Positions 1 through 64,000 of a DNA stretch of 64,000 nucleotides are shown here, piece by piece. This stretch comes from an uncultured Clostridia bacterium (GTDB taxonomy: Bacteria > Bacillota > Clostridia > TANB77 > CAG-508): contig CANQPY010000001.1 of NCBI GenBank assembly GCA_947625835.1, forward strand, positions 6,763-70,762, read 5' to 3'. Under the pieces are notes generated by a model that saw only the letters and a program-made list of their open reading frames with translations, was not told where the DNA came from and searched no databases. Position 1 is the stretch's first letter, and each line of letters begins with the position of its first letter. The position numbers and the translations under genes were made by a program.

Positions 1-2
1 TT

Positions 3-134
3 GAGTCCTTAGCTAGCATGATAAATAATGGGACGGTAGATAAAAAAGGATACCCATTTTTTGAAAATACATTTGAATATTTTGCAACTAACCTAACAAA
101 TTATCATAAATTATATTTGGATAGTGTTGATTAA
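3..134 (+). CDS. 3' end of a gene truncated by the window edge (probable virion structural protein)
   Basis: Open frame ESLASMINNG...YLDSVD*, followed by an AAGGAGG RBS for the next gene. Confidence 0.5.
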   Translation, partial: ESLASMINNGTVDKKGYPFFENTFEYFATNLTNYHKLYLDSVD

Positions 135-148
135 GGAGGCTAAGAGTC

Positions 149-835
149 ATGTCAGTAGCCTTATATGATAGAATGGTAAAGGATAAAATAGCAGGATGGG
201 TAATTGACCCAGATATGCTAATATTTGGGCCTGACGAAACAGCCGAAGCATTTAAGCATCAAATAGATATAAAAAATGATAAACCAATTCAATTACCATT
301 AATAACAATAAGTAGAGATAGAGACATTGATATAGACCTTACAGCTAAAAGACCTCTTACATACATGGGTAAGACATTTAATGCGAATGGTAATTTTGCA
401 GATCATCTAAATGCAGTCCCAATAGTATTAAGATATCAATTAGATATTTATACAAGATATCAAACTGATGCACATGAATATGTAAGAAACTTTGTATTTA
501 ATATAATAAATCACCCATCAATGGAATTATTAATCCCATATAATGGATCCAATTTAAGTTATATATCTTATATGTCTTTAGTATCCCCTATAAGTGATAA
601 TAGCGATATACCTCAAAGATTGATTCCAGGCCAATTTACAAGAATGACACTCCATTTCAATCTTAACGATGCCAACCTATTTTCTTATAGTAATAAAACC
701 ATACCTAAGATTACTCAAATTCAAATTGTACCTGAATTAAAATATAAAATGGAAATAGATATAGAAGACATAAAAGCCAAATTAAACAAACCAAAAACCA
801 AAAATAAGGTATCTGTAAAGATACTTGATGATTAA
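149..835 (+). CDS. Putative tail completion/terminator protein (T4 gp15-like)
   Basis: Lies directly before the sheath gene; 'LPLITISR' and 'YQLDIYTRY' pattern resembles tail-completion proteins. Confidence 0.55.
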   Translation: MSVALYDRMVKDKIAGWVIDPDMLIFGPDETAEAFKHQIDIKNDKPIQLPLITISRDRDIDIDLTAKRPLTYMGKTFNANGNFADHLNAVPIVLRYQLDIYTRYQTDAHEYVRNFVFNIINHPSMELLIPYNGSNLSYISYMSLVSPISDNSDIPQRLIPGQFTRMTLHFNLNDANLFSYSNKTIPKITQIQIVPELKYKMEIDIEDIKAKLNKPKTKNKVSVKILDD

Positions 836-848
836 AAGGAGTTTATAG

Positions 849-2333
849 ATGCCTAAAATACGAATTTTTGAACAAGATAATACAGGTGCTGATTATGCAG
901 GAGGTGAGACAGTAGTATTTGTACCTGGTCCAGTTGAAATACAGACAGATAGTAATGGTAAAAGTCTTGCAGATGATAATAGTTGCGTCTATATTAGCAC
1001 CACAAATTATAATAATATAAATAAATTTTTAAATACAACTATAGGTAGTGGTGATAGCTTAAGTAAGTTGGATGAATTAAAATTAAAAACTATAGCATTT
1101 ATACAGACATGTCTTTCTCATAATATGGATGTTATCTATTGCTATATTAAAGATTTTGGTACTCCCATACATGTAGGAAGCATCCCAAAAGGCACATATG
1201 AAAGTGAAGGGAGGGATGCAGCCATTGCAGCACTACCTACTGTAACAGTAATATTTCCAGGCTCATTAAGTACAGCTTTAGACGAAGGACAGGAAAATTA
1301 TATTATTTCATATAATACTGATAGTAGTTTCTTTAATTTTCTTCAAGATAAAGATAATTATAATATTAAATTTCTTACTACAGGTTGTATCAATGCAATT
1401 AGTTGTGTTTTAGAACCCGATCAAATTTTACAAGATTCAAGCAATACTGTAAATGCTAAGTTTGATTTTAGTATTGTAAATATATTAAATCAAATAGCAT
1501 TTGATCGTAAAGATTGTGTAGTTTTATTAAGTGTGGATTATGATACCGATAAAGTAAAGAATGGTAACGTGTTTGCAGGACAATTAAGTAATGCAATAAA
1601 TGCTGGAAGCAATAATGTACAACAAGGCAAAGAATTAGTAACTACAGAGGGCCAAGAAAGTTATGGTGCCATCTTCCTTCCCAACCTTACAGCTACACTT
1701 AATGTAGAATCGCACACAATATCAACTACTATGCCTAGTGTTTGGGGTTACTTAGCAGATTATGGTACATGTTTAGGTAATGGTCAAGAATGGTTACCCA
1801 TTGCTAACTCTACAAGAGGTAGCGTAGAATCCTTAGGTACTCCTGATTTAACAGTTACTAAGTACTATATGGATAATGAAATCATAAAAGATGAAAATGG
1901 ATCCAGCTTTAATGGCATAGTTAATTTAAGACCCTATGGTAGTGTAATTTGGGGTGATAGAACATTGCTTAAACTTACCACTTCAGTTAAAGCAACAGCC
2001 TATCTAAGTTTAAGAGCCCTAGTTTGTGATATTGCTAAGCGTGCATATCAATCAGCCATTAAAAATACTTATGAATCAAATAATGATGTTACATGGTTTA
2101 ACTTCAAAACAAGAATTGTAGACTTACTAGGTGAAATGGTAGCAGCAGGAGTATTAAGTAATTATTCAATTACCAAGCAATCTCCTACCAGCATATCAGG
2201 AGATAATAAACCAGTATCTCTCAATACAATTATTTGTAAAATCACTATATATCCTAATCTACCTGTTGAGAATTTTGATATCTATATTAATCTTGAAAAT
2301 GCCGAAATTAACGCAACAGCAGGAAACGCATAA
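849..2333 (+). CDS. Tail sheath protein
   Basis: C-terminal sheath motifs 'VIWGDRTL', 'YLSLRAL', 'YESNNDVTW'; precedes the tube gene. Confidence 0.9.
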   Translation: MPKIRIFEQDNTGADYAGGETVVFVPGPVEIQTDSNGKSLADDNSCVYISTTNYNNINKFLNTTIGSGDSLSKLDELKLKTIAFIQTCLSHNMDVIYCYIKDFGTPIHVGSIPKGTYESEGRDAAIAALPTVTVIFPGSLSTALDEGQENYIISYNTDSSFFNFLQDKDNYNIKFLTTGCINAISCVLEPDQILQDSSNTVNAKFDFSIVNILNQIAFDRKDCVVLLSVDYDTDKVKNGNVFAGQLSNAINAGSNNVQQGKELVTTEGQESYGAIFLPNLTATLNVESHTISTTMPSVWGYLADYGTCLGNGQEWLPIANSTRGSVESLGTPDLTVTKYYMDNEIIKDENGSSFNGIVNLRPYGSVIWGDRTLLKLTTSVKATAYLSLRALVCDIAKRAYQSAIKNTYESNNDVTWFNFKTRIVDLLGEMVAAGVLSNYSITKQSPTSISGDNKPVSLNTIICKITIYPNLPVENFDIYINLENAEINATAGNA

Positions 2334-2351
2334 GGGAAATAGGAGATAAAA

Positions 2352-2966
2352 ATGACACCCAAATCAACACCAACAGCCAATAATCCTAGTGCTTATCATA
2401 TATCCCAAAATAAAGTAGAATATAACCCTCAAAGAAAAAATAACTTTATTCTAGTTGTAAACTTTGAGGATGATCTCCCAAGAGTAGGTAGTGATGATGG
2501 TACTACAAACAGTGAAGACATAATTTCAGCATCCGAAGCCCAAAATCAAGTTATCCTAACTCTAAGAAGCTGTACTACACCAAATGTAACTTTAGGAAAT
2601 TTACCAGTTAACAGGGGTAATTCAGTTATTAAATTTGCAGGCAAACCCGAATTTGGTGATATTACATTTGAGGCTTATGATTATATAGGAGCCAATATAA
2701 AAGATACCTTACTTGCATGGCAAAACCTAGCATATAATAGTAAATATGACTATATAGGTAATGCAAGGGGATATAAAAAACATTGCCAATTAATACAGCA
2801 AACACCAAATGGTACAATGGTTAGGTATTGGGATATTGAAGGCGCATGGCCTAAATCAGTAGAGCCAGGTGATTATGACTATACTAGTGAAGACCAGCAA
2901 ACAGTCAGCTGTACCCTTTCCATTGATTGGGCAGAAATGCACACACCTGAGGACTTTACAGTCTAA
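2352..2966 (+). CDS. Tail tube protein (T4 gp19-like)
   Basis: 'IKFAGKPEFGDITF', 'WDIEGAWP', 'CTLSIDW' motifs; follows the sheath gene. Confidence 0.9.
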   Translation: MTPKSTPTANNPSAYHISQNKVEYNPQRKNNFILVVNFEDDLPRVGSDDGTTNSEDIISASEAQNQVILTLRSCTTPNVTLGNLPVNRGNSVIKFAGKPEFGDITFEAYDYIGANIKDTLLAWQNLAYNSKYDYIGNARGYKKHCQLIQQTPNGTMVRYWDIEGAWPKSVEPGDYDYTSEDQQTVSCTLSIDWAEMHTPEDFTV

Positions 2967-2973
2967 GATATAT

Positions 2974-3015
2974 AAAAAGGCTGACTACTTAACAATGGAT
3001 GTAGTTAGCCTTTTT
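2974..3015 (+). terminator. Intrinsic terminator after the tube gene
   Basis: AAAAGGCTGACTAC...GTAGTTAGCCTTTTT hairpin with T-tract. Confidence 0.8.
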
Positions 3016-3048
3016 CATTCTTAAATTAAAAAAAAAATGGAGGCAAAA

Positions 3049-3810
3049 ATGGCAGATTATACTATTGCCGAATTTGGTGAATTACCAAGTAAAGGTAAAA
3101 TATATAAAGAAAACATTAATCCAGTGGTACATCTTCGTACAATGACTACAGAAGAAGAAATGAGAAGATTATCCCCTACAGATTACCCCTATAAAGTACT
3201 TTGTTCTATAATAGATGATTGTCTTGTAGAACCTATAGGTATTTCTTCTTATGATATGTGTTTAGGAGATTACCAATATTTATTACATAGACTAAGAGTC
3301 GTTACTTATGGTAGTGAATACCCAAGTTCTTCTTTTTGTCCTGTTTGTGGTAGAATAAATAAAGTAATACTAAATTTAGATGAACTTAAAATACTACCTT
3401 TTGATGAACAAGAAATTGAAGATATTCTTAATTTGGAACTCCCTGTAAAAGGCAGTAAAATTAAATTAAGATTTACCACACCTAGGGATCTTGATGAAAT
3501 AACCAAAGAAGAAAAAGAGTTTCAAGAAGCCAACCCAGATAATGAAGTCAATATAAACTATCTACTTCAATTAAAACATTCTATTGATACAGTAGATGGC
3601 CGACGTTTAGATAAAATAAAATTAGATGTATTTCTCCGCCAACTAGCAATGAAGGATACAAATGCAATTTATCAAAATATGATAAAAATAAATGAAAAGG
3701 TAGGCATAGATACACACATTCAGAATGTTTGTACCAATCCTAAGTGTGGCGCGCGTTACGCGACTACCTTTCGCATCACAAATGAATTTTTTGGACCCAC
3801 AATTAACTGA
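3049..3810 (+). CDS. Baseplate hub assembly chaperone / tail assembly chaperone (T4 gp26-like)
   Basis: 'LPSKG', 'MTTEEE', CPVC and C-terminal CxxxxC...FF motifs; GGAGG RBS before ATG at 3049. Confidence 0.75.
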   Translation: MADYTIAEFGELPSKGKIYKENINPVVHLRTMTTEEEMRRLSPTDYPYKVLCSIIDDCLVEPIGISSYDMCLGDYQYLLHRLRVVTYGSEYPSSSFCPVCGRINKVILNLDELKILPFDEQEIEDILNLELPVKGSKIKLRFTTPRDLDEITKEEKEFQEANPDNEVNINYLLQLKHSIDTVDGRRLDKIKLDVFLRQLAMKDTNAIYQNMIKINEKVGIDTHIQNVCTNPKCGARYATTFRITNEFFGPTIN

Positions 3811-4015
3811 AGAGGGTGAACCTTACGGCCCTGCAAAATACAAAGAAATAGTAAGAGAAAGGTTCTTCATATCCAAACACAGTAATATTTCTTATTCAGA
3901 TACAGGCAAAATGTCACCTACAGAAAGAGAATATATAAAGGGCTTTATAAGAGACGAATTAAAAGAACAGCAAAAAATAATTGATAAAATGAATGAAAGA
4001 TCAGGGAGGAAGTAA
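3782..4015 (+). CDS. T4 gp51-like small chaperone, possibly expressed as a frameshift extension of the upstream gene
   Basis: 'SYSDTGKMSPTEREYI..ELKEQ' resembles gp51; overlaps the upstream ORF at a T6 run; sits immediately before the tape measure gene. Confidence 0.6.
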   Translation: MNFLDPQLTEEGEPYGPAKYKEIVRERFFISKHSNISYSDTGKMSPTEREYIKGFIRDELKEQQKIIDKMNERSGRK

Positions 4016-4018
4016 AGA

Positions 4019-5983
4019 ATGGCAACAGGCAGTATTAGCAGAGCAGCCGCTGATGAAGGTACTGGACAAACTTCAAGAACTGATTTAGCTGAAAAACAAT
4101 TTAAAAGAAGAGAAAAGTTAGAATTAGCCCTTCAAGAAAAACTAACCAAATTAAAAGAAAAAGGCGATAAAAACGCTGAGAATAAGATAGCAAAAGAAAG
4201 AGAAAAACTACTCAAGTATAATCTTGAATATGAAGAAAAAGAAAGAACACAACTAGAAAAAAAGCTTGCAGAAGAAAGACAAAAATTAGAAGATGAGATA
4301 AACCAAAGAAGCATAGCCAGTTTAAATAAGCGTGGTGAAGAACTAGGTAAAAAAATGGGGGACGCTCTAAATAAATATGTCCCCGGTGTAGGTAAAGCAT
4401 TAAATGCCCTTGGTGGGAGTGTAGAAAAGTATTTATCCATTTATACTCAATATATGACATCAATCAGTACAAGAATTCAAGGAGCAGGTGCTGGGTTTAC
4501 TTTTCAATCTATAAATGAAACCATAAGAAAGAATACAGCTTTTAATCCTTTTATTAGGTATGAAGATACTTTGGATAAGTTGAGTGAATTGGTAGATGCA
4601 GGTATTGCAGATAATCTAGTTCAAAGGGCTTTCTTAGCCACTATTTCAGATAAAATTGCAACCACATTTGATGCAGCAGAAAGTAGTTTGTTAGAGATAG
4701 TTCGTATTCAACAAAGAGACACAACTGCAGCTCGTTTAGGTATGGAAGCAGGCTTAACAAGACTATTCAACTATTATTTTAGTGATACAAGTTATCTTAG
4801 TAATACGTTCGATGCAGTACAAGAAGCCATGATTGATCTGAGTGCACAATTAGATGAAAAAACATCAGTTGAATTAGAATATATAGTGCAGAAATGGTTA
4901 GGTTCTTTAGGTTCAGTTGGTGTATCTAGTAATGTACTTCAAAACTTAGCTCAAGGTATTACCTTTTTAGGTACAGGTAACGTGGATGCACTAAGTAGTA
5001 ACCAGTCATTACAAAATCTATTAGTAATGGCTTCTAGTAGGGCCGGTTTAGATTACAGTGGAATGCTAACAGGGGGTATTACATCTGCACAAGCAAACAC
5101 ATTATTGGCAAGTGTAATTTCATATGTGCAAGAAATTGCAGGTTCTAGTAATAATGTAGTTAAGCAACAGTATGCTCAATTATTTGGTTTATCCATGGCT
5201 GATATGGTAGCCTTCCAAAATATTAGTAATGAAGTATTAGATAGTCTCCTTCAAAATGGAATGACATATAGTAATACATTACAAGAATTAAATAGTCAGA
5301 TAAGTCAAATAGGTAGTAGAATGCACTTATCTACAATGATTGACAATGTATTAGATAATGCAATGGCATCTGTAGGTGTTAGTATATTAAATAATACTGG
5401 ACTTTATAGTATGTGGAAAGCAGCAGATATGCTGGAATCATTAACAGGGGGTATAGAATTGCCCTTCATTTCCGCATTAGGTACAGGTATAGACTTAAAT
5501 ATGTCTCTTGAAGGATTAATTAAAGGGGGCATTGTGGGTATTGGCGCTATTGGTACATTAATATCAGGAATAGGTGCATTAGGTAGAGCAGCAAATGGAG
5601 GAATACTAGGCACATTTAGTTCAGAAGGTGTATCAAGTTTATGGAATGTAGGACTTAATAAAGGTACAGGTTTTTCAGGTTATCAAAATGCAAGTCAATT
5701 ATCAACTACAGCTTCCTCTACCGCATATGTTTCTTCAGGTAGTGAGTTAGGTATACAGCAATCCTTAAGTGATGAACAAAGAAAAACAGGAGAACAAGTA
5801 TCGGGAGAAGAAGATTCGCTTAGTGCAAGCGAAACATCTGAAATATTGAAAGCACTGGATAAAAACCTTGAAGCTATTTTGGACTATTTTGAGCACGACA
5901 ATATGGCCAACCCTCTATCTGTTAGGTTTGCAGATAATTCCCCATTTAGCTACACAGGGACAAGTGGTTTACATGATATTTAA
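4019..5983 (+). CDS. Tape measure protein
   Basis: Helical coiled-coil, Ala/Gly/Leu-rich 654 aa protein located after the chaperones. Confidence 0.75.
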   Translation: MATGSISRAAADEGTGQTSRTDLAEKQFKRREKLELALQEKLTKLKEKGDKNAENKIAKEREKLLKYNLEYEEKERTQLEKKLAEERQKLEDEINQRSIASLNKRGEELGKKMGDALNKYVPGVGKALNALGGSVEKYLSIYTQYMTSISTRIQGAGAGFTFQSINETIRKNTAFNPFIRYEDTLDKLSELVDAGIADNLVQRAFLATISDKIATTFDAAESSLLEIVRIQQRDTTAARLGMEAGLTRLFNYYFSDTSYLSNTFDAVQEAMIDLSAQLDEKTSVELEYIVQKWLGSLGSVGVSSNVLQNLAQGITFLGTGNVDALSSNQSLQNLLVMASSRAGLDYSGMLTGGITSAQANTLLASVISYVQEIAGSSNNVVKQQYAQLFGLSMADMVAFQNISNEVLDSLLQNGMTYSNTLQELNSQISQIGSRMHLSTMIDNVLDNAMASVGVSILNNTGLYSMWKAADMLESLTGGIELPFISALGTGIDLNMSLEGLIKGGIVGIGAIGTLISGIGALGRAANGGILGTFSSEGVSSLWNVGLNKGTGFSGYQNASQLSTTASSTAYVSSGSELGIQQSLSDEQRKTGEQVSGEEDSLSASETSEILKALDKNLEAILDYFEHDNMANPLSVRFADNSPFSYTGTSGLHDI

Positions 5984-6016
5984 TAAAAAAACAACCCTGA
6001 TTGAGGAAGATAAACA

Positions 6017-7498
6017 ATGTTTAAATATAATGAAAGTTCTCAAACCTGTAGTTTCATACAAAATCTACTAAGATCAAAAAATGTTCCTATGCTTCCCATT
6101 TTGAGAGATCCTGAAGGGTTATTTAGTTCTAAGGGCACTACTAATGATTCGATAATCCCAAAAGGATTTTCATATATACACGATGGCTATTTTTATTTAG
6201 GGCAAGGTGATATAGAGGGTAAGCCTATACCACCACTAAGAAAAGAAAAATACATATTTGGAAATAAATATCCGAATATGACCAATAATTATATCCCAAA
6301 AGAAAGTTATTACAGTTCGGAATTACATGAATATCTTGGAGAATACTTAAGGGCATATAGAGACACTTATAGAGTAGACTTAATGGGTCTATATAATTGC
6401 TTTTCAAATAGACTAATCTCCAAAGTATCTCTTCCAATGATTAGAAGAGAACGCGATAGTTCCAGCGAAGCGGATGCGGGGCAGAAAACAACCTCTCTAT
6501 TTACCACATGGTATAAATTCAATGAGCCCAACAATAATTATAAAGTTACATGCTTTCCTATTAAATTTAATATGGAATATAAAATTAAAATATACGGTAG
6601 TATAAATGGTAATATCATTATTCAACCTATATTTTATTTTAATGGAGACTACCTAAGTTTATCCCCAGAAGGGGGAAACCCAGAAGCATCAAAAATCACT
6701 AAGCCCATAGTATTTGAACCACAAACACGTATCTATACTAACAGTATGACTTATGAATTAAATTTAAAAGATACTGCAGGTTATATTCTTCGAGATATTC
6801 AAAGTGCGGGAGATTTAACTGAAAGGGAATTAACTAAATATTTATTAGAGAATGAAAAGTATTTATATTTATTTATCCAGGTACCTCAATCACAAGAACT
6901 CCAGATAAGTGTTATTGAAGAAGCAGAATACTTTCAAGTAGTAAATAATACGCTCTTAAATTTAAAAGTAAATTATAATGTACCTTTTAGTGATAGACTA
7001 CTGGAATTTCTTACAGAGAATGTAATTACTCCCTATGATAGTATAAATCAAAATATAACAAGAATACAAACTATATTACTATCAAGCGATTTCAAAAAGA
7101 AATATTATAAAGAACTCATAGATAACCCCTTATATGTTCCTATATATAGCAGAACAACAGAGGGAAATAATCCTTATACAGAAGCTGAAAAACAGGATGC
7201 AGTTATAAGAGGGCATTATAAAAAATTAAAAAGACTTATTAACCCAAGTATTGAGGAAAAACAAAACAACGAGGGCGAAGATATTCAAGTTCCCCCTTTC
7301 AATATAATAGTAGCAAGTAAAGATGAAATTTACTCACCAATTCCAGGGGAATATGATGATACCATGAGAGTTCTTTTATATTTTATATTTACAAATATGG
7401 GCATTCCAGATTTTACAGGCTATGTGGATAAAGATGTAGAAGACTTATTATTAAGATGTGTGGGAGACAACTTAAAAGTAAAACTAAAGGAGATATAA
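6017..7498 (+). CDS. Hypothetical tail/baseplate-associated protein
   Basis: 493 aa ORF with RBS inside the baseplate module. Confidence 0.5.
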   Translation: MFKYNESSQTCSFIQNLLRSKNVPMLPILRDPEGLFSSKGTTNDSIIPKGFSYIHDGYFYLGQGDIEGKPIPPLRKEKYIFGNKYPNMTNNYIPKESYYSSELHEYLGEYLRAYRDTYRVDLMGLYNCFSNRLISKVSLPMIRRERDSSSEADAGQKTTSLFTTWYKFNEPNNNYKVTCFPIKFNMEYKIKIYGSINGNIIIQPIFYFNGDYLSLSPEGGNPEASKITKPIVFEPQTRIYTNSMTYELNLKDTAGYILRDIQSAGDLTERELTKYLLENEKYLYLFIQVPQSQELQISVIEEAEYFQVVNNTLLNLKVNYNVPFSDRLLEFLTENVITPYDSINQNITRIQTILLSSDFKKKYYKELIDNPLYVPIYSRTTEGNNPYTEAEKQDAVIRGHYKKLKRLINPSIEEKQNNEGEDIQVPPFNIIVASKDEIYSPIPGEYDDTMRVLLYFIFTNMGIPDFTGYVDKDVEDLLLRCVGDNLKVKLKEI

Positions 7499-7499
7499 A

Positions 7500-8093
7500 G
7501 TGAAATTTAATCTAATAGATAATTATATTTATATCTATCAATTAAATAAATATGTAATAATCCCAACATATCCTGAACAAATAAGTGACAGTTTAGGCTC
7601 AAACTTTGCCCAAACTAACATATTATCACGTACAGCTCCTATATATTCATATTCAGGTTCAGGGCCTCGTAGAATTCAATTTAATATAGGTTTACATAGA
7701 GATATGATGACCCAGTTTAATAAAAATAATAGAGCATTTATTGAGGGTGTAGATATTGGAGACGATTATGTAGATACACTAGTTAGGTATTTACAAGCAA
7801 TGGCTCTACCTTCTTATAAAGTAGGGCAAGTGCAGTCAGCTATAAATTCAGGTAAGTTAGTTAATCCACCAGTAATTGCAGTGAGGTTTGGAAATACACT
7901 ATTTATAAAAGGTATAGTAGATGGAGTTGTAGGCGTAGACTACTCAGGTCCAATATCAAAAGATAATAAATATCAATTAGTTAATGTAAATTTTACAGTA
8001 GCTGAAACTGAGCCTCAAGATGCAGAGACATTAGCTAAGTGGGGAAGTTTTAGAGGTCTTGAAGCCGTGATAACAAAAGGCCTATATAAATAA
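7500..8093 (+). CDS. Tube initiator-like baseplate protein (gp48/gp54-like)
   Basis: 'SRTAPIYSYSGSGPR', 'PPVIAVRFG..FIKGIV' pattern; position in module. Confidence 0.6.
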   Translation: MKFNLIDNYIYIYQLNKYVIIPTYPEQISDSLGSNFAQTNILSRTAPIYSYSGSGPRRIQFNIGLHRDMMTQFNKNNRAFIEGVDIGDDYVDTLVRYLQAMALPSYKVGQVQSAINSGKLVNPPVIAVRFGNTLFIKGIVDGVVGVDYSGPISKDNKYQLVNVNFTVAETEPQDAETLAKWGSFRGLEAVITKGLYK

Positions 8094-8108
8094 TAGGGAG
8101 CTATAAAT

Positions 8109-8426
8109 ATGGCAAATGCAGTTAAAAACTATAAGCAATATGACTATATAAGCAGATACGAGAGCTTCCCTTACTATTACGATCCTGTAAATAACAGATA
8201 TTACTATGGAATTACATCTTCATTAAATACAGATACTTCTTATTCTTTATATGAAGTAAAGGCTGGAGATAGTTATGACAGTATAGCCCTTGACTATTAT
8301 GGGTGTGCTTTATTTTACTGGGTTATTTGCGACTATAATGAAATATTTGATTCCCTTGAACCCCCAACTATTGGAACCAAAATCAAATTACCTGCGCTTA
8401 ATAATATAAGATTTGTGCAGAAATAA
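8109..8426 (+). CDS. LysM-domain baseplate protein (gp53/gpX-like)
   Basis: 'YEVKAGDSYDSIALDYYG...YWVICDYN..GTKIKLP'. Confidence 0.8.
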   Translation: MANAVKNYKQYDYISRYESFPYYYDPVNNRYYYGITSSLNTDTSYSLYEVKAGDSYDSIALDYYGCALFYWVICDYNEIFDSLEPPTIGTKIKLPALNNIRFVQK

Positions 8427-8449
8427 CACAGTGTTTGGAGGCACTCAAT

Positions 8450-9718
8450 ATGGCAACATCTTTAATTTCAACTACAACTAGGGTAGAAGTGCCTTATATA
8501 TCTGTTCAAATAGGCGAATACTCTTTTGGTTTATACAACAGGACTAAAGAAAATATACTAGTTAATGGGAAATATTATTCAGCTATAAAAGTCAACTACC
8601 CCAATTTTGTTCAAAGATTAACTGTACAAAAAATAAATGGTAAATTAAATAATTACGCTCTTACTCTTGAATATCAGATTACAGAAAATGATGATCCAGA
8701 CTTAATTAACAAAATATTAAGCTCAGTCTCTAAAAGCAGAAAGATAATATTTACCTATGGTGATTGCGCTACTCCTGCGTTTATGTATAGATGTGAAGAA
8801 GCCTTAATAACTAAGGTAACATCAAATATGGATATTTCAAATTCCAAAATTACCTACACTATTAACGCCGTAAGTTCAGCAATGGGGTTACAAGCAGGGG
8901 TTAAAGATTTCCCCAGATACACTAGTAAAAAACCAAGCGATGTAATAAAATCATTATTGGCTGATAAGACATCAGGGCTTCAAGAAATATTTTATGGGAT
9001 GCATGATTTAGAAGCAGTTGCACAGCTGGGACTTATTCCAGGTGATGATCGTGCGGTAACACTTCAAGCAAAAACAAATATGTCTGTATTAGATTATCTA
9101 AATTATCTTATCGAAAATATGTCAAGTATAAACGATACAGTAAACGGGGTAGCAAAAACTATCAGATATGTAATGACTATAAATGATGATATTTCAGGTA
9201 TCCTTGGAGGCCCATATTTTAAAATATCCAAAGCATACAATTCAGTTCAGGCTAATACCTCTATTGATTATTATAATATAGATATAGGCTACCCTAACAA
9301 GGACTTAGTTATAAGCTTCTCAGTAGATGATGATGAAGCCTATTCTATACTTTATGATTACTCTAAAAAATTAGATTTCTCAGATTATGTATATCGTATT
9401 GGAGATGAAGGTACTGTAAATAAGATATATTCACCAGCACTAATTAATTCTAAGCAATATTTACAAATGACAGGGGTAGATAGAAACTGGTGGTCTCAAA
9501 TGACCCAGTATCCAATTACTGCAACCTTGAGAATAAAAGGCTTATTAAGAGCAGCCATATTAATGAGTTATATAAGAATAAACATTTATTTCTATGGTAA
9601 AAAACACAGCGCTAGCGGTGTTTATATTATAACTAAACAAATAGATGAGATAAGTAGTAGTGGCTACAGTACAACTCTATCATTAGTAAGGGTTCAAGGA
9701 GTAGACTATGCTGACTAG
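8450..9718 (+). CDS. Baseplate hub protein (gp27/gpD-like)
   Basis: C-terminal 'SGVYIITKQIDEISSSGYSTTLSL'; lies between the LysM and spike genes. Confidence 0.7.
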   Translation: MATSLISTTTRVEVPYISVQIGEYSFGLYNRTKENILVNGKYYSAIKVNYPNFVQRLTVQKINGKLNNYALTLEYQITENDDPDLINKILSSVSKSRKIIFTYGDCATPAFMYRCEEALITKVTSNMDISNSKITYTINAVSSAMGLQAGVKDFPRYTSKKPSDVIKSLLADKTSGLQEIFYGMHDLEAVAQLGLIPGDDRAVTLQAKTNMSVLDYLNYLIENMSSINDTVNGVAKTIRYVMTINDDISGILGGPYFKISKAYNSVQANTSIDYYNIDIGYPNKDLVISFSVDDDEAYSILYDYSKKLDFSDYVYRIGDEGTVNKIYSPALINSKQYLQMTGVDRNWWSQMTQYPITATLRIKGLLRAAILMSYIRINIYFYGKKHSASGVYIITKQIDEISSSGYSTTLSLVRVQGVDYAD

Positions 9719-10202
9719 GGCTATTGTTGTAGAAGTAGGTGAAATAGGGACCGAACATGAATATAAACTTAAAGTAAGGATGCCTATAATTAACGGTATA
9801 GTTGATGGAAAGGGATCAACTGCAGACGCAGACCTAAGTTGGGCTTCTATAATGTATATTCCTGGTCTAAATGTTCAATACCGCAAAGAAGATATAGTGA
9901 TAGTAGGATTTGAAGATAATAATCTAGACTATCCTTTAGTATTGGGCCATTTAAGAGCAAAAGGGAACGATGTAAATAAAGGTGCGAGAATATCGGGAGA
10001 TGTACAAACCCTCATGGTGGAAGATAGGTTTGTAGCTCCTACAGATGTTATATTAGGTAAAACAGCCTATTCCGCAATATTCGATAATATTAATGATGGG
10101 TCCGGCACAATATCTAAAGAAGACCAAGCTAAATTAGATGGATTCAAAATACAAAAAGTCGGGGATACCTATATTATAAGTTATAAACCACAAGCACAAT
10201 AA
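9708..10202 (+). CDS. Baseplate spike protein (gp5/gpV OB-fold)
   Basis: 'LKVRMP', 'DIVIVGFEDNNLDYPLVLG'. Confidence 0.75.
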   Translation: MLTRAIVVEVGEIGTEHEYKLKVRMPIINGIVDGKGSTADADLSWASIMYIPGLNVQYRKEDIVIVGFEDNNLDYPLVLGHLRAKGNDVNKGARISGDVQTLMVEDRFVAPTDVILGKTAYSAIFDNINDGSGTISKEDQAKLDGFKIQKVGDTYIISYKPQAQ

Positions 10203-10226
10203 TTATAAAATTTAAGGAGTAGTTTT

Positions 10227-10598
10227 ATGAATGCGATAGGTTTTCCAGATATGATATCGTCCAATAAGGCAGTAATTATCAAAGACATAGATGCAACTAG
10301 ACAAAACCTTAATCTTCTCCTTACCTCATATAAGAAAACAATGCTTGGTGATCCTTATTTTGGAACCAATCTTCGTAAATTGTTTTTTGAAAATAATAAT
10401 GCAATACTAAGAGATCTAGTAATTGATGATATATTTACTACAATAAATACTTTTATGCCTCAAATACGTGTATTAAGAAAAAATATAGAAGTAATATCAG
10501 ATAGGAACTCAGTTTATGTAAATATAAAAGCACAAAATTTACTAGACTTTAGTTTCAATGAATACAATATTAAATTATTAGAAGTGGAGGAAATCTAA
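10227..10598 (+). CDS. Baseplate gp25-like protein
   Basis: 'QNLNLLL...GDPYFGTNL..LFFE...FMPQI'. Confidence 0.85.
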   Translation: MNAIGFPDMISSNKAVIIKDIDATRQNLNLLLTSYKKTMLGDPYFGTNLRKLFFENNNAILRDLVIDDIFTTINTFMPQIRVLRKNIEVISDRNSVYVNIKAQNLLDFSFNEYNIKLLEVEEI

Positions 10599-13500
10599 TG
10601 GATTTTAATATTAATAACTATTTAAGTAATTTATCTACTATAAATAAAGATTTCAACTCCATATGGGAAGAAATAATAACTACAGTACCCAAATTAACTA
10701 ATAAAATTACACCCGCAGAGGCAAATGAATCAGATCCTCTTATAGTATTATTAAAAGAACTAGGTATAATAAGCGATAAACTCAATTATAATATTGATAA
10801 GAATACACTAGAAAACTTTCCAGACCTTTTAACTCAATTACGTACAGCATATAGTGTATTTAAATCCATGGGTTATAATCCTAATTGGTATAAAAGTGCA
10901 TTAACTAAAATTACATTAATTTACAATGGCGGGGTTGATGATGTATTATCTTCACAAATTTCAAGTACTGGAAGTAAAGGATTTACCCTTCCTAGATTTA
11001 CTCAAGTAAGTGATGAGAACAATACAGATATATACACACTACTTGAAAGTGCAGATTTCACTCCCGGAGAAGCAAAACAAGTATCTTTAATAGCAATTGA
11101 AGGTACGATTAATGATTTTGAAGTTAACGGGGATACACAAATAAAAATAAACAACCTTGATGCACAAAATAAACTATACTTTGTACAGCCCAATATAGCT
11201 CAAAACGGTATTTTTATTGATTTTAATCCGGAATTCAGCAATATTTATTTGAAGCTGACAGGGTCTAACCAATTAGAAAATGATACAAGTATAGACACTC
11301 AAGACAATCTAAGATTATGGAAGAGAGTAGATAATCTTTACCAATACTTACCAGGTAATTACATTTACAAGTTTGGTATAGACCCAAGTACGGGAACCAA
11401 TTATATTCAATTCCCAGACGACATAGGTACACTAATTGATAAGGGCATTTATATAAAATATATTTTATCCTCCGGTGAAGCAGGTAATATAAAAGCAGGA
11501 ACAATTGCTCAACTTTATAATGATCCTAATATTTCGGTTACTTACAGATCAAATGTATCTTCTTCAGGAGATGCAGCAGCAGCCACCAATGAAGGCACTA
11601 TTACTAAATCAAACTTTACAGTACGTAATTTAGCCTCTACTCAAAACGGGCAGGATCCTGAAACTATAGAGGAAATGCAAAGAAACTATGAGAGAGTAGT
11701 AGGTACATTTGATACATTAGTTACATTAAGAGACTATAATAACTACATTTACAACGCAACAGATGATGCGGGTAGAAATTTAGTATCAAATATCAAAGTA
11801 AGTGATCGTGGCAACGACTTATATGATTACACTCCCTGTAGAGTATATAAGGCAACAGGTATAGAAGATACCATCAATGTTACTGCAGATGTTACTGCAG
11901 GAAATATGAATGCTTATCAACTTAGACTATTTCCTCTTAAAAATACTGCAGATGGGAATATAAATAGTTGGAGTGATTTTAATCAAACTTTTACATATAG
12001 TAACATAAAGGGTAAACTAGCAACATTTGATAGTAATGCATGGCTTAGGCAGATTGAGGATTCTATTAAGGATGTTAAGTCTATAAACCATGACTTTATG
12101 GGTACATGTGGTGCCCCAGTATTTGTGGATTATGATATTAGTGGCCAAATATACTTACAAAAAGTAGTATCAAATTCTGAAGCACTGGAGATAAAGCAGG
12201 CTATAGATTTAGCCATTTATAGAAATTTCAACTCCAGAGAATTAAATTTTGGTGAAAAAATAAATTATCCCAAATTAATTGAGGTTATAAAGAATGCAGA
12301 TCCTCGTATTCAATACGCCGCAATTAACCCTATAAACTATACTGGGGTGGAACTTCCACAATTTAATGAAGTTAATAATGGTTATGATATTACGGCAAGA
12401 TCTATACTGAAGGGTACTACCCCCTGGGCAATCCAGACAGATAACAAAGGTACCCCTATAAGTACAGGATTTGATACTTTTACATACCATTATGGTCAAA
12501 CAGAAACAAACTTTTATGGTGATGCTAATAATCCCATAACATCTATATCTCCCCAAGTGTCTGAATTCCATAAAAGAGATATAACCGAAGATGAAAGTGG
12601 GATAGAAGTATATAAAAATGAAACTTACTCTATTTTAGTACCATCATATATTACTCAAATCACATATACTAATTACCTTTATGTTAAAGTTTTTGGTACT
12701 GAAGATGGTAATGACCCTAAGGAAGGTGAATCTAAGGATCCCTTCATTCTTTACAAGGATAACCCTGTTAAGCTAACAGGAAACCAAATGGTAAAGATAT
12801 ATGAAACTAAAGACTCTTACATTTATGGTTATGACCCTGAGCAGTCAAATGAAAAAGTAACAGTAGATAATCCTACCTATGTTCTAAAAGCAGATGATAT
12901 TGTATTGTTTGCAAGTTCAGATAGTAAAATAAAATTAAGTGCATCAGATCAAACCCTAACAAGTATGGGTACTAAACTTTCAATTTCAGTATTAGTACCG
13001 GATGAAAATAATATTCAAAACTCCAAATTTATATCAGAAGAATACGCAGATGTAACCAAATACCAAATAAGAATAGCTTCAAATTCAAGTGGTTTAGCAG
13101 ATTACTTAACAAAGACTCCTTCAGCAGATGGTTATACTCTCAATATAGGGGAGTATTTATTATTCGCAGATTACAATACTGATACAGATACTGCAGATAC
13201 CCCAGTATTAGAAGTAGGCATTATAGGTGAAGGAAATACTATAACTAATACTACAAAATCAGCACTGCTTGTTAATGACCCTGAAGGCCCCCAAGATCCT
13301 ATTCCCTTCAATGCTGTATCTAACTTTATAATATCTACAGCCGACATAACATCTGGTAATTTCAGCGACGCTAAATTTGTCCCTATAAACAGTAAAAATC
13401 TCAAATACACTGCTAATACCATTTATAACTTTGGAGAAGGGTACCTACTTAAGGGAATAACTAACCCAGCAGAAAAACCCGCATCAACTACTCAGGTTTT

Positions 13501-14860
13501 CCCTATTACTGTCCAAGATGATGGTATTAAATATTATAAGGGTACGCCCAATCCTGATGACGGAGGTTATGATTATAATACCGCTGCTACAGGGACAATC
13601 CCTAAACCCATAGATAATGAAGGCTATAAGATGTCTTGTCAATTATCATTACTTCTCACTCCCAATAATGAGCAAAAATTAGAAGAAGGCCAGCAAGTTG
13701 TATTAAATGGTAATCCTCCACTATCTTTAGATAAGAGTAATTTTACTAATATTAATTCCACTATTACAGATTATAGTGAAGAAAAAATTAAGGGGATAAA
13801 AGTTACAGGGTTTAATGGGAATGATTTTATGTATCTAAATGAAGATAAAGACATTTCTAACCAAGGTGGTTATATCCAAATGCGGGTTTATAATCCCAAT
13901 AGTTTTGACATTGCTTTATCTATAGGAAAAAAAGAAGACAATTCTACCCAATACATTATAAAAACAAAAGATATTAAACAATTATTAATTCCAATCAATT
14001 CTATTATAGGAACTACAAATCATAATGGTGAAAAAATTGAAAACCTCAAAAATATAAATGGATTAATCTTTTCTGTTTTAAAAGCAGAAAATAGTGAGGT
14101 TCTTTCCCAGGATGACAGTTTAATTATTTCCATCCCTATATATATTGGAGGTATAATAATAACAGAAACTTCAACTATTCAATCTAATACTACTCTTGTC
14201 TATAGTGGAGGACAAGCACTAAAACTATCAGAAACTGAACAAAATACTCTAAGATTAATGAGTTATAATACCTCAGATAATACAAATGTTTCTACAGACA
14301 TTAAGTGGAGAAGTGATCTTCCAGTTGCTTTACCTAAATTGGGTGATGAAGCTAGAGTAGAAGCATTTTTGGTTTCCTATATTAATGCAGGTAATAATTT
14401 AGTATCTTATGTAGTTGCCGATGCAAATGCTGATATAACCATTAATAGTGATGATAAAAATAATACAACATCAGCAATTAATAAAGTAACTTCTGTAAAT
14501 AGTAGGATATTAGGTATATTAAAGGGAAGTAAATATTATTCTAAAAATAATTCTAGCTATGAAAAAATAAGTGGGCTTATTTCAAGTGGTGAAAATAATT
14601 ATAAAGAATTAAAAGATGAAGATTCACTTCTCTATGTCTACTTTGATAAACCAGAGCCTAATAAAGGGGATCCACCAACGCTTAGCTACAACCCAACATA
14701 TACCTCAACTTCAAACGCAATAATTAATCCTAATGATCCTGATAGTTTCTTTATATCCACTCATCCCTGCAATCCATACGTAATCCCTAGACTTATAGGT
14801 AAAGATGGTACTATGCCTTTACAAGAATTGCAAATTAGTTCCCTCTCTATAAGGAGTTAA
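10598..14860 (+). CDS. Large baseplate wedge protein (gp6/gpJ-like)
   Basis: 'NKDF', 'NESDP', 'NGQDPETIEE', 'TLVTLRDY' motifs; follows gp25. Confidence 0.8.
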   Translation: MDFNINNYLSNLSTINKDFNSIWEEIITTVPKLTNKITPAEANESDPLIVLLKELGIISDKLNYNIDKNTLENFPDLLTQLRTAYSVFKSMGYNPNWYKSALTKITLIYNGGVDDVLSSQISSTGSKGFTLPRFTQVSDENNTDIYTLLESADFTPGEAKQVSLIAIEGTINDFEVNGDTQIKINNLDAQNKLYFVQPNIAQNGIFIDFNPEFSNIYLKLTGSNQLENDTSIDTQDNLRLWKRVDNLYQYLPGNYIYKFGIDPSTGTNYIQFPDDIGTLIDKGIYIKYILSSGEAGNIKAGTIAQLYNDPNISVTYRSNVSSSGDAAAATNEGTITKSNFTVRNLASTQNGQDPETIEEMQRNYERVVGTFDTLVTLRDYNNYIYNATDDAGRNLVSNIKVSDRGNDLYDYTPCRVYKATGIEDTINVTADVTAGNMNAYQLRLFPLKNTADGNINSWSDFNQTFTYSNIKGKLATFDSNAWLRQIEDSIKDVKSINHDFMGTCGAPVFVDYDISGQIYLQKVVSNSEALEIKQAIDLAIYRNFNSRELNFGEKINYPKLIEVIKNADPRIQYAAINPINYTGVELPQFNEVNNGYDITARSILKGTTPWAIQTDNKGTPISTGFDTFTYHYGQTETNFYGDANNPITSISPQVSEFHKRDITEDESGIEVYKNETYSILVPSYITQITYTNYLYVKVFGTEDGNDPKEGESKDPFILYKDNPVKLTGNQMVKIYETKDSYIYGYDPEQSNEKVTVDNPTYVLKADDIVLFASSDSKIKLSASDQTLTSMGTKLSISVLVPDENNIQNSKFISEEYADVTKYQIRIASNSSGLADYLTKTPSADGYTLNIGEYLLFADYNTDTDTADTPVLEVGIIGEGNTITNTTKSALLVNDPEGPQDPIPFNAVSNFIISTADITSGNFSDAKFVPINSKNLKYTANTIYNFGEGYLLKGITNPAEKPASTTQVFPITVQDDGIKYYKGTPNPDDGGYDYNTAATGTIPKPIDNEGYKMSCQLSLLLTPNNEQKLEEGQQVVLNGNPPLSLDKSNFTNINSTITDYSEEKIKGIKVTGFNGNDFMYLNEDKDISNQGGYIQMRVYNPNSFDIALSIGKKEDNSTQYIIKTKDIKQLLIPINSIIGTTNHNGEKIENLKNINGLIFSVLKAENSEVLSQDDSLIISIPIYIGGIIITETSTIQSNTTLVYSGGQALKLSETEQNTLRLMSYNTSDNTNVSTDIKWRSDLPVALPKLGDEARVEAFLVSYINAGNNLVSYVVADANADITINSDDKNNTTSAINKVTSVNSRILGILKGSKYYSKNNSSYEKISGLISSGENNYKELKDEDSLLYVYFDKPEPNKGDPPTLSYNPTYTSTSNAIINPNDPDSFFISTHPCNPYVIPRLIGKDGTMPLQELQISSLSIRS

Positions 14861-14864
14861 TTAT

Positions 14865-15743
14865 ATGTTTCTGCAGTTAGAACACAATACACCAGAAGTA
14901 TATAGTGAAAAATCAAGAGATTTTCAATTATTTTGTAGAATATTCAATATTTATTTAAACGCACTAATAGAACAATCTAACAAAATAATCTATAATACTG
15001 ATGTGGATAGCCTAAATGAAAATCTACTATATCTGAAAGCAAGAAGGCTTGGTTTTACAACACATAAATATTTTCCTCCTAATATTCTTAGAAACATATG
15101 TGAAACTTTCCCATCATTAATAAGAAGAAAAGGCACAGAACAGGCGATAAAAGATGCAGTCTATACAATATTATCAGTTAACAATTTAGTTACACTACTA
15201 GGTATTGATAGATTAAATCCAGATGATAAAAACGAAATTAGTATTATAAGTAATGTAGAAGATGCAGAAATAGATTACATTTCAGAATTATTATCCTTTA
15301 TAGTACCTGCGGGTGTAAAATGGAACTACGTAGCAAACGTTACTAAGGAAGAGACTCGCAAACTACCCATTGAATTTGTAGATACTATAGTTAGATTTAG
15401 GGGGATTGGTAATACCATTGCTAGAATAATGAGTACACCATTCCCTGGAGCTAACAACAACAATTATACCCCAGCAAGAGGCATAGATTGGGATTATCTG
15501 TATGATAATGGGTATAATAGGGACTGGGGTGAGGAAAAAGAAAACTTTAAAAAGCCGGGTGGGGATGATGCTAAAACCCAACCTTTCTATAGTAAAATAA
15601 ATGTGGTTAAAATTGTGCGTAATATGACCACTGATGGTGGCATTGCTATTGAATGTATTAGAAATGAGATAAATAATAAGGATAATACAATTACAGTTGA
15701 TAAAGATGCAACACCCCTTAAAATCACTAATGGAGGTAATTAA
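14865..15743 (+). CDS. Baseplate wedge protein (gp7/gpI-like)
   Basis: 'LIRRKGTEQAI', 'FIVPAGV' motifs. Confidence 0.7.
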   Translation: MFLQLEHNTPEVYSEKSRDFQLFCRIFNIYLNALIEQSNKIIYNTDVDSLNENLLYLKARRLGFTTHKYFPPNILRNICETFPSLIRRKGTEQAIKDAVYTILSVNNLVTLLGIDRLNPDDKNEISIISNVEDAEIDYISELLSFIVPAGVKWNYVANVTKEETRKLPIEFVDTIVRFRGIGNTIARIMSTPFPGANNNNYTPARGIDWDYLYDNGYNRDWGEEKENFKKPGGDDAKTQPFYSKINVVKIVRNMTTDGGIAIECIRNEINNKDNTITVDKDATPLKITNGGN

Positions 15744-15745
15744 TC

Positions 15746-16357
15746 TTGAACATATTACAATATAAAGGGAGAGTAATTATCTCCAGATTAAATTCCGAAA
15801 CTCTACAGCCTATAGCAGATAGTATTACAGAACTAACTAATAGTGGAACCAACTATTTATGGGAATTACTTTGTTACTTGTTATATAGGGGTACTCAGGG
15901 AGATGCAACGGATGATAGCGTAAAAATACCTGGTGCTATAGATATTGGGTATTTTAAGAATAATATCAATACTGAGAGTATTAATGATATAGATGAAGCG
16001 GGCTTTACTTCTATATTATCAAGTGGAGGTAACTTATTTGTATCAAGTAAATTAACTATAGCGGATCCAAAAACTTCTAAATCTATACCCACTGCATTGC
16101 TAGAGGTGGAATCTTACTTCACAAAAGCCAATTTCACCCAATATTCTAATGACAAAGGGAGTATTTACATAGTATTAAAAGATAAAGAAGTAAGAAATAA
16201 TCTTGTAGGAGTAGGAAATCACATATTAGCTGTAGTAAATACAGGTAGTACAAACTATGATATAGAAGAAACAGAAACCCAAGCTATCAAATGGCAATTA
16301 AGTTTCCAAAATGGAAACCCTGAATCAAGCAAAACATCATCAGTGCAAAAGGAGTAA
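15746..16357 (+). CDS. Putative tail/baseplate protein
   Basis: TTG start after a GGAGG RBS; 'LTNSGT' and 'IKWQLSF' resemble tail-collar/fibre attachment proteins. Confidence 0.5.
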   Translation: MNILQYKGRVIISRLNSETLQPIADSITELTNSGTNYLWELLCYLLYRGTQGDATDDSVKIPGAIDIGYFKNNINTESINDIDEAGFTSILSSGGNLFVSSKLTIADPKTSKSIPTALLEVESYFTKANFTQYSNDKGSIYIVLKDKEVRNNLVGVGNHILAVVNTGSTNYDIEETETQAIKWQLSFQNGNPESSKTSSVQKE

Positions 16358-16363
16358 TAGATC

Positions 16364-17671
16364 ATGGGATATGTAGTAAGCAATGCCATAAGAATATTTC
16401 CTACATCTAATAGAAGCCTAGGCCCTACAGGCACTAACTGGGTTACTGAGCATAATCTAGCTGGGATTATTGCCAACTTAGCAAACAAAAAAGGATTTGT
16501 TGTCTCTGACACTGATAATGGTTTCAATAAAAGTTGGGGTGCAGCTAATAATACCGATTTTGAATTTTATATAAAAGGATATTATGTAAAAGCTAAGATA
16601 AGTGCTATTTATGCAGCAGTTGGAGCAGCAACTGAAGTTTATGCAAAAGTAGACTTTATAGACTCAATAAATGGGGATGAATCATTTAAATATTTAAATG
16701 GTTCAGATAATGATTCTAGCAATAATGGTAAATGTACACTTATCTCCTTTAATAATACAGGCAGTTCTGGAGATTCCAATGCCCTTAAGTTATTTGACAT
16801 AGTAGACAATAGCAATATTAGCGTACCAGATAGTTCCAGAATAAACTTTGTACATCTTCTTCTAGATGGTGGTGTGATTGGTACAAAGGGGGAAATAAAT
16901 GTTCGGAAAGATGGTAAGATTACAATAGATAATAATGGTACAATAGATAATAATGGTACAATAGATAATAATGGTACAATAGATAATAATGGTACAATAG
17001 ATAATACTAATGGTAAGATTACTGGTGGTAGTCTTACGCACGTTAATATTGGACCTGAAGAAAAAAATGAAAGTAGTTTTGCAGGTAATATTGGAATATC
17101 CAACATTACAGATAGTCTAACTATCGAAGAAAGTGCAACTCTTCATAATCTGGGTACTATTGATAATAGTGCGCACTCGGGTATTATTAAAGGTGGCCTA
17201 TTACAAGGTGAAATTTCAGGAGGAGAAGATACTGGTATTCTTAATGATACTAGCGAAACCACTACCAATACTAATGCTTGCATATCAAATATACAGGTGT
17301 CAAATATTGTACTTAAAAATACCAAAATTGCTGCTGGTGCTATTAGTATGGGTGTAAAAAGTAATAATGCGATACTATATGGTACATTTAATTTTGGAGA
17401 CACCAGCAGTGCACCCTACAATAAAAAAGCAACAATAAAAATTAATGATTTTAGCATAGTGGGAGGAGATGCGAATGGCTCAAATATCCCCGCAGCCGTA
17501 AGTGGTACGTTGAAATGTAGAGAATCAGGAAAAACTTTTACCATAGATACCGTAACTCTAAAAAGTTTCACTCTAACTAATAGTAGTGGGGGCATCTCAG
17601 TAAAATCAGATGGGGATGCAGCAGCCAGAAATCTAGCAAAACTCTTCACCTTTGATGATGGCACACTTTAA
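16364..17671 (+). CDS. Putative tail fibre / receptor-binding protein
   Basis: Last gene of the tail module; Gly/Asn/Thr-rich beta-repeat composition; 'LDGG' and 'DDGTL' motifs. Confidence 0.55.
   Translation: MGYVVSNAIRIFPTSNRSLGPTGTNWVTEHNLAGIIANLANKKGFVVSDTDNGFNKSWGAANNTDFEFYIKGYYVKAKISAIYAAVGAATEVYAKVDFIDSINGDESFKYLNGSDNDSSNNGKCTLISFNNTGSSGDSNALKLFDIVDNSNISVPDSSRINFVHLLLDGGVIGTKGEINVRKDGKITIDNNGTIDNNGTIDNNGTIDNNGTIDNTNGKITGGSLTHVNIGPEEKNESSFAGNIGISNITDSLTIEESATLHNLGTIDNSAHSGIIKGGLLQGEISGGEDTGILNDTSETTTNTNACISNIQVSNIVLKNTKIAAGAISMGVKSNNAILYGTFNFGDTSSAPYNKKATIKINDFSIVGGDANGSNIPAAVSGTLKCRESGKTFTIDTVTLKSFTLTNSSGGISVKSDGDAAARNLAKLFTFDDGTL
16922..17005 (+). repeat. Perfect 18-bp tandem repeat ACAATAGATAATAATGGT (about 4.7 copies) encoding (TIDNNG)n
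   Basis: Read directly from the sequence. Confidence 0.95.
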
Positions 17672-17695
17672 TAATATTAATATTTAATATACTAA

Positions 17696-17732
17696 CGCAG
17701 ATCTTTTTTTTTTAAGATCTGCGCTTTTTTTT
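17696..17732 (+). terminator. Intrinsic terminator ending the structural module
   Basis: CGCAGATCTT...AAGATCTGCG hairpin followed by CT8. Confidence 0.85.
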
Positions 17733-17781
17733 ACCTTCAATAGTGTATAGAATAATGAATAACTAATGTTGGAGATTATAT

Positions 17782-18111
17782 ATGATAATTAAAGATAAAA
17801 AAGAGCCAGTAATTATATGCCCCAGATGTGGTAGGGAATATCTCCCAGCAGAGATATTTATACCTAAAGCCTTTTTTGGTCATCCTGAAGATATTGAAAG
17901 GACACCCGCAGGAAAAATAGATGTATATGAAGGATCCCCAATGTGCCTAACAGAAGAATATAAATGTGATGGATGTGACCTGTCTTTTGAAGTTACGGCA
18001 GATATTAAATTTAAGGTAAAAGAAAAAGTAAAAGAAGAATTTAATTCAGTTTATGCATCTTCAATTCCTCAAAAGATAGCATTATTTGAGGATATAAATG
18101 ATGTTAATTGA
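17782..18111 (+). CDS. Zinc-ribbon hypothetical protein
   Basis: CPRC...CDGC. Confidence 0.6.
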   Translation: MIIKDKKEPVIICPRCGREYLPAEIFIPKAFFGHPEDIERTPAGKIDVYEGSPMCLTEEYKCDGCDLSFEVTADIKFKVKEKVKEEFNSVYASSIPQKIALFEDINDVN

Positions 18112-19777
18112 GGAAAAAATTTCAAGAAAGGTACCAGGAGAAACTTCACTTTTTCTTTCTTTTGAATATAATAAAGAGTACCTAGAAATTATTAAACAAT
18201 GTGAGGGGGCCCATTTTGATAAAAAATCTAAAACTTGGGAATTACCCCTTTCTAATCTTGCTAAACTCTTAGATAATTTTTGTTTATATGAAGATATAGA
18301 GCTAAAATTATTAAAACATCAAGAGGAAGACAAAACTATAAAAAGTCATCCCTTAAGTAAATATAAACTATCCTTATATAACCACCAGATAGACGCAATA
18401 AATTATGGTCTAGATCATAATAAATGGTTATTACTAGATGCACCAGGATTAGGTAAAAGTTTCAGTATAATAGCACTAGCTCAAGAATTAAAATTGAAAC
18501 AAAATATAAATCACTGCTTATTAATATGCGGACTTAATGTACTAAAAAACAATTGGCGAAAAGAAATCCAAAAATGCACTGACCTAGATTGTATTATATT
18601 GGGAGAGAAAATAAATAGAAAGGGAAGAAGAATTATAGGGTCTATCCCTGAAAGAGTAGCCCAGTTAAACAATCCAATAAATGAGTTTTTCATCATCACT
18701 AATATTGAAACCCTAAGAAATGACAACATACTTAAAGCGCTACTTAATGGTCCTAATAAGCCAGATATGTTAGTAATAGATGAAATGCAAACATGTCTCA
18801 ACCCTTCAGCTCAACAAACATCCAATTTACTTAAACTTAATAAAACCCCATATATTGTAGGGGCCACTGGAACCCCTATAATGAATTCCCCATTAGATAC
18901 TTATGTACCCTTAAAATTAATAGGTGCAGATAGAAGCACATTTACAAATTTTAAATACTATTATTGTTCTTTTGGTGGTCCTTTCCATAATATAGTATGC
19001 GGTTTTAAAAACATGGAAATATTAAGGGATATTTTTGGAAAATACTCTTTAAGACGCACAAAGGATCTACTTGATTTACCTCCAAAAACCATTATAAAAG
19101 AATATGTAGATATGGAAGAAGACCAAGCCCAATTTTACGATAATATAAAACAAGGGGTAAAAGAACAGGTAGATAAAGTTGAATTAAATACGACTTCACT
19201 ATTTGCAATCCTAACCAGATTAAGGCAAGCAACAGAATGTACTTCCATCCTAACTACAGAAACTATAAGTACAGCAAAAATAGAAAGAGCTTGTAGTTTA
19301 GCTAAGGAGTTAATATCAAATGGTGAAAAAGTAGTTATCTTTTGTAATTTTAAAGAAACAGTAAAAAACCTAGCCGAAAGGCTTAGAGAGTATAATCCTC
19401 TAATCAATACTGGAGACATTCCAGATACTATAATTAGTGAGAATGTGGATAAATTTCAAAAAGAACCCAAATATAAGATATTTATAGGAACTTATGCTAA
19501 ATGCTCCACAGGATTAACTCTCACAGCAGCCTCAAACATGATTTGCCTATCACAGTGTTGGACAGCTTCTCAAAATGAACAGGCACAAGATAGAATCCAC
19601 AGAATAGGTACCCCAAACAAAGTTACAATATACTATTTAATCACTTCAGAAACAGTGGATGAAAAAGTAGATGAAATAGTTGAAGATAAAAGCGCTATAA
19701 GTGATTATCTAATAGATGGAGAGAAAATGTCAGAGCAAGCTTTGAAAAAACTTCAGAAGTATTTGGAAGACTTGTAG
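18098..19777 (+). CDS. SNF2-family helicase
   Basis: 'DAPGLGKS', 'IDE', 'TGTP', 'QAQDRIHRIG'. Confidence 0.9.
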   Translation: MMLIEEKISRKVPGETSLFLSFEYNKEYLEIIKQCEGAHFDKKSKTWELPLSNLAKLLDNFCLYEDIELKLLKHQEEDKTIKSHPLSKYKLSLYNHQIDAINYGLDHNKWLLLDAPGLGKSFSIIALAQELKLKQNINHCLLICGLNVLKNNWRKEIQKCTDLDCIILGEKINRKGRRIIGSIPERVAQLNNPINEFFIITNIETLRNDNILKALLNGPNKPDMLVIDEMQTCLNPSAQQTSNLLKLNKTPYIVGATGTPIMNSPLDTYVPLKLIGADRSTFTNFKYYYCSFGGPFHNIVCGFKNMEILRDIFGKYSLRRTKDLLDLPPKTIIKEYVDMEEDQAQFYDNIKQGVKEQVDKVELNTTSLFAILTRLRQATECTSILTTETISTAKIERACSLAKELISNGEKVVIFCNFKETVKNLAERLREYNPLINTGDIPDTIISENVDKFQKEPKYKIFIGTYAKCSTGLTLTAASNMICLSQCWTASQNEQAQDRIHRIGTPNKVTIYYLITSETVDEKVDEIVEDKSAISDYLIDGEKMSEQALKKLQKYLEDL

Positions 19778-19782
19778 AAAAA

Positions 19783-19814
19783 TAGTTGACCATTTTTTAT
19801 TTTTATTATAATAT
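19783..19814 (+). promoter_or_regulatory. Sigma70/SigA-like promoter
   Basis: TAGTTGACC followed by TATAATAT (spacer 15-17 depending on register). Confidence 0.55.
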
Positions 19815-19914
19815 TACTAATGATAAGAAATAGTCACTAATATAAAAATAAAGAAGAGAAGTGGCTTATATAAAAGGTCAACTTCTCTTTGTTTTTCTTT
19901 TACAGGAGGCAACA

Positions 19915-20754
19915 GTGTTAAATACTTATAAGAAATCATACGAAGAATGTGCAGATTTATTTATAACAGAGAATTGGCGTAAAATGAACAAAAATACCCT
20001 TGTTAATAAATATATCGAGGTGGAAAACAATCCTAAGCTAGCCAATGCTTATATGAGTGCAATTATTTGCAGATATTGGGGAGTATTAAGTAAATATTAT
20101 AATTCCAGTTACAATAGTGTAGATAAATTTACATGCCATGAATGGTTAGTAGGAGCAATTCTAAGAGCTATAAAACACAGGAAGTGGCTAGATCCAAATA
20201 ATAAGCTGTATGGGGACCCAAATGGTCCAGATAAAGTAATTAATAGATGTCTTGCAAGCGAAAGATTAGGTTTCTTTCAAAGTTCAAATACCTATAAAAG
20301 AAAACAAAACTATGGCATTGAAAGTATAGATAAAATTCAAGAGGATAATTCAGAATCTTCCCAAATTCCGCTGTATTTACCAAAAGATTTAGATGAAGGA
20401 ACATTAAGTATCCATCAACTTATAAGTAATTCTTTTGATAATAAAGATTACATTACATCATTTTTAATTGATGGTATAATTAATTATGATGTATTTGAAC
20501 CTGCAAATAGTCCAAAAACCAAACTAGATTATAGCGTATTTAGTGAGAAAAAATTACTAAGGCATTTAAGAGCCCTAAGCATACAATATATTAAAGATTT
20601 TGCGGATCTATTTAATAAACCTATAGATGAAGTTAAGTTAGCGGTGCAAGAATGTACATCATTAACAAGAACAAAGCTTAAAACCGCTGTAAATAAAAGC
20701 ATAAAAAATTTAAGTAAACAATACACTAAATTATTAAAAGAATATAATAATTAA
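19915..20754 (+). CDS. Hypothetical protein
   Basis: GTG start at 19915 after AGGAGG. Confidence 0.6.
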   Translation: MLNTYKKSYEECADLFITENWRKMNKNTLVNKYIEVENNPKLANAYMSAIICRYWGVLSKYYNSSYNSVDKFTCHEWLVGAILRAIKHRKWLDPNNKLYGDPNGPDKVINRCLASERLGFFQSSNTYKRKQNYGIESIDKIQEDNSESSQIPLYLPKDLDEGTLSIHQLISNSFDNKDYITSFLIDGIINYDVFEPANSPKTKLDYSVFSEKKLLRHLRALSIQYIKDFADLFNKPIDEVKLAVQECTSLTRTKLKTAVNKSIKNLSKQYTKLLKEYNN

Positions 20755-20766
20755 CAGGGGCGCTAA

Positions 20767-21489
20767 ATGGTTCTTGATCTTTTAAGCACAGATATGTATA
20801 TTAGTTTTAATGTAAAATTAGCCCACAGAATTGGGCTACAAGCTGCTATTTACCTTGGAGAGCTCCTCAATATTAATAAGAAAGCAATTCAAAAAGAAAA
20901 AATTATAGATGGTAATTTTTTTAAGCTAAATAGAGATTATATAGAACAACGAACAACATTACAAAAGCAAGAACAAAAAGAATTAGACAAATTATTGGAG
21001 GAATTATCTATAGTCTCTATAGGTACTAATAAAGACACATTAAGCATAAATACAAATGCGATTACAGGTCTCTTATTAGATGATAATGCAGAATTGGTAG
21101 ATAAAATATTGCAGCCTGTTAAGAAAAAAAGAATGACCAAACAGGAAGTAATAATCGCAAACTTAAAAAACAATATTCGTACGGATAATAGTGAATTAAA
21201 AAAGGCGTATGAAGAATGGATAGAAGCTGTAATGGCAAGGCAAGGATGGATGTCAGCTGCAAGTGTAAGAGATGGTCAAGATATTGTAGATAGATACACA
21301 AATAAAGATTTAGATGTGGCATTAAAAATAGTTGAAATAGGCGCAATTAATGGACTTAGAGACTTAACATGGGCTATTAATACGTATGAAAAACAACTTA
21401 GAGAAGAAAGGGGTAAAAGATTAGGCTCAATTTCAACTTCTTCTTATACTGCTAGAGTTCCTGCACTTGCGGAAGACGAGGTGTTTTAA
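20767..21489 (+). CDS. Putative replication initiator (winged-helix / DnaD-like)
   Basis: 'FNVKLAHRIGLQAAIYLGEL' N-terminus; directly upstream of the DnaC-like gene. Confidence 0.6.
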   Translation: MVLDLLSTDMYISFNVKLAHRIGLQAAIYLGELLNINKKAIQKEKIIDGNFFKLNRDYIEQRTTLQKQEQKELDKLLEELSIVSIGTNKDTLSINTNAITGLLLDDNAELVDKILQPVKKKRMTKQEVIIANLKNNIRTDNSELKKAYEEWIEAVMARQGWMSAASVRDGQDIVDRYTNKDLDVALKIVEIGAINGLRDLTWAINTYEKQLREERGKRLGSISTSSYTARVPALAEDEVF

Positions 21490-22196
21490 TGATAGATTTA
21501 GAAAATTGTCCATATAAAACCAAATGTAAGAAATATAATAATTCTCAATGTCCTATTCAAGATTTATCACAGCCTCAATTTTGTATTAAATTATTTAAGA
21601 TAAATGAATTACAAGAGAAGGCATTGCTTACAGACAAACAAAAGCAATATGTCCCTCTAAGATTAGATATTGATGGTTCAGATAGAGAAGCCTTTATTAG
21701 ATTAAAACAAATAGAACAAAGCATAGAAAATTATATTGAAGGGGGAAATAACCTTTACATCTTTTCCAATAATACAGGCAATGGCAAAAGTTCCTGGGCT
21801 CTCAGATTACTTAATTCCTATTTTGAAGCCATTTGGTATAAATCAGACATCACATGTAAAGGCCTATTTATAAATGTCCCTAAATTTCTTATTTCTTTAA
21901 GAGATAATATATCACAAAAGAATGATTATATCCAGCATATTAAAGAAAATGTATTATCTGCAGATGTTGTGATTTGGGATGATATTGCAACTAAGGGATT
22001 TACCACATTTGAAATGGAGAATATTTATAATATAGTAAATAATAGAATGGATGAAGGAAAATCAAACTTCTACACTTCAAACCTTGCTGGAAAGGAATTG
22101 CAAGAAGCAATGGGAGATAGATTGTATAGTAGAGTAATGAACGCCTCAGAAGTGTTAGAATTTGTGGGTGCAGATAAGAGAGGACTTAATAAATGA
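21489..22196 (+). CDS. DnaC/IstB-like helicase loader ATPase
   Basis: Walker A 'NTGNGKS', 'VIWDDI', 'FYTSN', 'GDRLYSR'. Confidence 0.85.
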   Translation: MIDLENCPYKTKCKKYNNSQCPIQDLSQPQFCIKLFKINELQEKALLTDKQKQYVPLRLDIDGSDREAFIRLKQIEQSIENYIEGGNNLYIFSNNTGNGKSSWALRLLNSYFEAIWYKSDITCKGLFINVPKFLISLRDNISQKNDYIQHIKENVLSADVVIWDDIATKGFTTFEMENIYNIVNNRMDEGKSNFYTSNLAGKELQEAMGDRLYSRVMNASEVLEFVGADKRGLNK

Positions 22197-23473
22197 TTAT
22201 TCAACCTCAATTTATTAACTATTTATTAAAATCTAAGGATTCATCTCTAATTACAGTAAATAATCTAACAGATGATTTCTTTTCAGATTACAAAGATGAG
22301 TTTAATTATATAAGAAACCACCTACAACAATATGGTAAAATCCCAGATACTGAAACTTTCATAAGTATATTTCCCTCATTTGATTTATTTGATGTAGAGG
22401 AAAGCCCCAAATATCTTCTTGATGCTTTATATGAGGATAGAAATAAAAGATACTTAGTAAAAAGTTTCAATTTAATCAGAGATGCAATCAATAATAATAA
22501 TGTTGATAAAGCATTGAAAATCCAGAAAGAAACAAATGATAAATTAGTCCAGGCAAAACATATTGAATCTGTAGATATCTTTAAAGATATAAGTAGATAC
22601 AATGTTTTCCTTGATAAAATGACCGACTTTAATAAATATTATGTCACTACAGGATTCCCAGAATTAGATGAAGTAATTGGGGGATGGGATAGAAAAGAAG
22701 AATATGCAACCATTATTGCAAGACCTGGTAAGGGTAAATCTTTCATACTATTAAAAACAGCATTAGCAGCGGCAGAAAAAGGACTTAAAGTTGGATTATA
22801 TTCAGGCGAAATGACAGCGAATAAGGTAGGTTACAGGTTAGATAGTTTAATATCCCACATTTCTAATACTAAATTAAATCATGGTAATGCAGATGTACAA
22901 ATAGATTATCAAAAATTTATTGACAATATTAAACAAAATATTCCGGGAACCATTGTAATATTAACACCCGCAATGGTTGGTGGACCTGTGGGGGTAGGTA
23001 CCTTAAGAGCATTTATTGAAAAAGAAAAATTAGATATGCTTTGTGTTGACCAACATTCATTATTGTCAGATGATAGAGGTGCTAAAAATAATATTGAAAG
23101 AGCTGCCAACATATCTACAGATTTGAAATTACTTCAAACTCTAACAGGCATCCCAATTATTACAGTATCACAGCAAAATAGGGAAAGAGTAGAAGAAAAT
23201 GGTGCAGATACAAGAAATGTATCTCAAAGTGATAAAATTGGTCAAGATAGTACCATTGTAATAGCATTGGATAAAAAAGATAATGTGCTTACTCTTAATT
23301 TAATCAAGACAAGAGACGGTGGGGAAGGAAACCACCTAAGGTATCTAATCAATCTTGATAAAGGATCATTTACATTTATTCCAGATGAAGAAGATGCAAC
23401 TAAGGGATCAAAATGTGAAGACCTTAAAAATGAGTTTGAATACGAAACAAATATCATGGAGAATCCTTTTTAG
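22193..23473 (+). CDS. dnaB: Replicative DnaB-like helicase
   Basis: 'TTGFPELD', 'ARPGKGKS', 'SQQNR', 'SDKIGQD'. Confidence 0.9.
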   Translation: MIIQPQFINYLLKSKDSSLITVNNLTDDFFSDYKDEFNYIRNHLQQYGKIPDTETFISIFPSFDLFDVEESPKYLLDALYEDRNKRYLVKSFNLIRDAINNNNVDKALKIQKETNDKLVQAKHIESVDIFKDISRYNVFLDKMTDFNKYYVTTGFPELDEVIGGWDRKEEYATIIARPGKGKSFILLKTALAAAEKGLKVGLYSGEMTANKVGYRLDSLISHISNTKLNHGNADVQIDYQKFIDNIKQNIPGTIVILTPAMVGGPVGVGTLRAFIEKEKLDMLCVDQHSLLSDDRGAKNNIERAANISTDLKLLQTLTGIPIITVSQQNRERVEENGADTRNVSQSDKIGQDSTIVIALDKKDNVLTLNLIKTRDGGEGNHLRYLINLDKGSFTFIPDEEDATKGSKCEDLKNEFEYETNIMENPF

Positions 23474-24471
23474 TGGAACTTATAATTAAAAATAAAACCA
23501 TAAATGGTAATATAAGAACAATTCTTGAAAAACTTAAGGTTGATTCCAAAAAATTCAATTTATTAAGAGAAATGAAGGATTCAGGTGATGAATTAATTGT
23601 TACTTGTCCTTACCATGCTAATGGTATGGAGAAACATCCTTCAGGGGGCTTTTTAAATACAAGAAAAAATTCTAAAACCCCCTTTGGTTTTTTCCACTGT
23701 TTTGCTTGTAATCATAGTGCTTCATTACCTCAATTAGTTGCAGATTTTTTTGATAGTGATTTAGAAGTAGGTGAAGAATGGTTAATCAATAATTTTGGTG
23801 GGGATGTAATTTCAAATGTACTATCTTCTCCAATAGAACTAAAACCAAAAGAAAATAATAAACCGCCCCTAGATGAAGCCATATTAAGGGAATTTGATTA
23901 TTATCATCCATATATGTGGCAAAGAAAACTTACAAAGAAAATAGTTGATGATTTTAGAATTGGGTATGATCATATCCGTAATGCAATTACTTTTCCAGTA
24001 TGGGATGAAAAAAACAATTTAAGATTTATTACAGCAAGATCAGTAACATCAAAACACTTTTGGATTCCTAAAGATGCAAATAAACAAATATTATACTTAC
24101 TTAACTTTGCAATTCAACAAAATGTAACTATATTAGGTATTACAGAAGCTCAAATAGACGCATTAACATCTTGGAGTTATGGTTTTCCTTGTTGTGCTAC
24201 ATTAGGCAGTGTTTCAGATGAACAAATAGAAATACTAAACAAATCAGGAATAAGAATATTTATCACTATGTTTGATAATGATGAATATGGAGAAAAATTC
24301 ACAAACCACTTTAATAAAAAAATTAGAAAAGATGTTTTAGTATATAATTTAAAATTACCAAAAGGAAAGAAGGATATAAATGATCTTTCTTTAGAAGAAT
24401 TTAACAAATGCCTAAATGAATTAGGTATAGAATATCGAATAGAAGAAAATAAATTTGGAGGTGTCCAATAA
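23473..24471 (+). CDS. dnaG: DNA primase
   Basis: Zn-binding CPYH...CFAC; TOPRIM 'TEAQID', 'FDNDEYG', 'KDIND'. Confidence 0.9.
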   Translation: MELIIKNKTINGNIRTILEKLKVDSKKFNLLREMKDSGDELIVTCPYHANGMEKHPSGGFLNTRKNSKTPFGFFHCFACNHSASLPQLVADFFDSDLEVGEEWLINNFGGDVISNVLSSPIELKPKENNKPPLDEAILREFDYYHPYMWQRKLTKKIVDDFRIGYDHIRNAITFPVWDEKNNLRFITARSVTSKHFWIPKDANKQILYLLNFAIQQNVTILGITEAQIDALTSWSYGFPCCATLGSVSDEQIEILNKSGIRIFITMFDNDEYGEKFTNHFNKKIRKDVLVYNLKLPKGKKDINDLSLEEFNKCLNELGIEYRIEENKFGGVQ

Positions 24472-25263
24472 ATGGGACAAGTAGATTATAGTAGTTTTAA
24501 GCAAAGAACAGCACAGAATAATTCAAATGGAAATAACAGTAACAGAGGTCCCAGAGTTGGGTATTTTACTCTTAAGCAAGATAGGGATCAAGCCATTGTA
24601 AGATTCATGATTGATTCACCAGACGATTTTGATATTGTTGCTGGTCACAGAATGATGATTAATGGATTTAATAGAATGGTAAATTGTGTTCGCGATATTC
24701 ATGATCCAGTAGAAAGTTGTCCTCTTTGTACAGCAGGAAAGAAGTTAGAATATAGAATTTATATTCACCTTATTGAATATACAAGAGATGAAGAGGGTAA
24801 GATTGTAGCTACACCCAAGGTATGGGAACGCTCAACAGCTTACATTAATACACTAACAAATCTTCTTAACGAATATGGCCCACTTTCTGATAATGTTTTC
24901 AAGATTACAAGAAATGGCGCTGCAGGTACAACAGGCACAACTTATGATATTACTTATTGTAGACCAGAGGTATATAAGCCTGAACTTTATGTTAAGGATG
25001 AATCACTTTTTAACGGATATAAGGCAGTAGGCAATGCTGTATTAGATTATGATGTAGATAAACTTGCAGAGCTTGTAAGTGGGACCGCAGAAGCACCAAC
25101 TACAAAGAAGGAAGAACAGCCCGTGCAGGATTGCGCTCCTAGAACAGCTCCAACTACAGAAGCTCCCAGGACAGCTCATTCCGCAACTACTCCTCGTTCT
25201 GCTCCTACATATAGTGATCAGGATACATCCCAGCCTAACATGCCAGGTAGAAGATTTTATTAA
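24472..25263 (+). CDS. Single-stranded DNA-binding protein (gp32-like)
   Basis: 'AIVRF', 'CPLC', 'KITRNG..TTY'; low-complexity tail. Confidence 0.75.
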   Translation: MGQVDYSSFKQRTAQNNSNGNNSNRGPRVGYFTLKQDRDQAIVRFMIDSPDDFDIVAGHRMMINGFNRMVNCVRDIHDPVESCPLCTAGKKLEYRIYIHLIEYTRDEEGKIVATPKVWERSTAYINTLTNLLNEYGPLSDNVFKITRNGAAGTTGTTYDITYCRPEVYKPELYVKDESLFNGYKAVGNAVLDYDVDKLAELVSGTAEAPTTKKEEQPVQDCAPRTAPTTEAPRTAHSATTPRSAPTYSDQDTSQPNMPGRRFY

Positions 25264-25278
25264 TAAAGCAATAAACTT

Positions 25279-25306
25279 AGGGGTTGGTGTAACAGCCAAC
25301 CCCTTT
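25279..25306 (+). terminator. Hairpin / probable terminator after SSB
   Basis: AGGGGTTGG...CCAACCCCTT. Confidence 0.55.
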
Positions 25307-25331
25307 AATAAAATAAAAATGGAGGAAATAA

Positions 25332-26981
25332 ATGGGTAGGAAACCTAAACAAATACCTCAAGAATCATTATGGGGTGAAGAATTTAATTTACCACCACCT
25401 CAAGAAGAAGTAAAAAAAGTATTGAAAAAAGTAAATGATAAAACAGATGCCCAAAAAATCAAATCTAAATTAACACCACTATCAGAGAAAATAGAAATTA
25501 TTTCCCAAAATGTACATAAAGTATTAGGCCATTACAAAGACCAAATGGTAGTAATTAGGGATAAAGAAACCTTCCATAATTACATTAGTGCGGCTATTGA
25601 GCAAGGAATAATTGCTATAGATACTGAAACAGACAATACAGTTGATACAGTGGCTTGTACTTTAATGGGTTTGGTTATATATACTCCAGGCCAAAAAAAT
25701 GGATATGTGCCTGTACACCATGTAGATTATGTAACAAATGAACTACTCCCAAACCAACTAACAGAAAAAGATATAAGAGAAGAACTAAACAGATTATTAG
25801 ACAATAACACATATATAATAATGCACAACGCGATATTCGATATTCAAGTTATTTATACTACATGTGGTGTTTTCCTTCCATGCCACTGGGATACAATGGT
25901 GGGCGCAAGATTATTAAATGAGAATGAAAAATCATCAGGCTTAAAATATCAATATATAGATAAAATTGACCCTAACCAGCAAAAATATTCGATTGAGGAA
26001 CTATTTGAAGGCTTATCATATGCTATTTTTCCTCCAGAATTGTTTGCATATTATGCCTCAACTGATGGATATATGACCTATAAACTATATGAATATCAGG
26101 TAGAAGCATTTAAGGACCCAGAACAAGCAGGAATGTTTAGGATATTCAGAGAAACAGAAATGAATATCATTCCTATCTTGGCCAAAATGCAATTAAAAGG
26201 TGTAGCTTTTGACCACGATTATCAAGCACGACTATCTAAAAAATATAATAAAATATATGAAGAATGTGATGCTTTAGTAATGGAAGAACTACACAAATTT
26301 GATGATATAGTAGCCAAATGGAGATTAACACCAGAGGCTAATTACAAACCTCTCAATAGAAAGGGGGATGGGTTTAATAAATCCAAAAATGAGCAATTAG
26401 AAGATCCAATTAGTGCAGATTCACCCACGCAACTAGCAATATTGCTATATGACATATTAAAAGCACCTGTAGTATCTAAAGATAAGCCAAGAGGTACAGG
26501 GGTAGAAGAACTAAAAGCTTTACAAGCCAAGCTAAATTTACCTCTAATAGATCTCATATTAAAGAAAAGAAATATTCAAAAATTACTAAATACATTTGTA
26601 GATAAACTACCTGGAGATGTAAGTAAAGTGGATGATAGAGTTCATGCAAGCTTCGGTTCTGTCATGACTGACACGGGCCGTTTCAACTCTTCATCGCCTA
26701 ATTTGCAAAATATTCCCGCTAAGAATAAAGAGATTCGTTCAGTTTTTTGTGCAGGTAGAGCACAAGAAATAGAAAAAATATTTGATGGTTTCTTACATCT
26801 ATATGATTATGATGAAGTAGAAACCCAAAGAGGTTGGGTAAAAGCAAAAGATCTAAAAACAACAGATTCATTGGTAGTAGAAGATGGCATCCTTAAAATT
26901 GCGTCTATTAGAGATCTAAATGGTATAATTCAAGTGTTCCCAGAAGAGGAAGAAAATAAAGGAGTGGAACATGCAGCATAA
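25332..26981 (+). CDS. polA: Family A DNA polymerase, N-terminal part (3'-5' exonuclease, thumb, start of palm) with a Hint-like C-terminal extension
   Basis: 'IDTET', 'HNAIFD', 'YASTD', 'TGRFNSSSPNLQNIP', 'EIRSVFCA'. Confidence 0.9.
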   Translation: MGRKPKQIPQESLWGEEFNLPPPQEEVKKVLKKVNDKTDAQKIKSKLTPLSEKIEIISQNVHKVLGHYKDQMVVIRDKETFHNYISAAIEQGIIAIDTETDNTVDTVACTLMGLVIYTPGQKNGYVPVHHVDYVTNELLPNQLTEKDIREELNRLLDNNTYIIMHNAIFDIQVIYTTCGVFLPCHWDTMVGARLLNENEKSSGLKYQYIDKIDPNQQKYSIEELFEGLSYAIFPPELFAYYASTDGYMTYKLYEYQVEAFKDPEQAGMFRIFRETEMNIIPILAKMQLKGVAFDHDYQARLSKKYNKIYEECDALVMEELHKFDDIVAKWRLTPEANYKPLNRKGDGFNKSKNEQLEDPISADSPTQLAILLYDILKAPVVSKDKPRGTGVEELKALQAKLNLPLIDLILKKRNIQKLLNTFVDKLPGDVSKVDDRVHASFGSVMTDTGRFNSSSPNLQNIPAKNKEIRSVFCAGRAQEIEKIFDGFLHLYDYDEVETQRGWVKAKDLKTTDSLVVEDGILKIASIRDLNGIIQVFPEEEENKGVEHAA

Positions 26982-27024
26982 AATAAAAATTAGAAAACCA
27001 GAAAAGAAACTAGTTGGGGGTGAT
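26971..27024 (+). CDS. polA: Exon 1 of the DNA polymerase C-terminal subunit (MQHKIKIRKPEKKLVGGD)
   Basis: GGAG RBS 6 nt before ATG 26971; joins 27295 to restore motif A 'LVGGDFSQLE'. Confidence 0.85.
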
Positions 27025-27294
27025 TAAATGAAGTCCCTATGTGTAGAGATATGCATAGGTATCCCATTGAATTGCTGGAAACTCCTAACGTAAAGCCGAG
27101 GACAACCAGCAGCCAAGCCTCTTTACTGAGGAAGGTTCAACGACTATCTCGCAAGAGAGTAGAAAGTAAGTACTTTCGAAGTGGTGGGTATCCATAATAA
27201 ATGGATAAAGATATAGTCTAAACACCTGTGAAAATAGGTGGGGATAAAAATAATTATCCCATTATAGTGTAACGAACTATAATAAATGCATGTG
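27025..27294 (+). ncRNA. Group I self-splicing intron (270 nt, no ORF)
   Basis: 5' exon ends in U and intron ends in G. IGS GAAGUC pairs with exon GAU and UUC. Conserved elements AATTGCTGGAAA, AACCAGCAGCC, TTCAACGACTA, AAGATATAGTC; P7 is GACTA 27142-46 / TAGTC 27214-18. Removal restores the frame. Confidence 0.92.
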
Positions 27295-28398
27295 TTCTCT
27301 CAACTAGAAGTAAAAACTGCAGTCTATAGTTCCAATGATCCTGACATGCGTAAGACATATGAAGATGGTCTAGACTTGTATTCATTAGTTGGTTCCATGG
27401 CATATAATAAAAAATATGAAGAATGCTTGGAATTTTATCCTGAAGGAACTGAACTAGAAATAGAAGGTAAAAAAATAGTTTGCGGGCGAAAAGAAATAAC
27501 TAACGAAATTGGAAAAAAATATCGTCAATCTTCAAAATCTATTCTGATAGGTAGTATATATCAAAGAGGTGTTCCCTCTATTGCTGAACAAATAAAGAAA
27601 ACCCCAGAAGAAACAAAAGAAATAATGGATAATTTCTACAAGGGTTTTCCTACCATGACTAAATGGTTTGAGGATAGTAAGAAATTTGCTTTAAAATATG
27701 GATACATGGATAATGCGGTTGGCAGAAGAAGAAGACTGCCTGCAGCATTGCTCCCCAAATATTCCATTACTACCTCAGTAACATCAGGTTCAGAAGGTTT
27801 TAATCCATTACTAGGGTGCAGCAACAAAATAGATACCACTTTAATTGATAAATATAGAAAAAAATTAGAAGAAAGAGAATTCATATCTGCTAAAGATTAT
27901 GAAGAGATTAAAAAGCAGGCAAAAGCTGAAGGTGTGGAGATTCACAATAATGGTGGACTGATAGCACAGGCGTTGAGGCAGTGTGTAAATTTCCAAGCTC
28001 AGAGCTTGGGCGCGGATATAGTCAAATTCGCAATGATTTTAGCAGATAAAGATCCAATTCTTAAAGATCTTGGTTTTGAAATGTTAATCCAAGTCCATGA
28101 TGAGCTGATTGGTGAATGCCCTGCAGAAAATGCAGATAAAGTAGCAAAAAGATTATCAGAATTAATGTCCTCAACTGCGGAAAAAATGACAGATAATATT
28201 CCTTTTCCGGTAGATTGTTATGAAGTAAATAATTGGTATGAAGATGAATTAAATACTTCTCTTCAAACACTGATGATGCATCATAAAGAACTATCTCAAG
28301 AAGACTTATATAAATTAGCATGTGAAGAACACCAAGAATTACTTCCAGAAGCTATCCATGATGTAATATTTGAGGGAAAAGAATTAAGAATTTCTTAG
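27295..28398 (+). CDS. polA: Exon 2 of the DNA polymerase C-terminal subunit (motifs A, B, C)
   Basis: 'FSQLE', 'RQSSKSILIGSIY', 'GRRRRLP', 'NFQAQS', 'QVHDEL'. Confidence 0.9.
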   Translation, partial: FSQLEVKTAVYSSNDPDMRKTYEDGLDLYSLVGSMAYNKKYEECLEFYPEGTELEIEGKKIVCGRKEITNEIGKKYRQSSKSILIGSIYQRGVPSIAEQIKKTPEETKEIMDNFYKGFPTMTKWFEDSKKFALKYGYMDNAVGRRRRLPAALLPKYSITTSVTSGSEGFNPLLGCSNKIDTTLIDKYRKKLEEREFISAKDYEEIKKQAKAEGVEIHNNGGLIAQALRQCVNFQAQSLGADIVKFAMILADKDPILKDLGFEMLIQVHDELIGECPAENADKVAKRLSELMSSTAEKMTDNIPFPVDCYEVNNWYEDELNTSLQTLMMHHKELSQEDLYKLACEEHQELLPEAIHDVIFEGKELRIS

Positions 28399-28416
28399 TT
28401 TCTTAGAGAAATATTG

Positions 28417-28426
28417 TGCTAGATTA
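28417..28426 (+). promoter_or_regulatory. Putative phage late-promoter motif (TGCTAgATTA variant)
   Basis: One mismatch to TGCTAAATTA, which recurs intergenically at 35100, 36894 and 51050. Confidence 0.5.
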
Positions 28427-28456
28427 CATGTACAATAATTTAACAAGGAGTTATCT

Positions 28457-28618
28457 ATGGATAAAAGACTTATTAATTTTGAAATAGATGAGGAACTAAG
28501 AAAGAAAATAAAGAAAGAAGCGTATGATTTAGATTTATCTATTTCTGCAGTACTTAGGCATATCATAGAAAATTATTTTAATGCTAAGGAAGAGAAAGAT
28601 GAGAGTGTCAGGATTTGA
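28457..28618 (+). CDS. Ribbon-helix-helix protein (not in ORF track): MDKRLINFEIDEELRKKIKKEAYDLDLSISAVLRHIIENYF...
   Basis: AAGGAG RBS; beta-strand 'INFEI' plus two helices; paralogs at 35141 and 51090. Confidence 0.8.
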   Translation: MDKRLINFEIDEELRKKIKKEAYDLDLSISAVLRHIIENYFNAKEEKDESVRI

Positions 28619-30539
28619 AGCGCTTGTAGATAGGATAACCAAAGAAGAATTATACCAATATGTAGTGGTAGAACGCCATACCAATAGAGAAGCAAAACAA
28701 CATTTTAATATTGGGTCTAGTGATACTCTTCTGAAACTTTTAAAATATTATGGGTTAAAAAAACCCACGAAGAAAGAAATATTACTTACCAAGGCATCAA
28801 AGGAAGAACTTTACCAATATTATATAGTTGAAAACCATACATTTAAGGAGTGCATAGAAAAATTCAATTTGGGTAGTTTCCCACAACTTAAAAAACTATG
28901 TAACTACTACAATATTGTTAAAAATGAGCCTATAGAAGAGATAATAAAAAGAGTACCTAAAAATGAAATAATTAGATATTATATAGAAGAAAAACACAGC
29001 CATGATGAAACTCTTGAATATTTTAATTTAGGTGCTGATGCTTTTTATTATCTTTTAAAGCTATATGATATAGTTAAAGAAAGATTCAATTGGGGAAAAT
29101 TTCAAAATAAACCCACAAAAGAAGCATTATATAATTTATATGTTGTACAAAATAAAACAGCGATAGATATATCCGCAGAATATAACATAAGTAAAGGATT
29201 AATTATTCGACTTCTCAAAGAATATGGTATAAGCTTAAAAACCATGTCAGAAAATGTCAGGTTGGGTAGAGAAAAAGTTTATAAATTATATGGATCTAAA
29301 GAAAATTACTGTAAAGCAACAAACAATAAAGTACAGCAAACTATGCTAAAAAAGTATGGTTTTAATACATATTCTCAGATGCCTGATTATAATGATAGAG
29401 TTAAATCAACTAACTTGAAAAAATATGGCGTAGAGTACTATACCCAATCTCAAGAGAATAGAGATAAAATTAGTGAAAAACTAAAAGAAAAAATTAATGA
29501 ATTAGGGTATGCAAAACTAAGTCAAGCCTCATTAGATGAAAAATTGCTCAAATTACTATATAATGAAGAGGAATCTGTAAAATTCCTAAATACATTTAAA
29601 GAACCCCCCACACCATTTCAACTTCAACAACAATTTAATTGTGGACAAACAGTTATAAGCCATTGGATAGAAAGATGCAATTTACAACCCTATGTAAGCT
29701 ATGTGGTAAGCAACCCTGAAAAAGAAATAGAAGAATATCTAAAATCCCTAAATGTTTGTTACCAAATGCACAGTAGGCTTACTTTAGATAGTAAGAAAGA
29801 GCTAGATTTTTATCTGCCCGACTACAATATAGGTATCGAATTTAATGGTACTTATTGGCATTCAAGTTTGATTAAAGATAAAAATTACCATTATAATAAA
29901 TCAATAGAGGCTGAAACTAAAGGAATAAGAATAATTCATATTTGGGAGTATGAGTGGGAAGATTCAAAACAACGTGAGAAAATATTATCTCTCCTAAAGA
30001 TAGCATGTAATAAAGTAAATACAAAAATTTACGCACGTAATTGTACAATTAAAGAAATTACAAATAGAGAAGCAAAACCTTTTAACGAAGCCAACCATTT
30101 ACAGGGGCATAGAAATGCCCAAGTAACCTATGGTTTATTTTATAATGATAGATTAGTACAACTAATGTCCTTTAGTAGAACTAGGTATAATAAAAACCTA
30201 ACTGGTGGTAATGATTGGGAAATAATCAGAGGATGTCCGGCAAGCAACAACATAGTTGTTGGTGGTGTAAGTAAGCTATTTAAACATTTTCTTAAAGAAT
30301 ACAATCCAGATCATGTTTTTAGTTACTGTGATTTCAATAAGTTCGATGGTAGAGGCTATGAAGCAATTGGTATGAAATTTGCAGGGTATACTGGACCAGA
30401 TATGAAATGGTTACTACAAAATGGCCAGGTAGTTTCTAGACAGCCTTCAAAGCATAAAGAACTGAAAGAGATCTCTAAAGCTCAGCTTTGGGGGGCAGGC
30501 AGTAAAAAATATATGTGGGAGAAACCTACGCAGAACTAA
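28599..30539 (+). CDS. Free-standing homing-type endonuclease (N-terminal helical repeats, Vsr/PD-(D/E)XK domain, C-terminal accessory domain)
   Basis: Four 'KEELYQYYIVENH'-type repeats, 'KKYG' repeats, 'ELDFYLPDYNIGIEFNGTYWH', 'IHIWEYEW'. Confidence 0.8.
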   Translation: MRVSGFEALVDRITKEELYQYVVVERHTNREAKQHFNIGSSDTLLKLLKYYGLKKPTKKEILLTKASKEELYQYYIVENHTFKECIEKFNLGSFPQLKKLCNYYNIVKNEPIEEIIKRVPKNEIIRYYIEEKHSHDETLEYFNLGADAFYYLLKLYDIVKERFNWGKFQNKPTKEALYNLYVVQNKTAIDISAEYNISKGLIIRLLKEYGISLKTMSENVRLGREKVYKLYGSKENYCKATNNKVQQTMLKKYGFNTYSQMPDYNDRVKSTNLKKYGVEYYTQSQENRDKISEKLKEKINELGYAKLSQASLDEKLLKLLYNEEESVKFLNTFKEPPTPFQLQQQFNCGQTVISHWIERCNLQPYVSYVVSNPEKEIEEYLKSLNVCYQMHSRLTLDSKKELDFYLPDYNIGIEFNGTYWHSSLIKDKNYHYNKSIEAETKGIRIIHIWEYEWEDSKQREKILSLLKIACNKVNTKIYARNCTIKEITNREAKPFNEANHLQGHRNAQVTYGLFYNDRLVQLMSFSRTRYNKNLTGGNDWEIIRGCPASNNIVVGGVSKLFKHFLKEYNPDHVFSYCDFNKFDGRGYEAIGMKFAGYTGPDMKWLLQNGQVVSRQPSKHKELKEISKAQLWGAGSKKYMWEKPTQN

Positions 30540-30604
30540 CCCCAGAACAAATAAGGGGAGTGTTAAGCGGAGAAATAAATGGTCTCTGGAATGGATTGTC
30601 TTAA
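30521..30604 (+). pseudogene. Displaced remnant of a DNA polymerase C-terminus
   Basis: ETYAELTPEQIRGVLSG...* aligns by eye with the polymerase end EEHQELLPEAIHDVIFEG*. Confidence 0.55.
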
Positions 30605-30656
30605 AAACAAATAATAGAAGGACTTAAAAAACACCTCAAGCCCAATTTTTATAATT

Positions 30657-31502
30657 ATGCAGATAACAGACGATGATCTTTACTTCTATTATGGAAGCAA
30701 ATATTTAAACCTAAATAGTAGATATAAACAAGCGCCAGATTTATTTAATGAGGAAAGAAAAAAGCTATCTAAGGGAGGAGGCTCTAGAGAAGACATAATA
30801 GCATATGCTAAAAAATCTCTAAGGGCCCCGCTGCCCAATGAACAAGAATATATTAAGAGGGAAGATTGGCTTCCCTTTGAAGATTTAACTGGTGAAAGAC
30901 AAGAAGTATTAGATAACCCTATTTGGAATAAAACTCAAAAATTTATATTTGAAAATTTTAAACCCTCATCTACTTCTCTTATTATTCAAAGATGCAGCAG
31001 CAGAAAGCCTTATATAGATAATGGTAATTACAAATATACCAAATTATTGCAGGAACACAAACTATGCGACCTTGCTGTTGCTTCATTAGAGATAATTCCT
31101 ATAAATTTTACCATTTATTATCCATTTAGGCAGTATGATTGGAATGATAAATTTGAAACTCCAGAACTGACAGAATATGCTATAAATAGAAAGACAAATA
31201 GAATTATCCAATTTATAGATCATTTTGGGTATCAAAAGATACTTATTCTAGGGCCAGGGTTTGAACATGACACTTATTATAAAACCATTACAGATAAACT
31301 AAAAGAACATTATGGAACTTCAAAGGAAATTCATTTTGTAATGGATGAAGAAACGACAAATAAGTGTATCGAAACTATGAATGGGTACAAAGGATTAGCA
31401 AAAGTCAGATACCCCAATCTTAAACCTACTCAAGAAAGAATTTGCAGTTTGTTAGGGGTAGAAAACCCTCAAAAGAAGATTGAGAAGGTAAAATTATGGT
31501 AA
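30657..31502 (+). CDS. ArcS/DUF5591-like protein (archaeosine synthase-like)
   Basis: 'QRCSSRKPY' and 'SLEIIP...YYPFRQYDW' match the ArcS 'PCS.RKPY...VP...YP...YD' signature; que genes nearby. Confidence 0.6.
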   Translation: MQITDDDLYFYYGSKYLNLNSRYKQAPDLFNEERKKLSKGGGSREDIIAYAKKSLRAPLPNEQEYIKREDWLPFEDLTGERQEVLDNPIWNKTQKFIFENFKPSSTSLIIQRCSSRKPYIDNGNYKYTKLLQEHKLCDLAVASLEIIPINFTIYYPFRQYDWNDKFETPELTEYAINRKTNRIIQFIDHFGYQKILILGPGFEHDTYYKTITDKLKEHYGTSKEIHFVMDEETTNKCIETMNGYKGLAKVRYPNLKPTQERICSLLGVENPQKKIEKVKLW

Positions 31503-31509
31503 AAAAAAA

Positions 31510-31541
31510 TAGTTGACTCTTTTCCATACTTCTATTATAAT
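31510..31541 (+). promoter_or_regulatory. Sigma70/SigA-like early promoter
   Basis: TAG-TTGACT-N17-TATAAT. Confidence 0.8.
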
Positions 31542-31572
31542 ACTGGCAGAAATTAAGTGAGAGGTATAAGAA

Positions 31573-32331
31573 ATGGAAAAGAAAGAGCTGAATGAGCAAA
31601 TTGAGATTTTCAGGTCGAGGATTGAAAATGAAGAGAATGTAATTGCTAATAAATTTGTAAATATTTTTTATCATTTTCTCCCCGAAGGAATTAACATTAC
31701 AGGTTATAAATACAGTAGAAATCTTGGATTTACAGCATATGTTGAAGCTAACAAAGTTGCAAATCTTGCCATTACTTGGGACAACTTTACCAAGGGTTTC
31801 CATACCCGTTTGTGCGGTATGGATATTACCAAAGATAATTGTATAAATGTTTTCATAATGAATGACCTTTGGAAGCACCAAGAAGAAATTGAAGCTGAAG
31901 TTGCTGAAAAGATCAATTATGATTTGATAGATGCCCTGATAAATAAATTTGAAGAATTGAAACGTGAATTACTTGTAATTGAAGCACAAGAGGAAGAGGA
32001 ACTTAAAGATAAGCTGTTTACTGTAGGTAATGTATTCCATCAAGGCGATGCGTCCTATCAGGGCGATAAGATTAAAACTGAAAAGGGACTTCTTGGGTTG
32101 TTTGCAGGTAATTGGTATGTTCTTCACCACAATGTTTGGGATGTTGAGGTTAGAGTTATAGCCAGTAAACCCAATGCCAAGAAATTCCAATATAAGGTCA
32201 CTTGGATGGAAGATGGTGATGAAATGACCAAAGAAGGATGTTTGAAAAAAGAACACGTTGTAGATTTTGTCCATTGGGAAAACAGATGCAATAAAAGGGA
32301 CGACAATGATACCAGTTGGTTCATTAAATAA
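31573..32331 (+). CDS. Hypothetical protein
   Basis: ORF with GAGG RBS downstream of an early promoter. Confidence 0.6.
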   Translation: MEKKELNEQIEIFRSRIENEENVIANKFVNIFYHFLPEGINITGYKYSRNLGFTAYVEANKVANLAITWDNFTKGFHTRLCGMDITKDNCINVFIMNDLWKHQEEIEAEVAEKINYDLIDALINKFEELKRELLVIEAQEEEELKDKLFTVGNVFHQGDASYQGDKIKTEKGLLGLFAGNWYVLHHNVWDVEVRVIASKPNAKKFQYKVTWMEDGDEMTKEGCLKKEHVVDFVHWENRCNKRDDNDTSWFIK

Positions 32332-32418
32332 TTAAAGAAAATGTATGAACAGGTGGTAGTAAAAACACTACCACCTACATACTAATCAAAATAAATAAAT
32401 TAAAAGGATAGTATTTAT

Positions 32419-32895
32419 ATGGCAGTAGAAAAACATATTCCTAAAGATGCAGAAGGCTATATTACACCAAACCATTATTACGGGCAAAATTATCAATTGC
32501 TTGACGTAATTGAAGATCAGCTATCCCCAGAGGGTGTAAGAGGATTTACAAAAGGCTTAATTTTCAAATATCTATATGGATGCGTAGATGATACAACATT
32601 GCGCAGATGTACAAAGGCAAAATACTATCTTGATGAATTAATTATTTATTGTAAGAATCATGGGGAAACAATCCCTGAAGATAATAACCTTAAACCCAAA
32701 TATTATAATAAGGGAAAAATTGAAGTTATTGATATCCTTGAAGACCAACTATCAAAAGAGGAATTAAAAGGTTTCTATCTTGGTATGGTGATTAGATATC
32801 TTACAAGAGAGGGAAAAAAGAACGGTTTGGAAGATCTTCTAAAAGCAAAATACTATCTTGATAGATTCATTACAAACTTGGAAGGTGGTTTATAA
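32419..32895 (+). CDS. DUF3310 protein (T7 gp1.7-like), two tandem domains
   Basis: 'PNHY...KYL...KAKYYL' and 'PKYY..GKIEVID...RYLTR.GKKNGLEDLLKAKYYL'. Confidence 0.8.
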   Translation: MAVEKHIPKDAEGYITPNHYYGQNYQLLDVIEDQLSPEGVRGFTKGLIFKYLYGCVDDTTLRRCTKAKYYLDELIIYCKNHGETIPEDNNLKPKYYNKGKIEVIDILEDQLSKEELKGFYLGMVIRYLTREGKKNGLEDLLKAKYYLDRFITNLEGGL

Positions 32896-33143
32896 TGAAT
32901 CCCATTGAAATTGCAGGTATTATAGCATCCCTATTTATTGTTGTTTCTATGTGTTTTAAGACAACAACATTTAAGGGTACTATCATTATGAGAATTATAA
33001 ATGGTTTAGGTAGTATAGTATTTGTAGTTTATGGGGCTTTACTTCCAGCACTTGCAACACTTATTACTAATGCTTGTGCCTTTGTAATAAATCTATTTTA
33101 TCTAATAAAGGAAATTAAAGATCATTATAAAAACAATCAATGA
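32895..33143 (+). CDS. Small 3-TM membrane protein (YgjV / PQ-loop-like)
   Basis: 'GIIASLFIVVSM', 'RIINGLGSIVFVVYG' hydrophobic pattern. Confidence 0.65.
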   Translation: MNPIEIAGIIASLFIVVSMCFKTTTFKGTIIMRIINGLGSIVFVVYGALLPALATLITNACAFVINLFYLIKEIKDHYKNNQ

Positions 33144-33147
33144 ATAT

Positions 33148-33286
33148 TGCATAAATAGATGAACAATCATAAAATTGGATTTAAAAAGTCCAGGGACGTG
33201 TTACACTAACCTTACTGTCCATAAACCTAAAGGTGGCTTAAACGATTCAAGGTCGGCCACTGTATCTTTAGTGGTCGACCTTTTTT
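33148..33286 (+). ncRNA. Structured non-coding RNA candidate (possible attenuator or riboswitch) upstream of queC
   Basis: Several hairpins, a strong terminator and a competing antiterminator helix; no coding potential. Confidence 0.45.
33249..33286 (+). terminator. Intrinsic terminator
   Basis: AAGGTCGGCCACT...AGTGGTCGACCTTTTTT. Confidence 0.85.
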
Positions 33287-33376
33287 AATATATGTATATA
33301 AGGGTATTTTCGATATCTTCATACCCATAATAATTCTTCTAAGATATAATGATTATTTAGGAGACAAAAAAGTAAA

Positions 33377-34174
33377 ATGAAGTGTGTAGTAAGTTTAAGT
33401 GGTGGTAGAGATAGTGCTACCTGCCTTGGTGTTGCAGTTGATAAATATGGTGCAGAGAATGTGTATGCCATGGGATTTGAATATGGTAGTAAACATCCTC
33501 AAGAACTAGAGCATGCAAAGAAAATTGCAGCCTATTATAATGTACCTTATCAAATTGTTACTATCAACCCAGAAATTTTTAATGGTTCCACATGTACCTT
33601 ACTTCAAGGATCAGAAAAAGAAGTACAAAAAGGTAAGACATATACTGAAATACTAGCAGAAAAAGAAGGTAAAGTTGATACATATGTACCCTTCAGAAAT
33701 GGTTTATTTTCAGCATATGTGGCAGCTAAAGCGGAAAGTTTAGTACAGCAATTTGATGAAGATGTAGTAGTTATGTTAGGGCAGCACGCAGATGATAGTG
33801 GCTATTACATTGATGAACATGGTAATGAAATGTTAGATGAATCAAAAGCTGCCTATCCAGATTGTACAGTTTCATTTGTAAAAGCATTTGAAAAAGTGGT
33901 GGAAGTTAGTTCAGTAGGTAGAGTTCATTACGAAGCACCCTTTGTTAAGATGCACAAATGGGAACTAATAAAAATGGGGTTAGGGCTTAAGAAGAGGGTT
34001 CCATATGAACTGTGCTTTAGTTGTTACGACCCTGTTTATGAAAATGGCGAATGGGTGGAATGTAAGAACTGTGCTACTTGTTTAGATGTAAAACAAGCAA
34101 TGGATAAAACACTTGATAAAATTCAAAGTGAAAATCCAGAACTATATGAAGAAGTAAAATATTTAAGAAATTAA
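33377..34174 (+). CDS. queC: 7-cyano-7-deazaguanine synthase
   Basis: 'SGGRDS', 'YGSKH', 'TYVPFRN', 'YPDC', 'SCY...C..C.TC'. Confidence 0.93.
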   Translation: MKCVVSLSGGRDSATCLGVAVDKYGAENVYAMGFEYGSKHPQELEHAKKIAAYYNVPYQIVTINPEIFNGSTCTLLQGSEKEVQKGKTYTEILAEKEGKVDTYVPFRNGLFSAYVAAKAESLVQQFDEDVVVMLGQHADDSGYYIDEHGNEMLDESKAAYPDCTVSFVKAFEKVVEVSSVGRVHYEAPFVKMHKWELIKMGLGLKKRVPYELCFSCYDPVYENGEWVECKNCATCLDVKQAMDKTLDKIQSENPELYEEVKYLRN

Positions 34175-34199
34175 AATTTGGAGGCAAAATAAATAAATT

Positions 34200-34997
34200 A
34201 TGGAAAAGGTAAAGAACTTTTTTGTAAGCGTAGGAAGAAAAATCAAGCAGGGCTTCTACAATGAATTTGTAGGTACGTGGAAGGGAATTACGAAGGAAAA
34301 GATCAGTTTTTCCATTGTATTACTTGTAATTGCTAATATTTTCTTCTTATTAATTAGTAATATTATTGCGGTTAAGACAATAGTATTTGGTAGAGTAAAT
34401 GGGTTACAGTTTTCTGTGCCCTGCGCCGTATTATGCTATAGTTTTTCGATTATTATCAGTGATTTGTTAGCAGAGTTAGATTTCAAATGGACACGTCGTA
34501 GTTGCCATATAGGTTTCTTTTTGAACCTATTAATGGTCGCTATTTTCGAACTTTCAATCGTAATTCCAGGCGAAGTAGGTGGTTTCCAAGAAGGTTTAGG
34601 GGTATTAGGTACTACTTGGTTTATGCTCATCGGAAGCGTGCTCAGCTTCTACATTGGTGATTTGGTGAACGATAATGTATTTAAGAAACTTAGGAATAAA
34701 GATGGTGAAGGTAATGGTAAATTAATTAAACGCTGTATGCTAAGTACAGTATTTGGTCAATTATTGGATGCTACAATTTTCATTTTCTTAAGCCTTCAAC
34801 TTCTTCCAGGCTTATTTATGGAAAGTGGGCCATTTACAGCACTTAATTCATCACTTGCAGATCCTATTAGCTGGGCTAATATGGGAGTTATGATTGGTCT
34901 ACAATGGGTAATAAAGGTACTTATTGAGTTTATAGTATCACCCCTTGTAATTCTTATTTGTAATAAGTATAAGAAATCTCATCAGGAAGAACTCTAA
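34200..34997 (+). CDS. yhhQ: Queuosine precursor transporter (VUT/YhhQ family)
   Basis: 'ISNIIAVK', 'SDLLAE', 'STVFGQLLDATIF'; multi-TM; adjacent to queC. Confidence 0.85.
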   Translation: MEKVKNFFVSVGRKIKQGFYNEFVGTWKGITKEKISFSIVLLVIANIFFLLISNIIAVKTIVFGRVNGLQFSVPCAVLCYSFSIIISDLLAELDFKWTRRSCHIGFFLNLLMVAIFELSIVIPGEVGGFQEGLGVLGTTWFMLIGSVLSFYIGDLVNDNVFKKLRNKDGEGNGKLIKRCMLSTVFGQLLDATIFIFLSLQLLPGLFMESGPFTALNSSLADPISWANMGVMIGLQWVIKVLIEFIVSPLVILICNKYKKSHQEEL

Positions 34998-35019
34998 TTT
35001 AATATTAATAAATACATAG

Positions 35020-35056
35020 AGGGCTCCTATATTATTAAGTGTAGGAGCCCTAATTT
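35020..35056 (+). terminator. Terminator-like hairpin after yhhQ
   Basis: AGGGCTCCTA...TAGGAGCCCT. Confidence 0.7.
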
Positions 35057-35140
35057 ATAAAAGAAAACTAAAGAAAATAAGAGAAGTCAAAAGGTAATGT
35101 GCTAAATTAGATGAAAATGCCTTTTGAAGGAGATAATAAA

Positions 35141-35302
35141 ATGGATAAACATGCAGTAAACTTTGAACTTCCCGAAAATATTTTCCTTCAGCTTAAACAA
35201 TTAGCAGAAGATAATGATAGAAGTATCGCTTCTCAAATAAGAACAATCATTATCTCCTACTTGAAGGAGAATAATAGTGACGCACCAGGAATTCAAAACT
35301 AA
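35141..35302 (+). CDS. Ribbon-helix-helix protein
   Basis: 'VNFELPE...LKQLAEDNDRSIASQIRTII'; preceded by TGCTAAATTA (35100) and AAGGAG. Confidence 0.75.
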   Translation: MDKHAVNFELPENIFLQLKQLAEDNDRSIASQIRTIIISYLKENNSDAPGIQN

Positions 35303-35342
35303 ATTATCAGAAACAAAAACCATTTTAAATGTAATGAAGGTT

Positions 35343-35374
35343 TAGTTGATTCTTTTTTAGATTTATCTTATAAT
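35343..35374 (+). promoter_or_regulatory. Sigma70/SigA-like early promoter
   Basis: TAG-TTGATT-N17-TATAAT; leaderless or near-leaderless for 35381. Confidence 0.75.
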
Positions 35375-35380
35375 AGAGCC

Positions 35381-35683
35381 ATGAAAAAGATAATCAAGAT
35401 TGAAGGCAATAAGAAAGAAGTAATTAAGATAAAAAATCTTAATCAGCTGGTTGATCTTTATCCTGATGAAGCTTGGGTAAATAGTTACGGGGTAAAAAGA
35501 ACCATAAATGGAATGATTGTAATAATTTATAATGATGGGCTATGGGGAGAAAATACCCATCCTATTACCACCCCATTTCAAAATCAAGAATGGGTAGGCC
35601 CCATATTCATAGTCAAAATTTCCAAATATTCTCATTTATACAACCTTACAAAGAAAGAAATAAAGGAATACATGAATGGATAG
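35381..35683 (+). CDS. DUF3846-like protein (candidate immunity partner)
   Basis: 'VIIYNDG...WVGPIFIV.....NLTKKEI' pattern; overlaps the start of the downstream toxin-like gene. Confidence 0.5.
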   Translation: MKKIIKIEGNKKEVIKIKNLNQLVDLYPDEAWVNSYGVKRTINGMIVIIYNDGLWGENTHPITTPFQNQEWVGPIFIVKISKYSHLYNLTKKEIKEYMNG

Positions 35684-36161
35684 TGATTCATCCCAAATTT
35701 GGGAAAAACTTAAAAAATTAAACGAGACGCATTATGCAGATGCTGATTATAGGAACCAACACTTTAGAAAACATGCCAAGCAATTTAAGGGAGATCGCCA
35801 GCGAGAAATTAATGCTGGCCTTTTTAATCTCTTTGATGTAATGTCTGAAGAAGAGTATGATGAGAAGGGCCATCAGTTATCTCTTCAACCAGTAACTTCC
35901 TCCGAAACTAATTCTACAGATGATGTTATTGGGTATATTACAAAATATGAAAATAGAATTATAAAATACAATAAGAAAACAGGTGAGCTAATTGTATATA
36001 AGGCTAATTCTTCTCCCGGGGCTACAATTTCCTATTATATGGTAACTGGCAATTCAGAAAGTGCAAGAAATAGAGTCTATAATCAAATGAAAAATGGTAA
36101 TGGCAAATATGCAATGAAACGCAAATATGTACCTGAAGACGATATGTATAATACACCCTAG
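35676..36161 (+). CDS. Predicted BECR-type RNase/toxin-like protein with IWExLxxLNE leader
   Basis: 'HFRKH..QF', 'EEEY', 'GYIT...IIKYNKKTGELIVY...GATISYY' resemble polymorphic-toxin C-terminal RNase domains. Confidence 0.55.
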   Translation: MDSDSSQIWEKLKKLNETHYADADYRNQHFRKHAKQFKGDRQREINAGLFNLFDVMSEEEYDEKGHQLSLQPVTSSETNSTDDVIGYITKYENRIIKYNKKTGELIVYKANSSPGATISYYMVTGNSESARNRVYNQMKNGNGKYAMKRKYVPEDDMYNTP

Positions 36162-36250
36162 TGATTAATATCCCACATTGTAATTATGAAAAACAAAGAT
36201 ATAGGAAATGATAACGATGATGATAAGCACTAATAATAGAGGTAAATAAA

Positions 36251-36427
36251 ATGGGCAATAAAAATAAGAAACAACTAACTGAAGATGAACAGCTCGAGTT
36301 AGATTTTGAAAGGGCATTAAAACTCCTTCCCCATATAACTATTCTTCCTAAAGAATGGGATGTTCCAGAAGATGACATTTATGATGAGGTTTACGGGGAC
36401 GATGACGATGACGGGGCGGAGGACTAA
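36251..36427 (+). CDS. Small acidic putative antitoxin (not in ORF track)
   Basis: GAGG RBS; 58 aa ending 'KEWDVPEDDIYDEVYGDDDDDGAED'; 3 nt upstream of the PemK gene. Confidence 0.65.
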   Translation: MGNKNKKQLTEDEQLELDFERALKLLPHITILPKEWDVPEDDIYDEVYGDDDDDGAED

Positions 36428-36430
36428 CTA

Positions 36431-36841
36431 ATGCAAAAATGGGATGTATACTTAGCAAAAGTAAGATTTGAAGAAGATCACCGCAGATATAAAAGAAGAC
36501 CTGTACTTATCTTAAATCCTTCCACAGTACTTGTATTATCTTTTAAAATAACCTCTCATGAGCCCCGTACAAATTTTCCAGGAGAATACCAAATTATTAA
36601 ATGGAGAGAAGCAGGATTACTTAGACCTTCTGTAATAAGATGTTCTCAAATTATTGATTTGTCTCGTAGAGATATTAGAAGATACTTAGGTAAATTACAA
36701 CCAGAAGACATCAGAGGAGTACAAGAAATAGTAAGAAGAGAACTGCCAGAATATTCTCATTTGGTAGAGAAATTTCAATTATCTGATGATGATTCTTTTA
36801 TCCCAGATGATAATCCAATGTTTGATAGAAGTATATTTTAA
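36431..36841 (+). CDS. PemK/MazF-family toxin
   Basis: 'WDVYLAKVRFEE...KRRPVLIL', 'ITS', 'WREAGLLRPSVIR', 'LGKLQPED'. Confidence 0.85.
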   Translation: MQKWDVYLAKVRFEEDHRRYKRRPVLILNPSTVLVLSFKITSHEPRTNFPGEYQIIKWREAGLLRPSVIRCSQIIDLSRRDIRRYLGKLQPEDIRGVQEIVRRELPEYSHLVEKFQLSDDDSFIPDDNPMFDRSIF

Positions 36842-36893
36842 CTAATTCCTTTATTATATAATATAAAAATACATTCTTTTTCTCCGCTTTTGT

Positions 36894-36903
36894 TGCTAAA
36901 TTA
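36894..36903 (+). promoter_or_regulatory. Putative late-promoter motif TGCTAAATTA
   Basis: Recurring intergenic motif, reminiscent of the T4 late promoter TATAAATA. Confidence 0.5.
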
Positions 36904-36956
36904 TACGAGATATAATCTAAAGAACTTGGGTAGTGAATATATTAAAAAAAAAATAG

Positions 36957-37006
36957 CTCTCCTATGTCCCCCTATTACTTTTATAATGGGGGGGGGGCAT
37001 AGGAGA
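36957..37006 (+). promoter_or_regulatory. RBS-sequestering hairpin with G10 tract
   Basis: TCTCCTATGTCCCCC...G10-CATAGGAGA; the AGGAG lies in the stem. Confidence 0.65.
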
Positions 37007-37014
37007 TAATAATT

Positions 37015-37608
37015 ATGATTCTTAGAAACAATGAAGATTTAAAAAAACTACTTTGTAGTAAAGAGAGAATCCCTGTAAACAAAATCACATTTGAACCTTT
37101 CCGTAAAGCATTTGCTGATGTTACACATAGCATGTATGATGATATTTTTGACTACTATGAGGATGATGCTTATACTTACGATGGTGATCTTAGAGCTGCA
37201 TATAAATTTAAAGAAGAAGATTTTGACATTAACAAATTTGTTATTCATTGGGAAGATGAAGATGAGGGGTTGTTTATGTACCCCAAATACACTACAAGTA
37301 GAAGATTAATAGTCAACTTTCTTGATGATTGGCTTGATGAAAACTACTATGTAACAGATTATGAGTTTAGTGTAGGTAATGGAGAATATGAGGATGCTGG
37401 TATAGTATTTGATACCGGTTATCATAAGTGGTTTTCAGAAGAGGGAAAATTCGATATTGATGATGAGAGTATGTTTTTAAATAATGTGAAGTATCTCAAA
37501 TCTAATCCTGATCTTCTTACAGTGTTTGGATTAAAATCTTCTGACCTCCAACTAAGTGTAAGCGAATATTACAGAGAACAACTAAGCAGAAGAAGATATT
37601 TAAAATAA
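37015..37608 (+). CDS. Acidic hypothetical protein
   Basis: ORF with RBS. Confidence 0.6.
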   Translation: MILRNNEDLKKLLCSKERIPVNKITFEPFRKAFADVTHSMYDDIFDYYEDDAYTYDGDLRAAYKFKEEDFDINKFVIHWEDEDEGLFMYPKYTTSRRLIVNFLDDWLDENYYVTDYEFSVGNGEYEDAGIVFDTGYHKWFSEEGKFDIDDESMFLNNVKYLKSNPDLLTVFGLKSSDLQLSVSEYYREQLSRRRYLK

Positions 37609-37625
37609 AAAAAAATTAAAATTAA

Positions 37626-37664
37626 CCTCCCTATGCCCCTTCTATGGGGGGGGGGCACAAGGAG
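37626..37664 (+). promoter_or_regulatory. Second RBS-overlapping hairpin with G10 tract
   Basis: CTCCCTATGCCCCT...G10-CACAAGGAG, related to 36957-37006. Confidence 0.6.
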
Positions 37665-37675
37665 TTATATATAAA

Positions 37676-38950
37676 ATGAATTTATATTCAGAAGCAAACA
37701 AATATTTCGAAGAAATATTAAAAGAAGAAAATGCTAAGCTTAATGAAAGCTTAAAGAAAAAGAAGCTGAAAGAATCTATTGGGTCTCGGAAGAAGTTAAG
37801 AGAGACTGCCATTGAAGATCCTTACTATCTTGCACTAGATACTACAAACCCTTATTATAAAGTATTATTAGGCATTTTAAAAAACAATAAAAAGATAGCT
37901 AATTCAGTATGGGAAGAATATATAAAAGATTATCTTCCTGATGAGGGTACAGATTCACCCGAAGAGTTCAAACAAAATCTTTTAGACTCTTTCTTTTATG
38001 ATATAATAGAAGAAATGGTAGAAGAAGGTGATGATGATTTAGCAAGAAAGGTAATTGATATTTTAGGGTGGAAAAAACATTTTTCAGGTTATGAATATGG
38101 ATTATATGATGATACTATTCCTTCAGTTTGGTATTCTGTTTATGAATTGGACAAAGATGGTAATGAACTCGATGAGGTAGATAGCTTCGATACTCCAGAA
38201 GAAGCAATAGCTTTTGCTAAAAAACAATCATTTCCTACTCATGTGGTCTTTGTACCTGAAGCAGACCCTGATGATGATCCTGAATATAGAAGATATCTTA
38301 GAGACCATTATGATTATGAACCCTTTGAGATTGTTTGGGAGAGTGTAGTTGATGAATCTTTTAAGTATGGTAGATCAGGTAAAAAGAAATTAAAAGAGGC
38401 AGAACATTATAATATTGATGATCTTCATTTTATATACACTGTACGTGCACTAGATGAGGATGGAGAAGTTGAAGATAACATTAGATCATTTAAGAACAAA
38501 GAAGATGCAATTAAATGGGCAAAAACTCGTAACTATTTTGTTGATGTATGTTCAGACGTCGAAGAAGAATTAAGCTACAACGATTTACTCGAGTTAGAAA
38601 ACAATGGAAAAATCTACGACGTAGTATGGACTAACTACGAATCCCTTAGTGACGTACTGAAGAGAACCATCCCAAAAAATCGGGCAAAACTTCTCTCTTA
38701 TATTGAACAAAATCTAAAAGACTCTGGCGATTACTACGATGATCACGGCAGTGTTAAAGACATAGCTTATTACGAATTTGTAGAGGGCGGGGGTATTGAT
38801 ATTATCATCCCTGATGCCTATGTACTTTCTGAGGGAGGTGATCCAGACAATGTTAGCGATGACATTGTAGACGATTATTTTGATGAGCTCTGGGATAACA
38901 GGCTTAAGAAAAAAATAGAAGACCTACTTAAAAAGTATAGCAGAAAATAA
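37676..38950 (+). CDS. Acidic protein with repeated KKL(K/R)E motifs; candidate capsid-internal protein
   Basis: 'KLNES', 'KKLKES', 'KKLRET', 'KKLKEA'; internal duplicated domain 'Y.V..LD.DG...D...SF...E.AI..AK'. Confidence 0.5.
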   Translation: MNLYSEANKYFEEILKEENAKLNESLKKKKLKESIGSRKKLRETAIEDPYYLALDTTNPYYKVLLGILKNNKKIANSVWEEYIKDYLPDEGTDSPEEFKQNLLDSFFYDIIEEMVEEGDDDLARKVIDILGWKKHFSGYEYGLYDDTIPSVWYSVYELDKDGNELDEVDSFDTPEEAIAFAKKQSFPTHVVFVPEADPDDDPEYRRYLRDHYDYEPFEIVWESVVDESFKYGRSGKKKLKEAEHYNIDDLHFIYTVRALDEDGEVEDNIRSFKNKEDAIKWAKTRNYFVDVCSDVEEELSYNDLLELENNGKIYDVVWTNYESLSDVLKRTIPKNRAKLLSYIEQNLKDSGDYYDDHGSVKDIAYYEFVEGGGIDIIIPDAYVLSEGGDPDNVSDDIVDDYFDELWDNRLKKKIEDLLKKYSRK

Positions 38951-38977
38951 AACAAACTTAATAAAAACACTACCATC

Positions 38978-39010
38978 AAAGGAGCAGATTTGTTTATCTG
39001 CTCCTTTTTG
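38978..39010 (+). terminator. Intrinsic terminator
   Basis: AAAGGAGCAGAT...ATCTGCTCCTTTTT. Confidence 0.85.
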
Positions 39011-39018
39011 TTATCTTT

Positions 39019-39050
39019 TAGTTGATTTCTCTTTCATTTTATATTACAAT
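39019..39050 (+). promoter_or_regulatory. Sigma70/SigA-like early promoter
   Basis: TAG-TTGATT-N17-TACAAT. Confidence 0.7.
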
Positions 39051-39083
39051 AATCATGATAAAAAGGTGAGGTAAAATCCATAT

Positions 39084-39731
39084 ATGGACTACTTTGAATA
39101 TTATAATCCCAACCCTAAGGGCAAATTAGTTTCTGACTGTGTTAAGAGGTGTCTTTCAAAAGCAACAGGTGAAGCTTATATTTATATTCAAAGACAGCTC
39201 AATGCTATTCACAGGGAATTTCACACAACAGATTACCGTGCCAAGAAAGTGTGGTTAACATTTATAGAGAGACACGGATATGAGAAATTCCCAATTCCGG
39301 TTGAAAAAGGAAAGCCCAGAACTACAGTTGCAGATCTTGCAAGGCAACAGGCAGCAAATGTAAACGGGCTTGCTAACTACAGGATTATCTGCAGGTGTGC
39401 AAAACATCTAGTGTGCGTAGCTGAGGGTAAATATTGGGATACTTGGGATAGTGGCGACTGTTGTGTTTATACTTCCTGGCTTGTTCCTATTCATGAAGAA
39501 AAGAGAGTAACCGAGAATGACGAAATTACAAAGCTGGAATCAGAGATTGAAGCCAAAAGAAGGGCGCTTAAGGAACAGGAAAAAGAGCTTAAGAAGCTAG
39601 AGAGAAAACTTAACAAGCTTAAAGGTGTTCCTACTAATGCTCAACTTAGAAAAGATTTTGACGTTATTGAGCCCATTGGAAAATATGATCCTTATGGGTC
39701 TTGTTGGTTTAGGCCCAAGAAAACAGTATAA
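39084..39731 (+). CDS. Conserved phage hypothetical protein (possible Cys-His-Asp papain-like fold)
   Basis: 'NPNPKG..SDCVKR', 'HLVCV..G.YWDTWDSG'. Confidence 0.55.
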   Translation: MDYFEYYNPNPKGKLVSDCVKRCLSKATGEAYIYIQRQLNAIHREFHTTDYRAKKVWLTFIERHGYEKFPIPVEKGKPRTTVADLARQQAANVNGLANYRIICRCAKHLVCVAEGKYWDTWDSGDCCVYTSWLVPIHEEKRVTENDEITKLESEIEAKRRALKEQEKELKKLERKLNKLKGVPTNAQLRKDFDVIEPIGKYDPYGSCWFRPKKTV

Positions 39732-39890
39732 ATGAGGTAAAAAACTATGTATGATGATGAAAAAACTTATGAAAATGATGGAAAAGCTAAAGTAGGCGTA
39801 TATCCGGATGAGGTGGGCATGTGCCCGGAAAATTGTAGCTCCTGCAAGTGTTGCCCTTGGTTTATTCTTTGCTATGATGAGGATGAGTAA

Positions 39891-40451
39891 ATGAACTACT
39901 ACACTTCAGACACGCACTTCTTTCACAAAAATATCATCAGGCTGTGTAATAGGCCTTTTGGCAGTTTGGAAGAGATGCATCAAGAGATCATCAAGAGGTG
40001 GAATAGTAAGGTTAGCCCAGAAGACACAGTGTACTTCCTGGGCGATTTTGCGTTCACTTGTAAAGATATTCAGGGAATCAAAGATATCATCAGTCAGCTG
40101 AATGGGCAGAAAGTGATCATTAAGGGAAACCACGAGTTTGGCTTTGATGATTATAGTGTTAGAAAAGCTGGCAATGTCCTCTCCGTACAAAACTACCTTG
40201 AAATTAGCGATAATGGTAGAAAGGTTGTCCTATTCCATTATCCTATTGAAGACTGGGATGGCAGATGGAGAGGTTCTTATCATCTTTATGGTCACATTCA
40301 TAATAACCAACACTGTATAGCGCTTCCCGAACACATTCGTAGATTCAATGTTGGGGTCGATGTTCACAACTTCTATCCAGTTACATTGAACGAATTGATT
40401 GCCAGTCGCAAAGGCAAAGAGAATCAGTATTACGAGGGGGAGACCAAATGA
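39891..40451 (+). CDS. Calcineurin-like metallophosphoesterase
   Basis: 'SDTHF', 'LGD', 'GNHE', 'HYP', 'GHIH', 'NVGVD'. Confidence 0.9.
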   Translation: MNYYTSDTHFFHKNIIRLCNRPFGSLEEMHQEIIKRWNSKVSPEDTVYFLGDFAFTCKDIQGIKDIISQLNGQKVIIKGNHEFGFDDYSVRKAGNVLSVQNYLEISDNGRKVVLFHYPIEDWDGRWRGSYHLYGHIHNNQHCIALPEHIRRFNVGVDVHNFYPVTLNELIASRKGKENQYYEGETK

Positions 40452-41077
40452 TCATTAACCTTCATGACTACTACAGTATCTACAATGGTATCAAGCAGGT
40501 AGATCTCAAGCCTGGCATTACATTTGTTACTGGATGTAATGGCGCAGGTAAGTCTAGCTTCATTAGAGAAATTGTGGAGGTCTTCAAACAGCAAAACCTA
40601 AAATACCAACTTCTTGACTGCAATAAAGATTTTCATATTCAGGATGTTGATAGCCTTAGTAAGAGATATAGTGTTGAAGACCTTGTTAAAGGGGCTTTTA
40701 GTAGTGAGCATGAGCATTATGAAAACATGTTCATGTCGTGGGTCAGTAACTGCAGGTATGGAGACAACTATAGAGGACAGGAAGTAGGAATCTTTATTGA
40801 TGGTCTGGATAGTGGCGGAGATGTAATCTTCTATAAAAATCACATGGAATTGTTTAAGCTCATGGAAGAAGATTGCAGATCAAGAGGAATCACCCTTTAT
40901 TTGATCATTAGCTGCAATAACTTTTACTATCTCTCTCACGGCTGTGGTGCAAACGCAAGAACTTTGTTCTTACCTCAATTCAAAGAATATGAACATCCTG
41001 TGTATAGAGCAGATGAATTTGAGATATATGTACAAAACATCACTAATTGTGCAAAAGCTAGAGGGTTTAAATTATGA
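40448..41077 (+). CDS. ABC/AAA-type ATPase
   Basis: Walker A 'GCNGAGKS'; 'FIDGLDSG'. Confidence 0.7.
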   Translation: MIINLHDYYSIYNGIKQVDLKPGITFVTGCNGAGKSSFIREIVEVFKQQNLKYQLLDCNKDFHIQDVDSLSKRYSVEDLVKGAFSSEHEHYENMFMSWVSNCRYGDNYRGQEVGIFIDGLDSGGDVIFYKNHMELFKLMEEDCRSRGITLYLIISCNNFYYLSHGCGANARTLFLPQFKEYEHPVYRADEFEIYVQNITNCAKARGFKL

Positions 41078-41268
41078 GTTTGTTTGAATGGTTTAAGAAT
41101 ATTTTTCTTCCTAACGCTTCAGATGGAACACTAGCGATTCTTTTTTATCTTTATGATAAATACTATGGAGATAGGAAACTAAGCTGTGAGGAGATAGATT
41201 TTATTCGGGAGGAAATGCATTTAATTAAAACACTTCCTTACAAGGGCAATGATTTATGGAAGAATTAG
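41074..41268 (+). CDS. Hypothetical protein
   Basis: Short ORF with coupled start/stop overlaps. Confidence 0.45.
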   Translation: MSLFEWFKNIFLPNASDGTLAILFYLYDKYYGDRKLSCEEIDFIREEMHLIKTLPYKGNDLWKN

Positions 41269-41735
41269 ACGAAGAGTTGTTATATGAAGAACTAATGTAT
41301 GAAATGGCAAATGTCAGGAGAGATAGACGAAATGACTTCATGTTAATGGCTATTAATCCTGATTCGAACAGAGTTGGAGATCCTTATTTCAAGGTGTATA
41401 ATGCAGACAGTTGGAGAAAGGCTACTAAAGTAGCGAGATTAGCATTTTTTGAACCTAAACTAATTATTCATAAAAGCGAGGGGGTGCAACCCTGGAAAAC
41501 ATTGACAAAAAGAGATATTGAAGATATAGAAGATTTCCTTGACTCCCCAGCACGTGGAGATATAAAAGCTACCGTGTGGGATGTACTTAAATACAGGTGG
41601 AATGATGAGTATGGGTTCTATATGAGATCTTTTGCGGATTATATTAGGGGAGAATATAATGAAGAGTATGAAGATGATCCTTCATATGTTCCCTCCTATC
41701 TTGATCCCCCGGATTACAGAAAATTAGCGAGGTGA
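41256..41735 (+). CDS. Hypothetical protein with acidic leader ending in LxYE-MA
   Basis: 'ELMYEMANV...PYFKVYN...ARL.F..P....H'; ends in 'PPDYRKL'. Confidence 0.55.
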   Translation: MEELDEELLYEELMYEMANVRRDRRNDFMLMAINPDSNRVGDPYFKVYNADSWRKATKVARLAFFEPKLIIHKSEGVQPWKTLTKRDIEDIEDFLDSPARGDIKATVWDVLKYRWNDEYGFYMRSFADYIRGEYNEEYEDDPSYVPSYLDPPDYRKLAR

Positions 41736-41741
41736 TACTTA

Positions 41742-42044
41742 ATGTATTACAAGAGCCCTGAGCAGGTAAAAGAAGAATATGGCTCCATAAATAGCATGTG
41801 TCTAGAGATTTGCAACTGCTATACAGCTGTTCCTGATGACTACTGTACAGGTGGTTGCCTCACTCTTGATAAAATGAAAACAACTGGATTTGGCCAACTT
41901 GCCAATATTTATGCCAAACATGATGGTAACCTTTTGAAAGTTTTGAGGTATATAAAAACTACAAAGAAAGGAATAAAATCCCAACATATAACGCTTGAAA
42001 AATTGTATAACCATATAGAGAACAACAAAAAAGAGGCAAATTAA
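41742..42044 (+). CDS. Hypothetical protein
   Basis: ORF with RBS, Cys cluster. Confidence 0.5.
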   Translation: MYYKSPEQVKEEYGSINSMCLEICNCYTAVPDDYCTGGCLTLDKMKTTGFGQLANIYAKHDGNLLKVLRYIKTTKKGIKSQHITLEKLYNHIENNKKEAN

Positions 42045-42794
42045 ATGAATCTAATTAGTATTAACCCACGCAATCTTTGGAAAGAGATGTATGACCAACC
42101 ACAAGTTATGTTACTTACCCATTTATTTGACAGATACCCAGATGAATATGGTAAATTAGCTTTGGAACACCCAGAAGTATATAAAATCCAAGATAACAGC
42201 ATTATAGAAATGGGTAGTACATTTAAGATTGATCATATGGTAGAGGTTGCGGATAAATACCATACACAAGAACTAATTTTGCCGGATGGCTTTCCCAGTG
42301 GTCCGCGCACGGTACAATTAGTAGAAGAAGCACTTAATTGGATGGTAAAACATGGTAGAATTGGTGATTATAAGTTAATGGGCGTTTGCCATGGTGAGAA
42401 CATTAAAGATTTTACCACCACATTTAACTATTTAAATTCCATCAAAGAAATTGATGTAATTGGTATTCCCAAAGTACTTCAAAGATGGTTACCTACAAAG
42501 AGTAGAGATGAATTAGCCCCTATTTTTACTAAAACAAATAAGGAACTTCATTTTCTTGGTGAATGGCTTTCACTTGAAAATCTTATCAAGATGCCTAAGG
42601 AATTAAAAAATAAAGTTAGAAGTTGCGATACTTGCCTTCCATGCCTATCTATCGTGGAAAATAAATCAATCTTTGATGATAGAGATGGTACGCTTGATTT
42701 GGAAAAGGAATACCCAGAAATCACTCTTGATTTATATAATTCAGCACTAGGCAACTATACTGTTTTTAGTAAAATCCATGATATTGAGGGATAA
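42045..42794 (+). CDS. TGT/DpdA-like TIM-barrel protein (candidate 7-deazaguanine DNA transglycosylase)
   Basis: 'IQDNSIIEMG', 'LILPD', 'MGVCHG', 'HFLG', 'VRSCDT' follow the TGT barrel pattern; near queD, queE and folE. Confidence 0.65.
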   Translation: MNLISINPRNLWKEMYDQPQVMLLTHLFDRYPDEYGKLALEHPEVYKIQDNSIIEMGSTFKIDHMVEVADKYHTQELILPDGFPSGPRTVQLVEEALNWMVKHGRIGDYKLMGVCHGENIKDFTTTFNYLNSIKEIDVIGIPKVLQRWLPTKSRDELAPIFTKTNKELHFLGEWLSLENLIKMPKELKNKVRSCDTCLPCLSIVENKSIFDDRDGTLDLEKEYPEITLDLYNSALGNYTVFSKIHDIEG

Positions 42795-43172
42795 ATGAAT
42801 ATTTTCTATACCCATGTAAACCAAACAGATCCTTTATTGCTTGAAAAAGCAAAAATAGGTGAATTTTATACCTATCAAATATTTATTTACGGGAATGAAG
42901 GTCCTGTACCTCATTTTCATTTTGAAGGTTTAGATGGTACAATTAGTGGAGCTATTAGATTAGATAAACCTGAATATTTTAAACACACAGGATCTGGTAG
43001 TGATAAGATTAGTATTCCTGTATTTTTAGATTGGATTAGATCCCCTCATTGGCGTATGGGTAAGCATGGGTTAACAAATTATCAACTTATGTTATATTAT
43101 TGGAATGATAGTAACCCAGATTACAAAATAGATGAAACTATGAATATGCCAAACTATGAAGGATTGAGGTAA
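42795..43172 (+). CDS. DUF4160-like protein
   Basis: 'LLEKAKIG...IYGNEGPVPHFH...IRLDKPEYF.H'; ends in 'MPNYEGL'. Confidence 0.5.
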   Translation: MNIFYTHVNQTDPLLLEKAKIGEFYTYQIFIYGNEGPVPHFHFEGLDGTISGAIRLDKPEYFKHTGSGSDKISIPVFLDWIRSPHWRMGKHGLTNYQLMLYYWNDSNPDYKIDETMNMPNYEGLR

Positions 43173-43177
43173 ATTAG

Positions 43178-43540
43178 ATGATAAACTTATTAGAACATAA
43201 AGAAATTCAAAAGTTTCTATATGACAACAACCTTGAAGTACATTTTGATGTTGTTAAAGATGAAGAAAAGTTCCCACGTATGTGGCGTTGTTGGTTTTAC
43301 CATTCAAAGTTAATGCGCCCCCATCTAATGTATGATGATGGTGCGATGGTTGGCAACTACGGCAGAGGCAGCACGACAGTAGAAGCTTTCAATGGCTTGT
43401 GCTTTAAGCTATCTGGTAAACTTCTTATTTTTGATACTGCTTCGGAACGGGAAAGAGTTCAATTTCCCATTATCATTCCAGAGCTTACTTATGAAGAAAA
43501 GCAACAATTGAGAAATAGCGTTATTGGGGAGAGTAGATAA
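43178..43540 (+). CDS. Hypothetical protein
   Basis: ORF with GAGG RBS. Confidence 0.55.
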   Translation: MINLLEHKEIQKFLYDNNLEVHFDVVKDEEKFPRMWRCWFYHSKLMRPHLMYDDGAMVGNYGRGSTTVEAFNGLCFKLSGKLLIFDTASERERVQFPIIIPELTYEEKQQLRNSVIGESR

Positions 43541-44098
43541 ATGGTAATTAGAAAATTATATAGAATTGAATCAGCACATACAGTAAGAAATGCAGTGTCA
43601 CAGAGATGTTCAGAAAATTATCACGGACATAGCGGTGTTATTGAAGTGTTTCTAAAATCAAACCACCTTGATAATGCGGGAATGATTTATGATTTTGGTG
43701 CATTCAAAAACACTATTGGTTCTCTTATAGATATGTTTGACCACAGTGTTCATCTTTGGAAAGATGATGGTCCTGAATGTATTGAATTTTTCAAGAAATA
43801 TAATAAAAGATGGATTATGCTCCCTTGTAATCCTACTGCAGAAAATTATTGTATTTTATTTAGAGATCTTATTAATGAAGTCCTTTTAGAGCTTCATATG
43901 CTAAATAATTTTCAAAATGGAGAAGGTGCAGTATATTGCAGTGGAGTCAGATATCATGAAACTACTACTGGATATGCTGAAAGTGATGAAAGTGATCCTG
44001 TATTATTTCATTTCAAGGATGTTGAATTTTCACATCAAACGCTTATTGAATGTTCTCCAGAAATTTCCTATATAATTAGTCTGGCTAAGGATCTTTAA
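43541..44098 (+). CDS. queD: 6-carboxy-5,6,7,8-tetrahydropterin synthase
   Basis: 'SAH', 'C..YHGHS', 'GMIYDFG', 'FDH', 'NPTAEN', 'ET'. Confidence 0.9.
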   Translation: MVIRKLYRIESAHTVRNAVSQRCSENYHGHSGVIEVFLKSNHLDNAGMIYDFGAFKNTIGSLIDMFDHSVHLWKDDGPECIEFFKKYNKRWIMLPCNPTAENYCILFRDLINEVLLELHMLNNFQNGEGAVYCSGVRYHETTTGYAESDESDPVLFHFKDVEFSHQTLIECSPEISYIISLAKDL

Positions 44099-44167
44099 TT
44101 GAATGTTTAATTATATAAACTAAGCTTTGAGGACAGTATAATAGAATTATAAATCAGAGGTTAACGA

Positions 44168-44560
44168 ATGAGCAGTGAATTAGTGTTTAGAAAAGGCAAT
44201 GCAGAACTACTAAGCTATGTAGGAAGCAGTAAAATATATGAGGCTTTAAATAATTATGCGCCATATGATAAGTGGTCTTCAGTACCAGAAAATGCTTTAA
44301 GATGGGGGTTGGAAAACCTACAAGAAAAAGAAGAATACTTTAATTCCCAAATAACCAAATATAAGGAAGCCCTCAAATATTTTAAAGAATCTGAAGATAT
44401 ATATAATGCTCTCGATAATATAGAGGAAATTGAAGGTGAATTAGAAGAAGTAACCACAGCAATTACCGAACTGAAACTAATAAAAGCAATTCAAGATTAT
44501 TTACAGTGCGATGATGATGGGAAAGAAGTGAATTTTCCTTTAGAGTGGATGGTATGTTGA
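44168..44560 (+). CDS. Hypothetical coiled-coil protein
   Basis: ORF with RBS. Confidence 0.55.
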   Translation: MSSELVFRKGNAELLSYVGSSKIYEALNNYAPYDKWSSVPENALRWGLENLQEKEEYFNSQITKYKEALKYFKESEDIYNALDNIEEIEGELEEVTTAITELKLIKAIQDYLQCDDDGKEVNFPLEWMVC

Positions 44561-44561
44561 A

Positions 44562-44921
44562 ATGGACAGAATATTCGTAAGTTGGGATCAAGTAGAACAA
44601 TACATAGCAGACTTAAAAGAGCTTAATAACAAGCAGCACTGGGCAGGTGTGTATGGTATTCCAAGAGGTGGGCTTGTTCTTGCAGTTATGATTTCTCATA
44701 GATTACATATCCCATTTTTAGGTGCCCCATGCGAAGGTTGCCTTATTGTAGATGATATTGCTGATACAGGTAGAAGTTTATATCATTACACAGAGAATGA
44801 AACTCAACATAACAAATACTATCTTAGTACTATGTACTACCAGGAGAGAAGTATTGTAGAGCCTGATTATTGGTACTTACAAAAGCATGATAATTGGATT
44901 GTATTCCCGTGGGAGGAGTAA
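44562..44921 (+). CDS. Purine phosphoribosyltransferase (Gpt-like)
   Basis: 'GIPRGGL', PRPP loop 'LIVDDIADTG', 'WIVFPWE'. Confidence 0.9.
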   Translation: MDRIFVSWDQVEQYIADLKELNNKQHWAGVYGIPRGGLVLAVMISHRLHIPFLGAPCEGCLIVDDIADTGRSLYHYTENETQHNKYYLSTMYYQERSIVEPDYWYLQKHDNWIVFPWEE

Positions 44922-44923
44922 AT

Positions 44924-45118
44924 ATGAGAATTTTAGATAATACAAACGATAAGTTTGAGAGAGATTTTGAATTAAGGATGTTAGAAGGCAATATAAACAG
45001 AATCTGTGTCTCAGATGATCCTCTCGAAGTTACTAGAATGGTAGGATTTGCATGCGATAGAATTAACATGTTGGCTCAGTACAGGATGTTGCAACTACAG
45101 GAAAGGGAGGTTAAATAA
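44924..45118 (+). CDS. Hypothetical protein
   Basis: GGAGGAG RBS before ATG 44924. Confidence 0.5.
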   Translation: MRILDNTNDKFERDFELRMLEGNINRICVSDDPLEVTRMVGFACDRINMLAQYRMLQLQEREVK

Positions 45119-45120
45119 AA

Positions 45121-45819
45121 ATGCTAATCAGTGAAATTTTTTCTAGTATTGATGGAGAAGCAAAAAGGGCAGGTGAACTTGCAACTTTTGTAAGAACCAT
45201 CGGATGCAATCTCAAATGTGAATATTGCGATTCAAAATATACCTGGATAAAAGAGCCCACTAGTAAAGAGATGACAGTGGCTGAAATTGTAAAGGAATGC
45301 AAGAAACTAGGCAATCATAATATTACATTTACTGGGGGTGAGCCTCTCATCCAGAAAGATGCTGATGAACTCATTATGAGATTGGCAGAAGAAGGGTTTG
45401 ATGTTAGTATTGAAACAAATGGCGCTGTGGATTTTACTACACGTCCTTGGTTTAAACCAGATGGTGAGGTAGAATATGATAGTCTCTTTTCTCATATTTG
45501 GGTATGTGCTGACTATAAAGGCTATGCAAGTGATATGACCTCCTACATGCTGTCATTTTCAAAATTTGCCCAACTTCGTTCAAATGATGTTCTTAAATTT
45601 GTTGTAGGATCCCAGGAAGATCTTGAACTTGCATTTGAAGTAACCAAATATATTAGGGAACACGGCTGTAATTGTTATGTTTATTTATCTCCAGTATTTG
45701 AACAAATTAAACCTGTAGAGATTGTAGATTTTATGAAGGAACATAATATGCAGGGTAAAATTAGAGTTCAACTCCAGCTACATAAAATCATTTGGGATCC
45801 TCAACTTAGAGGAGTATGA
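45121..45819 (+). CDS. queE: 7-carboxy-7-deazaguanine synthase (radical SAM)
   Basis: 'EIFSSIDGE', CxxxCxxC, 'TGGEP', 'IETNG', 'QLHK'. Confidence 0.93.
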   Translation: MLISEIFSSIDGEAKRAGELATFVRTIGCNLKCEYCDSKYTWIKEPTSKEMTVAEIVKECKKLGNHNITFTGGEPLIQKDADELIMRLAEEGFDVSIETNGAVDFTTRPWFKPDGEVEYDSLFSHIWVCADYKGYASDMTSYMLSFSKFAQLRSNDVLKFVVGSQEDLELAFEVTKYIREHGCNCYVYLSPVFEQIKPVEIVDFMKEHNMQGKIRVQLQLHKIIWDPQLRGV

Positions 45820-45858
45820 TATTGCAAGGGCAATTGCAGAGAATATGGAGGTAAATAA

Positions 45859-46686
45859 ATGCTAAAGACAAACGATAAAGAATTAATTGAATTTGTCAAG
45901 GAAAGATATTTTAAGAGGTTCCCAAATCATACTCTAAAACAATTTAAGAGTGATTACGCACAATGGGAACTGATGCCTGTATTTAAAGCATGTGAAAATT
46001 ATTACGAAATCAATACAGATTATTCTGATAGATATAAATTAGCAGATGTTGAGGGTAAAGATGTTGTCCCTAAGATTCCAGACTTAACCCCAGAGGTTCA
46101 CTGGATTATGAGAATATCAACTCAATACTTCTTGACCAAGGCATTTGAGGCAATGAAAATTGATCTGGATGATCCTAACCTTAAAGAAGAAGTAGTTGGT
46201 AAAGGTACACCTGGACGAGTAGCAAAGATTTGGACTGGGAATGACCCTACAGATACAACTGAACTTTTAAGTGGAAGGTATAATAAGGAACCATATATTG
46301 CAACTTTCCCTAATGAAGGTAAATCAGAAATTATTACTAAAGAAGTAGATTTAACAGCAGTATGCTCACACCATTTTCTTCCATTTACTTCACTTGAAGG
46401 TGGTAAATGTATTATTAAATATAAACCAGATAAATTTATCCTTGGTATTTCTAAACTTGGTAGGTGGGTTCATTGGGCAGCAACACGTGCATGGCTTCAA
46501 GAAGATCTAACAAAATATATTGGAAAGGGTCTTTGTAGAATCACAGGTACAAAAGATGTTTATGTAAGACTTGAAAATATCCAGCACTCTTGCGAGAGAT
46601 ATAGAGGTGCACATCAATACCAGGGTAATTTAACCACAGAATTTAAGTCAGGAATTTTTGAAGGAAATCCAGATTTGTGTAAGTAA
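45859..46686 (+). CDS. folE: GTP cyclohydrolase I
   Basis: 'TPGRVAK', 'CSHHFLPF', 'GISKL', 'QE', 'HSC..RG'. Confidence 0.92.
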   Translation: MLKTNDKELIEFVKERYFKRFPNHTLKQFKSDYAQWELMPVFKACENYYEINTDYSDRYKLADVEGKDVVPKIPDLTPEVHWIMRISTQYFLTKAFEAMKIDLDDPNLKEEVVGKGTPGRVAKIWTGNDPTDTTELLSGRYNKEPYIATFPNEGKSEIITKEVDLTAVCSHHFLPFTSLEGGKCIIKYKPDKFILGISKLGRWVHWAATRAWLQEDLTKYIGKGLCRITGTKDVYVRLENIQHSCERYRGAHQYQGNLTTEFKSGIFEGNPDLCK

Positions 46687-46702
46687 TATAAAATTAATTT
46701 TT

Positions 46703-46750
46703 AAGGATCAGCTAGAAATAGTTGATCCTTTCTCTTGCTTATATTATAAT
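46703..46750 (+). promoter_or_regulatory. Terminator hairpin overlapping an early promoter
   Basis: AAGGATCAGCTA-GAAA-TAGTTGATCCTT hairpin; its 3' arm is the -35 of TTGATC-N17-TATAAT. Confidence 0.7.
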
Positions 46751-46776
46751 ATTGGTAAGAATAAATTGATAAAAAG

Positions 46777-47232
46777 GTGAAATGGATGAAAAGAACAAAT
46801 TTGAATCTTAAAAGAGCCAACATTGCTTGTGAATCGGGTGCTTATGATGGTTATGAATGGTTAAAAGAACAAGTTCTTGCAGATGCAGAATTAAAAGACC
46901 TTACAAAAGATCTTGTAAATTTTCTGCTTTATGAGGCAAATATAGATAAGGAAGCACTTAAAAATTGGATCAATGCAGAAAAACACAATGAGCATTTTGG
47001 TAGGGATAGAAATAAAGCCCTTAGTGATAAGGACTATCTTATGCCTGAATTTATTGCTCTTTTCAATATTGAAGATGAAGCAAATGAAGCAAGAGAAGCC
47101 CTTAGAAAAATTTGGGAGCTCAGCTTTAAGAATGCTGGGTGCAGATGGCATTGCAGAGCAGATTGGGCCATTAATTCCCAGCTTGCAAGTGCCATGAAAT
47201 CAAAGAGATACCAGAAAAAATATGTAGCTTAA
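46777..47232 (+). CDS. Hypothetical protein
   Basis: ORF after an early promoter. Confidence 0.6.
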   Translation: MKWMKRTNLNLKRANIACESGAYDGYEWLKEQVLADAELKDLTKDLVNFLLYEANIDKEALKNWINAEKHNEHFGRDRNKALSDKDYLMPEFIALFNIEDEANEAREALRKIWELSFKNAGCRWHCRADWAINSQLASAMKSKRYQKKYVA

Positions 47233-47259
47233 TACTAATTAATTTTGATTAAATATTAC

Positions 47260-47290
47260 GGGAAGTCTTATTAAGGACTTCCCATTTTTC
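47260..47290 (+). terminator. Intrinsic terminator
   Basis: GGGAAGTCTT...AGGACTTCCC followed by ATTTTT. Confidence 0.75.
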
Positions 47291-47336
47291 TCTCATTTTC
47301 AATTATATAAAATTGTATATACTATTGGAGGTACAT

Positions 47337-47876
47337 ATGTTAAAAAGCGCAAATTATATATACGAAAATAATATTATAGCAGATGAAACAAACACAACCA
47401 AACAGCATTGTAAAAAAGCTCAAGTTGGGGTAGATTGTACATTAAAAGAAGTGTACAAAATTAAAGGATTTGGTAGAATATATAGTGACAAATCTGTCAT
47501 TCCAGATTATACACTGGTAGATAAAATAAGTATTGGTTGTGATAAAACAGGTTGGATTCTTGACCAAGGTACATACATTGTAAAACTAAACGAGGGGGTT
47601 CAATTTGGTCCAAACGATACAGGTTGGTTCTATCAAAGAAGTTCCCTAAACAGAAGTGGTGCAGAAATAATTTCTAGTGTTTGGGATCCTGGATTTACAA
47701 CACAATTTGGGGATAAAATTGAAGCACCCACTCTTCGACTTAATGTACATGCAGATAAAATTATAATTGAAGAAAATGCCAGAATTGCCCAATTAGTAGT
47801 ATTTGAAAACGAAGATACAACCCAATATGATGGACAATTCCAAGGTGGAAGAACTAAAAGTAAATTGGAGGATTAA
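47337..47876 (+). CDS. Trimeric dUTPase / dCTP deaminase family protein
   Basis: 'RSSLNRSG', 'WDPGF', 'RIAQLV', 'YDGQFQ'. Confidence 0.85.
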   Translation: MLKSANYIYENNIIADETNTTKQHCKKAQVGVDCTLKEVYKIKGFGRIYSDKSVIPDYTLVDKISIGCDKTGWILDQGTYIVKLNEGVQFGPNDTGWFYQRSSLNRSGAEIISSVWDPGFTTQFGDKIEAPTLRLNVHADKIIIEENARIAQLVVFENEDTTQYDGQFQGGRTKSKLED

Positions 47877-47877
47877 C

Positions 47878-48321
47878 ATGTTTGAAGGTGACACAGGTTG
47901 GCCACAAGATAATAATGTTGCAGATTTAACAGAACTTAAAAATGAAATGAACAAAAAGGACAATAAACAAACCGTAAAAAATATTGTAAATAAAAAATTG
48001 ACAATAACTGACAAACCAATAAGCTATGATGAAATTTTTAGTCCAGAAGATATAGTGGGCCATCCTGAAATGATAAATCACCCAAAACATTATGGTGGTG
48101 AAGAAAACCCATATGAAGCAATAAAAATTATAGAAGCACTGAATCTAAACTTTAATCTGGGGAATTGCCTTAAATATATATGCAGATTAGGGAAAAAACC
48201 AAGCGGCAATCTTTCAAACGATGAAAAAACGCTAGAGGACTTAAAGAAAGCCGCATGGTATATGCAAAGAGAAGTTGAAAGATTCCAAAAAGAATTGGAG
48301 GCAAAGAAGAAACAATGTTAA
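47878..48321 (+). CDS. DUF3310 protein
   Basis: 'INHPKHY', 'FNLGNCLKYICR.GKK', 'EDLKKAAWY'. Confidence 0.85.
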   Translation: MFEGDTGWPQDNNVADLTELKNEMNKKDNKQTVKNIVNKKLTITDKPISYDEIFSPEDIVGHPEMINHPKHYGGEENPYEAIKIIEALNLNFNLGNCLKYICRLGKKPSGNLSNDEKTLEDLKKAAWYMQREVERFQKELEAKKKQC

Positions 48322-49436
48322 TCAAAACCAAAGATCTAAATAAAATAGCAGAAAAACTTCTAAAAGCAGTTGATACAAATGAACTAACCCAACTTAGTAC
48401 TGCTTTAGAAATGGAAGTAACTGATGGTTCTTTACTTCTCTCTGTATCTAATAAGGAATATTTTGTTACTGTAAAATTAAGGGATAACCACTATAATGAA
48501 GTTTTCCATGCTTCGGTAAATGCAAGTCTATTCCTAAAACTAATTTCACAAATTACAACAGATGATATTGAATTAGAATGTACAGATAAATATCTTCAAG
48601 TTAAAGGAAATGGTTCTTACAAGATACCTTTAATATTCAAAGATGAAAGTCTTTTAGTGCTTGATAAAATTGAAATTAACAACCCCACAATTTCTATGGT
48701 TATTCCTAATGCTGTATTTCAAAGCATCAATAAATACAATAGTAAGGAACTTACAAAGGGGTACATTTATAAACCAGTACAAAAATATTATTATGTAGAT
48801 GAAAAGGGATGTATTACATTTACCACAGGAGCATGCGTAAATAAATTCAATCTTGACCAACCTGTCAGAATGTTATTAAATAGTAAATTAATAAATCTTC
48901 TTAAACTTTTTGATGATGAATCAATTAATTTCACTTTAGGGTATGATTCATTAAGTAATAATATTATACAGACAAAAGCTAAATTTGAAACACCCACAAC
49001 ATCTATTACAGCTATTTTACAATGTGATGATACGATGTTAAATTCCGTACCAGTAAACAATATTAGGGGAATGGCCGAGGCTTCTTACCCTTATTCAGTC
49101 ACTGTAAATAAGGAATTAATTATTCAAGCAATAAACAGGATAATGTTGTTCAATAAATCAAGCAAAGATAATAATGTTGCCACGTTTGTATTTGGAAAAT
49201 CAAATTTAATTATAAAAGATAGAGGAGATGAAAATTCAGAAGTAATCACTTACCTATCTGATTGTCAAGAATTAGAAAATAACCAATACGAAGCAATGTT
49301 GGATCTTAACGATTTGAAGGCAACATTGCAACTGTGCGATGAATCCCATCTTACATTAAAGTTTGGTGCAGCAAGAGCATTTATTATTGCTCGTACAAAT
49401 ATTATAAATGTTATCCCACAATGCGTGGTTAGTTAA
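48315..49436 (+). CDS. DNA polymerase III beta-like sliding clamp
   Basis: 373 aa, three-domain alpha/beta pattern resembling DnaN; DnaX-like loader at the window end. Confidence 0.7.
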   Translation: MLIKTKDLNKIAEKLLKAVDTNELTQLSTALEMEVTDGSLLLSVSNKEYFVTVKLRDNHYNEVFHASVNASLFLKLISQITTDDIELECTDKYLQVKGNGSYKIPLIFKDESLLVLDKIEINNPTISMVIPNAVFQSINKYNSKELTKGYIYKPVQKYYYVDEKGCITFTTGACVNKFNLDQPVRMLLNSKLINLLKLFDDESINFTLGYDSLSNNIIQTKAKFETPTTSITAILQCDDTMLNSVPVNNIRGMAEASYPYSVTVNKELIIQAINRIMLFNKSSKDNNVATFVFGKSNLIIKDRGDENSEVITYLSDCQELENNQYEAMLDLNDLKATLQLCDESHLTLKFGAARAFIIARTNIINVIPQCVVS

Positions 49437-49463
49437 AATAAAAAAACTATGAGGTAAATAAAA

Positions 49464-49847
49464 ATGAGATACGAAAAAATGAAAGATTTTCCCTTTGTAG
49501 CTGATCCAGATCTAATATCACCTGAAAAGATAATAGATGTGGGCAATGGTTATTTATTGCAGCAAGTTGTAGAAAATGGGTTTGTTGCTTCAATCTTCCA
49601 AGCCTATGATGGCAATGAAAAATTAAAAAATGAATATCTTTACCTTGTTTACCCAGATGATGATAGCGAAGAAGTTGATATAGAAGGTGCTGCAGAGTCT
49701 CGTCTTTTAGGAGAAGTAGAGATTGAGAATGGGGATAAAAAGACTGCATGGACTAAAACAGTAAATACCATCAATGAAAGATTTAAGACCATGTGCAAAG
49801 CCATAGAAGAAGCATATATTGCAGTTACTAGCAAAAAAGTTAGTTGA
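49464..49847 (+). CDS. Hypothetical protein
   Basis: GAGG RBS. Confidence 0.55.
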   Translation: MRYEKMKDFPFVADPDLISPEKIIDVGNGYLLQQVVENGFVASIFQAYDGNEKLKNEYLYLVYPDDDSEEVDIEGAAESRLLGEVEIENGDKKTAWTKTVNTINERFKTMCKAIEEAYIAVTSKKVS

Positions 49848-49872
49848 TTCTTTCCCACGCCTCTATTATAAT
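49841..49872 (+). promoter_or_regulatory. Sigma70/SigA-like early promoter
   Basis: TAG-TTGATT-N17-TATAAT. Confidence 0.75.
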
Positions 49873-49904
49873 ATAGGAAAGAAATAAAAGGAAGAGAACT
49901 AATT

Positions 49905-50339
49905 ATGGAAGAAGATGGCCCGTCGTTTCCGTCGACGCTAAGCAAAACTAGAAGAGCCTATTTTAAAGCTGCAGAGAGTATATCTACTCTTAGCAATCAC
50001 AGGTGCAGAGTAGGATGTGTAGTGGTTAATAAGCACAAGATTATCAGTTCTGGACACAATAGTGCAAATAAGACCCATGCATTCCAAGCTAGACTAGATA
50101 AAAGAACCTTTGGGTGCGAATGTGCAGGATTTCTCCATGCAGAAACAGATGCTCTTCTCCCTCTAATTAAAAATAGAGTTGATCTTTCTAATGCATCTAT
50201 TTATGTGTATAGAGAGAAAAAAGACAATACTAAGGGCATGGCCAGGCCATGCCCTAGATGTATGTCCATAATAAAAAGTTGTGGTATCAAATATATTAAT
50301 TATTCTACAGCAGATGGATTTGCAGAAGAGGTAATTTAA
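49905..50339 (+). CDS. Zinc-dependent cytidine/deoxycytidylate deaminase-family protein
   Basis: 'HAE' and 'PCPRC'. Confidence 0.85.
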   Translation: MEEDGPSFPSTLSKTRRAYFKAAESISTLSNHRCRVGCVVVNKHKIISSGHNSANKTHAFQARLDKRTFGCECAGFLHAETDALLPLIKNRVDLSNASIYVYREKKDNTKGMARPCPRCMSIIKSCGIKYINYSTADGFAEEVI

Positions 50340-50341
50340 AA

Positions 50342-50866
50342 ATGTTTAGAAAAAATAAGAAAGAAATTGTTAAGTTAGGAGTGCTTGAAGGTACAGATTG
50401 TGACCACCTTAAATGGAAGAGCAAAAACAAAGCAATGAGTTGGAATTTTGCTTATTATATGCCTGTACTAATGAGAGATGCCCTTAGAGAAATGGCTTCA
50501 AACCTTCATAGTTGTCCTAGTTGGCTAGCAGAAGAATTTGATGATGATGTAGATGCTGCGTGTGTAGAGTGGAGTAAAATACTAAATAAAATTGCAGATA
50601 AATTTGATTATGCTTCCAGAATATGTAATACTTTAGATTTTCTATCTAAGGAAGATCAAATGAAATTGGATGAATACTATTCAAAAGATCACTATGTTGA
50701 CTATAAAGAAAATAAAGATGGAAGTGTTCAATATTCTTTAGAACCTATTCCTGATTATATAGAAGAAATCCATAAGAAAGAAGATGTAATTGCAGAAGAT
50801 ATGCAGAATAAATTAAAAGAGGCGCTCCAGGAACTTGGAGAAATTTGGTACGACATATGGGATTAA
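50342..50866 (+). CDS. Hypothetical protein
   Basis: 'WSKILNKIADKF...LGEIWYDIWD' resembles common phage hypotheticals. Confidence 0.55.
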   Translation: MFRKNKKEIVKLGVLEGTDCDHLKWKSKNKAMSWNFAYYMPVLMRDALREMASNLHSCPSWLAEEFDDDVDAACVEWSKILNKIADKFDYASRICNTLDFLSKEDQMKLDEYYSKDHYVDYKENKDGSVQYSLEPIPDYIEEIHKKEDVIAEDMQNKLKEALQELGEIWYDIWD

Positions 50867-51009
50867 ACAATATTGTAATTGTTGGGGGAGGCCCAGCAGG
50901 TATTTTTTGCGCATACGAATCAGTACAGCAGGGGTATAGTGGAAAAATCACAATCCTTGAAATGGGCAACCTAATTGAAAATAGAAAATGCCCCAAGGAT
51001 AGAATATGA
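50857..51009 (+). pseudogene. Orphaned 5' fragment of an FAD-dependent oxidoreductase
   Basis: MGLNNIVIVGGGPAGIFCAYE...ENRKCPKDRI* is homologous to the N-terminus of 52638..54023. Confidence 0.85.
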
Positions 51010-51089
51010 AGAAAAATTAAGAATTCTTAATAAAAATGAAGAAATTTATTGCTAAATTATGTGTAATAAATTTCTGAAGGAATACTAAA

Positions 51090-51248
51090 ATGAAAAAAAT
51101 ATTAAATTTTGAAGTAGAAGAAGAAGTCATCCTTCAGTTAAAGAAGATAGCGAAAGAAGATGAAAGAAATCTTTCAGCAGAAATTAGATTTATTATTCTT
51201 TCCTATCTAAAGGACAGAATGAAGAATGGCAAATTTGAAGAACAATAA
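51090..51248 (+). CDS. Ribbon-helix-helix protein (not in ORF track): MKKILNFEVEEEVILQLKKIAKEDERNLSAEIRFII...
   Basis: Preceded by TGCTAAATTA (51050) and AAGGA; paralog of 28457 and 35141. Confidence 0.8.
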   Translation: MKKILNFEVEEEVILQLKKIAKEDERNLSAEIRFIILSYLKDRMKNGKFEEQ

Positions 51249-52641
51249 AAACATACCAAGGCTAATATCTATAATAAGTGAGCAGGAACTATTTAATTAC
51301 TGGATAAAAGAAAAGCACACCCCAAAAGAAACCCAAGAGCATTTTAATATAAGCTGTTGGGAGTTTAATCTATTATCTAACTATTACCATATAAAACAAA
51401 GAGGAAATTCTCTTAATAATTATATAAGATCAGTATCTAGAGAAAATTTATATAGTTACTATTTTGAAGAAAACCACTCCGCAACAGATACCATGAAATA
51501 TTTTAACATAGATGAACACATCCTTGAACAACTATGTAGATATTATGATTTACCAGATAAACGATCCTACAATAAAGATAAAATTTTAAAAGATTTAGAT
51601 GAATTAGAAGTAGTTAATTACTATAAAAACCACTCCTATTATAACACTATAGATCATTTTAATTTACGTACATGCTCGCATGTACTAGATACAATTATCG
51701 CAAAGTATGGTATACATAAAAGAGATGTTAAAAAGAAAAAATTTGAATCTTTTGATGAAATTATTGCTAGAGTATCTAAAGAAGAATTTTACCAATATTA
51801 TATTGTAGAGAATCATGGTTATAGTGAAACTATAAAGCATTTTAATCTCGGCAATCTTGATAAGGTACGTAATTATTATGGACTACATAAAAGACAATTT
51901 ACTAAACATAATTTTATAAATATTGAACAATTTAAAAAATTATATACTAAAGAAGAATTTATAAATTATTACATAATCCAAAACCATAGATTATTTGAAA
52001 CTGCTGAACATTTTAATATATCTCAAGATACTTGTAAATTATTAATAAGAGAATATGATGTAAGTAAGAAAAAGAAAGAATATTCCCATCTTTCTATGGT
52101 AAATTATAAACAAACTTGTCTTAACAAATACGGGGTTGAAAATTCTCTACAACTTAGAAAATGTAGAGATAATAATGAGCCATACCAAAGCGAACCCAAT
52201 AAAAAATTTCAAAAATTATTGGAAGTTAAAGGATTGACAAAAGATGAAACATTTATTTCAGAATTTGCATTAGAGGGCAAAAGATATGATTTTAAAATAG
52301 GTAATTATTTAGTAGAAGTTAATCCTTGGGCTACACATAATATTACTTGGAAAAAATACTGTTTATCAAATAAAAATAGCTGGTCTAATTATATGTATAA
52401 AGAATACCATAGAGAAAAATCTTTATTAGCTCAAAAATATGGTTATAAATGCATATGTGTATGGGATTGGAGTGATAAAGAAAAAATAATAGAAAATATA
52501 CTAAACAATACATTAAATATTAAAGATACTGGAGAAATAAAACTACACTTATTTAATTATAAAACAAAAGAGATAGTATCAAGTACTGGTCCGTATGTTG
52601 TAGAAATTTGGGATGATGGGTTTGAATTGGAGGTAATATGA
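51226..52641 (+). CDS. Free-standing homing-type endonuclease with N-terminal helical repeats
   Basis: Five 'KEEFYQYYIVENH'-type repeats, 'NKYGVEN', 'RYDFKIGNYLVEVN', 'ICVWDW'. Confidence 0.75.
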   Translation: MANLKNNKNIPRLISIISEQELFNYWIKEKHTPKETQEHFNISCWEFNLLSNYYHIKQRGNSLNNYIRSVSRENLYSYYFEENHSATDTMKYFNIDEHILEQLCRYYDLPDKRSYNKDKILKDLDELEVVNYYKNHSYYNTIDHFNLRTCSHVLDTIIAKYGIHKRDVKKKKFESFDEIIARVSKEEFYQYYIVENHGYSETIKHFNLGNLDKVRNYYGLHKRQFTKHNFINIEQFKKLYTKEEFINYYIIQNHRLFETAEHFNISQDTCKLLIREYDVSKKKKEYSHLSMVNYKQTCLNKYGVENSLQLRKCRDNNEPYQSEPNKKFQKLLEVKGLTKDETFISEFALEGKRYDFKIGNYLVEVNPWATHNITWKKYCLSNKNSWSNYMYKEYHREKSLLAQKYGYKCICVWDWSDKEKIIENILNNTLNIKDTGEIKLHLFNYKTKEIVSSTGPYVVEIWDDGFELEVI

Positions 52642-54023
52642 ATAATATAATAATTGTTGGCGGTGGGAATGCTGCACTATTCTGTGCTTATGAACTAATT
52701 GAAAAAGGATTTAAGGGACAAGTCTCTATATTTGAAGAAGGAAAAGATTTAAAATATAGAGATTGCCCAAAATCTAAAGCTGGCAAATGTATTCATTGTA
52801 ATATATGTAATATCACAGCTGGAGTGGCAGGTTGTGGTCCCAAAACGGATGCCAAGGTCTCATTATCTACAGCAGTGGGTGGTTATCTTCCCGAAATTTT
52901 AGGTGAAGAAAAAACCCAATCACTTATTAATTATATGGATTCTATATTACTTAAGTTTGGAGCAGACCCTAAAGTTGAAGGCCTTGAAGATAATGAAGAA
53001 ATAAGAGATATTAAGAGAAAATCAATTGCTGCGGGTCTTAAATTAGTAGATGATCCTATCAGGCATTTAGGTACAGAAAAATCTACAGAACTATACCAAC
53101 GCCTTGAAGAATATTTAATATCAAAGAATATTAATATTATACCCAACTCTAAAGTAACCGATCTAATTATTAAAAACAATAAATGTTCTGGGATGATTGT
53201 AAATGGTTCTACTGCCTATGTTGCGGATAAAATAATTGTAGCTGTGGGTAGAAGAGGCGCTTCATGGTTGGAAAATCAATGCAAATTACACAACATAAAT
53301 AAATTGCCAGGTACTATGGATATTGGTGTTCGTGTAGAGTGCAGAAATGAGATTATGGAAAAAATTAATAAGTATTTTTACGAGGGAAAATTTATTGGCT
53401 ATCCAGCCCCCTTTAGGGACAAAGTAAGAACATTCTGCCAAAACCCAGGGGGCTTTGTAGCGCAAGAGAACTATGAGGGAAACCTTGCTCTAGTTAATGG
53501 GCATTCTTATAAGGAATTAAAATCAAAAAATACCAACCTCTCAATTTTGGTAAGCCATAGTTTTACTACGCCTTTCGATCAACCTCTTCTTTACGCCCAG
53601 AAAATAGGTGAATTGACTAACATGCTGGCAAATGGAAGCATATTAGTTCAAAGATATGGTGATATCATATCTGGTAAGAGAACTTGGCAAAATGAGCTAG
53701 ATAAATCCAATATTAAACCCACATTAATAGATGCTGTAGCAGGCGATATAACAGCAGCAATGCCTTACAGAACAATGACTGATATTGTAAATTTCATTCA
53801 AATGTTGGATAAAGTAGTTCCCGGGTTTGCTGCATATGAAACTCTCCTTTATAGTCCTGAGATAAAATTCTATTCAAATAGAGTAGCAATGGATGAACAT
53901 CTAAATACAAATATTCAAAATCTTTATTGTATAGGGGATGGCGCAGGAGTTACAAGAGGAATAGCTCAATCTGCAGCTAATGGAATTCAATGCGCTAGAG
54001 AAATTATGGGTGAGGTAGAATAA
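52638..54023 (+). CDS. NAD(P)/FAD-dependent oxidoreductase (COG2509-like)
   Basis: 'IVGGG', 'RHLGTE', 'DIGVRVE', 'VRTFCQNPGG', 'PEIKFYS', 'GDGAGVTRG'. Confidence 0.88.
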   Translation: MNNIIIVGGGNAALFCAYELIEKGFKGQVSIFEEGKDLKYRDCPKSKAGKCIHCNICNITAGVAGCGPKTDAKVSLSTAVGGYLPEILGEEKTQSLINYMDSILLKFGADPKVEGLEDNEEIRDIKRKSIAAGLKLVDDPIRHLGTEKSTELYQRLEEYLISKNINIIPNSKVTDLIIKNNKCSGMIVNGSTAYVADKIIVAVGRRGASWLENQCKLHNINKLPGTMDIGVRVECRNEIMEKINKYFYEGKFIGYPAPFRDKVRTFCQNPGGFVAQENYEGNLALVNGHSYKELKSKNTNLSILVSHSFTTPFDQPLLYAQKIGELTNMLANGSILVQRYGDIISGKRTWQNELDKSNIKPTLIDAVAGDITAAMPYRTMTDIVNFIQMLDKVVPGFAAYETLLYSPEIKFYSNRVAMDEHLNTNIQNLYCIGDGAGVTRGIAQSAANGIQCAREIMGEVE

Positions 54024-54559
54024 TGGATAAAAATTGCTATGGTTTGATTATTACTGTAGATGGTAAACAAGAATATCTTTATGAGAATCCTTATGATTAT
54101 ATTGAGAGAATAGGGTGCAAACCTATTATTGATGATTATTTTAAAGTAGAATATTATGACGAATTACTACCTATTAATAATCCAACTTTCATAAACTCAT
54201 TAAAAATCAATTTTAATATCATGTTTTACAGTAGGGATGGTGAAAAAAGCGAAGAAAAAGAAAACACTCTAATGACCCAGTTCTGTAATATATATGCTTT
54301 TAATTCGCCTGTACAACCTTTAAGTTGTATAGATTATATAGAAGGGTTAGTATGTGATAATGCAATTATATTACCCAAAAATGATAGATTTATGTACGAA
54401 GAAGATAAAGAATATTTACAGCATCTATTGAACAACATGGATGAATATTTACCTAAAGATAAAGAAAAGTACATGCTTGAAAACATGAATGATGAAGAGC
54501 TTGAAAATATGGGAGTAGATGCAGTTAAATACCACGAATTAATTGGAGATAAAGAATGA
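54023..54559 (+). CDS. 'CYGL' family protein A (DUF3846-like, candidate immunity)
   Basis: Paralog of 55164 and 58013 ('CYGL.I.V.GK...YENPY.YI'). Confidence 0.6.
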   Translation: MDKNCYGLIITVDGKQEYLYENPYDYIERIGCKPIIDDYFKVEYYDELLPINNPTFINSLKINFNIMFYSRDGEKSEEKENTLMTQFCNIYAFNSPVQPLSCIDYIEGLVCDNAIILPKNDRFMYEEDKEYLQHLLNNMDEYLPKDKEKYMLENMNDEELENMGVDAVKYHELIGDKE

Positions 54560-55101
54560 TATATGATGAAGTTTGGGAGGCATTAAAACAATTAGATGAA
54601 AATGCATATTTTAACCCAGAAGGTTTAATATCTCATGATAAACATGGGCCCAGATTGAATGCAAGAAACTCGCAGGAATATAATGAAATAACAAACGAAA
54701 TAACTAGTAGTCCTGCTACTTATATTCAGGGAGACTTAGGAGAAACTGTTCAGGGTTACATTACCCAAGGTGGTATAAAAGTTAAATTTAAACAATATGG
54801 AGATTCCTATATTATTGGTGCATATTCAGGTGATGCTGTTACAGGAACTGCAATTACTTGTTATAGTAAGAAATTAAAAAACATTCTTCAAGATGCAGAT
54901 CCTTATAGATTTTATAGAAAATCAAATAAAGATGATGATTACAGATATAGATGTGATTTAGATGGTAAATTCAGAGGTTTAAAATATTTTAATGAGCACC
55001 CCGAACTTCACGAAGATACATCCGAAGAAAGAATAAAAGAAATTAAAAGAAAATTATATAAAAGAGAAAAACTCGGTAGATTCAACACTGATAAGGAGTA
55101 A
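54556..55101 (+). CDS. Toxin-like protein A with VWEALKQLDE leader
   Basis: Paralog of 55615 and 58429; 'H.KH', 'GY...G..VKF', 'G..IT.Y'. Confidence 0.6.
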   Translation: MIYDEVWEALKQLDENAYFNPEGLISHDKHGPRLNARNSQEYNEITNEITSSPATYIQGDLGETVQGYITQGGIKVKFKQYGDSYIIGAYSGDAVTGTAITCYSKKLKNILQDADPYRFYRKSNKDDDYRYRCDLDGKFRGLKYFNEHPELHEDTSEERIKEIKRKLYKREKLGRFNTDKE

Positions 55102-55163
55102 ATACGATATATTATATAAATGAATTTTAATCTATTAGAAAACTACACATTGAGGATAGAATA

Positions 55164-55604
55164 ATGAATAAGAAATGCTATGGACTAGATATCCCAGTAA
55201 AGGGTAAGCCTCATTATATTTATGAAAATCCTTATAGATATATTGAAAATTCGGGATGTAAACCAATTAATGACTATTTTGGTTTTCAAAGTTTTGATGA
55301 AGATGAAGGAATTGCTTTAAGAAATCCTTTATTTGTTTTTGAAATGAATGATATAGATTACAATATGTTGTTTTATAGCCCTAGTGGAGAGCGTTGGTGG
55401 GATTCGAAGGTTACAGTTAAAAATAAACTTGCAAGTGCTTTTTGTAATGCTTATTTTCTTGAGGTTCCTCCTTATGCAGAAGAATTTGAAAAAGAATGTG
55501 TAGAAGTAGGCTTAATTCTCCTACCTAAAAGAGATAGATTTTTTACTAAAGAAAATAAATTACAATTAAAAAATTATTTAAAAGACCTAGATTGGTTTAT
55601 GTAG
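55164..55604 (+). CDS. 'CYGL' family protein B
   Basis: Paralog of 54023. Confidence 0.6.
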   Translation: MNKKCYGLDIPVKGKPHYIYENPYRYIENSGCKPINDYFGFQSFDEDEGIALRNPLFVFEMNDIDYNMLFYSPSGERWWDSKVTVKNKLASAFCNAYFLEVPPYAEEFEKECVEVGLILLPKRDRFFTKENKLQLKNYLKDLDWFM

Positions 55605-55614
55605 GAGATACTAG

Positions 55615-56163
55615 ATGATAGATAGTAAAATATGGGAAGAATTAAAAAGGTTAAATGAACTTGCAACATTTTCACCAGATAATCTTGGGGATCATAGAAA
55701 GCATGAACCAGAATATGGTCTTGAGAATGATAAGCAATATCAGGAGTTTACTGATACTTTAACAAAATATCCTGCAGTTCCTATTGGGAAAGGAGACATT
55801 ACGGATATTCAAGGGTATGTGGCTCAAAGTGGAGCTAGGGTTAAATTTGTTCAGATTAGAAATGATATTTATGCTTTGGCCGCATATAAAGGAAAAATAA
55901 ATGGTCAAACAGCCCTTACTAACTACCCGAAAAAACTTTTTAATATATTAAAAGATGCAGATCCTTACGCTTTTTATATGCAAAGCGAAAAAGAAGATGA
56001 CTATAGATATAGGAGTGATTTGGATGGTAGGTTCGAGGGTCTCAAATTCTTTGATATCCACCCTGAATACCATAGAGGTACTTCAGAAGAAAAAATAAGA
56101 GAGATCAGAAGAATGTTATACAAAAGAGAAAAACTTGGCAGATTTAACACTGATAAGGAGTAG
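55615..56163 (+). CDS. Toxin-like protein B with IWEELKRLNE leader
   Basis: Paralog of 54556. Confidence 0.6.
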   Translation: MIDSKIWEELKRLNELATFSPDNLGDHRKHEPEYGLENDKQYQEFTDTLTKYPAVPIGKGDITDIQGYVAQSGARVKFVQIRNDIYALAAYKGKINGQTALTNYPKKLFNILKDADPYAFYMQSEKEDDYRYRSDLDGRFEGLKFFDIHPEYHRGTSEEKIREIRRMLYKREKLGRFNTDKE

Positions 56164-56167
56164 CCAT

Positions 56168-57475
56168 ATGGAACGTATAGCTTTTATAGGTGCAGGCCCA
56201 AGTACTATAGGTGCTGCATTAAAATTAATAGATAATAAATATGATGGCGAAATTATAATTTTTGAAAAGGGAAATTCCTTAGACAATAGATTACCTTCAG
56301 AAGTTATAGAAGGATTTGCCGGTGCTGGATGTTTTTCAGACTGCAAACTCTCTAGTTCTCTTACCACAGGTTCTGTAATTCCCAATTTAACCCAAGAAGA
56401 ATTAGAAAAATATGAGCAAGAGATTTTAGATTACTTTAATAGATTTTCGCCAGATAAATTAGAATGGTCTCATACATCTTCTTTTGACACCCATACAACA
56501 AACTTAACTTTTGATATCCATAAAACACTACATGTGGGTTCAGATAAGGGAAGAGAAATTTTCCACAAAATGGAGAAATTTATTACTTCCCAACCCAATG
56601 TTAGGATTTTATTTGGGGCAGAAGTTGAAGATGTTGTAGATATTCATGATTTTTCAGGATTTAAACATCCCTTTATTGTTTATTATTATAGTAAAGAAAA
56701 TAAATGGTCTATTGAAGTAGATAAAGTAATTGTAGCTACAGGACAAAAAAATACACTGCCTGGCAAATTAATTAAGAGATTTAAATTAGCTACAACACCC
56801 AGAGCATTACAATTAGGCGTAAGAGTTGTAGATGAAATGAATTCCCAATATGAAGAGATAATTAAGGCAAATTATGACTTTAAGTTTGTAAAAGAATATA
56901 ATTACAAAAATGATGTAAAAGTTAAAGTAAGAACGTTTTGCTGTAACTCAGGTAATGCCCATGTGTGTGCTGAAAAAGCTTCAGAAGGGTTTGTTTGTTT
57001 TAATGGGCATGCTTATAAAGTACCAGACCCTAATAACCATAGTGTTAATTATGGGATTATGTGTGAAGTATCAGGGTTAAAAAAGTACAATTCTAAAGAA
57101 AAACAAATAGAGTTGATGAAAAATATCAACAATAAAGAACATTGGGCTGAAGATAATTTTAGTAATAATGATGAAGTAAGACCTGTTAGAGAATTACTAA
57201 AGGGATTCAAACATCTTAAAGGATATTACCCCAAGGTAGTAATAGATTCCTTAACAGATTTTGTATGGGAACTAAATAAACTTGTAGATTTGAGTAAAGC
57301 AAAATATTTGTACCCAGAAGTAAAATTAAATGAAGGAAAAACAATTCAAACAACAAAGTGGGAATCATCACTTAAAGGATTATACTTTATTGGAGATTGT
57401 AATATTACCAGAGGGATTGTTAAAGCATTCTTGTCAGGATTACAAGTTGCTGAGGGATTGATAAATGCCACTTAA
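56168..57475 (+). CDS. Second NAD(P)/FAD-dependent oxidoreductase (COG2509-like)
   Basis: 'IGAGP', 'GFAGAGCFSDCKL', 'LGVRV', 'VRTFC', 'PEVK', 'GD..TRG'. Confidence 0.85.
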   Translation: MERIAFIGAGPSTIGAALKLIDNKYDGEIIIFEKGNSLDNRLPSEVIEGFAGAGCFSDCKLSSSLTTGSVIPNLTQEELEKYEQEILDYFNRFSPDKLEWSHTSSFDTHTTNLTFDIHKTLHVGSDKGREIFHKMEKFITSQPNVRILFGAEVEDVVDIHDFSGFKHPFIVYYYSKENKWSIEVDKVIVATGQKNTLPGKLIKRFKLATTPRALQLGVRVVDEMNSQYEEIIKANYDFKFVKEYNYKNDVKVKVRTFCCNSGNAHVCAEKASEGFVCFNGHAYKVPDPNNHSVNYGIMCEVSGLKKYNSKEKQIELMKNINNKEHWAEDNFSNNDEVRPVRELLKGFKHLKGYYPKVVIDSLTDFVWELNKLVDLSKAKYLYPEVKLNEGKTIQTTKWESSLKGLYFIGDCNITRGIVKAFLSGLQVAEGLINAT

Positions 57476-57968
57476 CGTAGGAAAAATATTTGAGCAAAAA
57501 TTTAAGGAAGATTATTTAAAATCCTTCCCAAATGCTTTATGTATGAGGCTTTACGATAATATGTCTGGTTACTACCACATATCAAATTACGCTGATTTTA
57601 TTTGTTATGATAGTGAAAGAATGTATATGCTAGATTGTAAAGCACATGAGGGTAGTTCCTTTCCATTTCAGGCATTTTCCCAATTTGATGGGTTATTATC
57701 ACTAGAACATGTCCCAAACCTTATTACAGGCATTATCTTATGGTTATATGATAAAGATAAGGTATTCTTTGTACCCACAATATCTATAGATAAGATGAAA
57801 AAAGATGGGATAAAATCATTCAATCCAGACAAAGTACCAAAATATAAATACTACTATTTAAATATCCCATCAGTAAAATTAAGAACATACATGAACAGTG
57901 ATTATACAGTATTGAAGAGTGTACCAGGAAATAAAGAATTGAGAGACTGGGGAACTAGAAATAGTTGA
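57465..57968 (+). CDS. RecU-like Holliday junction resolvase
   Basis: 'GKIFEQ', 'ADFI', 'LDCKA', 'QFDGL'. Confidence 0.75.
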   Translation: MPLNVGKIFEQKFKEDYLKSFPNALCMRLYDNMSGYYHISNYADFICYDSERMYMLDCKAHEGSSFPFQAFSQFDGLLSLEHVPNLITGIILWLYDKDKVFFVPTISIDKMKKDGIKSFNPDKVPKYKYYYLNIPSVKLRTYMNSDYTVLKSVPGNKELRDWGTRNS

Positions 57969-57993
57969 TTGTTTCACCATAATCATTTATAAT
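57962..57993 (+). promoter_or_regulatory. Sigma70/SigA-like early promoter
   Basis: TAG-TTGATT-N17-TATAAT. Confidence 0.75.
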
Positions 57994-58012
57994 AAAACAT
58001 GAGGTATACGTT

Positions 58013-58432
58013 ATGAAAGAATGTTATGGGTTAGATATTCCTGTAAAAGGAAAGCCTAAATGGATACATGAAAATCCTTATGAATATATTAGGAAACTAA
58101 AATATTCGCTGATTGATGATTTTTTCCATTATAAAAATTATTGGAGAGAAGAAGACAAATCGATTCCAGTAATTGAGCATTTTATAGGTGATAATTTCTA
58201 TATGGTGTTTTATGAACCTAAAAAACAACCCCAAAATTTCAATAAAATAGGTAGTGGAATTCTCAATGCAATGTTTTATGGGTATTCACAATAGTATGAA
58301 GAAAGAGAGAAACTGTATAAGAATATTATTATAATAAACCGCCCAGCAACCACACCTTTTAATAGAAATCAAATATTAAGATTAAAGCAATTAATAAAAG
58401 ATATGAAATGGTTTTATGGAGATATGGAATGA
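58013..58432 (+). pseudogene. 'CYGL' family protein C, interrupted by an in-frame TAG at 58292-58294
   Basis: The frame continues YEEREK...LKQLIKDMKWFYGDME*, matching the paralog B end 'LKNYLKDLDWFM', and ends in an ATGA overlap with the next gene. Confidence 0.75.
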
Positions 58433-58998
58433 TAGATAAAGAAATTTGGGATAAATTAAATAAACTAAATGAAGATACATATTTTGATAGGATTGAAGGG
58501 GATCATCAGGGACCAAATTTAACGGCCCATGAATTCCATAAGGTAGAATTTGGATTAGAAAATAAAGGCGATTATAATGAGGTTGCACATGCAATAACAA
58601 GCCAAGAAGCTTCACCCATAGGTGAAAATATGGATTGGGGCATAGTTGGTTATATAAATCAAGATGGTAGAAATGTTAAATTTGCTCGTCTTGATGATAA
58701 TAAATATATGATTGGTGTATATGTGGGATCTCCTACAACTGGAGCAATTATTACATTTTATACTAAAAATTTGCAGGATATTCTCAAAGATGCTGATCCC
58801 TATAATAGATATTCTTTAGCCAATAAAGAAGGAGATTATAGATACAAATGCGATCTGGATAAAAAATTTGAAGGCCTCAAATTTTTTAATAACCATCCTG
58901 AATACCATAGAGATACTTCGGAAGAAAGAGTAAGGGAAATTAAAGGAAAACTATACAAAAGTGAAAAACTTGGTAATTTCAACACTGACAGGGAGTAA
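58429..58998 (+). CDS. Toxin-like protein C with IWDKLNKLNE leader
   Basis: Paralog of 54556 and 55615; start at ATG 58429. Confidence 0.6.
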   Translation: MIDKEIWDKLNKLNEDTYFDRIEGDHQGPNLTAHEFHKVEFGLENKGDYNEVAHAITSQEASPIGENMDWGIVGYINQDGRNVKFARLDDNKYMIGVYVGSPTTGAIITFYTKNLQDILKDADPYNRYSLANKEGDYRYKCDLDKKFEGLKFFNNHPEYHRDTSEERVREIKGKLYKSEKLGNFNTDRE

Positions 58999-59004
58999 AT
59001 AATA

Positions 59005-59259
59005 ATGAAGAGAATTTGTAGTTGCTGCCATAAAGAACAAGATAAACTTTACGATCCTTATTATTTAGTTGAAGGGGAGATAGTATGTGAGAGTTGTCTC
59101 CTAAAAAGATACCCTGTTAAAGAGATAAGTTACTACTACAGCACATATGATGAGGATTATTATGCTTCTCTTTCAGAAGCACTTGAAAATATGGCAGATG
59201 AATCTTATACAGCAGCTGAGGAGGAAGAAGATGAAATTAGTAATGACAACCAGGAATGA
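59005..59259 (+). CDS. Small Zn-finger acidic protein
   Basis: CSCC...CESC. Confidence 0.5.
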   Translation: MKRICSCCHKEQDKLYDPYYLVEGEIVCESCLLKRYPVKEISYYYSTYDEDYYASLSEALENMADESYTAAEEEEDEISNDNQE

Positions 59260-59431
59260 GATTGATGAAGTGGGAATTGAAGAGATAGCAAGAGATCTTG
59301 GTGTATCAGTTGCAGACGCACTAAAGGGGGCTATTCATGAAAAGTTCCAACAATTATATAACCAATTAATTGAAGGAAACCCAGAAGCCACGAAACATTC
59401 CCATTTAACCTGGGAGATTCACTATGAATAA
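59231..59431 (+). CDS. Hypothetical protein
   Basis: GAGGA RBS; overlaps the next gene's start. Confidence 0.45.
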   Translation: MKLVMTTRNEIDEVGIEEIARDLGVSVADALKGAIHEKFQQLYNQLIEGNPEATKHSHLTWEIHYE

Positions 59432-59879
59432 TGTTAAATACCGCGCTTGGTTAAAGAATGAAAAGAAGATGGTTGATGTAAAATCAATTCATTTTGGTAC
59501 TAAAAAAATCATGTATGGGTACAGTAAAGGACCTCAAAACTACGGTACCAGAAGTTGTAAGTTTGAAGATTGCATTCTTATGCCTTGTTTTATTCACCAA
59601 GATAAAAATAAAAAAGATATTTTTGATGGTGATATTCTTTATAAACCAAATCCAGGTGAAGAAGTTAGTTGGAACGACTATTTTTATATTTCTTACAACC
59701 CTGATAAAGCATGGTGTACCAGATATCTTTTGTGGGGAGATAGATCAGCAGATCGCCCTATATTTAATCCCTCAGGTTATGGGGGTGTAGATGTTAGTAA
59801 CCTTGAAGTAATAGGGAACATCTATGAAGATAAGAAACTTCTTGAGAAATTAAAATGTATGGAGTTACTTGAATGCTAA
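59424..59879 (+). CDS. YopX-family protein
   Basis: 'KYRAW', 'DKNKKDIFDGDIL', 'EVIGNIYE'. Confidence 0.88.
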   Translation: MNNVKYRAWLKNEKKMVDVKSIHFGTKKIMYGYSKGPQNYGTRSCKFEDCILMPCFIHQDKNKKDIFDGDILYKPNPGEEVSWNDYFYISYNPDKAWCTRYLLWGDRSADRPIFNPSGYGGVDVSNLEVIGNIYEDKKLLEKLKCMELLEC

Positions 59880-60550
59880 AAGTAGGCACAGCTTATATGA
59901 TGGATAGAAAGGGAAATTTAATTGAACTTCCTGAATGCCACCCATATTTGATAAATGTTAAGGATAGCCACTCTGTTTTAGAACAATTAGAAAGAACTGT
60001 TAAGTTTTATCTTCAAAATCTTCTCTGGTACTACGATAATACTAAAAATATTGAGAGTAAGGAACTAGTAAAAACCATTTTATATTACTTACGATTTGAT
60101 GAAAGATACAAAAACAATTATGTAGATCAATACGGTAACTATATTGCAAGAGTTATTAATAACTATTTTGACGACTCTGTTTACGATATAAGAATATCAA
60201 AAGAAACAAATGTTGAAGATCTATGGGAGGAATTAAATGACAATCTAAATGAGGAATTTACAAGAGTGAGAACCTCCCACAAAAATCTTCCTGCAGGCGA
60301 TAGTAAAGATATTTATTTTAGAATCAGTTCAATATATACAAATTGGTTTGATACGATATGGGAAGTAGTGTATAAATATAGGGAATGGATTGAATCTGTA
60401 ACTATTGTAACAGATTTACAAAGTAGAGGAAAAGAAAACTTCTATATATTAAATGGGCAGAAGACAGACCACATGAGTGTAGAAAATTTCATCAATCTTA
60501 AAGGAAACCCAATAGTTGAAAAAGCCCAACAGAAATATCATATATACTAA
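59873..60550 (+). CDS. Hypothetical protein
   Basis: 225 aa ORF with overlap-coupled start. Confidence 0.55.
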   Translation: MLKVGTAYMMDRKGNLIELPECHPYLINVKDSHSVLEQLERTVKFYLQNLLWYYDNTKNIESKELVKTILYYLRFDERYKNNYVDQYGNYIARVINNYFDDSVYDIRISKETNVEDLWEELNDNLNEEFTRVRTSHKNLPAGDSKDIYFRISSIYTNWFDTIWEVVYKYREWIESVTIVTDLQSRGKENFYILNGQKTDHMSVENFINLKGNPIVEKAQQKYHIY

Positions 60551-60561
60551 GAGGTAAATAA

Positions 60562-61125
60562 ATGCAATTAGATAACAATATTCTGAATGAAAAAGTAGCA
60601 TATGTTGATGAAAGTGTAACTGAATTTAACGAAATTACAGAACGTGTAATTAAGGAACAAAGTGCAGATTTGGATGATCTTATGCAAGCAATCCATTATG
60701 CAGTTACACAGGAAAATGCAATTTCTACAGATGCTGTAGAACGTTATTATGCTGAACTTTCATCACTAGTTTACTTTATGTCTGAGAGAATTGAGAAGTT
60801 AAATGTATTTAAGGATGTAAGTAAAGCAACCGCAAAAGAAGCATACAATAAAGCATATATTAAATTCTGTGCTGAGAAGGACGAAAGAGGCAAGTCAATT
60901 AGAACAGTAAACGAAAATACTGCACTAGCAGAGACAGATGCACAGTATGAAACAGTAATGCAGAGCATTTATGGTAACGCTTACGATGCTGTTAAATTAA
61001 AATTAGACTTGGCATTAGAGATGTTAAGTACTCTTAAACACATTCTTAAAAGACGCATGAATGAAGAATATATGGATTTCCAAATGGCAAATGTGAAGCC
61101 TAATATTGCAGGAGATAAGGAATAA
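60562..61125 (+). CDS. Helical protein, possible recombination mediator (UvsY-like)
   Basis: All-helical composition; translationally coupled to recA. Confidence 0.45.
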   Translation: MQLDNNILNEKVAYVDESVTEFNEITERVIKEQSADLDDLMQAIHYAVTQENAISTDAVERYYAELSSLVYFMSERIEKLNVFKDVSKATAKEAYNKAYIKFCAEKDERGKSIRTVNENTALAETDAQYETVMQSIYGNAYDAVKLKLDLALEMLSTLKHILKRRMNEEYMDFQMANVKPNIAGDKE

Positions 61126-62336
61126 TGGCTGATGTAAAATCAATTCTTAGGGATATTAATAAAACATTAAAAGCAGATGTAGCCACAGTAGGAGTAAAAG
61201 ATTTAGCAGAGAGGGGTAAGTTATCATTTGGTACTCCTTCACTAGACTTTATCACCTACAATAATCTAATTGAAGGATCATTCATTGAATTATCGGGTCT
61301 AGAGAGTAGTGGTAAAACCACTTTGGCATTCCTATTAGCTGCAAGCTATATTAAAAAGGAATTGGAAAGAAACCCTGATAATCCAAGAGCAATTTTATAT
61401 TGTGATGCTGAGAGTACAGCAGATAAAAATTGGGCAATGACTTCAGCAGGCTATGATATGAACCACCCTCAAGTACCCACTATTTATGTCCCCAATAATG
61501 GTCAATCAGCTGAAACTTGGTTTGATATTGTAATTGATTCAGTTGCTACTGGTGAAATTGGTTTGGTAATTTTTGATTCATTAACCATGATGGTTGGTCA
61601 ACAAGTTCAAGGTGAATCATTAGAAAAGAAACAAATGGGTGGTGCATCAGGTCCAATTGGAGATTTTTGCAAGAGAGGTACAGGTGTATTTATTAGAAAC
61701 AAATGTACCTTCATTGGCATTAATGGACTAACAGAAAACTTGACAGGTTACGGAGATAAATATCAAACACCTGGTGGTAGAACATGGAAGAGAAGTTGTT
61801 CCTATAGAATGAGAGTCAAACAGGGTGATTTCTTTGATATTGATGGAAACATCTTAGCTAAGAAGGATGCACAGTCACCAGCAGGCCATGTTATTGAAGT
61901 ATATCTTGAAAAGATTAAAACTGCAAGATGGGATAGAAAATTAGGCACTACAAATCTTAACTATACCTATGGTCTTGATATTATGCAAGATACAATTGAT
62001 ACAGCAATTAGACTAGGACTAATTGATAATAGTACCCAAGGCTCATTTAGATTAATTGATCCTGATACTGGTGAAGTACTTACAGATGATGTAGGAAATG
62101 AATTAAAAATTAGAGGTAAGAAAAACATTAAGCCCTACTTTAAGGAACACCCAGACATTTTCAAGAGTCTTTACAACAAGTGCTATGAGATGATGGAAAG
62201 AAAGGATGATACTAACATAGTAGCCTTTGAAAGATTATTAGGTGTAGATGTGGATCAAATGCTTACCAATGATGAAAACATAGATGAAACTGAAATCTTT
62301 CCGGTAGAGGTAGAAGAAGCCAATGAAAAGAGTTGA
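61125..62336 (+). CDS. recA: RecA/UvsX recombinase
   Basis: 'GLESSGKTT', 'DAE', 'IFDSL', 'TPGGR'. Confidence 0.92.
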   Translation: MADVKSILRDINKTLKADVATVGVKDLAERGKLSFGTPSLDFITYNNLIEGSFIELSGLESSGKTTLAFLLAASYIKKELERNPDNPRAILYCDAESTADKNWAMTSAGYDMNHPQVPTIYVPNNGQSAETWFDIVIDSVATGEIGLVIFDSLTMMVGQQVQGESLEKKQMGGASGPIGDFCKRGTGVFIRNKCTFIGINGLTENLTGYGDKYQTPGGRTWKRSCSYRMRVKQGDFFDIDGNILAKKDAQSPAGHVIEVYLEKIKTARWDRKLGTTNLNYTYGLDIMQDTIDTAIRLGLIDNSTQGSFRLIDPDTGEVLTDDVGNELKIRGKKNIKPYFKEHPDIFKSLYNKCYEMMERKDDTNIVAFERLLGVDVDQMLTNDENIDETEIFPVEVEEANEKS

Positions 62337-62616
62337 GTTTGAACAAATACTAGACAATACTAGAAAAGTGTTAGAAGTAACATCCAAAATTGAACAACTT
62401 TTAAATGTAGAAATTGATAGTATTTGCGGTCCTTTATGTAATATTACTGATGTATTAGCAGATATTACAAAAGCTATGTGGAATGATGAGCTATGGAGTA
62501 AAGTATACGATTATAATGTTCCCACTTTTGAATTAATGAAAGACATAGAAAACTATTCAGTAGAAAACAGAAAATCAAGAGGGGAAGAGGAGGTGAAGCT
62601 CTTTGACGAAGAATAA
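62323..62616 (+). CDS. Hypothetical protein
   Basis: ORF overlapping the recA stop. Confidence 0.5.
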   Translation: MKRVEFEQILDNTRKVLEVTSKIEQLLNVEIDSICGPLCNITDVLADITKAMWNDELWSKVYDYNVPTFELMKDIENYSVENRKSRGEEEVKLFDEE

Positions 62617-62962
62617 AGAATCCACCCGCTATTACAGTTCTCAACATGAAACAAAAGTGTGTAAGGCATTAAATGCCTGGAAACAGCCAAACTCAGGTGC
62701 TAGTAAATTTGCAGCAGGAGATGTTTATAATAGAGATGCATCTTTATTGGTTGAATGTAAGACAGCAATGACTGATAAAGATTCATTCAGTATTAAAAAA
62801 GAATGGCTTGATAAAATAGATGGGGAAATGAAGTCTAAAAGATTTCAAAACAACTGCCTTGCATTTTCTTTTGGCCCCAATTCTTCAAATTATTATATTA
62901 TAAATGAACGTCTAATGAAATTTTTAGTAGAAAAACTGCAAGAGGTATATGAAAATGAATAA
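62603..62962 (+). CDS. PD-(D/E)XK nuclease (Hjc-like resolvase)
   Basis: 'HE..V', 'PNSGA', 'GDV', 'VECKT', 'SIKKEWL'. Confidence 0.75.
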   Translation: MTKNKESTRYYSSQHETKVCKALNAWKQPNSGASKFAAGDVYNRDASLLVECKTAMTDKDSFSIKKEWLDKIDGEMKSKRFQNNCLAFSFGPNSSNYYIINERLMKFLVEKLQEVYENE

Positions 62963-63142
62963 AGTAAATTACTTATGGACACTTAATAATGGCTGGGAAG
63001 ATATTACCATTTATCCTGAACCTACCTGCACAGAGCAGATAGACGATAATTTAACTAGTCCCTATTTGAGTGACAGGATGGAATTTCAAGACGAAATGGA
63101 TAATACCGTTTTAATCTATTTATAATAAAGGAATAATAAGAT

Positions 63143-63520
63143 TTGAACCCTATTATTGAAAAACAACTAAAAAGATGCAAGGTAGCTAACATCCCACCTT
63201 ATACCGAAGATACTCTAGAATTTAAGATAACCAAAAAAGTAGTCCAAAATAACCAAACATGCATTCCAAACCACTATTATGATGTTGAGTTGTCAGATTA
63301 TGTATTAGACCCACCTCCAGATTGTAGTTTACATATAAACTGGAATAAAAATGTTTTACCTAAATCTAAAATATACAGATGTGAAGTATTACAAGTAATG
63401 GGGAAAATGGTAAAAATTAATGGCATAGGGCTTGATCCCATTACACAAATGGATAATAATGATTCTTGGATGGGTTGGTTACCTTTAGAAGAAATAAAAG
63501 TATTAAAAGAATTGGAATAA
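63143..63520 (+). CDS. Hypothetical protein (SH3-like C-terminus)
   Basis: 'W.GWLP' motif; AAGGA RBS. Confidence 0.5.
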   Translation: MNPIIEKQLKRCKVANIPPYTEDTLEFKITKKVVQNNQTCIPNHYYDVELSDYVLDPPPDCSLHINWNKNVLPKSKIYRCEVLQVMGKMVKINGIGLDPITQMDNNDSWMGWLPLEEIKVLKELE

Positions 63521-63576
63521 AAAACACCAACAAATTGTATAAAATATCGTAACAAAGAATAAAGAGGTAGATTTAA

Positions 63577-64000
63577 ATGAGGTCATTGGCTATAAAATAT
63601 AGACCTAAAACATTTGATGAAGTAATTGGTCATGAAGCAGTAGTAAAAATTTTGAAAAATCAAATAAATAAAGAAATGCTGGGAAATGCCATACTACTAT
63701 CTGGTAAAAGTGGTAGTGGTAAAACAACTGTTGCTCGTATTATAGCCAACAATATAAACAATGGCAGTGGCACACCAATTGAAATAGACGCAGCATCAAA
63801 CAGTGGTGTAGATAATGTTAGAGAAATAATTAAAGATGCCCAGGAAAGAGCAATTGATTGTGAATATAAAGTATTTATTATAGATGAAGCTCAGAGTTTA
63901 TCTTCTACAGCATGGCAGGCATTCTTGAAATGCATTGAGGAACCTCCCAAATATACCATTTTTATATTCTGCACTACAGATCCTCAGAAGATACCCCCTA
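63577..64000 (+). CDS. dnaX: DNA polymerase III gamma/tau-like clamp loader, truncated by the window end (not in ORF track)
   Basis: MRSLAIKYRPKTFDEVIG, 'GKSGSGKTT', 'EIDAAS', 'IIDEA', 'LKCIEEPP', 'FIFCTTDP'. Confidence 0.92.
   Translation, partial: MRSLAIKYRPKTFDEVIGHEAVVKILKNQINKEMLGNAILLSGKSGSGKTTVARIIANNINNGSGTPIEIDAASNSGVDNVREIIKDAQERAIDCEYKVFIIDEAQSLSSTAWQAFLKCIEEPPKYTIFIFCTTDPQKIPP

Follow-up and report, generated by a model that had tools for sequence, protein, structure and literature searches.

The polA region of a 64,000-nucleotide window (the whole stretch of DNA analyzed here) is best read as a scar left by homing between two divergent alleles of a phage polymerase, a reading to which we assign a probability of about 0.6. 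The end of polA, a ribbon-helix-helix (RHH) gene, an overlapping endonuclease gene, and a start-less fragment follow one another in the order and at the places given in the original prediction. Below, R-type denotes the lineage of intact polA genes that end like the fragment, or remnant, and D-type the lineage of the present polA and its tail.

A two-gene polA with a group I intron

The polymerase is encoded by two genes, and the second of these, the C-half gene, is interrupted by a group I intron. The N-terminal-half gene (25332 to 26981, forward strand) encodes a 3'-5' exonuclease, the start of the polymerase domain, and a C-terminal extension of about 75 amino acids (Pfam DNA_pol_A_exo1, E = 1.6e-12; DNA_pol_A, E = 2e-25). 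Exon 1 of the C-half gene (26971 to 27024, +), placed by frame reading, encodes MQHKIKIRKPEKKLVGGD, ends on the codon for the motif-A aspartate, and is homologous to the N termini of the intron-less, 385- to 387-amino-acid homologs P0002, P0005, and P0006. The ORF-less intron (27025 to 27294, +) lies between D and FSQLE, its boundaries being set from the reading frame; Rfam RF00028 matches at 27012 to 27240 (89.1 bits, E = 2.1e-22), and this is the sole match at gathering score in the whole window. Exon 2 (27295 to 28398, +; DNA_pol_A, E = 2.3e-34) is of the D-type lineage, with the tail EEHQELLPEAIHDVIFEGKELRIS and stop codon at 28320 to 28398. The ORF at 27286 to 28398 had been taken for polA as such; its end, ACEEHQELLPEAIHDVIFEGKELRIS plus stop, was read correctly, but it is exon 2 of the C-half gene and not the whole gene.

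The same two-gene layout is present in two related loci, L044 and L009. In other relatives the split is occupied by mobile elements, LAGLIDADG ORFs in L006 and, in L010, a third RHH-endonuclease pair whose HNH nuclease carries the same helix-turn-helix (HTH) repeats as the enzymes described below. The N-half ORF of L009 has an in-frame insert that, judged by eye, is intein-like with LAGLIDADG motifs. At the polA split of the window itself, no halves of a split intein were identified. Within the C-half, residues 151 to 230 are 78% identical to R-type proteins, compared to 41 to 51% for the flanking blocks, a mosaic that shows past exchange between D- and R-type sequences inside polA.

An R-type polA end downstream of the endonuclease

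The start-less, 25-codon fragment (about 30521 to 30604, +; ending ELTPEQIRGVLSGEINGLWNGLS plus stop) is a displaced polA C terminus, as had been proposed. Its segment ELTPEQIRGVLSGEINGLWNGL is identical at 22 of 22 positions to the C-terminal ends of the intact polA proteins P0019 and P0043, which together with P0020 are the intact ORFs that end like the remnant. Indeed, tblastn searches of the whole 1.9-Mb assembly with intact polA proteins found the remnant with both P0019 (E = 3.4e-8, 81% identity over 27 amino acids) and P0020 (E = 3.4e-7). The frame is open only from 30506 and stops at 30602 to 30604. The R-type homology starts between 30521 and 30531, and nucleotides 30531 to 30539, within the remnant, serve as the last three codons and stop of the endonuclease gene. 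The fragment and the end that polA has now, whose likeness was originally judged by eye, proved only weakly similar, with 8 of 21 aligned positions identical between the last 25 residues of the window polA and the P0019 tail, and no alignment was obtained at the DNA level between 28230 to 28420 and 30481 to 30660.

The RHH-endonuclease cassette

Between polA and the remnant stands a compact operon. An operator-like inverted repeat (28409 to 28440, +; 9-nucleotide arms, 14-nucleotide spacer) flanks an extended -10-like element, TGCTAGATTA, at 28417 to 28426, which has a single exact copy in the window; the motif TGCTA[AG]ATTA lies about 40 nucleotides upstream of all three RHH genes of the window. 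The first, RHH1 (28457 to 28618, +), encodes a 53-amino-acid Arc/CopG-like protein. Its Pfam RHH_1 match is below the cutoff (E = 0.0019, 18.5 bits against 20.5), and it matches PHROGs families annotated as "transcriptional regulator" (E = 6e-6) and "Arc-like repressor" (E = 6.9e-5). RHH1 presumably represses the cassette. RHH3, a lone third Arc-like gene (35141 to 35302, +; Pfam Arc, E = 1.7e-4, above its cutoff), shares this upstream motif and is not followed by an endonuclease gene.

HEG1 (28581 to 30539, +) overlaps RHH1 by 38 nucleotides and encodes 652 amino acids, or 646 from a second ATG at 28599. The protein matches phrog_3339, "homing endonuclease" (E = 3.8e-83), and at the DNA level there are matches annotated "Hef-like homing endonuclease" in Campylobacter phage records. 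Pfam and PHROGs matches and an AlphaFold model (pLDDT 91.5) resolve four N-terminal HTH-like repeats (about 28641 to 29237), a DUF7487 domain (29217 to 29474), a Vsr-like nuclease (29706 to 30014), and a GNAT-like domain (30030 to 30536). The model aligned with 98 of 98 residues of the I-Bth0305I catalytic domain (3r3p_B; Z 12.2, root mean square deviation 2.9, 26% identity) and also with Vsr (Z 11.5), and on this modeled fold HEG1 is assigned to the EDxHD/Hef-type homing endonucleases. The GNAT-like domain (Z 12 to 13.7 against GNATs), about 170 amino acids long, strongly conserved, and present in all 44 homologs aligned, is unexpected in such an enzyme.

A second cassette in the window (51016 to 52641, +) has the same regulatory layout: a palindrome, ATTAAGAATTCTTAAT, at 51016 to 51031; an inverted repeat around TGCTAAATTA at 51040 to 51075, of the same geometry but with 11-nucleotide perfect arms; RHH2 (51090 to 51248), 38% identical to RHH1 over 39 amino acids (E = 2e-7); and HEG2 (51226 to 52641), a 471-amino-acid protein with the same HTH repeats and Vsr-like core, without the GNAT domain. 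The two nuclease cores are 27% identical over 107 amino acids (E = 1e-4). The HEG2 stop overlaps the start of an intact FAD-dependent oxidoreductase gene (52638 to 54023, +; Pfam Pyr_redox_2, E = 4.6e-15), and about the first 47 codons of that gene recur in diverged form to the left of the cassette (50845 to 51009, +; BLASTP, 23/47 identical, E = 7e-17). By this comparison the left-hand copy is the displaced 5' end of the target gene, a mirror image of the arrangement at polA.

The HEG1 family recurs behind polA in other phages, judging from comparisons of related loci. A tblastn search with HEG1 matched 6 of 114 loci, and in L044, L045, and L056 the endonuclease gene abuts the polA stop. L044, with the endonuclease, and L009, without it, share 82.6% DNA identity up to exactly the polA stop. 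In L045, polA and the endonuclease gene both end in a copy of a 17-nucleotide direct repeat, TGGGATAATAAATAATA. The endonucleases P0140 and P0183 end in YLWDNINI, and P0166 and P0194 in YLWNNIDI, resembling the polA tails of L044 and P0039. The reading of the cassette as a mobile homing-endonuclease unit is supported. The pair could also be seen as a toxin-antitoxin or defense module, with an RHH antitoxin and a nuclease toxin, a small RHH gene overlapping a downstream nuclease gene and an operator-like repeat at the promoter being what such a module would show. However, a 652-amino-acid multidomain nuclease with four sequence-reading HTH repeats and an I-Bth0305I fold, belonging to a family present or absent at one site between phages 82.6% identical and flanked at both cassettes by target-gene remnants, makes this very improbable.

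Probable extent of the replaced sequence

The original prediction confined the replacement to the last 25 or so codons of polA, with a diverged end, which might be immune to cleavage, carried in by the cassette. The C-half of the window polA is 92% identical to P0001 and 49 to 51% identical to the five R-type proteins aligned, and this difference spans the whole C-half, well beyond the last 25 codons. The D-type tail is common to P0001 through P0004 and P0009 and grades into that of P0005 through P0007; all D-clade bodies have it, over an identity range of 92% to about 58%, and tail and body diverge together. The ending L(R/K)I(S) plus stop is old within the clade. A model in which the phage's own polA once ended with the fragment does fit the arrangement, in which an intact gene is followed by the cassette and then by the displaced end. 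The near-palindrome AATTAAGAA.TTCTTAGTT (28382 to 28400) overlaps the last polA codons (LRIS plus stop) and also marks the left border of cassette 2, its only copies being at 28383 and 51016; their colinear match of 17/19 was equalled in 13 of 2,000 shuffles and 14 of 2,933 random 77-mers. Furthermore, the tail up to FEGK is colinear with other polA tails, such as that of L008 (FEEGKDYLWL plus stop). Against this model, fragment-type tails occur only on bodies 49 to 51% identical to the window polA, and the D-type end belongs to its whole clade. The remnant also overlaps about 15 codons that the present gene still has (ELLPEAIHDVIFEGK versus ELTPEQIRGVLSGEIN); replacement of 5 or 6 codons at a border cannot explain it. 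We thus regard the 25-codon model as quite unlikely. The cassette border itself would contribute at most the last 5 to 6 codons (ELRIS plus stop), and if these are indeed a border, the association would be an ancient one, unless the palindrome instead originated in polA. The picture of a gene, a cassette, and a displaced end stands; the replaced piece, however, was probably all of exon 2, and what came in looks like a whole divergent exon (about 1.1 kb) plus the cassette.

Relatives and the co-occurring strain

Every relative at 90% identity or more has the same endonuclease and the same junction, and the analysis recovered no genome that combines a D-type polA body with absence of the cassette. 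The HEG1 C-terminal end, WEKP[TI]QN plus stop, was seen in 7 of 7 full-length cluster members on other contigs, the contigs carrying it being of 3737, 193,043, 4631, 3254, 4394, and 30,603 bp. The 193,043-bp and 4394-bp contigs each appear to hold a D-tail polA and a HEG1-type endonuclease, and the 193,043-bp size recurs for an ArcS-like protein of 86% identity, in both cases by equality of the size recorded for each protein's longest contig and not by shown synteny. An assembly chimera, with position 30531 as a false join between a major strain of D-type and a minor one of R-type, would suit a sample holding two or more related strains. Yet the endonuclease end that reads into the remnant recurs in independent assemblies, summed depth is about 47 to 78 in every bin to the left and right of the junction compared to about 10 for the minor strain, and four runs, all from one sample, contain 0.94 to 0.96 of the sampled words of 27286 to 31502; we give a chimera next to no weight.

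The minor strain is informative in its own right. In runs X1 and X4, a contig with a depth of about 10 matches the polA N-half in patches, covers just 25 of the 1104 bases of exon 2 (28232 to 28256, the NWYEDEL box), and passes from 28256 to 30531; a second contig of like depth joins 30597 to 30663, at the start of the ArcS-like gene. These joints were taken at 80% likeness, one side spans 25 bases, the sequence between the sides is unread, and other organisms or repeats are a possible source. Bins from 28208 to 29509, covering the RHH gene and the N-terminal part of the endonuclease, have main-strain depth only, and the block in which the minor relative differs extends from 27148, in the intron, as far as 30531. 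The expectation that cassette-free relatives would have a polA end like the fragment, adjoining the ArcS-like gene, agrees with the minor-relative contigs; a cassette-free close relative was not found. None of six ArcS-like homolog clusters matched known R-type contigs when recorded contig sizes were compared.

To the right of the remnant stand the ArcS-like DUF5591 gene (30657 to 31502, +; Pfam DUF5591, E = 7.1e-7) and QueC (33377 to 34174), both of a 7-deazaguanine DNA-modification cluster. In the cassette-free loci L008 and L009, polA is followed by a DUF3310-like gene, which matches the window ORF at 32419 to 32895, and then by the ArcS-like gene and, in L008, QueC. It is the minor-relative contig joints that suggest an R-like right arm. 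Such an arm could have come from an R-type phage, with D-type polA and its cassette being native and the broken end of an endonuclease-cut R-type genome joined behind the endonuclease gene. This reading draws on identical junction evidence, the D-type tail and cassette are common to all close relatives, and the family is visibly mosaic (compared to L008, QueC is 84% identical, polA 45%, and the ArcS-like protein 31%). However, the R-tailed minor relative also lies patchily on the polA N-half, which fits a local replacement better than a swap of the whole arm. This reversed direction, which differs from the preferred homing scenario solely in where the left crossover lies, appears unlikely.

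Collaborative homing, in which HEG1 would target the motif-A intron site of an intron-less polA and intron, exon 2, and cassette would move together, is likewise unlikely. The remnant would then mark where resection stopped and not the cut site, and the idea is compatible with the preferred scenario as a submechanism. The same gene has an ORF-less group I intron 1.3 kb upstream, sibling ORFs of 367 to 370 amino acids begin at FSQLEV as if cut by an intron, the minor-relative block begins at the intron and ends at the remnant, and precedents are described in PMC10448857. On the other side, L044, L045, and L056 have the endonuclease behind polA, yet 0 of 3 have an intron at the Rfam gathering score, and cassette 2 has no intron nearby.

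DISCUSSION

Like HEG1, the EDxHD (I-Bth0305I/Hef-type) phage enzymes have a Vsr-like catalytic fold and a modular N-terminal DNA-binding arm. Hef-type phage enzymes have been placed in the I-Bth0305I family, whose members, again like HEG1, are described as free-standing or intron- or intein-associated in phage replication genes (PMC3239194). The word "acetyltransferase" is absent from the text of that source. HEG1 differs from the family in its extra GNAT-like domain and in being cotranscribed with an RHH gene. Split, or fractured, phage replication genes ("genes-in-pieces") share with the window a polA in two ORFs and mobile elements at the split in relatives, but here a group I intron also interrupts the C-half.

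Fungal mitochondria offer a comparable case in the Allomyces atp6 hybrid gene. In Endoconidiophora resinifera, the mitochondrial cob and atp6 genes are reported to have partial C-terminal duplications beside homing-endonuclease ORFs, giving the same order of gene, endonuclease ORFs, and partial C-terminal duplicate as in the window (PMC6279837). The window differs in that the gene encodes a phage polymerase, the lineage that gave the duplicate has diverged by about 50%, the endonuclease belongs to the EDxHD class and not to LAGLIDADG or GIY-YIG, and the remnant gives the endonuclease its stop codon. For ICP1, T7-like phages, and cyanophage psbA with F-CphI, endonuclease genes are also described at the borders of exchanged DNA; these collaborative-homing systems, like the window, combine a free-standing endonuclease, an adjacent essential gene with an ORF-less intron, and a mosaic boundary (PMC10448857). 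In the text of that source "remnant" does not occur and "duplicat" appears in unrelated uses only. The window, in contrast, has a displaced gene end that marks the boundary to the base, twice in one genome.

We propose that the mobile unit is a self-regulated operon, in which an inverted repeat brackets the promoter, an Arc-like RHH protein would be the repressor, and the homing endonuclease gene overlaps the RHH gene translationally. The endonuclease itself joins a DNA-binding arm of HTH repeats to a Vsr-like nuclease core and, at its C terminus, a domain resembling GNATs. We infer which way the transfer went, how far the tract reached, and where the cut fell. During coinfection with a D-type phage bearing the cassette, the endonuclease would have broken the resident polA, presumably R-type, and repair would have copied in donor DNA: exon 2 of D-type, including its own end, followed by the genes for the RHH protein and the endonuclease. 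On the left, crossover probably took place in or close to the group I intron that both alleles share, and on the right the end would have been sealed without homology inside the resident polA tail. Roughly the last 24 resident codons would have been left over, now supplying the final three codons and stop of the endonuclease. Since a complete, though diverged, 3' part came with the donor DNA, the polymerase would have stayed intact.

A polymerase tail from a diverged lineage behind the endonuclease

All of the elements that the original prediction had claimed around the end of polA were found at their coordinates, and the fragment beyond the endonuclease HEG1 (about 30521-30604), which it had read as a polymerase end, is indeed a polA tail. 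In a comparison of the last 75 residues of the best 120 of 694 polA C-half homologs, this remnant proved the same as the ends of two database proteins, P0019 and P0043, in 22 of 22 residues. Queries with P0019 and P0020 over the whole assembly found it with E values of 3.4e-8 and 3.4e-7, respectively. The frame of the remnant is open from 30506 only and has no plausible start, and the HEG1 stop codon (30537-30539) sits within its E-L-T codons.

The lineage of the remnant is not that of the polymerase now in place. The closest homologs listed (P0001-P0004 and P0009, 92 to 66% identical) represent what we call the D-type and end ..EEHxELLPEAIHDVxFEGKELRIS, as in the window, and P0005-P0007 (58 to 62%) show graded tail variants, for example ..ELTPESIHRVLFEKEKLHI. 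The tail matching the remnant, ..ELTPEQIRGVLSGEINGLWNGLA(D), marks a diverged R-type found in P0019, P0020, and P0043, and more loosely in P0025 and P0035, with 48 to 51% identity overall. Compared by blocks, the R-type is 41 to 51% identical to the window over the whole C-half and 20% identical just ahead of the tail. The exception is C-half residues 151-230: identity to P0019 is 78% in this block, against 47 to 55% for several D-clade members, a sign of an earlier exchange between the two lineages. The original prediction was therefore partly supported: the fragment is a polymerase tail, but it does not come from the present polymerase's own lineage, since the R-type differs over the whole C-half.

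Contigs of a minor co-occurring relative

Words sampled from 27286-31502 were present at 0.94 to 0.96 in four sequencing runs of one sample. Contigs of runs X1, X4, X5, and X6 were placed on 23000-36000 at 80% likeness, yielding a main strain at about 50x and minor relatives at about 10x in X1 and X4. One minor contig (depth 10.4 in X1) covers patches of the polA N-half and the intron at 27070-27148; on exon 2 it matches 28232-28256 alone and then jumps to 30531, a joint that has 25 bases on one side, for which the letters between are not given, and of a kind that can stem from other organisms. Another contig, of similar depth, connects 30597 with 30663, where the ArcS-like gene starts, and the bins across 28208-29509, which hold the small ribbon-helix-helix gene RHH1 and the N-terminal part of HEG1, are at main-strain depth alone. 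As the original prediction had expected of cassette-free relatives, these contigs fit a phage without the cassette whose polA ends like the remnant and adjoins the ArcS-like gene. They suggest that, relative to this minor phage, the foreign block in the window extends from the intron to 30530 and comprises all of exon 2 and the cassette. That the whole of exon 2 arrived with the cassette is a tentative reading, to which we give somewhat less than an even chance.

Introns in the polymerase genes

By frame reading, the polymerase is a two-gene enzyme. The N-half gene lies at 25332-26981, and the C-half begins with a first exon at 26971-27024 (MQHKIKIRKPEKKLVGGD), followed by an ORF-less group I intron of 270 nt at 27025-27294 and by a second exon from 27295, which begins FSQLEV. 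Rfam matched the group I intron family RF00028 at 27012-27240 with 89.1 bits (E 2.1e-22). In its frame-read position, the intron falls exactly between the motif-A Asp and the next Phe codons. Homologs of 367 to 370 aa begin at FSQLEV; those of 385 to 387 aa (P0002 and P0005-P0007) read through the intron site and are therefore without the intron. In sibling phages, intron and endonuclease both appear to be present, as judged from ORFs that begin at FSQLEV. At the Rfam gathering score, the intron was found in none of the three loci L044, L045, and L056, all of which have the endonuclease.

Other insertions were seen in related polymerases. Locus L006 has an intron between the NL and QNIP codons (76.5 bits) and LAGLIDADG ORFs in polA, and the N-half ORF of L009 contains an in-frame insert that, judged by eye, resembles an intein with LAGLIDADG motifs. 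In the window's own sample, 8 bases at 26695-26704, in the NL-QNIP codons of the N-half, are replaced by 283 different letters in a minor strain (depth about 9; X1 and X4). Because L006 carries its group I intron at this same site, a second polA intron may be present in that strain. The summed contig depth roughly doubles over 27070-27162, and many contigs have loose ends at 27104-27162 in 4 of 4 runs; the intron core is common to many other contexts in these metagenomes.

Domains of the endonuclease

The 652-aa HEG1 overlaps RHH1 by 38 nt, and a second ATG at 28599 gives a 646-aa form, which one source lists for this contig. Residues 330-652 have homologs in 634 clusters at an E value of ≤0.001, and the 120 listed are 54 to 94% identical with E < 1e-113. 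An AlphaFold model built on 44 of these 120 listed homologs reached a pLDDT of 91.5 and a pTM of 0.80. In the model, residues 376-478 superimpose on the catalytic domain of I-Bth0305I (3r3p_B; Z 12.2, rmsd 2.9, 98 of 98 residues aligned, 26% identity) and on Vsr (1cw0_A; Z 11.5), and Foldseek retrieved 3r3p_B with an E value of 4.2e-4 and a TM score of 0.76 normalized to the target. HEG1 is thus predicted to have a Vsr-like catalytic fold. The sequence evidence for this fold is weak, as neither Pfam Vsr (E 0.041) nor MTES_1575 (E 1.6e-4) reaches its cut-off, and a phmmer search of the PDB with the HEG1 sequence gave nothing at E ≤ 1. In a 45-sequence alignment, numbered within residues 330-652, three residues do not vary (E78, D80, and H98), and N93 is conserved to 90% or more. 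Against the I-Bth0305I residues named in excerpts of PMC3239194, the spacing of E78/D80/N93/H98 matches D196/N208/H213, with the last Asp of E-D-x-H-D not placed; the same excerpts put phage Hef-type enzymes in the EDxHD family of I-Bth0305I.

The N-terminal arm consists of four helix-turn-helix (HTH)-like repeats of about 40 aa each (..ELYQYYIVENHT..FNLG..) and is predicted to form a separate DNA-binding region. Pfam Clr5 matches the repeats with 24.3 bits (E 3.5e-5) against a 22.3-bit cut-off, no single stretch passing alone; HTH_28 stays under cut-off in HEG1 (E 2.6e-4) and reaches 27 bits against a 25-bit cut-off in HEG2, the endonuclease of a second cassette.

At the other end, residues 484-652 (30030-30536) are modeled as a GNAT fold, with Z scores of 12 to 13.7, the highest to 2bsw (Z 13.7). 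Mom of phage Mu (8bv8_A) aligns with the modeled domain over 157 residues (Z 12.5) and is its best Foldseek match (E 2.2e-5). The domain is strongly conserved and was found in 44 of 44 homologs aligned, and its ..NNIVVGGVSKLF.. loop is invariant in the alignment. No Pfam family was significant on it; Mom, which has a cut-off of 27.1 bits, scored 12.2 bits (E 0.14). An acetyltransferase domain is not mentioned for I-Bth0305I or EDxHD enzymes in the excerpts of PMC3239194. The domain might be an active acyltransferase that acts on DNA or on a DNA-bound partner, so that the RHH-controlled cassette would work by "cut-and-mark," breaking naive polymerase alleles, swapping the exon, and chemically marking or shielding its own site. 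We regard this as improbable; if true, a cut-and-mark element would cause an entire catalytic exon to be exchanged between phages whose lineages are 50% apart.

Regulatory genes, borders, and a second cassette

The call of RHH1 as a ribbon-helix-helix gene in the original prediction was reasonable and has matches in PHROGs ("transcriptional regulator," E 6e-6; "Arc-like repressor," E 6.9e-5), although the Pfam RHH_1 match (E 0.0019, 18.5 bits) is under the 20.5-bit cut-off. A paralog, RHH3 (35141-35302), passes Pfam Arc with 21.8 bits against 20.4. It has an upstream motif (TGCTAAATTA) with an 8-nt perfect inverted repeat and no endonuclease behind it, and may be either a cassette without its former nuclease or a free regulator.

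The second cassette has RHH2 (51090-51248) overlapping HEG2 (51226-52641). HEG2 shares the HTH repeats of HEG1, has a nuclease core related to that of HEG1 (27% identity over 107 aa, E 1e-4), and is without the GNAT domain. Here the displaced piece is a 5' fragment, a 54-aa ORF at 50845-51009 that is a diverged copy of the N terminus of an FAD-dependent oxidoreductase gene (23 of 47 residues identical), and the intact oxidoreductase gene lies to the right of the cassette, from the HEG2 stop (region 50845-54023). The layout is a mirror image of the polA case: in both, the endonuclease separates the neighboring gene from a partial copy of that gene's end, with E values of 3.4e-8 in cassette 1 and 7e-17 in cassette 2.

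A border palindrome is common to the two cassettes, ATTAAGAATTCTTAAT at 51016 and AATTAAGAA.TTCTTAGTT at 28382, the latter overlapping the polA codons for LRIS and the stop. The 17/19 colinear match was reached in 13 of 2000 shuffles and is suggestive, not strong. Inverted repeats with arms of 9 nt in cassette 1 (89% complementary) and 11 nt in cassette 2 (100%), each with a 14-nt spacer, frame TGCTA[AG]ATTA about 40 nt upstream of the RHH start, giving RHH1 and RHH2 each a putative operator at a promoter of its own. Over-representation of TGCTAGATTA is weak (15 matches with ≤1 mismatch versus 8.5 expected; 15 reached in 1 of 100 shuffles), and what is useful is its position upstream of all three RHH genes. 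The fold 3' of the remnant has -1.5 kcal/mol and a z of +0.66, so no terminator is supported there, and scanning 28200-30800 for sigma-70 promoters gave 10 matches versus 12.6 expected, no more than chance.

A recurrent position of the endonuclease behind polA in other phages

Searching related loci by tblastn gave endonuclease matches in 6 of 114. The endonuclease adjoins the polA stop in L044, L045, and L056 and lies 1.3 to 4.5 kb downstream in L047, L075, and L065. L044, with the endonuclease, and L009, without it, share 82.6% DNA identity up to exactly the polA stop, where homology ends; this one site carries a presence/absence polymorphism. In L045, polA and the endonuclease gene terminate in the same 17 bases (TGGGATAATAAATAATA). 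An end of ..GSKKY[LIMV]W plus a variable tail is seen in nearly all of the 120 listed endonucleases, and the ends ..YLWDNINI (P0140 and P0183) and ..YLWNNIDI (P0166 and P0194) are the same as the polA tails found in L044 and P0039, so the family ends in a duplicated polA-tail piece in other phages too. In those phages, the piece is short, identical, and joined at shared Y-L-W codons; that in the window is longer and from a diverged allele.

Two further loci show variant arrangements. In L056, numerous in-frame stops, of which several fall on Trp positions, break the endonuclease copy at 6123-7982 behind an unsplit polA, and bacterial two-component-system genes come next; either a prophage remnant in decay or a chimeric contig could account for this. 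In L010 (4805-5990), an RHH gene with 42% identity to RHH1 overlaps the gene of an HNH-type endonuclease whose C terminus has the same HTH repeats, and the pair sits between two polA halves that are split at another position than those of the window.

Relatives with and without the cassette

Close D-type relatives all have the cassette, as judged from recorded longest contigs of equal size for their proteins. Such size matches place three proteins on contigs of 193,043 bp: P0248, a polA with a D-type tail; P0122, an endonuclease of 90% identity; and P0242, an ArcS-like protein of 86% identity. They likewise pair polA P0250 with endonuclease P0259 (4394 bp) and P0018 with P0137 (3854 bp). The same matching gave no endonuclease for P0002, P0008, P0009, P0014, and P0020 among the 120 listed of 634, a result that is silent on absence. 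The endonuclease end ..WEKP[TI]QN recurs in 7 of 7 full-length members of two clusters. All seven therefore run on into this remnant, and independent assemblies reproduce the junction.

The nearest relatives readable as DNA (L008, L009, L044, L045, and L056) are 42 to 46% identical in the C-half. L008 and L009 are without the cassette, and in them polA is followed by a DUF3310-like gene, which matches window ORF 32419-32895, and then by the ArcS-like gene and, in L008, QueC. In IMG/VR, the polA C-half query found no relative, an alignment of 23 of the 120 listed homologs found 7 loci at ≤46% identity, and P0019 found L008 alone (61%). Three back-translated tail patterns gave 0 matches each. 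GTDB contigs yielded 15 loci (≤50% identical over partial matches), metagenome contigs searched with a 14-sequence alignment yielded ≤50% identity in the 80 of 223 loci retained, and all 226 INPHARED records were <60% identical. The 60 relatives (61 genomes with the window's own) gave weak matches alone, of 22 to 38% identity, which are taken to be host polA. A cassette-free close relative was thus not recovered in the databases searched, and it is the minor-relative contigs that support the displaced copy as the putative resident allele, with a functional end that would have come in with the element.

The window takes up bases 6763-70762 of a 198,913-bp contig with a G+C content of 32.9%, versus an assembly average of 27.7%, and with primase-like, SSB-like, polA, and 7-deazaguanine DNA-modification (DUF5591/ArcS-like, QueC) genes. 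From this gene content and composition, we infer that the contig belongs to a large phage whose genome was binned together with a bacterial MAG. Relatedness to L008 differs sharply by gene over window 30657-34174 and polA (QueC 84% identical, polA about 45%, ArcS-like 31%), and the whole replication/modification module is therefore mosaic. Outside the window, at 187520-191126 of the same contig, there is a third endonuclease relative (41% identical over 177 aa) and a putative GIY-YIG endonuclease ORF, amid pieces resembling one interrupted gene, both of the latter readings being by eye. The phage seems rich in mobile elements.

A probable homing event between divergent polymerase alleles

The general explanation that we favor, with a probability of about 0.6, is a homing event between divergent polA alleles. 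The cassette would be an autoregulated homing unit, repressed by its RHH protein, as the operator-like repeats and the gene overlap suggest. Repair of a double-strand break in a resident R-type allele, with a D-type allele as donor, would have left the remnant, the right-hand join of the repair being presumably non-homologous. The cut may have been placed either in the polA tail or, by collaborative homing, at the intron insertion site. Collaborative homing, as described in excerpts of PMC10448857, pairs a free-standing endonuclease with a neighboring gene that contains an ORF-less intron, and the window's polA has such a group I intron. The order of gene, endonuclease, and partial C-terminal duplicate is documented for fungal mitochondria in excerpts of PMC6279837. 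In the limited library of literature searched, there was no phage example of a displaced gene end or of an RHH-coupled or GNAT-bearing homing endonuclease.

Free-standing homing endonucleases are thought to drive the mosaicism of phage genomes and, to our knowledge, the recombination joints are seldom visible. In the present genome, a left-over gene end places the joint to within about 10 bases, and such a mark is seen twice, in opposite orientations. The polA case suggests that, through a selfish cassette, half of an essential polymerase can give way to a version only 50% identical with the gene still working. Two features that we did not find in the literature searched, an Arc-like repressor predicted to be co-transcribed with the endonuclease in three independent cassettes and a GNAT-like domain in a very abundant endonuclease family (634 clusters, from phage and metagenome contigs), bear on the restraint and target choice of such enzymes.

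Follow-up and report, generated by a model that had tools for sequence, protein, structure and literature searches.

Upstream of queC and yhhQ the window, by which we mean the whole 64,000-nucleotide stretch of DNA analysed, holds a small leader whose pseudoknot covaries among related phages, whose expression platforms follow a recurring logic, and whose copies are associated with 7-deazaguanine genes. We read this leader, with a probability of roughly two in three, as a divergent phage-borne riboswitch of the preQ1-I type that would switch off queC-yhhQ at the level of transcription; in structural terms it is probably a preQ1-I variant in which L1 is long and P2 resembles that of type III. 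A sequence-only reading of the same DNA had put forward a variant phage switch that senses preQ0 or preQ1, and that proposal has gained comparative support from the recurrence of the element, its compensatory changes, its platforms and the cross-detection of QueT/QueE leaders. The other suggestion made there, an independent RNA of ~125 nt, is a reading that nothing in our data requires.

Layout of the queC leader

The leader occupies a 233-nt gap between the ORF of an 82-aa membrane protein and queC. In window coordinates the features are:

32895-33143, ORF of the 82-aa membrane protein, upstream border of the gap
33147-33175 (+), candidate promoter proposed from the sequence: -35-like TTGCAT at 33147-33152, 17-nt spacer, -10 box TAAAAT at 33170-33175
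33175-33193 (+), inverted repeat TTGGATTT-AAA-AAGTCCAG, which folds; arms 33175-33182 and 33186-33193
33194-33220 (+), P1 hairpin: GGACG 33194-33198 with UGUCC 33216-33220, top pair G33198-U33216
33199-33215, parts of the P1 loop: L1 33199-33208, P2 5' strand ACCUU 33209-33213, L2 A33214 and C33215
33221-33229 (+), L3, A-rich AUAAACCUA, containing the invariant CUA 33227-33229
33230-33234 (+), P2 3' strand AAGGU; its AAGG 33230-33233 pairs with loop CCUU 33210-33213
33232-33261 (+), antiterminator: GGUGGCU 33232-33238 with GGCCACU 33255-33261; G33232-U33234 common to P2
33249-33286 (+), intrinsic terminator: 14-bp stem 33249-33262/33269-33282 (7 G-C), 6-nt loop, T run 33281-33286
33345-33350, TATAAT, 3' of the terminator
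33359-33363, ribosome-binding site AGGAG of queC
33377-34174 (+), queC (Pfam QueC, 8.5e-38)
34200-34997 (+), yhhQ (Pfam Vut_1, 1.7e-25; NCBIfam queuosine precursor transporter, 4.1e-13, at 49.6 bits slightly below the cut-off of 50.95)
35020-35051, terminator-like hairpin 3' of yhhQ

The stem at 33194-33220 is P1 of an H-type pseudoknot, in which the loop bases CCUU pair with the tail AAGG that follows CUA. The sequence-only reading had located the GGAC/GTCC stem (GGACG/UGUCC in the RNA), the GGTGGCT:GGCCACT complementarity and a strong terminator with T6, and all three are present; the CCUU:AAGG pairing, through which the stem belongs to a pseudoknot, was absent from it. Its terminator and antiterminator were said to be mutually exclusive, and the fold of a transcript ending before the terminator 3' arm is indeed exactly the antiterminator described. 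The 147-nt stretch folds better than 200 of 200 shuffled sequences (z = -3.74), and the antiterminator duplex reaches -11.2 kcal/mol, a value equalled by 5 of 1000 shuffles. The terminator begins 105 nt past the stop codon of the 82-aa gene.

Transcription would start near 33182, judging from the candidate promoter, which scores below the 4-of-6 rule used in our promoter scan and is hence unlisted by it. TATAAT-like boxes, read by eye from the sequences, stand 10-23 nt 5' of P1 in 8 of the 11 elements described below, and in a relative from run X6 the DNA upstream of 33162 is divergent, yet TTGTAT occupies the -35 position at the same spacing. Two features that had been singled out in this region were borne out only in part. 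The TGCATAAATA motif is present and overlaps a possible -35 box, but it is not enriched in the window (20 matches with at most one mismatch against 17.25 expected); the hairpin TGGATTT-AAA-AAGTCCA exists at 33175-33193, but no counterpart was seen upstream of 10 related elements. This hairpin overlaps the candidate -10 box, straddles the presumed start site and may lie outside the RNA. Beyond the terminator, the TATAAT at 33345-33350 could be a source of uncontrolled transcription, which counts against the switch model.

In contigs from other gut metagenomes the block 33162-33292 is retained and flanked by breakpoints at both ends, and some relatives replace the entire stretch (joints 33058 or 33016 to 33301). 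Among the differences listed, some affect L1 (33205), the linker and, in the terminator, the loop and one base pair of the stem; relatives from runs X6 and X7 have A in place of G33262, turning a G-U pair of the terminator into A-U, and loop base 33266 is also changed. Run X1, the likely source sample, contains a minor strain variant (depth 9, compared with 52) in which 420 other bases are inserted in 33125-33162, separating the 3' end of the 82-aa gene from the leader.

Recurrence and covariation in related phages

Relatives were sought from QueC in viral and metagenome collections, and two covariance models were used, R1 of five phage copies and R2 of nine. Between them the models pick out 9 elements, on 6 contigs of uncultured phages. 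Two looser copies were recognized by eye, and the whole set is a small one (9 + 2 elements on 8 contigs, several of them related). The elements, their next genes and their platforms are:

Window: queC; terminator
L007: queC; terminator
L012:2376: queC; terminator
L127: queC; terminator
L128: queC; terminator
L158:1141-1189: 81-aa homologue of the window's 82-aa gene; terminator
L012:1608: yhhQ; ribosome-binding site
L158:1501: 7-codon uORF, then yhhQ; ribosome-binding site
L002:2009: queF (7.6e-71), then queC; ribosome-binding site
L004, looser copy by eye, without model match: queC; ribosome-binding site
L011, looser copy by eye, without model match: 82-aa homologue and queC; ribosome-binding site

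All 11 elements thus stand 5' of queC, queF, yhhQ or the linked 82-aa gene. Across the four jumbo phage records that are complete or nearly so, every model match at E <= 0.02 lies at genes of these kinds, and one 233-kb phage has three leader copies within 4 kb. Between the second copy of that phage and yhhQ lies the uORF MKIRDGT (7 codons, L158:1565-1588); the AAGGAG of the leader serves this uORF, and yhhQ has a separate ribosome-binding site.

Six of the 11 platforms are terminators and five have the ribosome-binding site buried. The six terminator-type leaders all fold as the P1 hairpin plus the terminator, and when they are cut 5' of the terminator 3' arm, the terminator 5' arm pairs in every case (6/6) with the P2 3' strand and the bases that follow it. 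Compared with shuffled sequences, this complementarity is unusual in four copies (1-16 of 1000) and near chance in the other two (L007, 165/1000; L158:1141, 118/1000). The other five leaders have as their P2 3' strand the AAGGAG ahead of the next start codon. An aptamer that occurs with two kinds of platform, both of which predict repression once the pseudoknot has formed, is what usually marks a riboswitch.

The sequence-only reading had pointed to covariation upstream of homologous phage queC genes as a way to examine the element, and such covariation is found. In alignment A5, which comprises 9 phage sequences fitted to the model, 89.5% of the cells are paired and 10 of the 13 pairs change on both sides, which none of 500 shuffles matches; these and the following counts overstate independence, because few sequences are aligned and several of them are related. 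Changes on both sides affect 5 of 7 pairs in P1 (92% of cells paired) and 5 of 6 in P2, and when the partners were slid by 1-3 columns as a control, pairing was only 30-52%. P2 is absent from the structure of the model, and therefore its support is not due to fitting. Adding bacterial leaders to the alignment raises the number of pairs that change on both sides to 11 of 13. Moreover, L158:1141, the copy closest to the window, has CCACU:AGUGG in the columns of CCUU:AAGG, so that the pairing is kept even without a sequence resembling a ribosome-binding site.

Several unpaired positions are conserved as well. CUA is identical in all nine phage elements and is preceded by C or U in eight of them (C in the window; A only in L002). 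The C directly 5' of the P1 3' strand is kept in 9/9 copies, as UC in seven and as AC in the window and L158:1141, and UU stands directly 3' of the P1 5' strand in seven, with UG in the window and L158:1141. The window has a loop of 17 nt with an L1 of 10 nt; loops of the other copies measure 12-16 nt (12 nt in L012:1608 and L158:1501). P1 is 6-9 bp long in most other copies, a G-U pair stands at or just below the top of P1, and the alignment contains no conserved hairpin between P1 and the P2 3' strand.

Within the collections searched, this form of the element appears to be found only in phages. Most queC relatives have no gap or leader (L003, L005, L006, L008, L010, L131, L132); L002 at first seemed gapless, and its copy was then found 5' of the queF-queC pair. 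In 150 genomes of the host family R1 gave only weak chance matches and no element; a recurrent 23-bit match there falls inside a conserved coding sequence, which we read as spoVS. RF00522 found nothing in 100 host-family genomes, and a DNA search of host-family genomes gave short AT-rich matches only. No close DNA relative turned up in the phage collection. The nearest cultured QueC proteins are those of the Streptococcus phages Dp-1 and MS1 (~42% identity), and the annotation of Dp-1 has no such leader; QueC alignment against the genome contig collection returned no relatives.

Searches of the viral contigs with exact sequences and patterns were likewise unproductive. The exact terminator sequence had 0 matches. 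The pattern GACGTKT...YCTAARGR gave 101 matches, 0 of them with a QueC, YhhQ or 82-aa relative nearby, and one that we inspected lies inside a gene on the opposite strand. For CCTTCATG...TCTAAAGG there were at least 120 matches, chance-like throughout among the matches listed, and for ACTGTCNATAAACCTAA there were 13, the sole real one being the known G202 copy. Weak R1/R2 matches in the window itself, at 35016-35079, 41192-41241 and 7467-7495 (E 0.09-0.9), were attributed to chance.

Relation to known preQ1 riboswitch classes

Models of the known classes do not recognize the phage copies. RF00522 gave no match at E <= 10 to the window copy (cmscan and a direct search that included the window's genome), nor to the copies in L002, L004, L007, L011, L012 and G201-G204, and cmscan with preQ1-II (RF01054) and preQ1-III (RF02680) gave none at E <= 10 in the window or in the other copies; the phage copies fall short of the Rfam gathering threshold of RF00522, 39 bits. 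The sequence-only reading had named searches with these three models and had spoken of a loose resemblance to class I or III. For class I, "only loosely" is right because RF00522 gives no match; a likeness to class III finds no support, RF02680 being without a match by cmscan. However, Rfam cmscan also gives no match on the E. coli yhhQ leader, an experimentally validated type III preQ1-I riboswitch according to PMC10622847, and the failure of RF00522 therefore weighs less. At E <= 0.001, RF00522 matched only B. subtilis among 14 control genomes.

Searching the opposite way makes the relationship clear. When R2 was applied to 150 genomes of the host's class, 7 matches were obtained at E <= 0.05, of which 4 lie before QueT (Pfam 1e-41 to 6e-45) and 1 before a QueE-like radical SAM gene. 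The best RF00522 matches in four of these genomes fall on the same sites at 24-29.5 bits, below threshold, and the L317 site has no RF00522 match at E <= 1. R1, built from the five phage copies only, scores 18.5-27.1 bits on the bacterial sites of R2, scores that are not independent of R2 because R2 had picked those loci; both phage models taken together give 18.5-30.5 bits on the QueT leaders of L314, L315, L317 and L318. The QueT/QueE leaders of L314, L315, L317, L318 (about 1501-1550) and L319 have the loop UUCGAGACCUUC and the tail AAAACUAAAGGAG. By their sequences, these leaders from the class of the host resemble preQ1-I riboswitches of type I, and Rfam annotation would miss them all. 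In a joint alignment, phage and bacterial leaders share the loop start UU, the loop end ACCUUC and the tail AAAACUAAAGGAG, so that the 3' half of the phage loop and the phage tail align with those of the bacterial QueT leaders.

In the window the P2 5' strand lies at the 3' end of the loop, a position that it is not known to take in types I and II. The phage loop is A/U-rich where type I has CGAG, so that the P2 known from types I and II cannot form, and the covarying pairing is CCUU:AAGG instead. The window loop, at 17 nt, also exceeds both the 12 nt of type I and the ~9-13 nt expected of preQ1-I in general, for which a P1 of ~5 bp would be the norm. Nevertheless, 7 of the 9 phage copies resemble the type I riboswitch of C. 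antarcticus, as described in PMC8752633, in their UU...UC flanks and in a CUA within an A-rich tail. In that description the ligand of type I contacts A30 and C31 within the ACUA of L3, and in 8 of 9 phage copies the base before CUA is not the A30 equivalent. PMC11625349 states that the specificity C is preceded by U in type I and by A in types II and III, and that preQ1 classes II and III form an HLout pseudoknot, with P4 embedded in class II and a distal platform in class III.

The likeness to type III, as represented by the E. coli yhhQ leader in PMC10622847, extends to the H-type pseudoknot in which loop CCU pairs with the AGG of an AAGG tail, to the AC just 5' of the P1 3' strand in the window, to the A-rich variable linker between P1 and P2, to the control of yhhQ, and to the lack of an Rfam cmscan match. 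The covarying helix CCU:AGG beside the specificity C is P2 as described for type III in that source. By the same source the E. coli leader differs in having an L1 of UUC and a 9-nt loop (10 and 17 nt in the window), UU rather than UG after P1, and a G-C-rich P1 rather than one with a G-U top. Further differences are the CUA before AAGG and the terminator in the window, type III being described as translational in PMC10622847 and PMC11625349. R1 gave no match on the E. coli yhhQ leader. In regulatory layout the element is closer to the type II switch of B. subtilis queC (see PMC11625349), likewise a transcriptional OFF switch 5' of queC in which an antiterminator competes with the pseudoknot; unlike that switch, it has a different make-up of loop and P2, and RF00522 matches B. 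subtilis and not the phage copies.

Pathway context, mechanism and alternative readings

Other genes of the pathway lie elsewhere in the window:

30657-31502, DUF5591 protein
43541-44098, QueD-like
45121-45819, QueE-like
45859-46686, FolE

The phage probably makes preQ0 or a derivative of it for DNA modification. No queF was found in the 64-kb window, and for this reason we infer that preQ0 is a likelier ligand than preQ1 for this phage. The gap 5' of queE (44922-45120) contains a small ORF and no leader. Between queD and queE lies a truncated-looking ORF of 119 aa (44562-44921) resembling xanthine phosphoribosyltransferase (1.3e-12), and dCTP deaminase-like and dCMP deaminase genes are found nearby (region 47313-50339); these genes suggest a wider remodelling of nucleotide pools. 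Elsewhere, a group I intron (RF00028, 89 bits) at 27012-27240 splits a family A DNA polymerase gene into the ORFs 25332-26981 and 27286-28398, which are followed by a homing/HNH endonuclease ORF (28581-30539; PHROG 3339, 3.8e-83). A PemK/MazF-like toxin ORF (36431-36841, 1.1e-11) and a small Arc/ribbon-helix-helix ORF ~1.1 kb upstream of it (35111-35302) may form a toxin-antitoxin-like phage pair.

The 82-aa protein belongs to a conserved family of ~82 aa with three transmembrane segments that adjoins queC or yhhQ in many related phages; relatives of the window ORF (32895-33143) are found at L004:2670-2918, L005:2419-2664, L008:28-273, L011:812-1102 and L158:1256-1501. Its best matches among solved structures, over the full length, are the SemiSWEETs 4x5m (E 0.016) and 4rng (E 0.036). 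Homologues lie downstream of a leader copy in L011 and in L158 (81 aa in the latter). From the leader copy upstream in these two phages and the adjacency to queC/yhhQ, it follows that this SemiSWEET-like protein may be a transporter for the uptake of a 7-deazapurine. Further relatives of the protein (L172-L178) yielded no additional leader copies.

According to our preferred reading, the queC-yhhQ leader transcript would start near 33182 and the nascent RNA would fold P1 (33194-33220). Abundant preQ0 or preQ1 would stack between P1 and P2 (33209-33213 : 33230-33234), where C33215, just 5' of the P1 3' strand, would read the ligand. With AAGGU locked in P2, GGUGGCU (33232-33238) would be unavailable to the terminator 5' arm, the 14-bp terminator would form, and transcription would end near 33286. 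With little ligand present, the antiterminator would form instead and queC-yhhQ would be transcribed.

The same pseudoknot-terminator switch might respond to another ligand, such as CDG, an amido or other 7-deazapurine, guanine, or two stacked molecules as in type I. This would fit the C or U in the tail that replaces the type I contact A30, an L1 much exceeding that of any described type, the UG...AC flanks of the window against UU...UC in 7/9 copies, and a use of the pathway for DNA and not tRNA, as indicated by the DUF5591 protein together with the full folE-queDEC set. However, queC, queF and yhhQ, the genes controlled, form the classic preQ1 regulon, the C 5' of the P1 3' strand is kept throughout, and the phage models cross-detect QueT leaders, so we consider a different ligand unlikely. 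That a protein of the phage or its host binds the conserved pseudoknot, or that the ribosome reads it, with no metabolite involved, is in our judgement quite improbable: the family is small, found only in phages and without an Rfam family match, which speaks for such a reading, but its architecture, flanking bases and gene set are all those of preQ1-I, transcriptional and translational platforms on one aptamer are typical of riboswitches, and an unsystematic look beside the copies revealed no conserved regulator gene.

A simpler view would be that the upstream operon ends in an ordinary terminator, that queC has a separate promoter and that the upstream stem is incidental. The terminator does lie only 105 nt past the upstream stop (33143), a TATAAT is available at 33345-33350 for queC, and some relatives do without the stretch altogether; but in unrelated contexts, some of them without a terminator, stem and pseudoknot reappear ahead of genes of the same kinds and show compensatory changes, and the antiterminator overlap is found in 6/6 copies, which makes this view very improbable. 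Terminated riboswitch transcripts that act in trans are known in other bacteria, and the strong terminator near the presumed promoter would yield a transcript of ~105 nt (about 33182-33286) that could serve as a trans-acting small RNA besides or in place of cis control. We give this idea hardly any weight: translational copies lack the terminator, and the conserved part is therefore the aptamer and not a discrete RNA. Returning to the preQ1-I-type OFF switch, a bolder version of it would see a phage-restricted subclass in which the loop is enlarged and P2 has moved to its 3' end, a pocket adapted to preQ0 or to a different 7-deazapurine meant for DNA, and a feedback on jumbo-phage hypermodification that includes the 82-aa protein; this is possible, though rather doubtful.

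We found no literature joining riboswitches with phage clusters of the DpdA type, in a search that covered material other than subscription journals and supplements. If the RNA binds preQ0 or preQ1, phages with 7-deazaguanine DNA carry their own metabolite sensors for the pathway, and the smallest known riboswitch fold would extend to a form that current catalogues (Rfam) miss. The element would also offer a compact natural switch of the terminator type, with a pseudoknot helix that tolerates full replacement (CCUU:AAGG to CCACU:AGUGG), and it hints at what the 82-aa SemiSWEET-like protein does.

Follow-up and report, generated by a model that had tools for sequence, protein, structure and literature searches.

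Native gene ends stranded beside ribbon-helix-helix and endonuclease genes in a phage-like contig: a likely scar of nuclease-driven gene replacement

We analysed a window of 64,000 nucleotides (GCA_947625835.1, CANQPY010000001.1:6763-70762, catalogued as an uncultured Clostridia bacterium; all positions are counted from its first letter), which is part of a 199-kb phage-like contig and comes from a large gut phage. Between two resident genes lie an orphan oxidoreductase start (hereafter the stub), a cassette made up of a leader, a ribbon-helix-helix (RHH) gene and a nuclease gene, and a complete oxidoreductase gene (Table 1), all found at the coordinates that a first-pass annotation had given for them. 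The stop codon of the upstream gene overlaps the ATG of the stub, as it likewise does in the cassette-free relative L025; the RHH and nuclease genes overlap by 23 nt, and the start of the complete oxidoreductase gene is coupled to the nuclease stop through an ATGA overlap. The duplicated gene start that the annotation described was recovered in a search of the window's own ORFs, where the stub matched the start of the complete gene at 48.9% identity over 47 aa (E 8.6e-15). Synteny with L025 picks up again at the downstream resident gene, and the phage encodes a UvsX-like recombinase and a resolvase nearby. A group I intron-encoded endonuclease was considered and rejected: the nuclease is encoded by an ORF of its own with a separate start, the neighbouring oxidoreductase gene is complete, and no ribozyme core was found around the ORF, Rfam giving no match at E <= 1 within 50300-54100 in a search that does detect introns at 27012-27240 and in L002. 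The description of the cassette as intron-free agrees with this result.

Table 1. Features of the oxidoreductase locus and of the related units in the window
Feature	Position	Strand	Description
Upstream resident gene	50342..50866	+	174 aa, no family; from ORF list; 76% aa identity to the L025 gene at the same position
Stub	50857..51009	+	50-codon ORF; native clade A oxidoreductase codons 1-47, then 3 unrelated codons and a stop
Cassette leader	51007..51089	+	Common to all three RHH genes in the window, by alignment
RHH gene	51090..51248	+	52 aa; predicted ribbon-helix-helix protein, presumed cassette repressor
Nuclease gene	51226..52641	+	471 aa, free-standing
Complete oxidoreductase gene	52638..54023	+	461 aa, FAD-dependent; Pfam PF07992 and PF21688; of foreign lineage (clade B)
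Variable filler, missing from L025	54023..57475	+	Small-gene pairs and oxr2
Repeated pair of small genes, two copies	54023-56163	+	Inside the filler
oxr2, distant oxidoreductase paralogue	56135-57475	+	Inside the filler
Downstream resident gene	57465..57968	+	Holliday-junction-resolvase-like; phrog_843; 76% aa and 77% nt identity to L025
Sister cassette behind polA	28379..30539	+	Leader, RHH and nuclease; by sequence matches, PHROG and leader alignment
Sister RHH gene	28457-28618	+	Part of the polA cassette
Sister nuclease gene	28581-30539	+	652 aa; part of the polA cassette
polA 3' stub	30530..30604	+	Native; 24 codons plus stop; by C-terminus homology
Third leader and RHH gene	35061..35302	+	No nuclease behind it (1 of 3 leader-RHH units)

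The nuclease consists of five helix-turn-helix (HTH) repeats (about residues 17-285), recognised from an HTH_28 match and internal repeats, and a nuclease domain at about residues 320-430, and it ends in a short beta tail. For its AF2 model (pLDDT 88.5), the top Foldseek matches were 3r3p and 1vsr, with 3r3p (I-Bth0305I) at probability 1.00 and E 4.6e-3. In VIA comparisons, 3r3p gave Z 8.9 (rmsd 2.6, 91 of 97 residues aligned) and Vsr (1cw0) gave Z 8.5, values to be read against the best Z of 7 to 8 typical of models without a clear Foldseek match. We predict a Vsr/I-Bth0305I-like fold for this domain, and fold and architecture together fit a putative homing endonuclease, in keeping with the endonuclease identity first proposed for the gene. 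All 12 near-invariant positions of the nuclease family are present, and the Glu, the Asp (in Y-D-F) and the His (in T-H-N) of the E-D-x-H-D signature are conserved, the final Asp not being identified. At the sequence level the nuclease domain had no match in Pfam, NCBIfam or the PDB, a PDB profile search with alignment A2 returned one unrelated match without reaching 3r3p, and the RHH protein likewise had no NCBIfam match. The latter matched an Arc-like PHROG at E 3.8e-4, its Pfam and PHROG matches being weak; its AF2 model (strand-helix-helix, pLDDT 80.4, helices at residues 11-23 and 28-45) had Arc/CopG structures as top Foldseek matches (probability 0.99-1.0, TM 0.6-0.8), pointing to an Arc/CopG-type RHH fold.

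Three features mark the leader: at 51016-51031 a perfect palindrome of 16 nt, at 51040-51075 a hairpin of 13 bp whose loop contains the motif TGCTAAATTA (51050-51059), and a ribosome-binding site, GAAGGA. Six of the 13 hairpin pairs stay paired through two-sided changes in at least one of three sequences, and the local alignment with the leader of the polA cassette was equalled by 3 of 2000 shuffles. This structured element is about 70% conserved at the nucleotide level, and the proteins encoded downstream of the leaders have diverged to 30-38%.

When compared with public proteins, the first 46 residues of the stub are identical to P0018 at 44 positions, and four further proteins match it at 81-89% identity, all closer to the stub than the window's own complete gene is. 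The P0018-type matches are full-length FAD-oxidoreductase genes of a single clade (clade A). Among them, the syntenic L025 carries an intact oxidoreductase gene (P0021) at exactly this place, and neither an RHH nor a nuclease gene was found across the 14.4 kb compared, or in its genome with this query. The backbone at 49906-50997 aligns with L025 at 80% nucleotide identity, and the blastn match of the stub stops at 50997, which is Lys47 of the CPK motif. Differences between stub and L025 comprise 19 synonymous and 5 non-synonymous changes, and the stub carries Ser where 16 of 16 aligned homologues have Leu. P0017-P0021 all share the stub-type start fused at CPK, as had been anticipated for cassette-free relatives. 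By sequence and synteny, then, the stub is native, continuing the backbone as in L025 with the same overlapping start. Homology of the stub past codon 48 with an intervening deletion was sought and rejected, only one 8-mer having matched. A direct repeat (16 of 19 positions) between the 3' ends of the upstream gene at 50342 and the nuclease gene was read as chance because P0122 and P0123, two of the closest relatives of the nuclease, have kept the same tail.

The complete oxidoreductase gene belongs elsewhere in the family tree, being placed inside a second clade (clade B, homologues P0003-P0016) with support of 100/99. The gene body after CPK taken alone also grouped with clade B (SH-aLRT 94), the same foreign clade as the N-terminus, and joining it with clade A was rejected in the AU test (delta lnL 82, p-AU 4e-8). 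This body is 66-69% identical to the stub's clade, to which the stub itself is 81-96% identical, and the complete gene is only 65.6% identical to the L025 gene at the amino acid level, compared with 76-83% for the flanking genes. Since the body groups with the foreign clade and its union with clade A is rejected, the whole allele has been replaced, and the same holds for polA. The annotation's suggestion that the cassette supplied only a new 5' end is contradicted by these results. For the last ~50 residues, which by a count on the alignment lean weakly to clade A (about 70% versus 56%), a return to native-type sequence by crossover near codon 415 was considered; it was rejected, clade A members being about 91% alike over the same stretch.

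The polA locus had been named as a mirror case, and the comparison held. The working copy of polA comes from a foreign lineage, and the sister cassette sits between it and a native tail that shares 10 nt with the 3' end of the 652-aa nuclease gene; 22 of 23 tail residues are identical to the C-terminus of P0198, and P0174 and P0175 end in the same tail type. Judged from these sequences, polA is a true parallel to the oxidoreductase. Both RHH-nuclease pairs of the contig (2/2) lie exactly between a native terminal stub and the foreign allele that corresponds to it, and both junctions are tight, falling within about 10 nt of the cassette. The earlier contrast between 5' replacement at the oxidoreductase and 3' replacement at polA remains correct for the position of the stubs but not for the extent of the exchange, both being whole-allele replacements.

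The locus is variable among relatives. One contig (record 6) of X6, a run from another study, covers 50777-51487 with some 93% identity, taking in the stub, the leader, the RHH gene and the start of the nuclease gene; because a contig from a different study crosses it, the stub-cassette junction is not an assembly artefact. The cassette is thus present in X6 and absent from L025 at the same locus. L025 has only the clade A gene and lacks the small-gene pairs and oxr2, in relative X5 the upstream gene is joined directly to oxr2, and X9 has one small-gene pair fewer; the filler at 54023..57475 may have arrived with the cassette. Wider searches returned few close relatives. A blastn search with 49900-54600 against phage records gave only two distant matches, inside the gene, and tblastn with the nuclease gave none. 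IMG/VR scans with the oxidoreductase and with the upstream gene found nothing, and a scan with alignment A1 found nine loci, each sharing 53-61% identity with the window's oxidoreductase and none of them syntenic. A metagenome scan with alignment A1 yielded at least 80 loci, the 80 listed being at most 64% identical to P0018; among the 80 loci listed in a genome scan with P0021, L025 matched at 100% and the other 79 at 49-63%, with bacterial contig titles. Among four more distant nuclease relatives from viral contigs, found with alignment A3, none had an RHH gene beside the nuclease. Because 400 genomes of the bin's bacterial family contained no relative of the upstream gene, the phage contig is not a resident of that family in those genomes.

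We consider this locus a likely scar of gene replacement driven by a nuclease, a process with precedents in fungal mitochondria. In the explanation that we favour, with a probability of roughly 0.6, free-standing homing-endonuclease cassettes drive the replacement of whole alleles, and the stub marks the putative cut site. A donor phage would have carried the leader, the RHH gene and the 471-aa nuclease gene directly upstream of a clade B allele, a linkage that we assume. During mixed infection, the nuclease would cut the clade A allele near codons 47-48, in the invariant R-x-C-P-K motif, and the donor would serve as template for the repair. Recombination could run through the gene or beyond on the right; on the left, where there is no matching homology, the broken end would be joined within about 10 nt of the leader. 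The first 47 native codons would thereby be stranded behind the upstream gene, with the cassette and a complete foreign allele replacing the rest. Around the break, 22 of 60 bases are different between the resident clade B allele and that of L025, so the resident allele would be expected to escape cutting. The RHH protein, acting on the leader palindrome or hairpin, presumably holds nuclease expression low. As the stub offers a new left homology arm, the whole structure could home cleanly into clade A genomes.

Ordinary module shuffling, or a deletion, might instead have produced the stub, either from an ancestor with both alleles in tandem or through illegitimate recombination of two phages in a hypervariable spot, leaving the nuclease as a passenger at the boundary. 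Such shuffling could have made the junction, since the interval 50342-57465 varies for other reasons, differing independently in L025 (clade A gene only), X5 (oxr2 only) and X9 (one pair fewer). However, it leaves the placement of two out of two RHH-nuclease pairs, each fitted to within about 10 nt between stub and foreign allele, as coincidence, and recombination stimulated by nucleases predicts that nuclease genes will lie where exchanged segments end (PMC10448857); we regard this explanation as rather unlikely. The design envisaged at first pass was a compact, self-repairing cassette whose replacement sequence amounts to only about 47 codons and is joined to the native body at CPK. It would account for stub and new start being equivalent segments that both end at CPK, and it is documented for hybrid genes with mitochondrial mORFs in the fungal work cited below (PMC3630166). 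The body after CPK is nevertheless foreign as well, grouping with clade B at 66-69% identity to the stub's clade with p-AU 4e-8 for the clade A union, no return crossover was seen, and the C-terminal lean stays well below in-clade identity, making this design very improbable here.

The RHH and nuclease genes overlap in the manner of type II toxin-antitoxin operons, and they might form such a module, or one for defence or exclusion, rather than a mobile element. Against this, PADLOC matched 0 of 6 proteins at E <= 0.01 (nuclease and RHH included), the nuclease is large with multiple HTH repeats and has a homing endonuclease as its best structural match, and both copies are flanked by stubs and foreign alleles; we think it most unlikely that the pair has such a role. 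Finally, the contig comes from a metagenome bin whose remaining sequence has a different G+C content, and two strains could in principle have been joined by the assembler in the conserved 5' region. Such a chimera is hardly credible given that X6 contigs from another sample and study (records 6 and 9) bridge the junctions at 93-95% identity.

Among known systems, one parallel to nuclease-linked allele replacement lies in fungal mitochondria (Allomyces atp6; Glomus atp6, atp9, cox2 and nad3), where, according to the consulted sections of PMC3630166, an endonuclease ORF adjoins a duplicated gene end, and the native end persists, unexpressed or as an orphan, and most resembles the genes of relatives, the working copy being foreign. 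A native-type terminal piece is likewise kept beside the endonuclease ORF here (50857-50997; polA 30530-30604). The fungal mORFs bring only a foreign terminal piece, fused in frame to the native body, whereas the whole gene is foreign here; further differences are that both a 5' end (oxidoreductase) and a 3' end (polA) are stranded, that the host is a phage and that the nuclease belongs to another family. In phages, the free-standing seg and mob endonucleases of T4-like phages, which are known for intronless homing and marker exclusion (PMC2988022, PMC2790892 and PMC2330249), resemble our case in being intergenic rather than intronic, in differing in presence among related phages with adjacent markers replaced by those of the donor, and in residing in a phage with its own recombinase. 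They are GIY-YIG or HNH nucleases, in contrast to the predicted Vsr/EDxHD-like fold here, and differ in that our cassette encodes its RHH protein in a gene of its own, opens with a conserved structured leader and has left behind a terminal stub of the replaced allele. A stranded stub of this kind was not found described for phages in the literature searched, including the consulted parts of PMC10448857.

I-Bth0305I, of the EDxHD family that includes phage Hef-type enzymes, is our best structural match (Z 8.9) and also comes from a phage setting; as described in PMC3239194, it joins an N-terminal part that binds DNA to a Vsr-like nuclease at the C-terminus, a bipartite layout that our protein shares. 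It has two NUMOD motifs where our protein has five HTH repeats, it is intron-borne rather than free-standing, and the two share no match at the sequence level (3r3p). In ICP1 phages (Barth et al. 2023, PMC10448857), nuclease genes also edge segments exchanged between related phages; these are T5orf172 and HNH nucleases, unlike ours, and stranded gene ends are not described in the sections of that report consulted. A small Arc-type RHH protein inside a nuclease-bearing selfish element has a counterpart in IS605-family transposons, where, from the available part of the preprint (bioRxiv 10.64898/2026.09.24.754181), it is reported to repress its own element; that system is a TnpA/TnpB transposon, a different type of element, and the role of the RHH protein here is presumed.

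If nuclease-linked replacement is correct, the stubs record, as natural footprints, where homing endonucleases have cut, and selfish nucleases would have a route for swapping whole core-gene alleles between distantly related phages. Mosaic boundaries in phage genomes, and their 'xenologous' replication genes, would thereby be explained, and single-gene phylogenies of such phages (polA, auxiliary metabolic genes) could reflect nuclease traffic. For a Vsr-like nuclease branch that is still uncharacterised, with its five-repeat DNA-binding array, the locus offers a candidate target sequence paired with an immune one, as well as a candidate RHH/leader control element. More tentatively, and with the odds somewhat against it, gut jumbo phages may carry a family of leader-RHH-Vsr-like nuclease cassettes that spread by replacing whole alleles of genes for replication and metabolism (polA, oxidoreductase) rather than by clean insertion. 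Each invasion of an unrelated backbone would then leave a terminal stub that records the cut site and afterwards serves as a homology arm for efficient homing of cassette and allele together into relatives of that backbone, the leader and RHH protein forming a dedicated switch that limits self-damage. P0121, a nuclease 95% identical to the one described here, and P0175, a polA with no more than 50% identity, are each listed with 197,829 bp as their longest contig, and this equal figure hints that the two lie on one contig, as transfer of the cassette would produce.

Every element that the first-pass annotation had listed at this locus is present, including the open reading frames, the leader motif and the ATGA coupling. 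The short open reading frame that follows the resident upstream gene (hereafter the stub) matches the start of the complete oxidoreductase gene at 48.9% identity over 47 residues (E 8.6e-15, search within the window). The arrangement is also intron-free as described, with no Rfam match at E ≤ 1 in 50300-54100, while the same library detects group I introns elsewhere, one in polA and two in L002, another segment of the contig.

Features of the oxidoreductase and polA loci and of related units (window coordinates; small-gene pairs extend over the contig on the same scale)
Feature	Position	Strand	Remarks
Stub ORF	50857-51009	+	50 codons; ATG overlaps stop of gene 50342-50866
Motif TGCTAAATTA	51050-51059	+	in leader
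RHH (ribbon-helix-helix) gene	51090-51248	+	52 aa
Nuclease gene	51226-52641	+	471 aa
Complete FAD-dependent oxidoreductase gene	52638-54023	+	461 aa; Pfam PF07992 and PF21688; ATGA overlap with nuclease stop
polA exons	25332-26981, 27286-28398	+	
Group I intron in polA	27012-27240		Rfam RF00028, 89 bits
RHH gene behind polA	28457-28618	+	
Nuclease behind polA RHH gene		+	652 aa; PHROG 'homing endonuclease', E 4e-83
polA tail stub	30530-30604	+	24 codons, other frame; overlaps last 10 nt of 652-aa nuclease gene
Third leader and RHH gene	35061-35302 (RHH 35141-35302)		followed by two small genes, no nuclease
Small-gene pair copies	54023-56163; 58013-58998; about 81.3-82.2k; 109.4-110k		

Its sequence affinities identify the stub as the native 5' end of the oxidoreductase gene. 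Of the 120 homologues listed for the complete gene, P0018 is identical to it at 44 of its first 46 residues, and P0017, P0019, P0020 and P0021 match it at 81-89%, with the next best at 54-68%. The gene for P0021 lies on L025, a 76-kb contig syntenic with the window (amino acid identities of 57% for the clamp, 83% for dCMP deaminase, and 76% for both gene 50342 and the homologue of the downstream resolvase-like gene 57465). There, an intact oxidoreductase gene stands right after the gene 50342 homologue, its start overlapping as in the window, and the gene 57465 homologue begins 30 nt past its stop. Nucleotide homology between L025 and the window runs at 80% from 49906 and ends with the invariant CPK motif, at its Lys codon (50997). 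The L025 contig contains neither an RHH nor a nuclease gene, and its genome, searched with the nuclease query only, gave no match. Thus, a cassette-free relative does have a gene that starts with the stub version and continues past CPK, as had been expected. At each of 14 phage or viral loci that are more distantly related, the gene is single and intact, with neither a nuclease nor a second fragment. Because 19 of the differences between the stub and L025 are synonymous and only 5 non-synonymous, the stub was under selection during most of this divergence; one stub change falls on a Leu that is otherwise invariant (16 of 16 aligned homologues).

The complete gene, judged from identities and trees, is foreign over its whole length. 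The stub's clade (clade A, P0017-P0021) is 85-91% identical internally and 66-69% identical to the window's complete gene, which is closest to P0003-P0016 (clade B), at up to 70% over residues 1-44 and up to 75% over the remainder. The full-length tree places it inside clade B (support 100/99, and 100/100 for clade A), and the body alone, beyond CPK, again falls there (SH-aLRT 94). A tree in which the body joins clade A is worse by 82 log-likelihood units (p-AU 4e-8); this grouping was chosen after the first tree had been seen, yet it is the one predicted by the earlier model, in which the cassette supplied only a new 5' end, and that model fails here. The last ~50 residues lean slightly to clade A (about 70% versus 56%, hand count on the alignment); with ~70% far under the in-clade identity, we do not call this a crossover back to the native type. 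The foreign gene's terminal branch is long, at 0.5 changes per site versus 0.02-0.3 in its clade, which suggests faster evolution. In three over-long homologues (P0002, P0028 and P0031), long segments are repeated exactly within the protein, probably through assembly or gene-call errors.

The parallel with polA drawn in the first-pass annotation is real: that cassette, too, lies between a foreign allele and the stranded end of the native gene. The tail stub is identical to the C-terminus of P0198 at 22 of 23 residues and is of the type found in P0174 and P0175. All three are only 49-50% identical to exon 2 of the window's polA; the window polA's own tail matches P0156-P0159 and P0164, homologues that are 66-92% identical. 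The longest contig given for P0175 measures 197,829 bp, as does that for P0121 (a nuclease 95% identical to the 471-aa one). If this equal value, the sole basis for linking the two, denotes a single contig, the oxidoreductase cassette occurs in a phage whose polA is of the native type.

Of the two cassette proteins, the 52-aa product is, from its model, a ribbon-helix-helix protein: it and its two paralogues have weak Arc-like, RHH and DUF6364 matches, and its AF2 model is strand-helix-helix (pLDDT 80) with Arc and CopG as top structural matches. In the 471-aa protein, five HTH repeats precede a C-terminal domain (model pLDDT 88.5) whose best match is the I-Bth0305I catalytic domain (Foldseek E 4.6e-3; VIA Z 8.9, rmsd 2.6, 91/97 residues), followed by Vsr (Z 8.5); these Z values barely exceed the level that VIA calls common, and both matches belong to one fold family and span the whole domain. 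The domain has no sequence-level match in PDB, Pfam or NCBIfam. In 1.84 billion clusters, the nuclease family has 730 representatives with E ≤ 1e-3, of which 334 reach E ≤ 1e-10.

That an assembly chimera produced the junctions is excluded, since metagenome run X6, of another sample and study, carries the same ones. One X6 contig spans 49889-50454 and 50777-51487 at about 93% identity and a second spans 52449-53489 at about 94.5%, so that a diverged relative has both the stub-leader-RHH-nuclease and the nuclease-gene junctions, and the structure is therefore inherited. On the right-hand side, where the boundary is uncertain, window positions 50998-57487 stand where L025 has 1.27 kb, and also contain two copies of a small-gene pair and a distant oxidoreductase paralogue (oxr2). 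In run X5, 50862 is joined to 56183 via 30 nt, placing oxr2 directly after gene 50342; neither a clade A nor a clade B gene is in the slot, which therefore holds alternative occupants. Run X9 has the foreign allele, about 1 kb and then oxr2. Given these differing states, the interval is a variable spot, and its variability among relatives is the chief support for the view that the nuclease is merely a passenger there. The small-gene pair (about 146-178 aa and about 181 aa) occurs at least five times in the contig and itself varies, L025 and X5 lacking those that flank oxr2 and the resolvase-like gene in the window.

The feature is real and firmly supported: its anatomy, the origin of both parts, presence and absence among relatives, the parallel case and the nuclease fold are all observed. 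Nuclease-stimulated allele replacement is the best-supported account. Such a replacement would have one homologous and one illegitimate junction; the stub end would mark the cut site, and the resident allele, which differs from that of L025 at 22 of 60 bases around the site, would be immune. RHH would repress the cassette, and the stub may now act as a homology arm. The cassette would work like the intronless homing T4 seg and mob genes. The outcome resembles the mORF hybrid genes of fungal mitochondria, except that their defining feature is that only the gene end is foreign, whereas here the whole gene is (PMC3630166). ICP1 phages have nuclease genes at exchange boundaries, and a term search of the text reporting this yielded no account of stranded gene ends (PMC10448857). 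In openly accessible main texts, we found no stubs beside free-standing phage nucleases, no RHH partner and nothing on DUF7487.

About 80 nt upstream are common to all three RHH genes, with TGCTA(A/G)ATTA lying 40-41 nt ahead of the RHH ATG within a 13-bp hairpin, six pairs of which still form despite a change of both bases in one or more of the three sequences. The oxidoreductase-cassette leader contains a perfect 16-nt palindrome, and its likeness to the polA-cassette leader begins at about 51007, ~10 nt beyond the end of stub homology (score reached by 3 of 2000 shuffles). With about 70% conservation in the leader against 31-38% identity between the RHH proteins and about 26-29% between the nucleases, the three sequences are suggestive of a constrained control element. 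The third leader-RHH unit may be a cassette relic, or the pair may serve other uses. A fourth exact TGCTAAATTA is intergenic (36894-36903) and is not followed by an RHH gene; eight consecutive G stand further downstream, ahead of gene 37015-37608.

The contig (198,913 bp, 32.9% G+C, in a 1.9-Mb bin), of which the window covers positions 6763-70762, encodes helicases, a DnaB-like helicase, the split polA, a sliding clamp, dCMP deaminase, a resolvase-like protein and a UvsX-like recombinase. Among the bin's 85 remaining contigs, G+C ranges over 23.5-33.3% (mostly 25-29%), and a search of 400 genomes from the bacterial family to which the bin belongs found no relative of gene 50342. We read it as a jumbo-phage contig binned together with a low-G+C bacterium; it may be part of the 6.7% contamination of that bin. 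Elsewhere on it, L002 (186347-190237) has group I introns at 1-239 and 335-605 (101 and 79 bits) and, at 1495-2955, a third Vsr-like nuclease (486 aa, Mom-like C-terminal part, no RHH), all among short ORFs resembling pieces of one interrupted gene, which from its residues we would guess to be a capsid gene.
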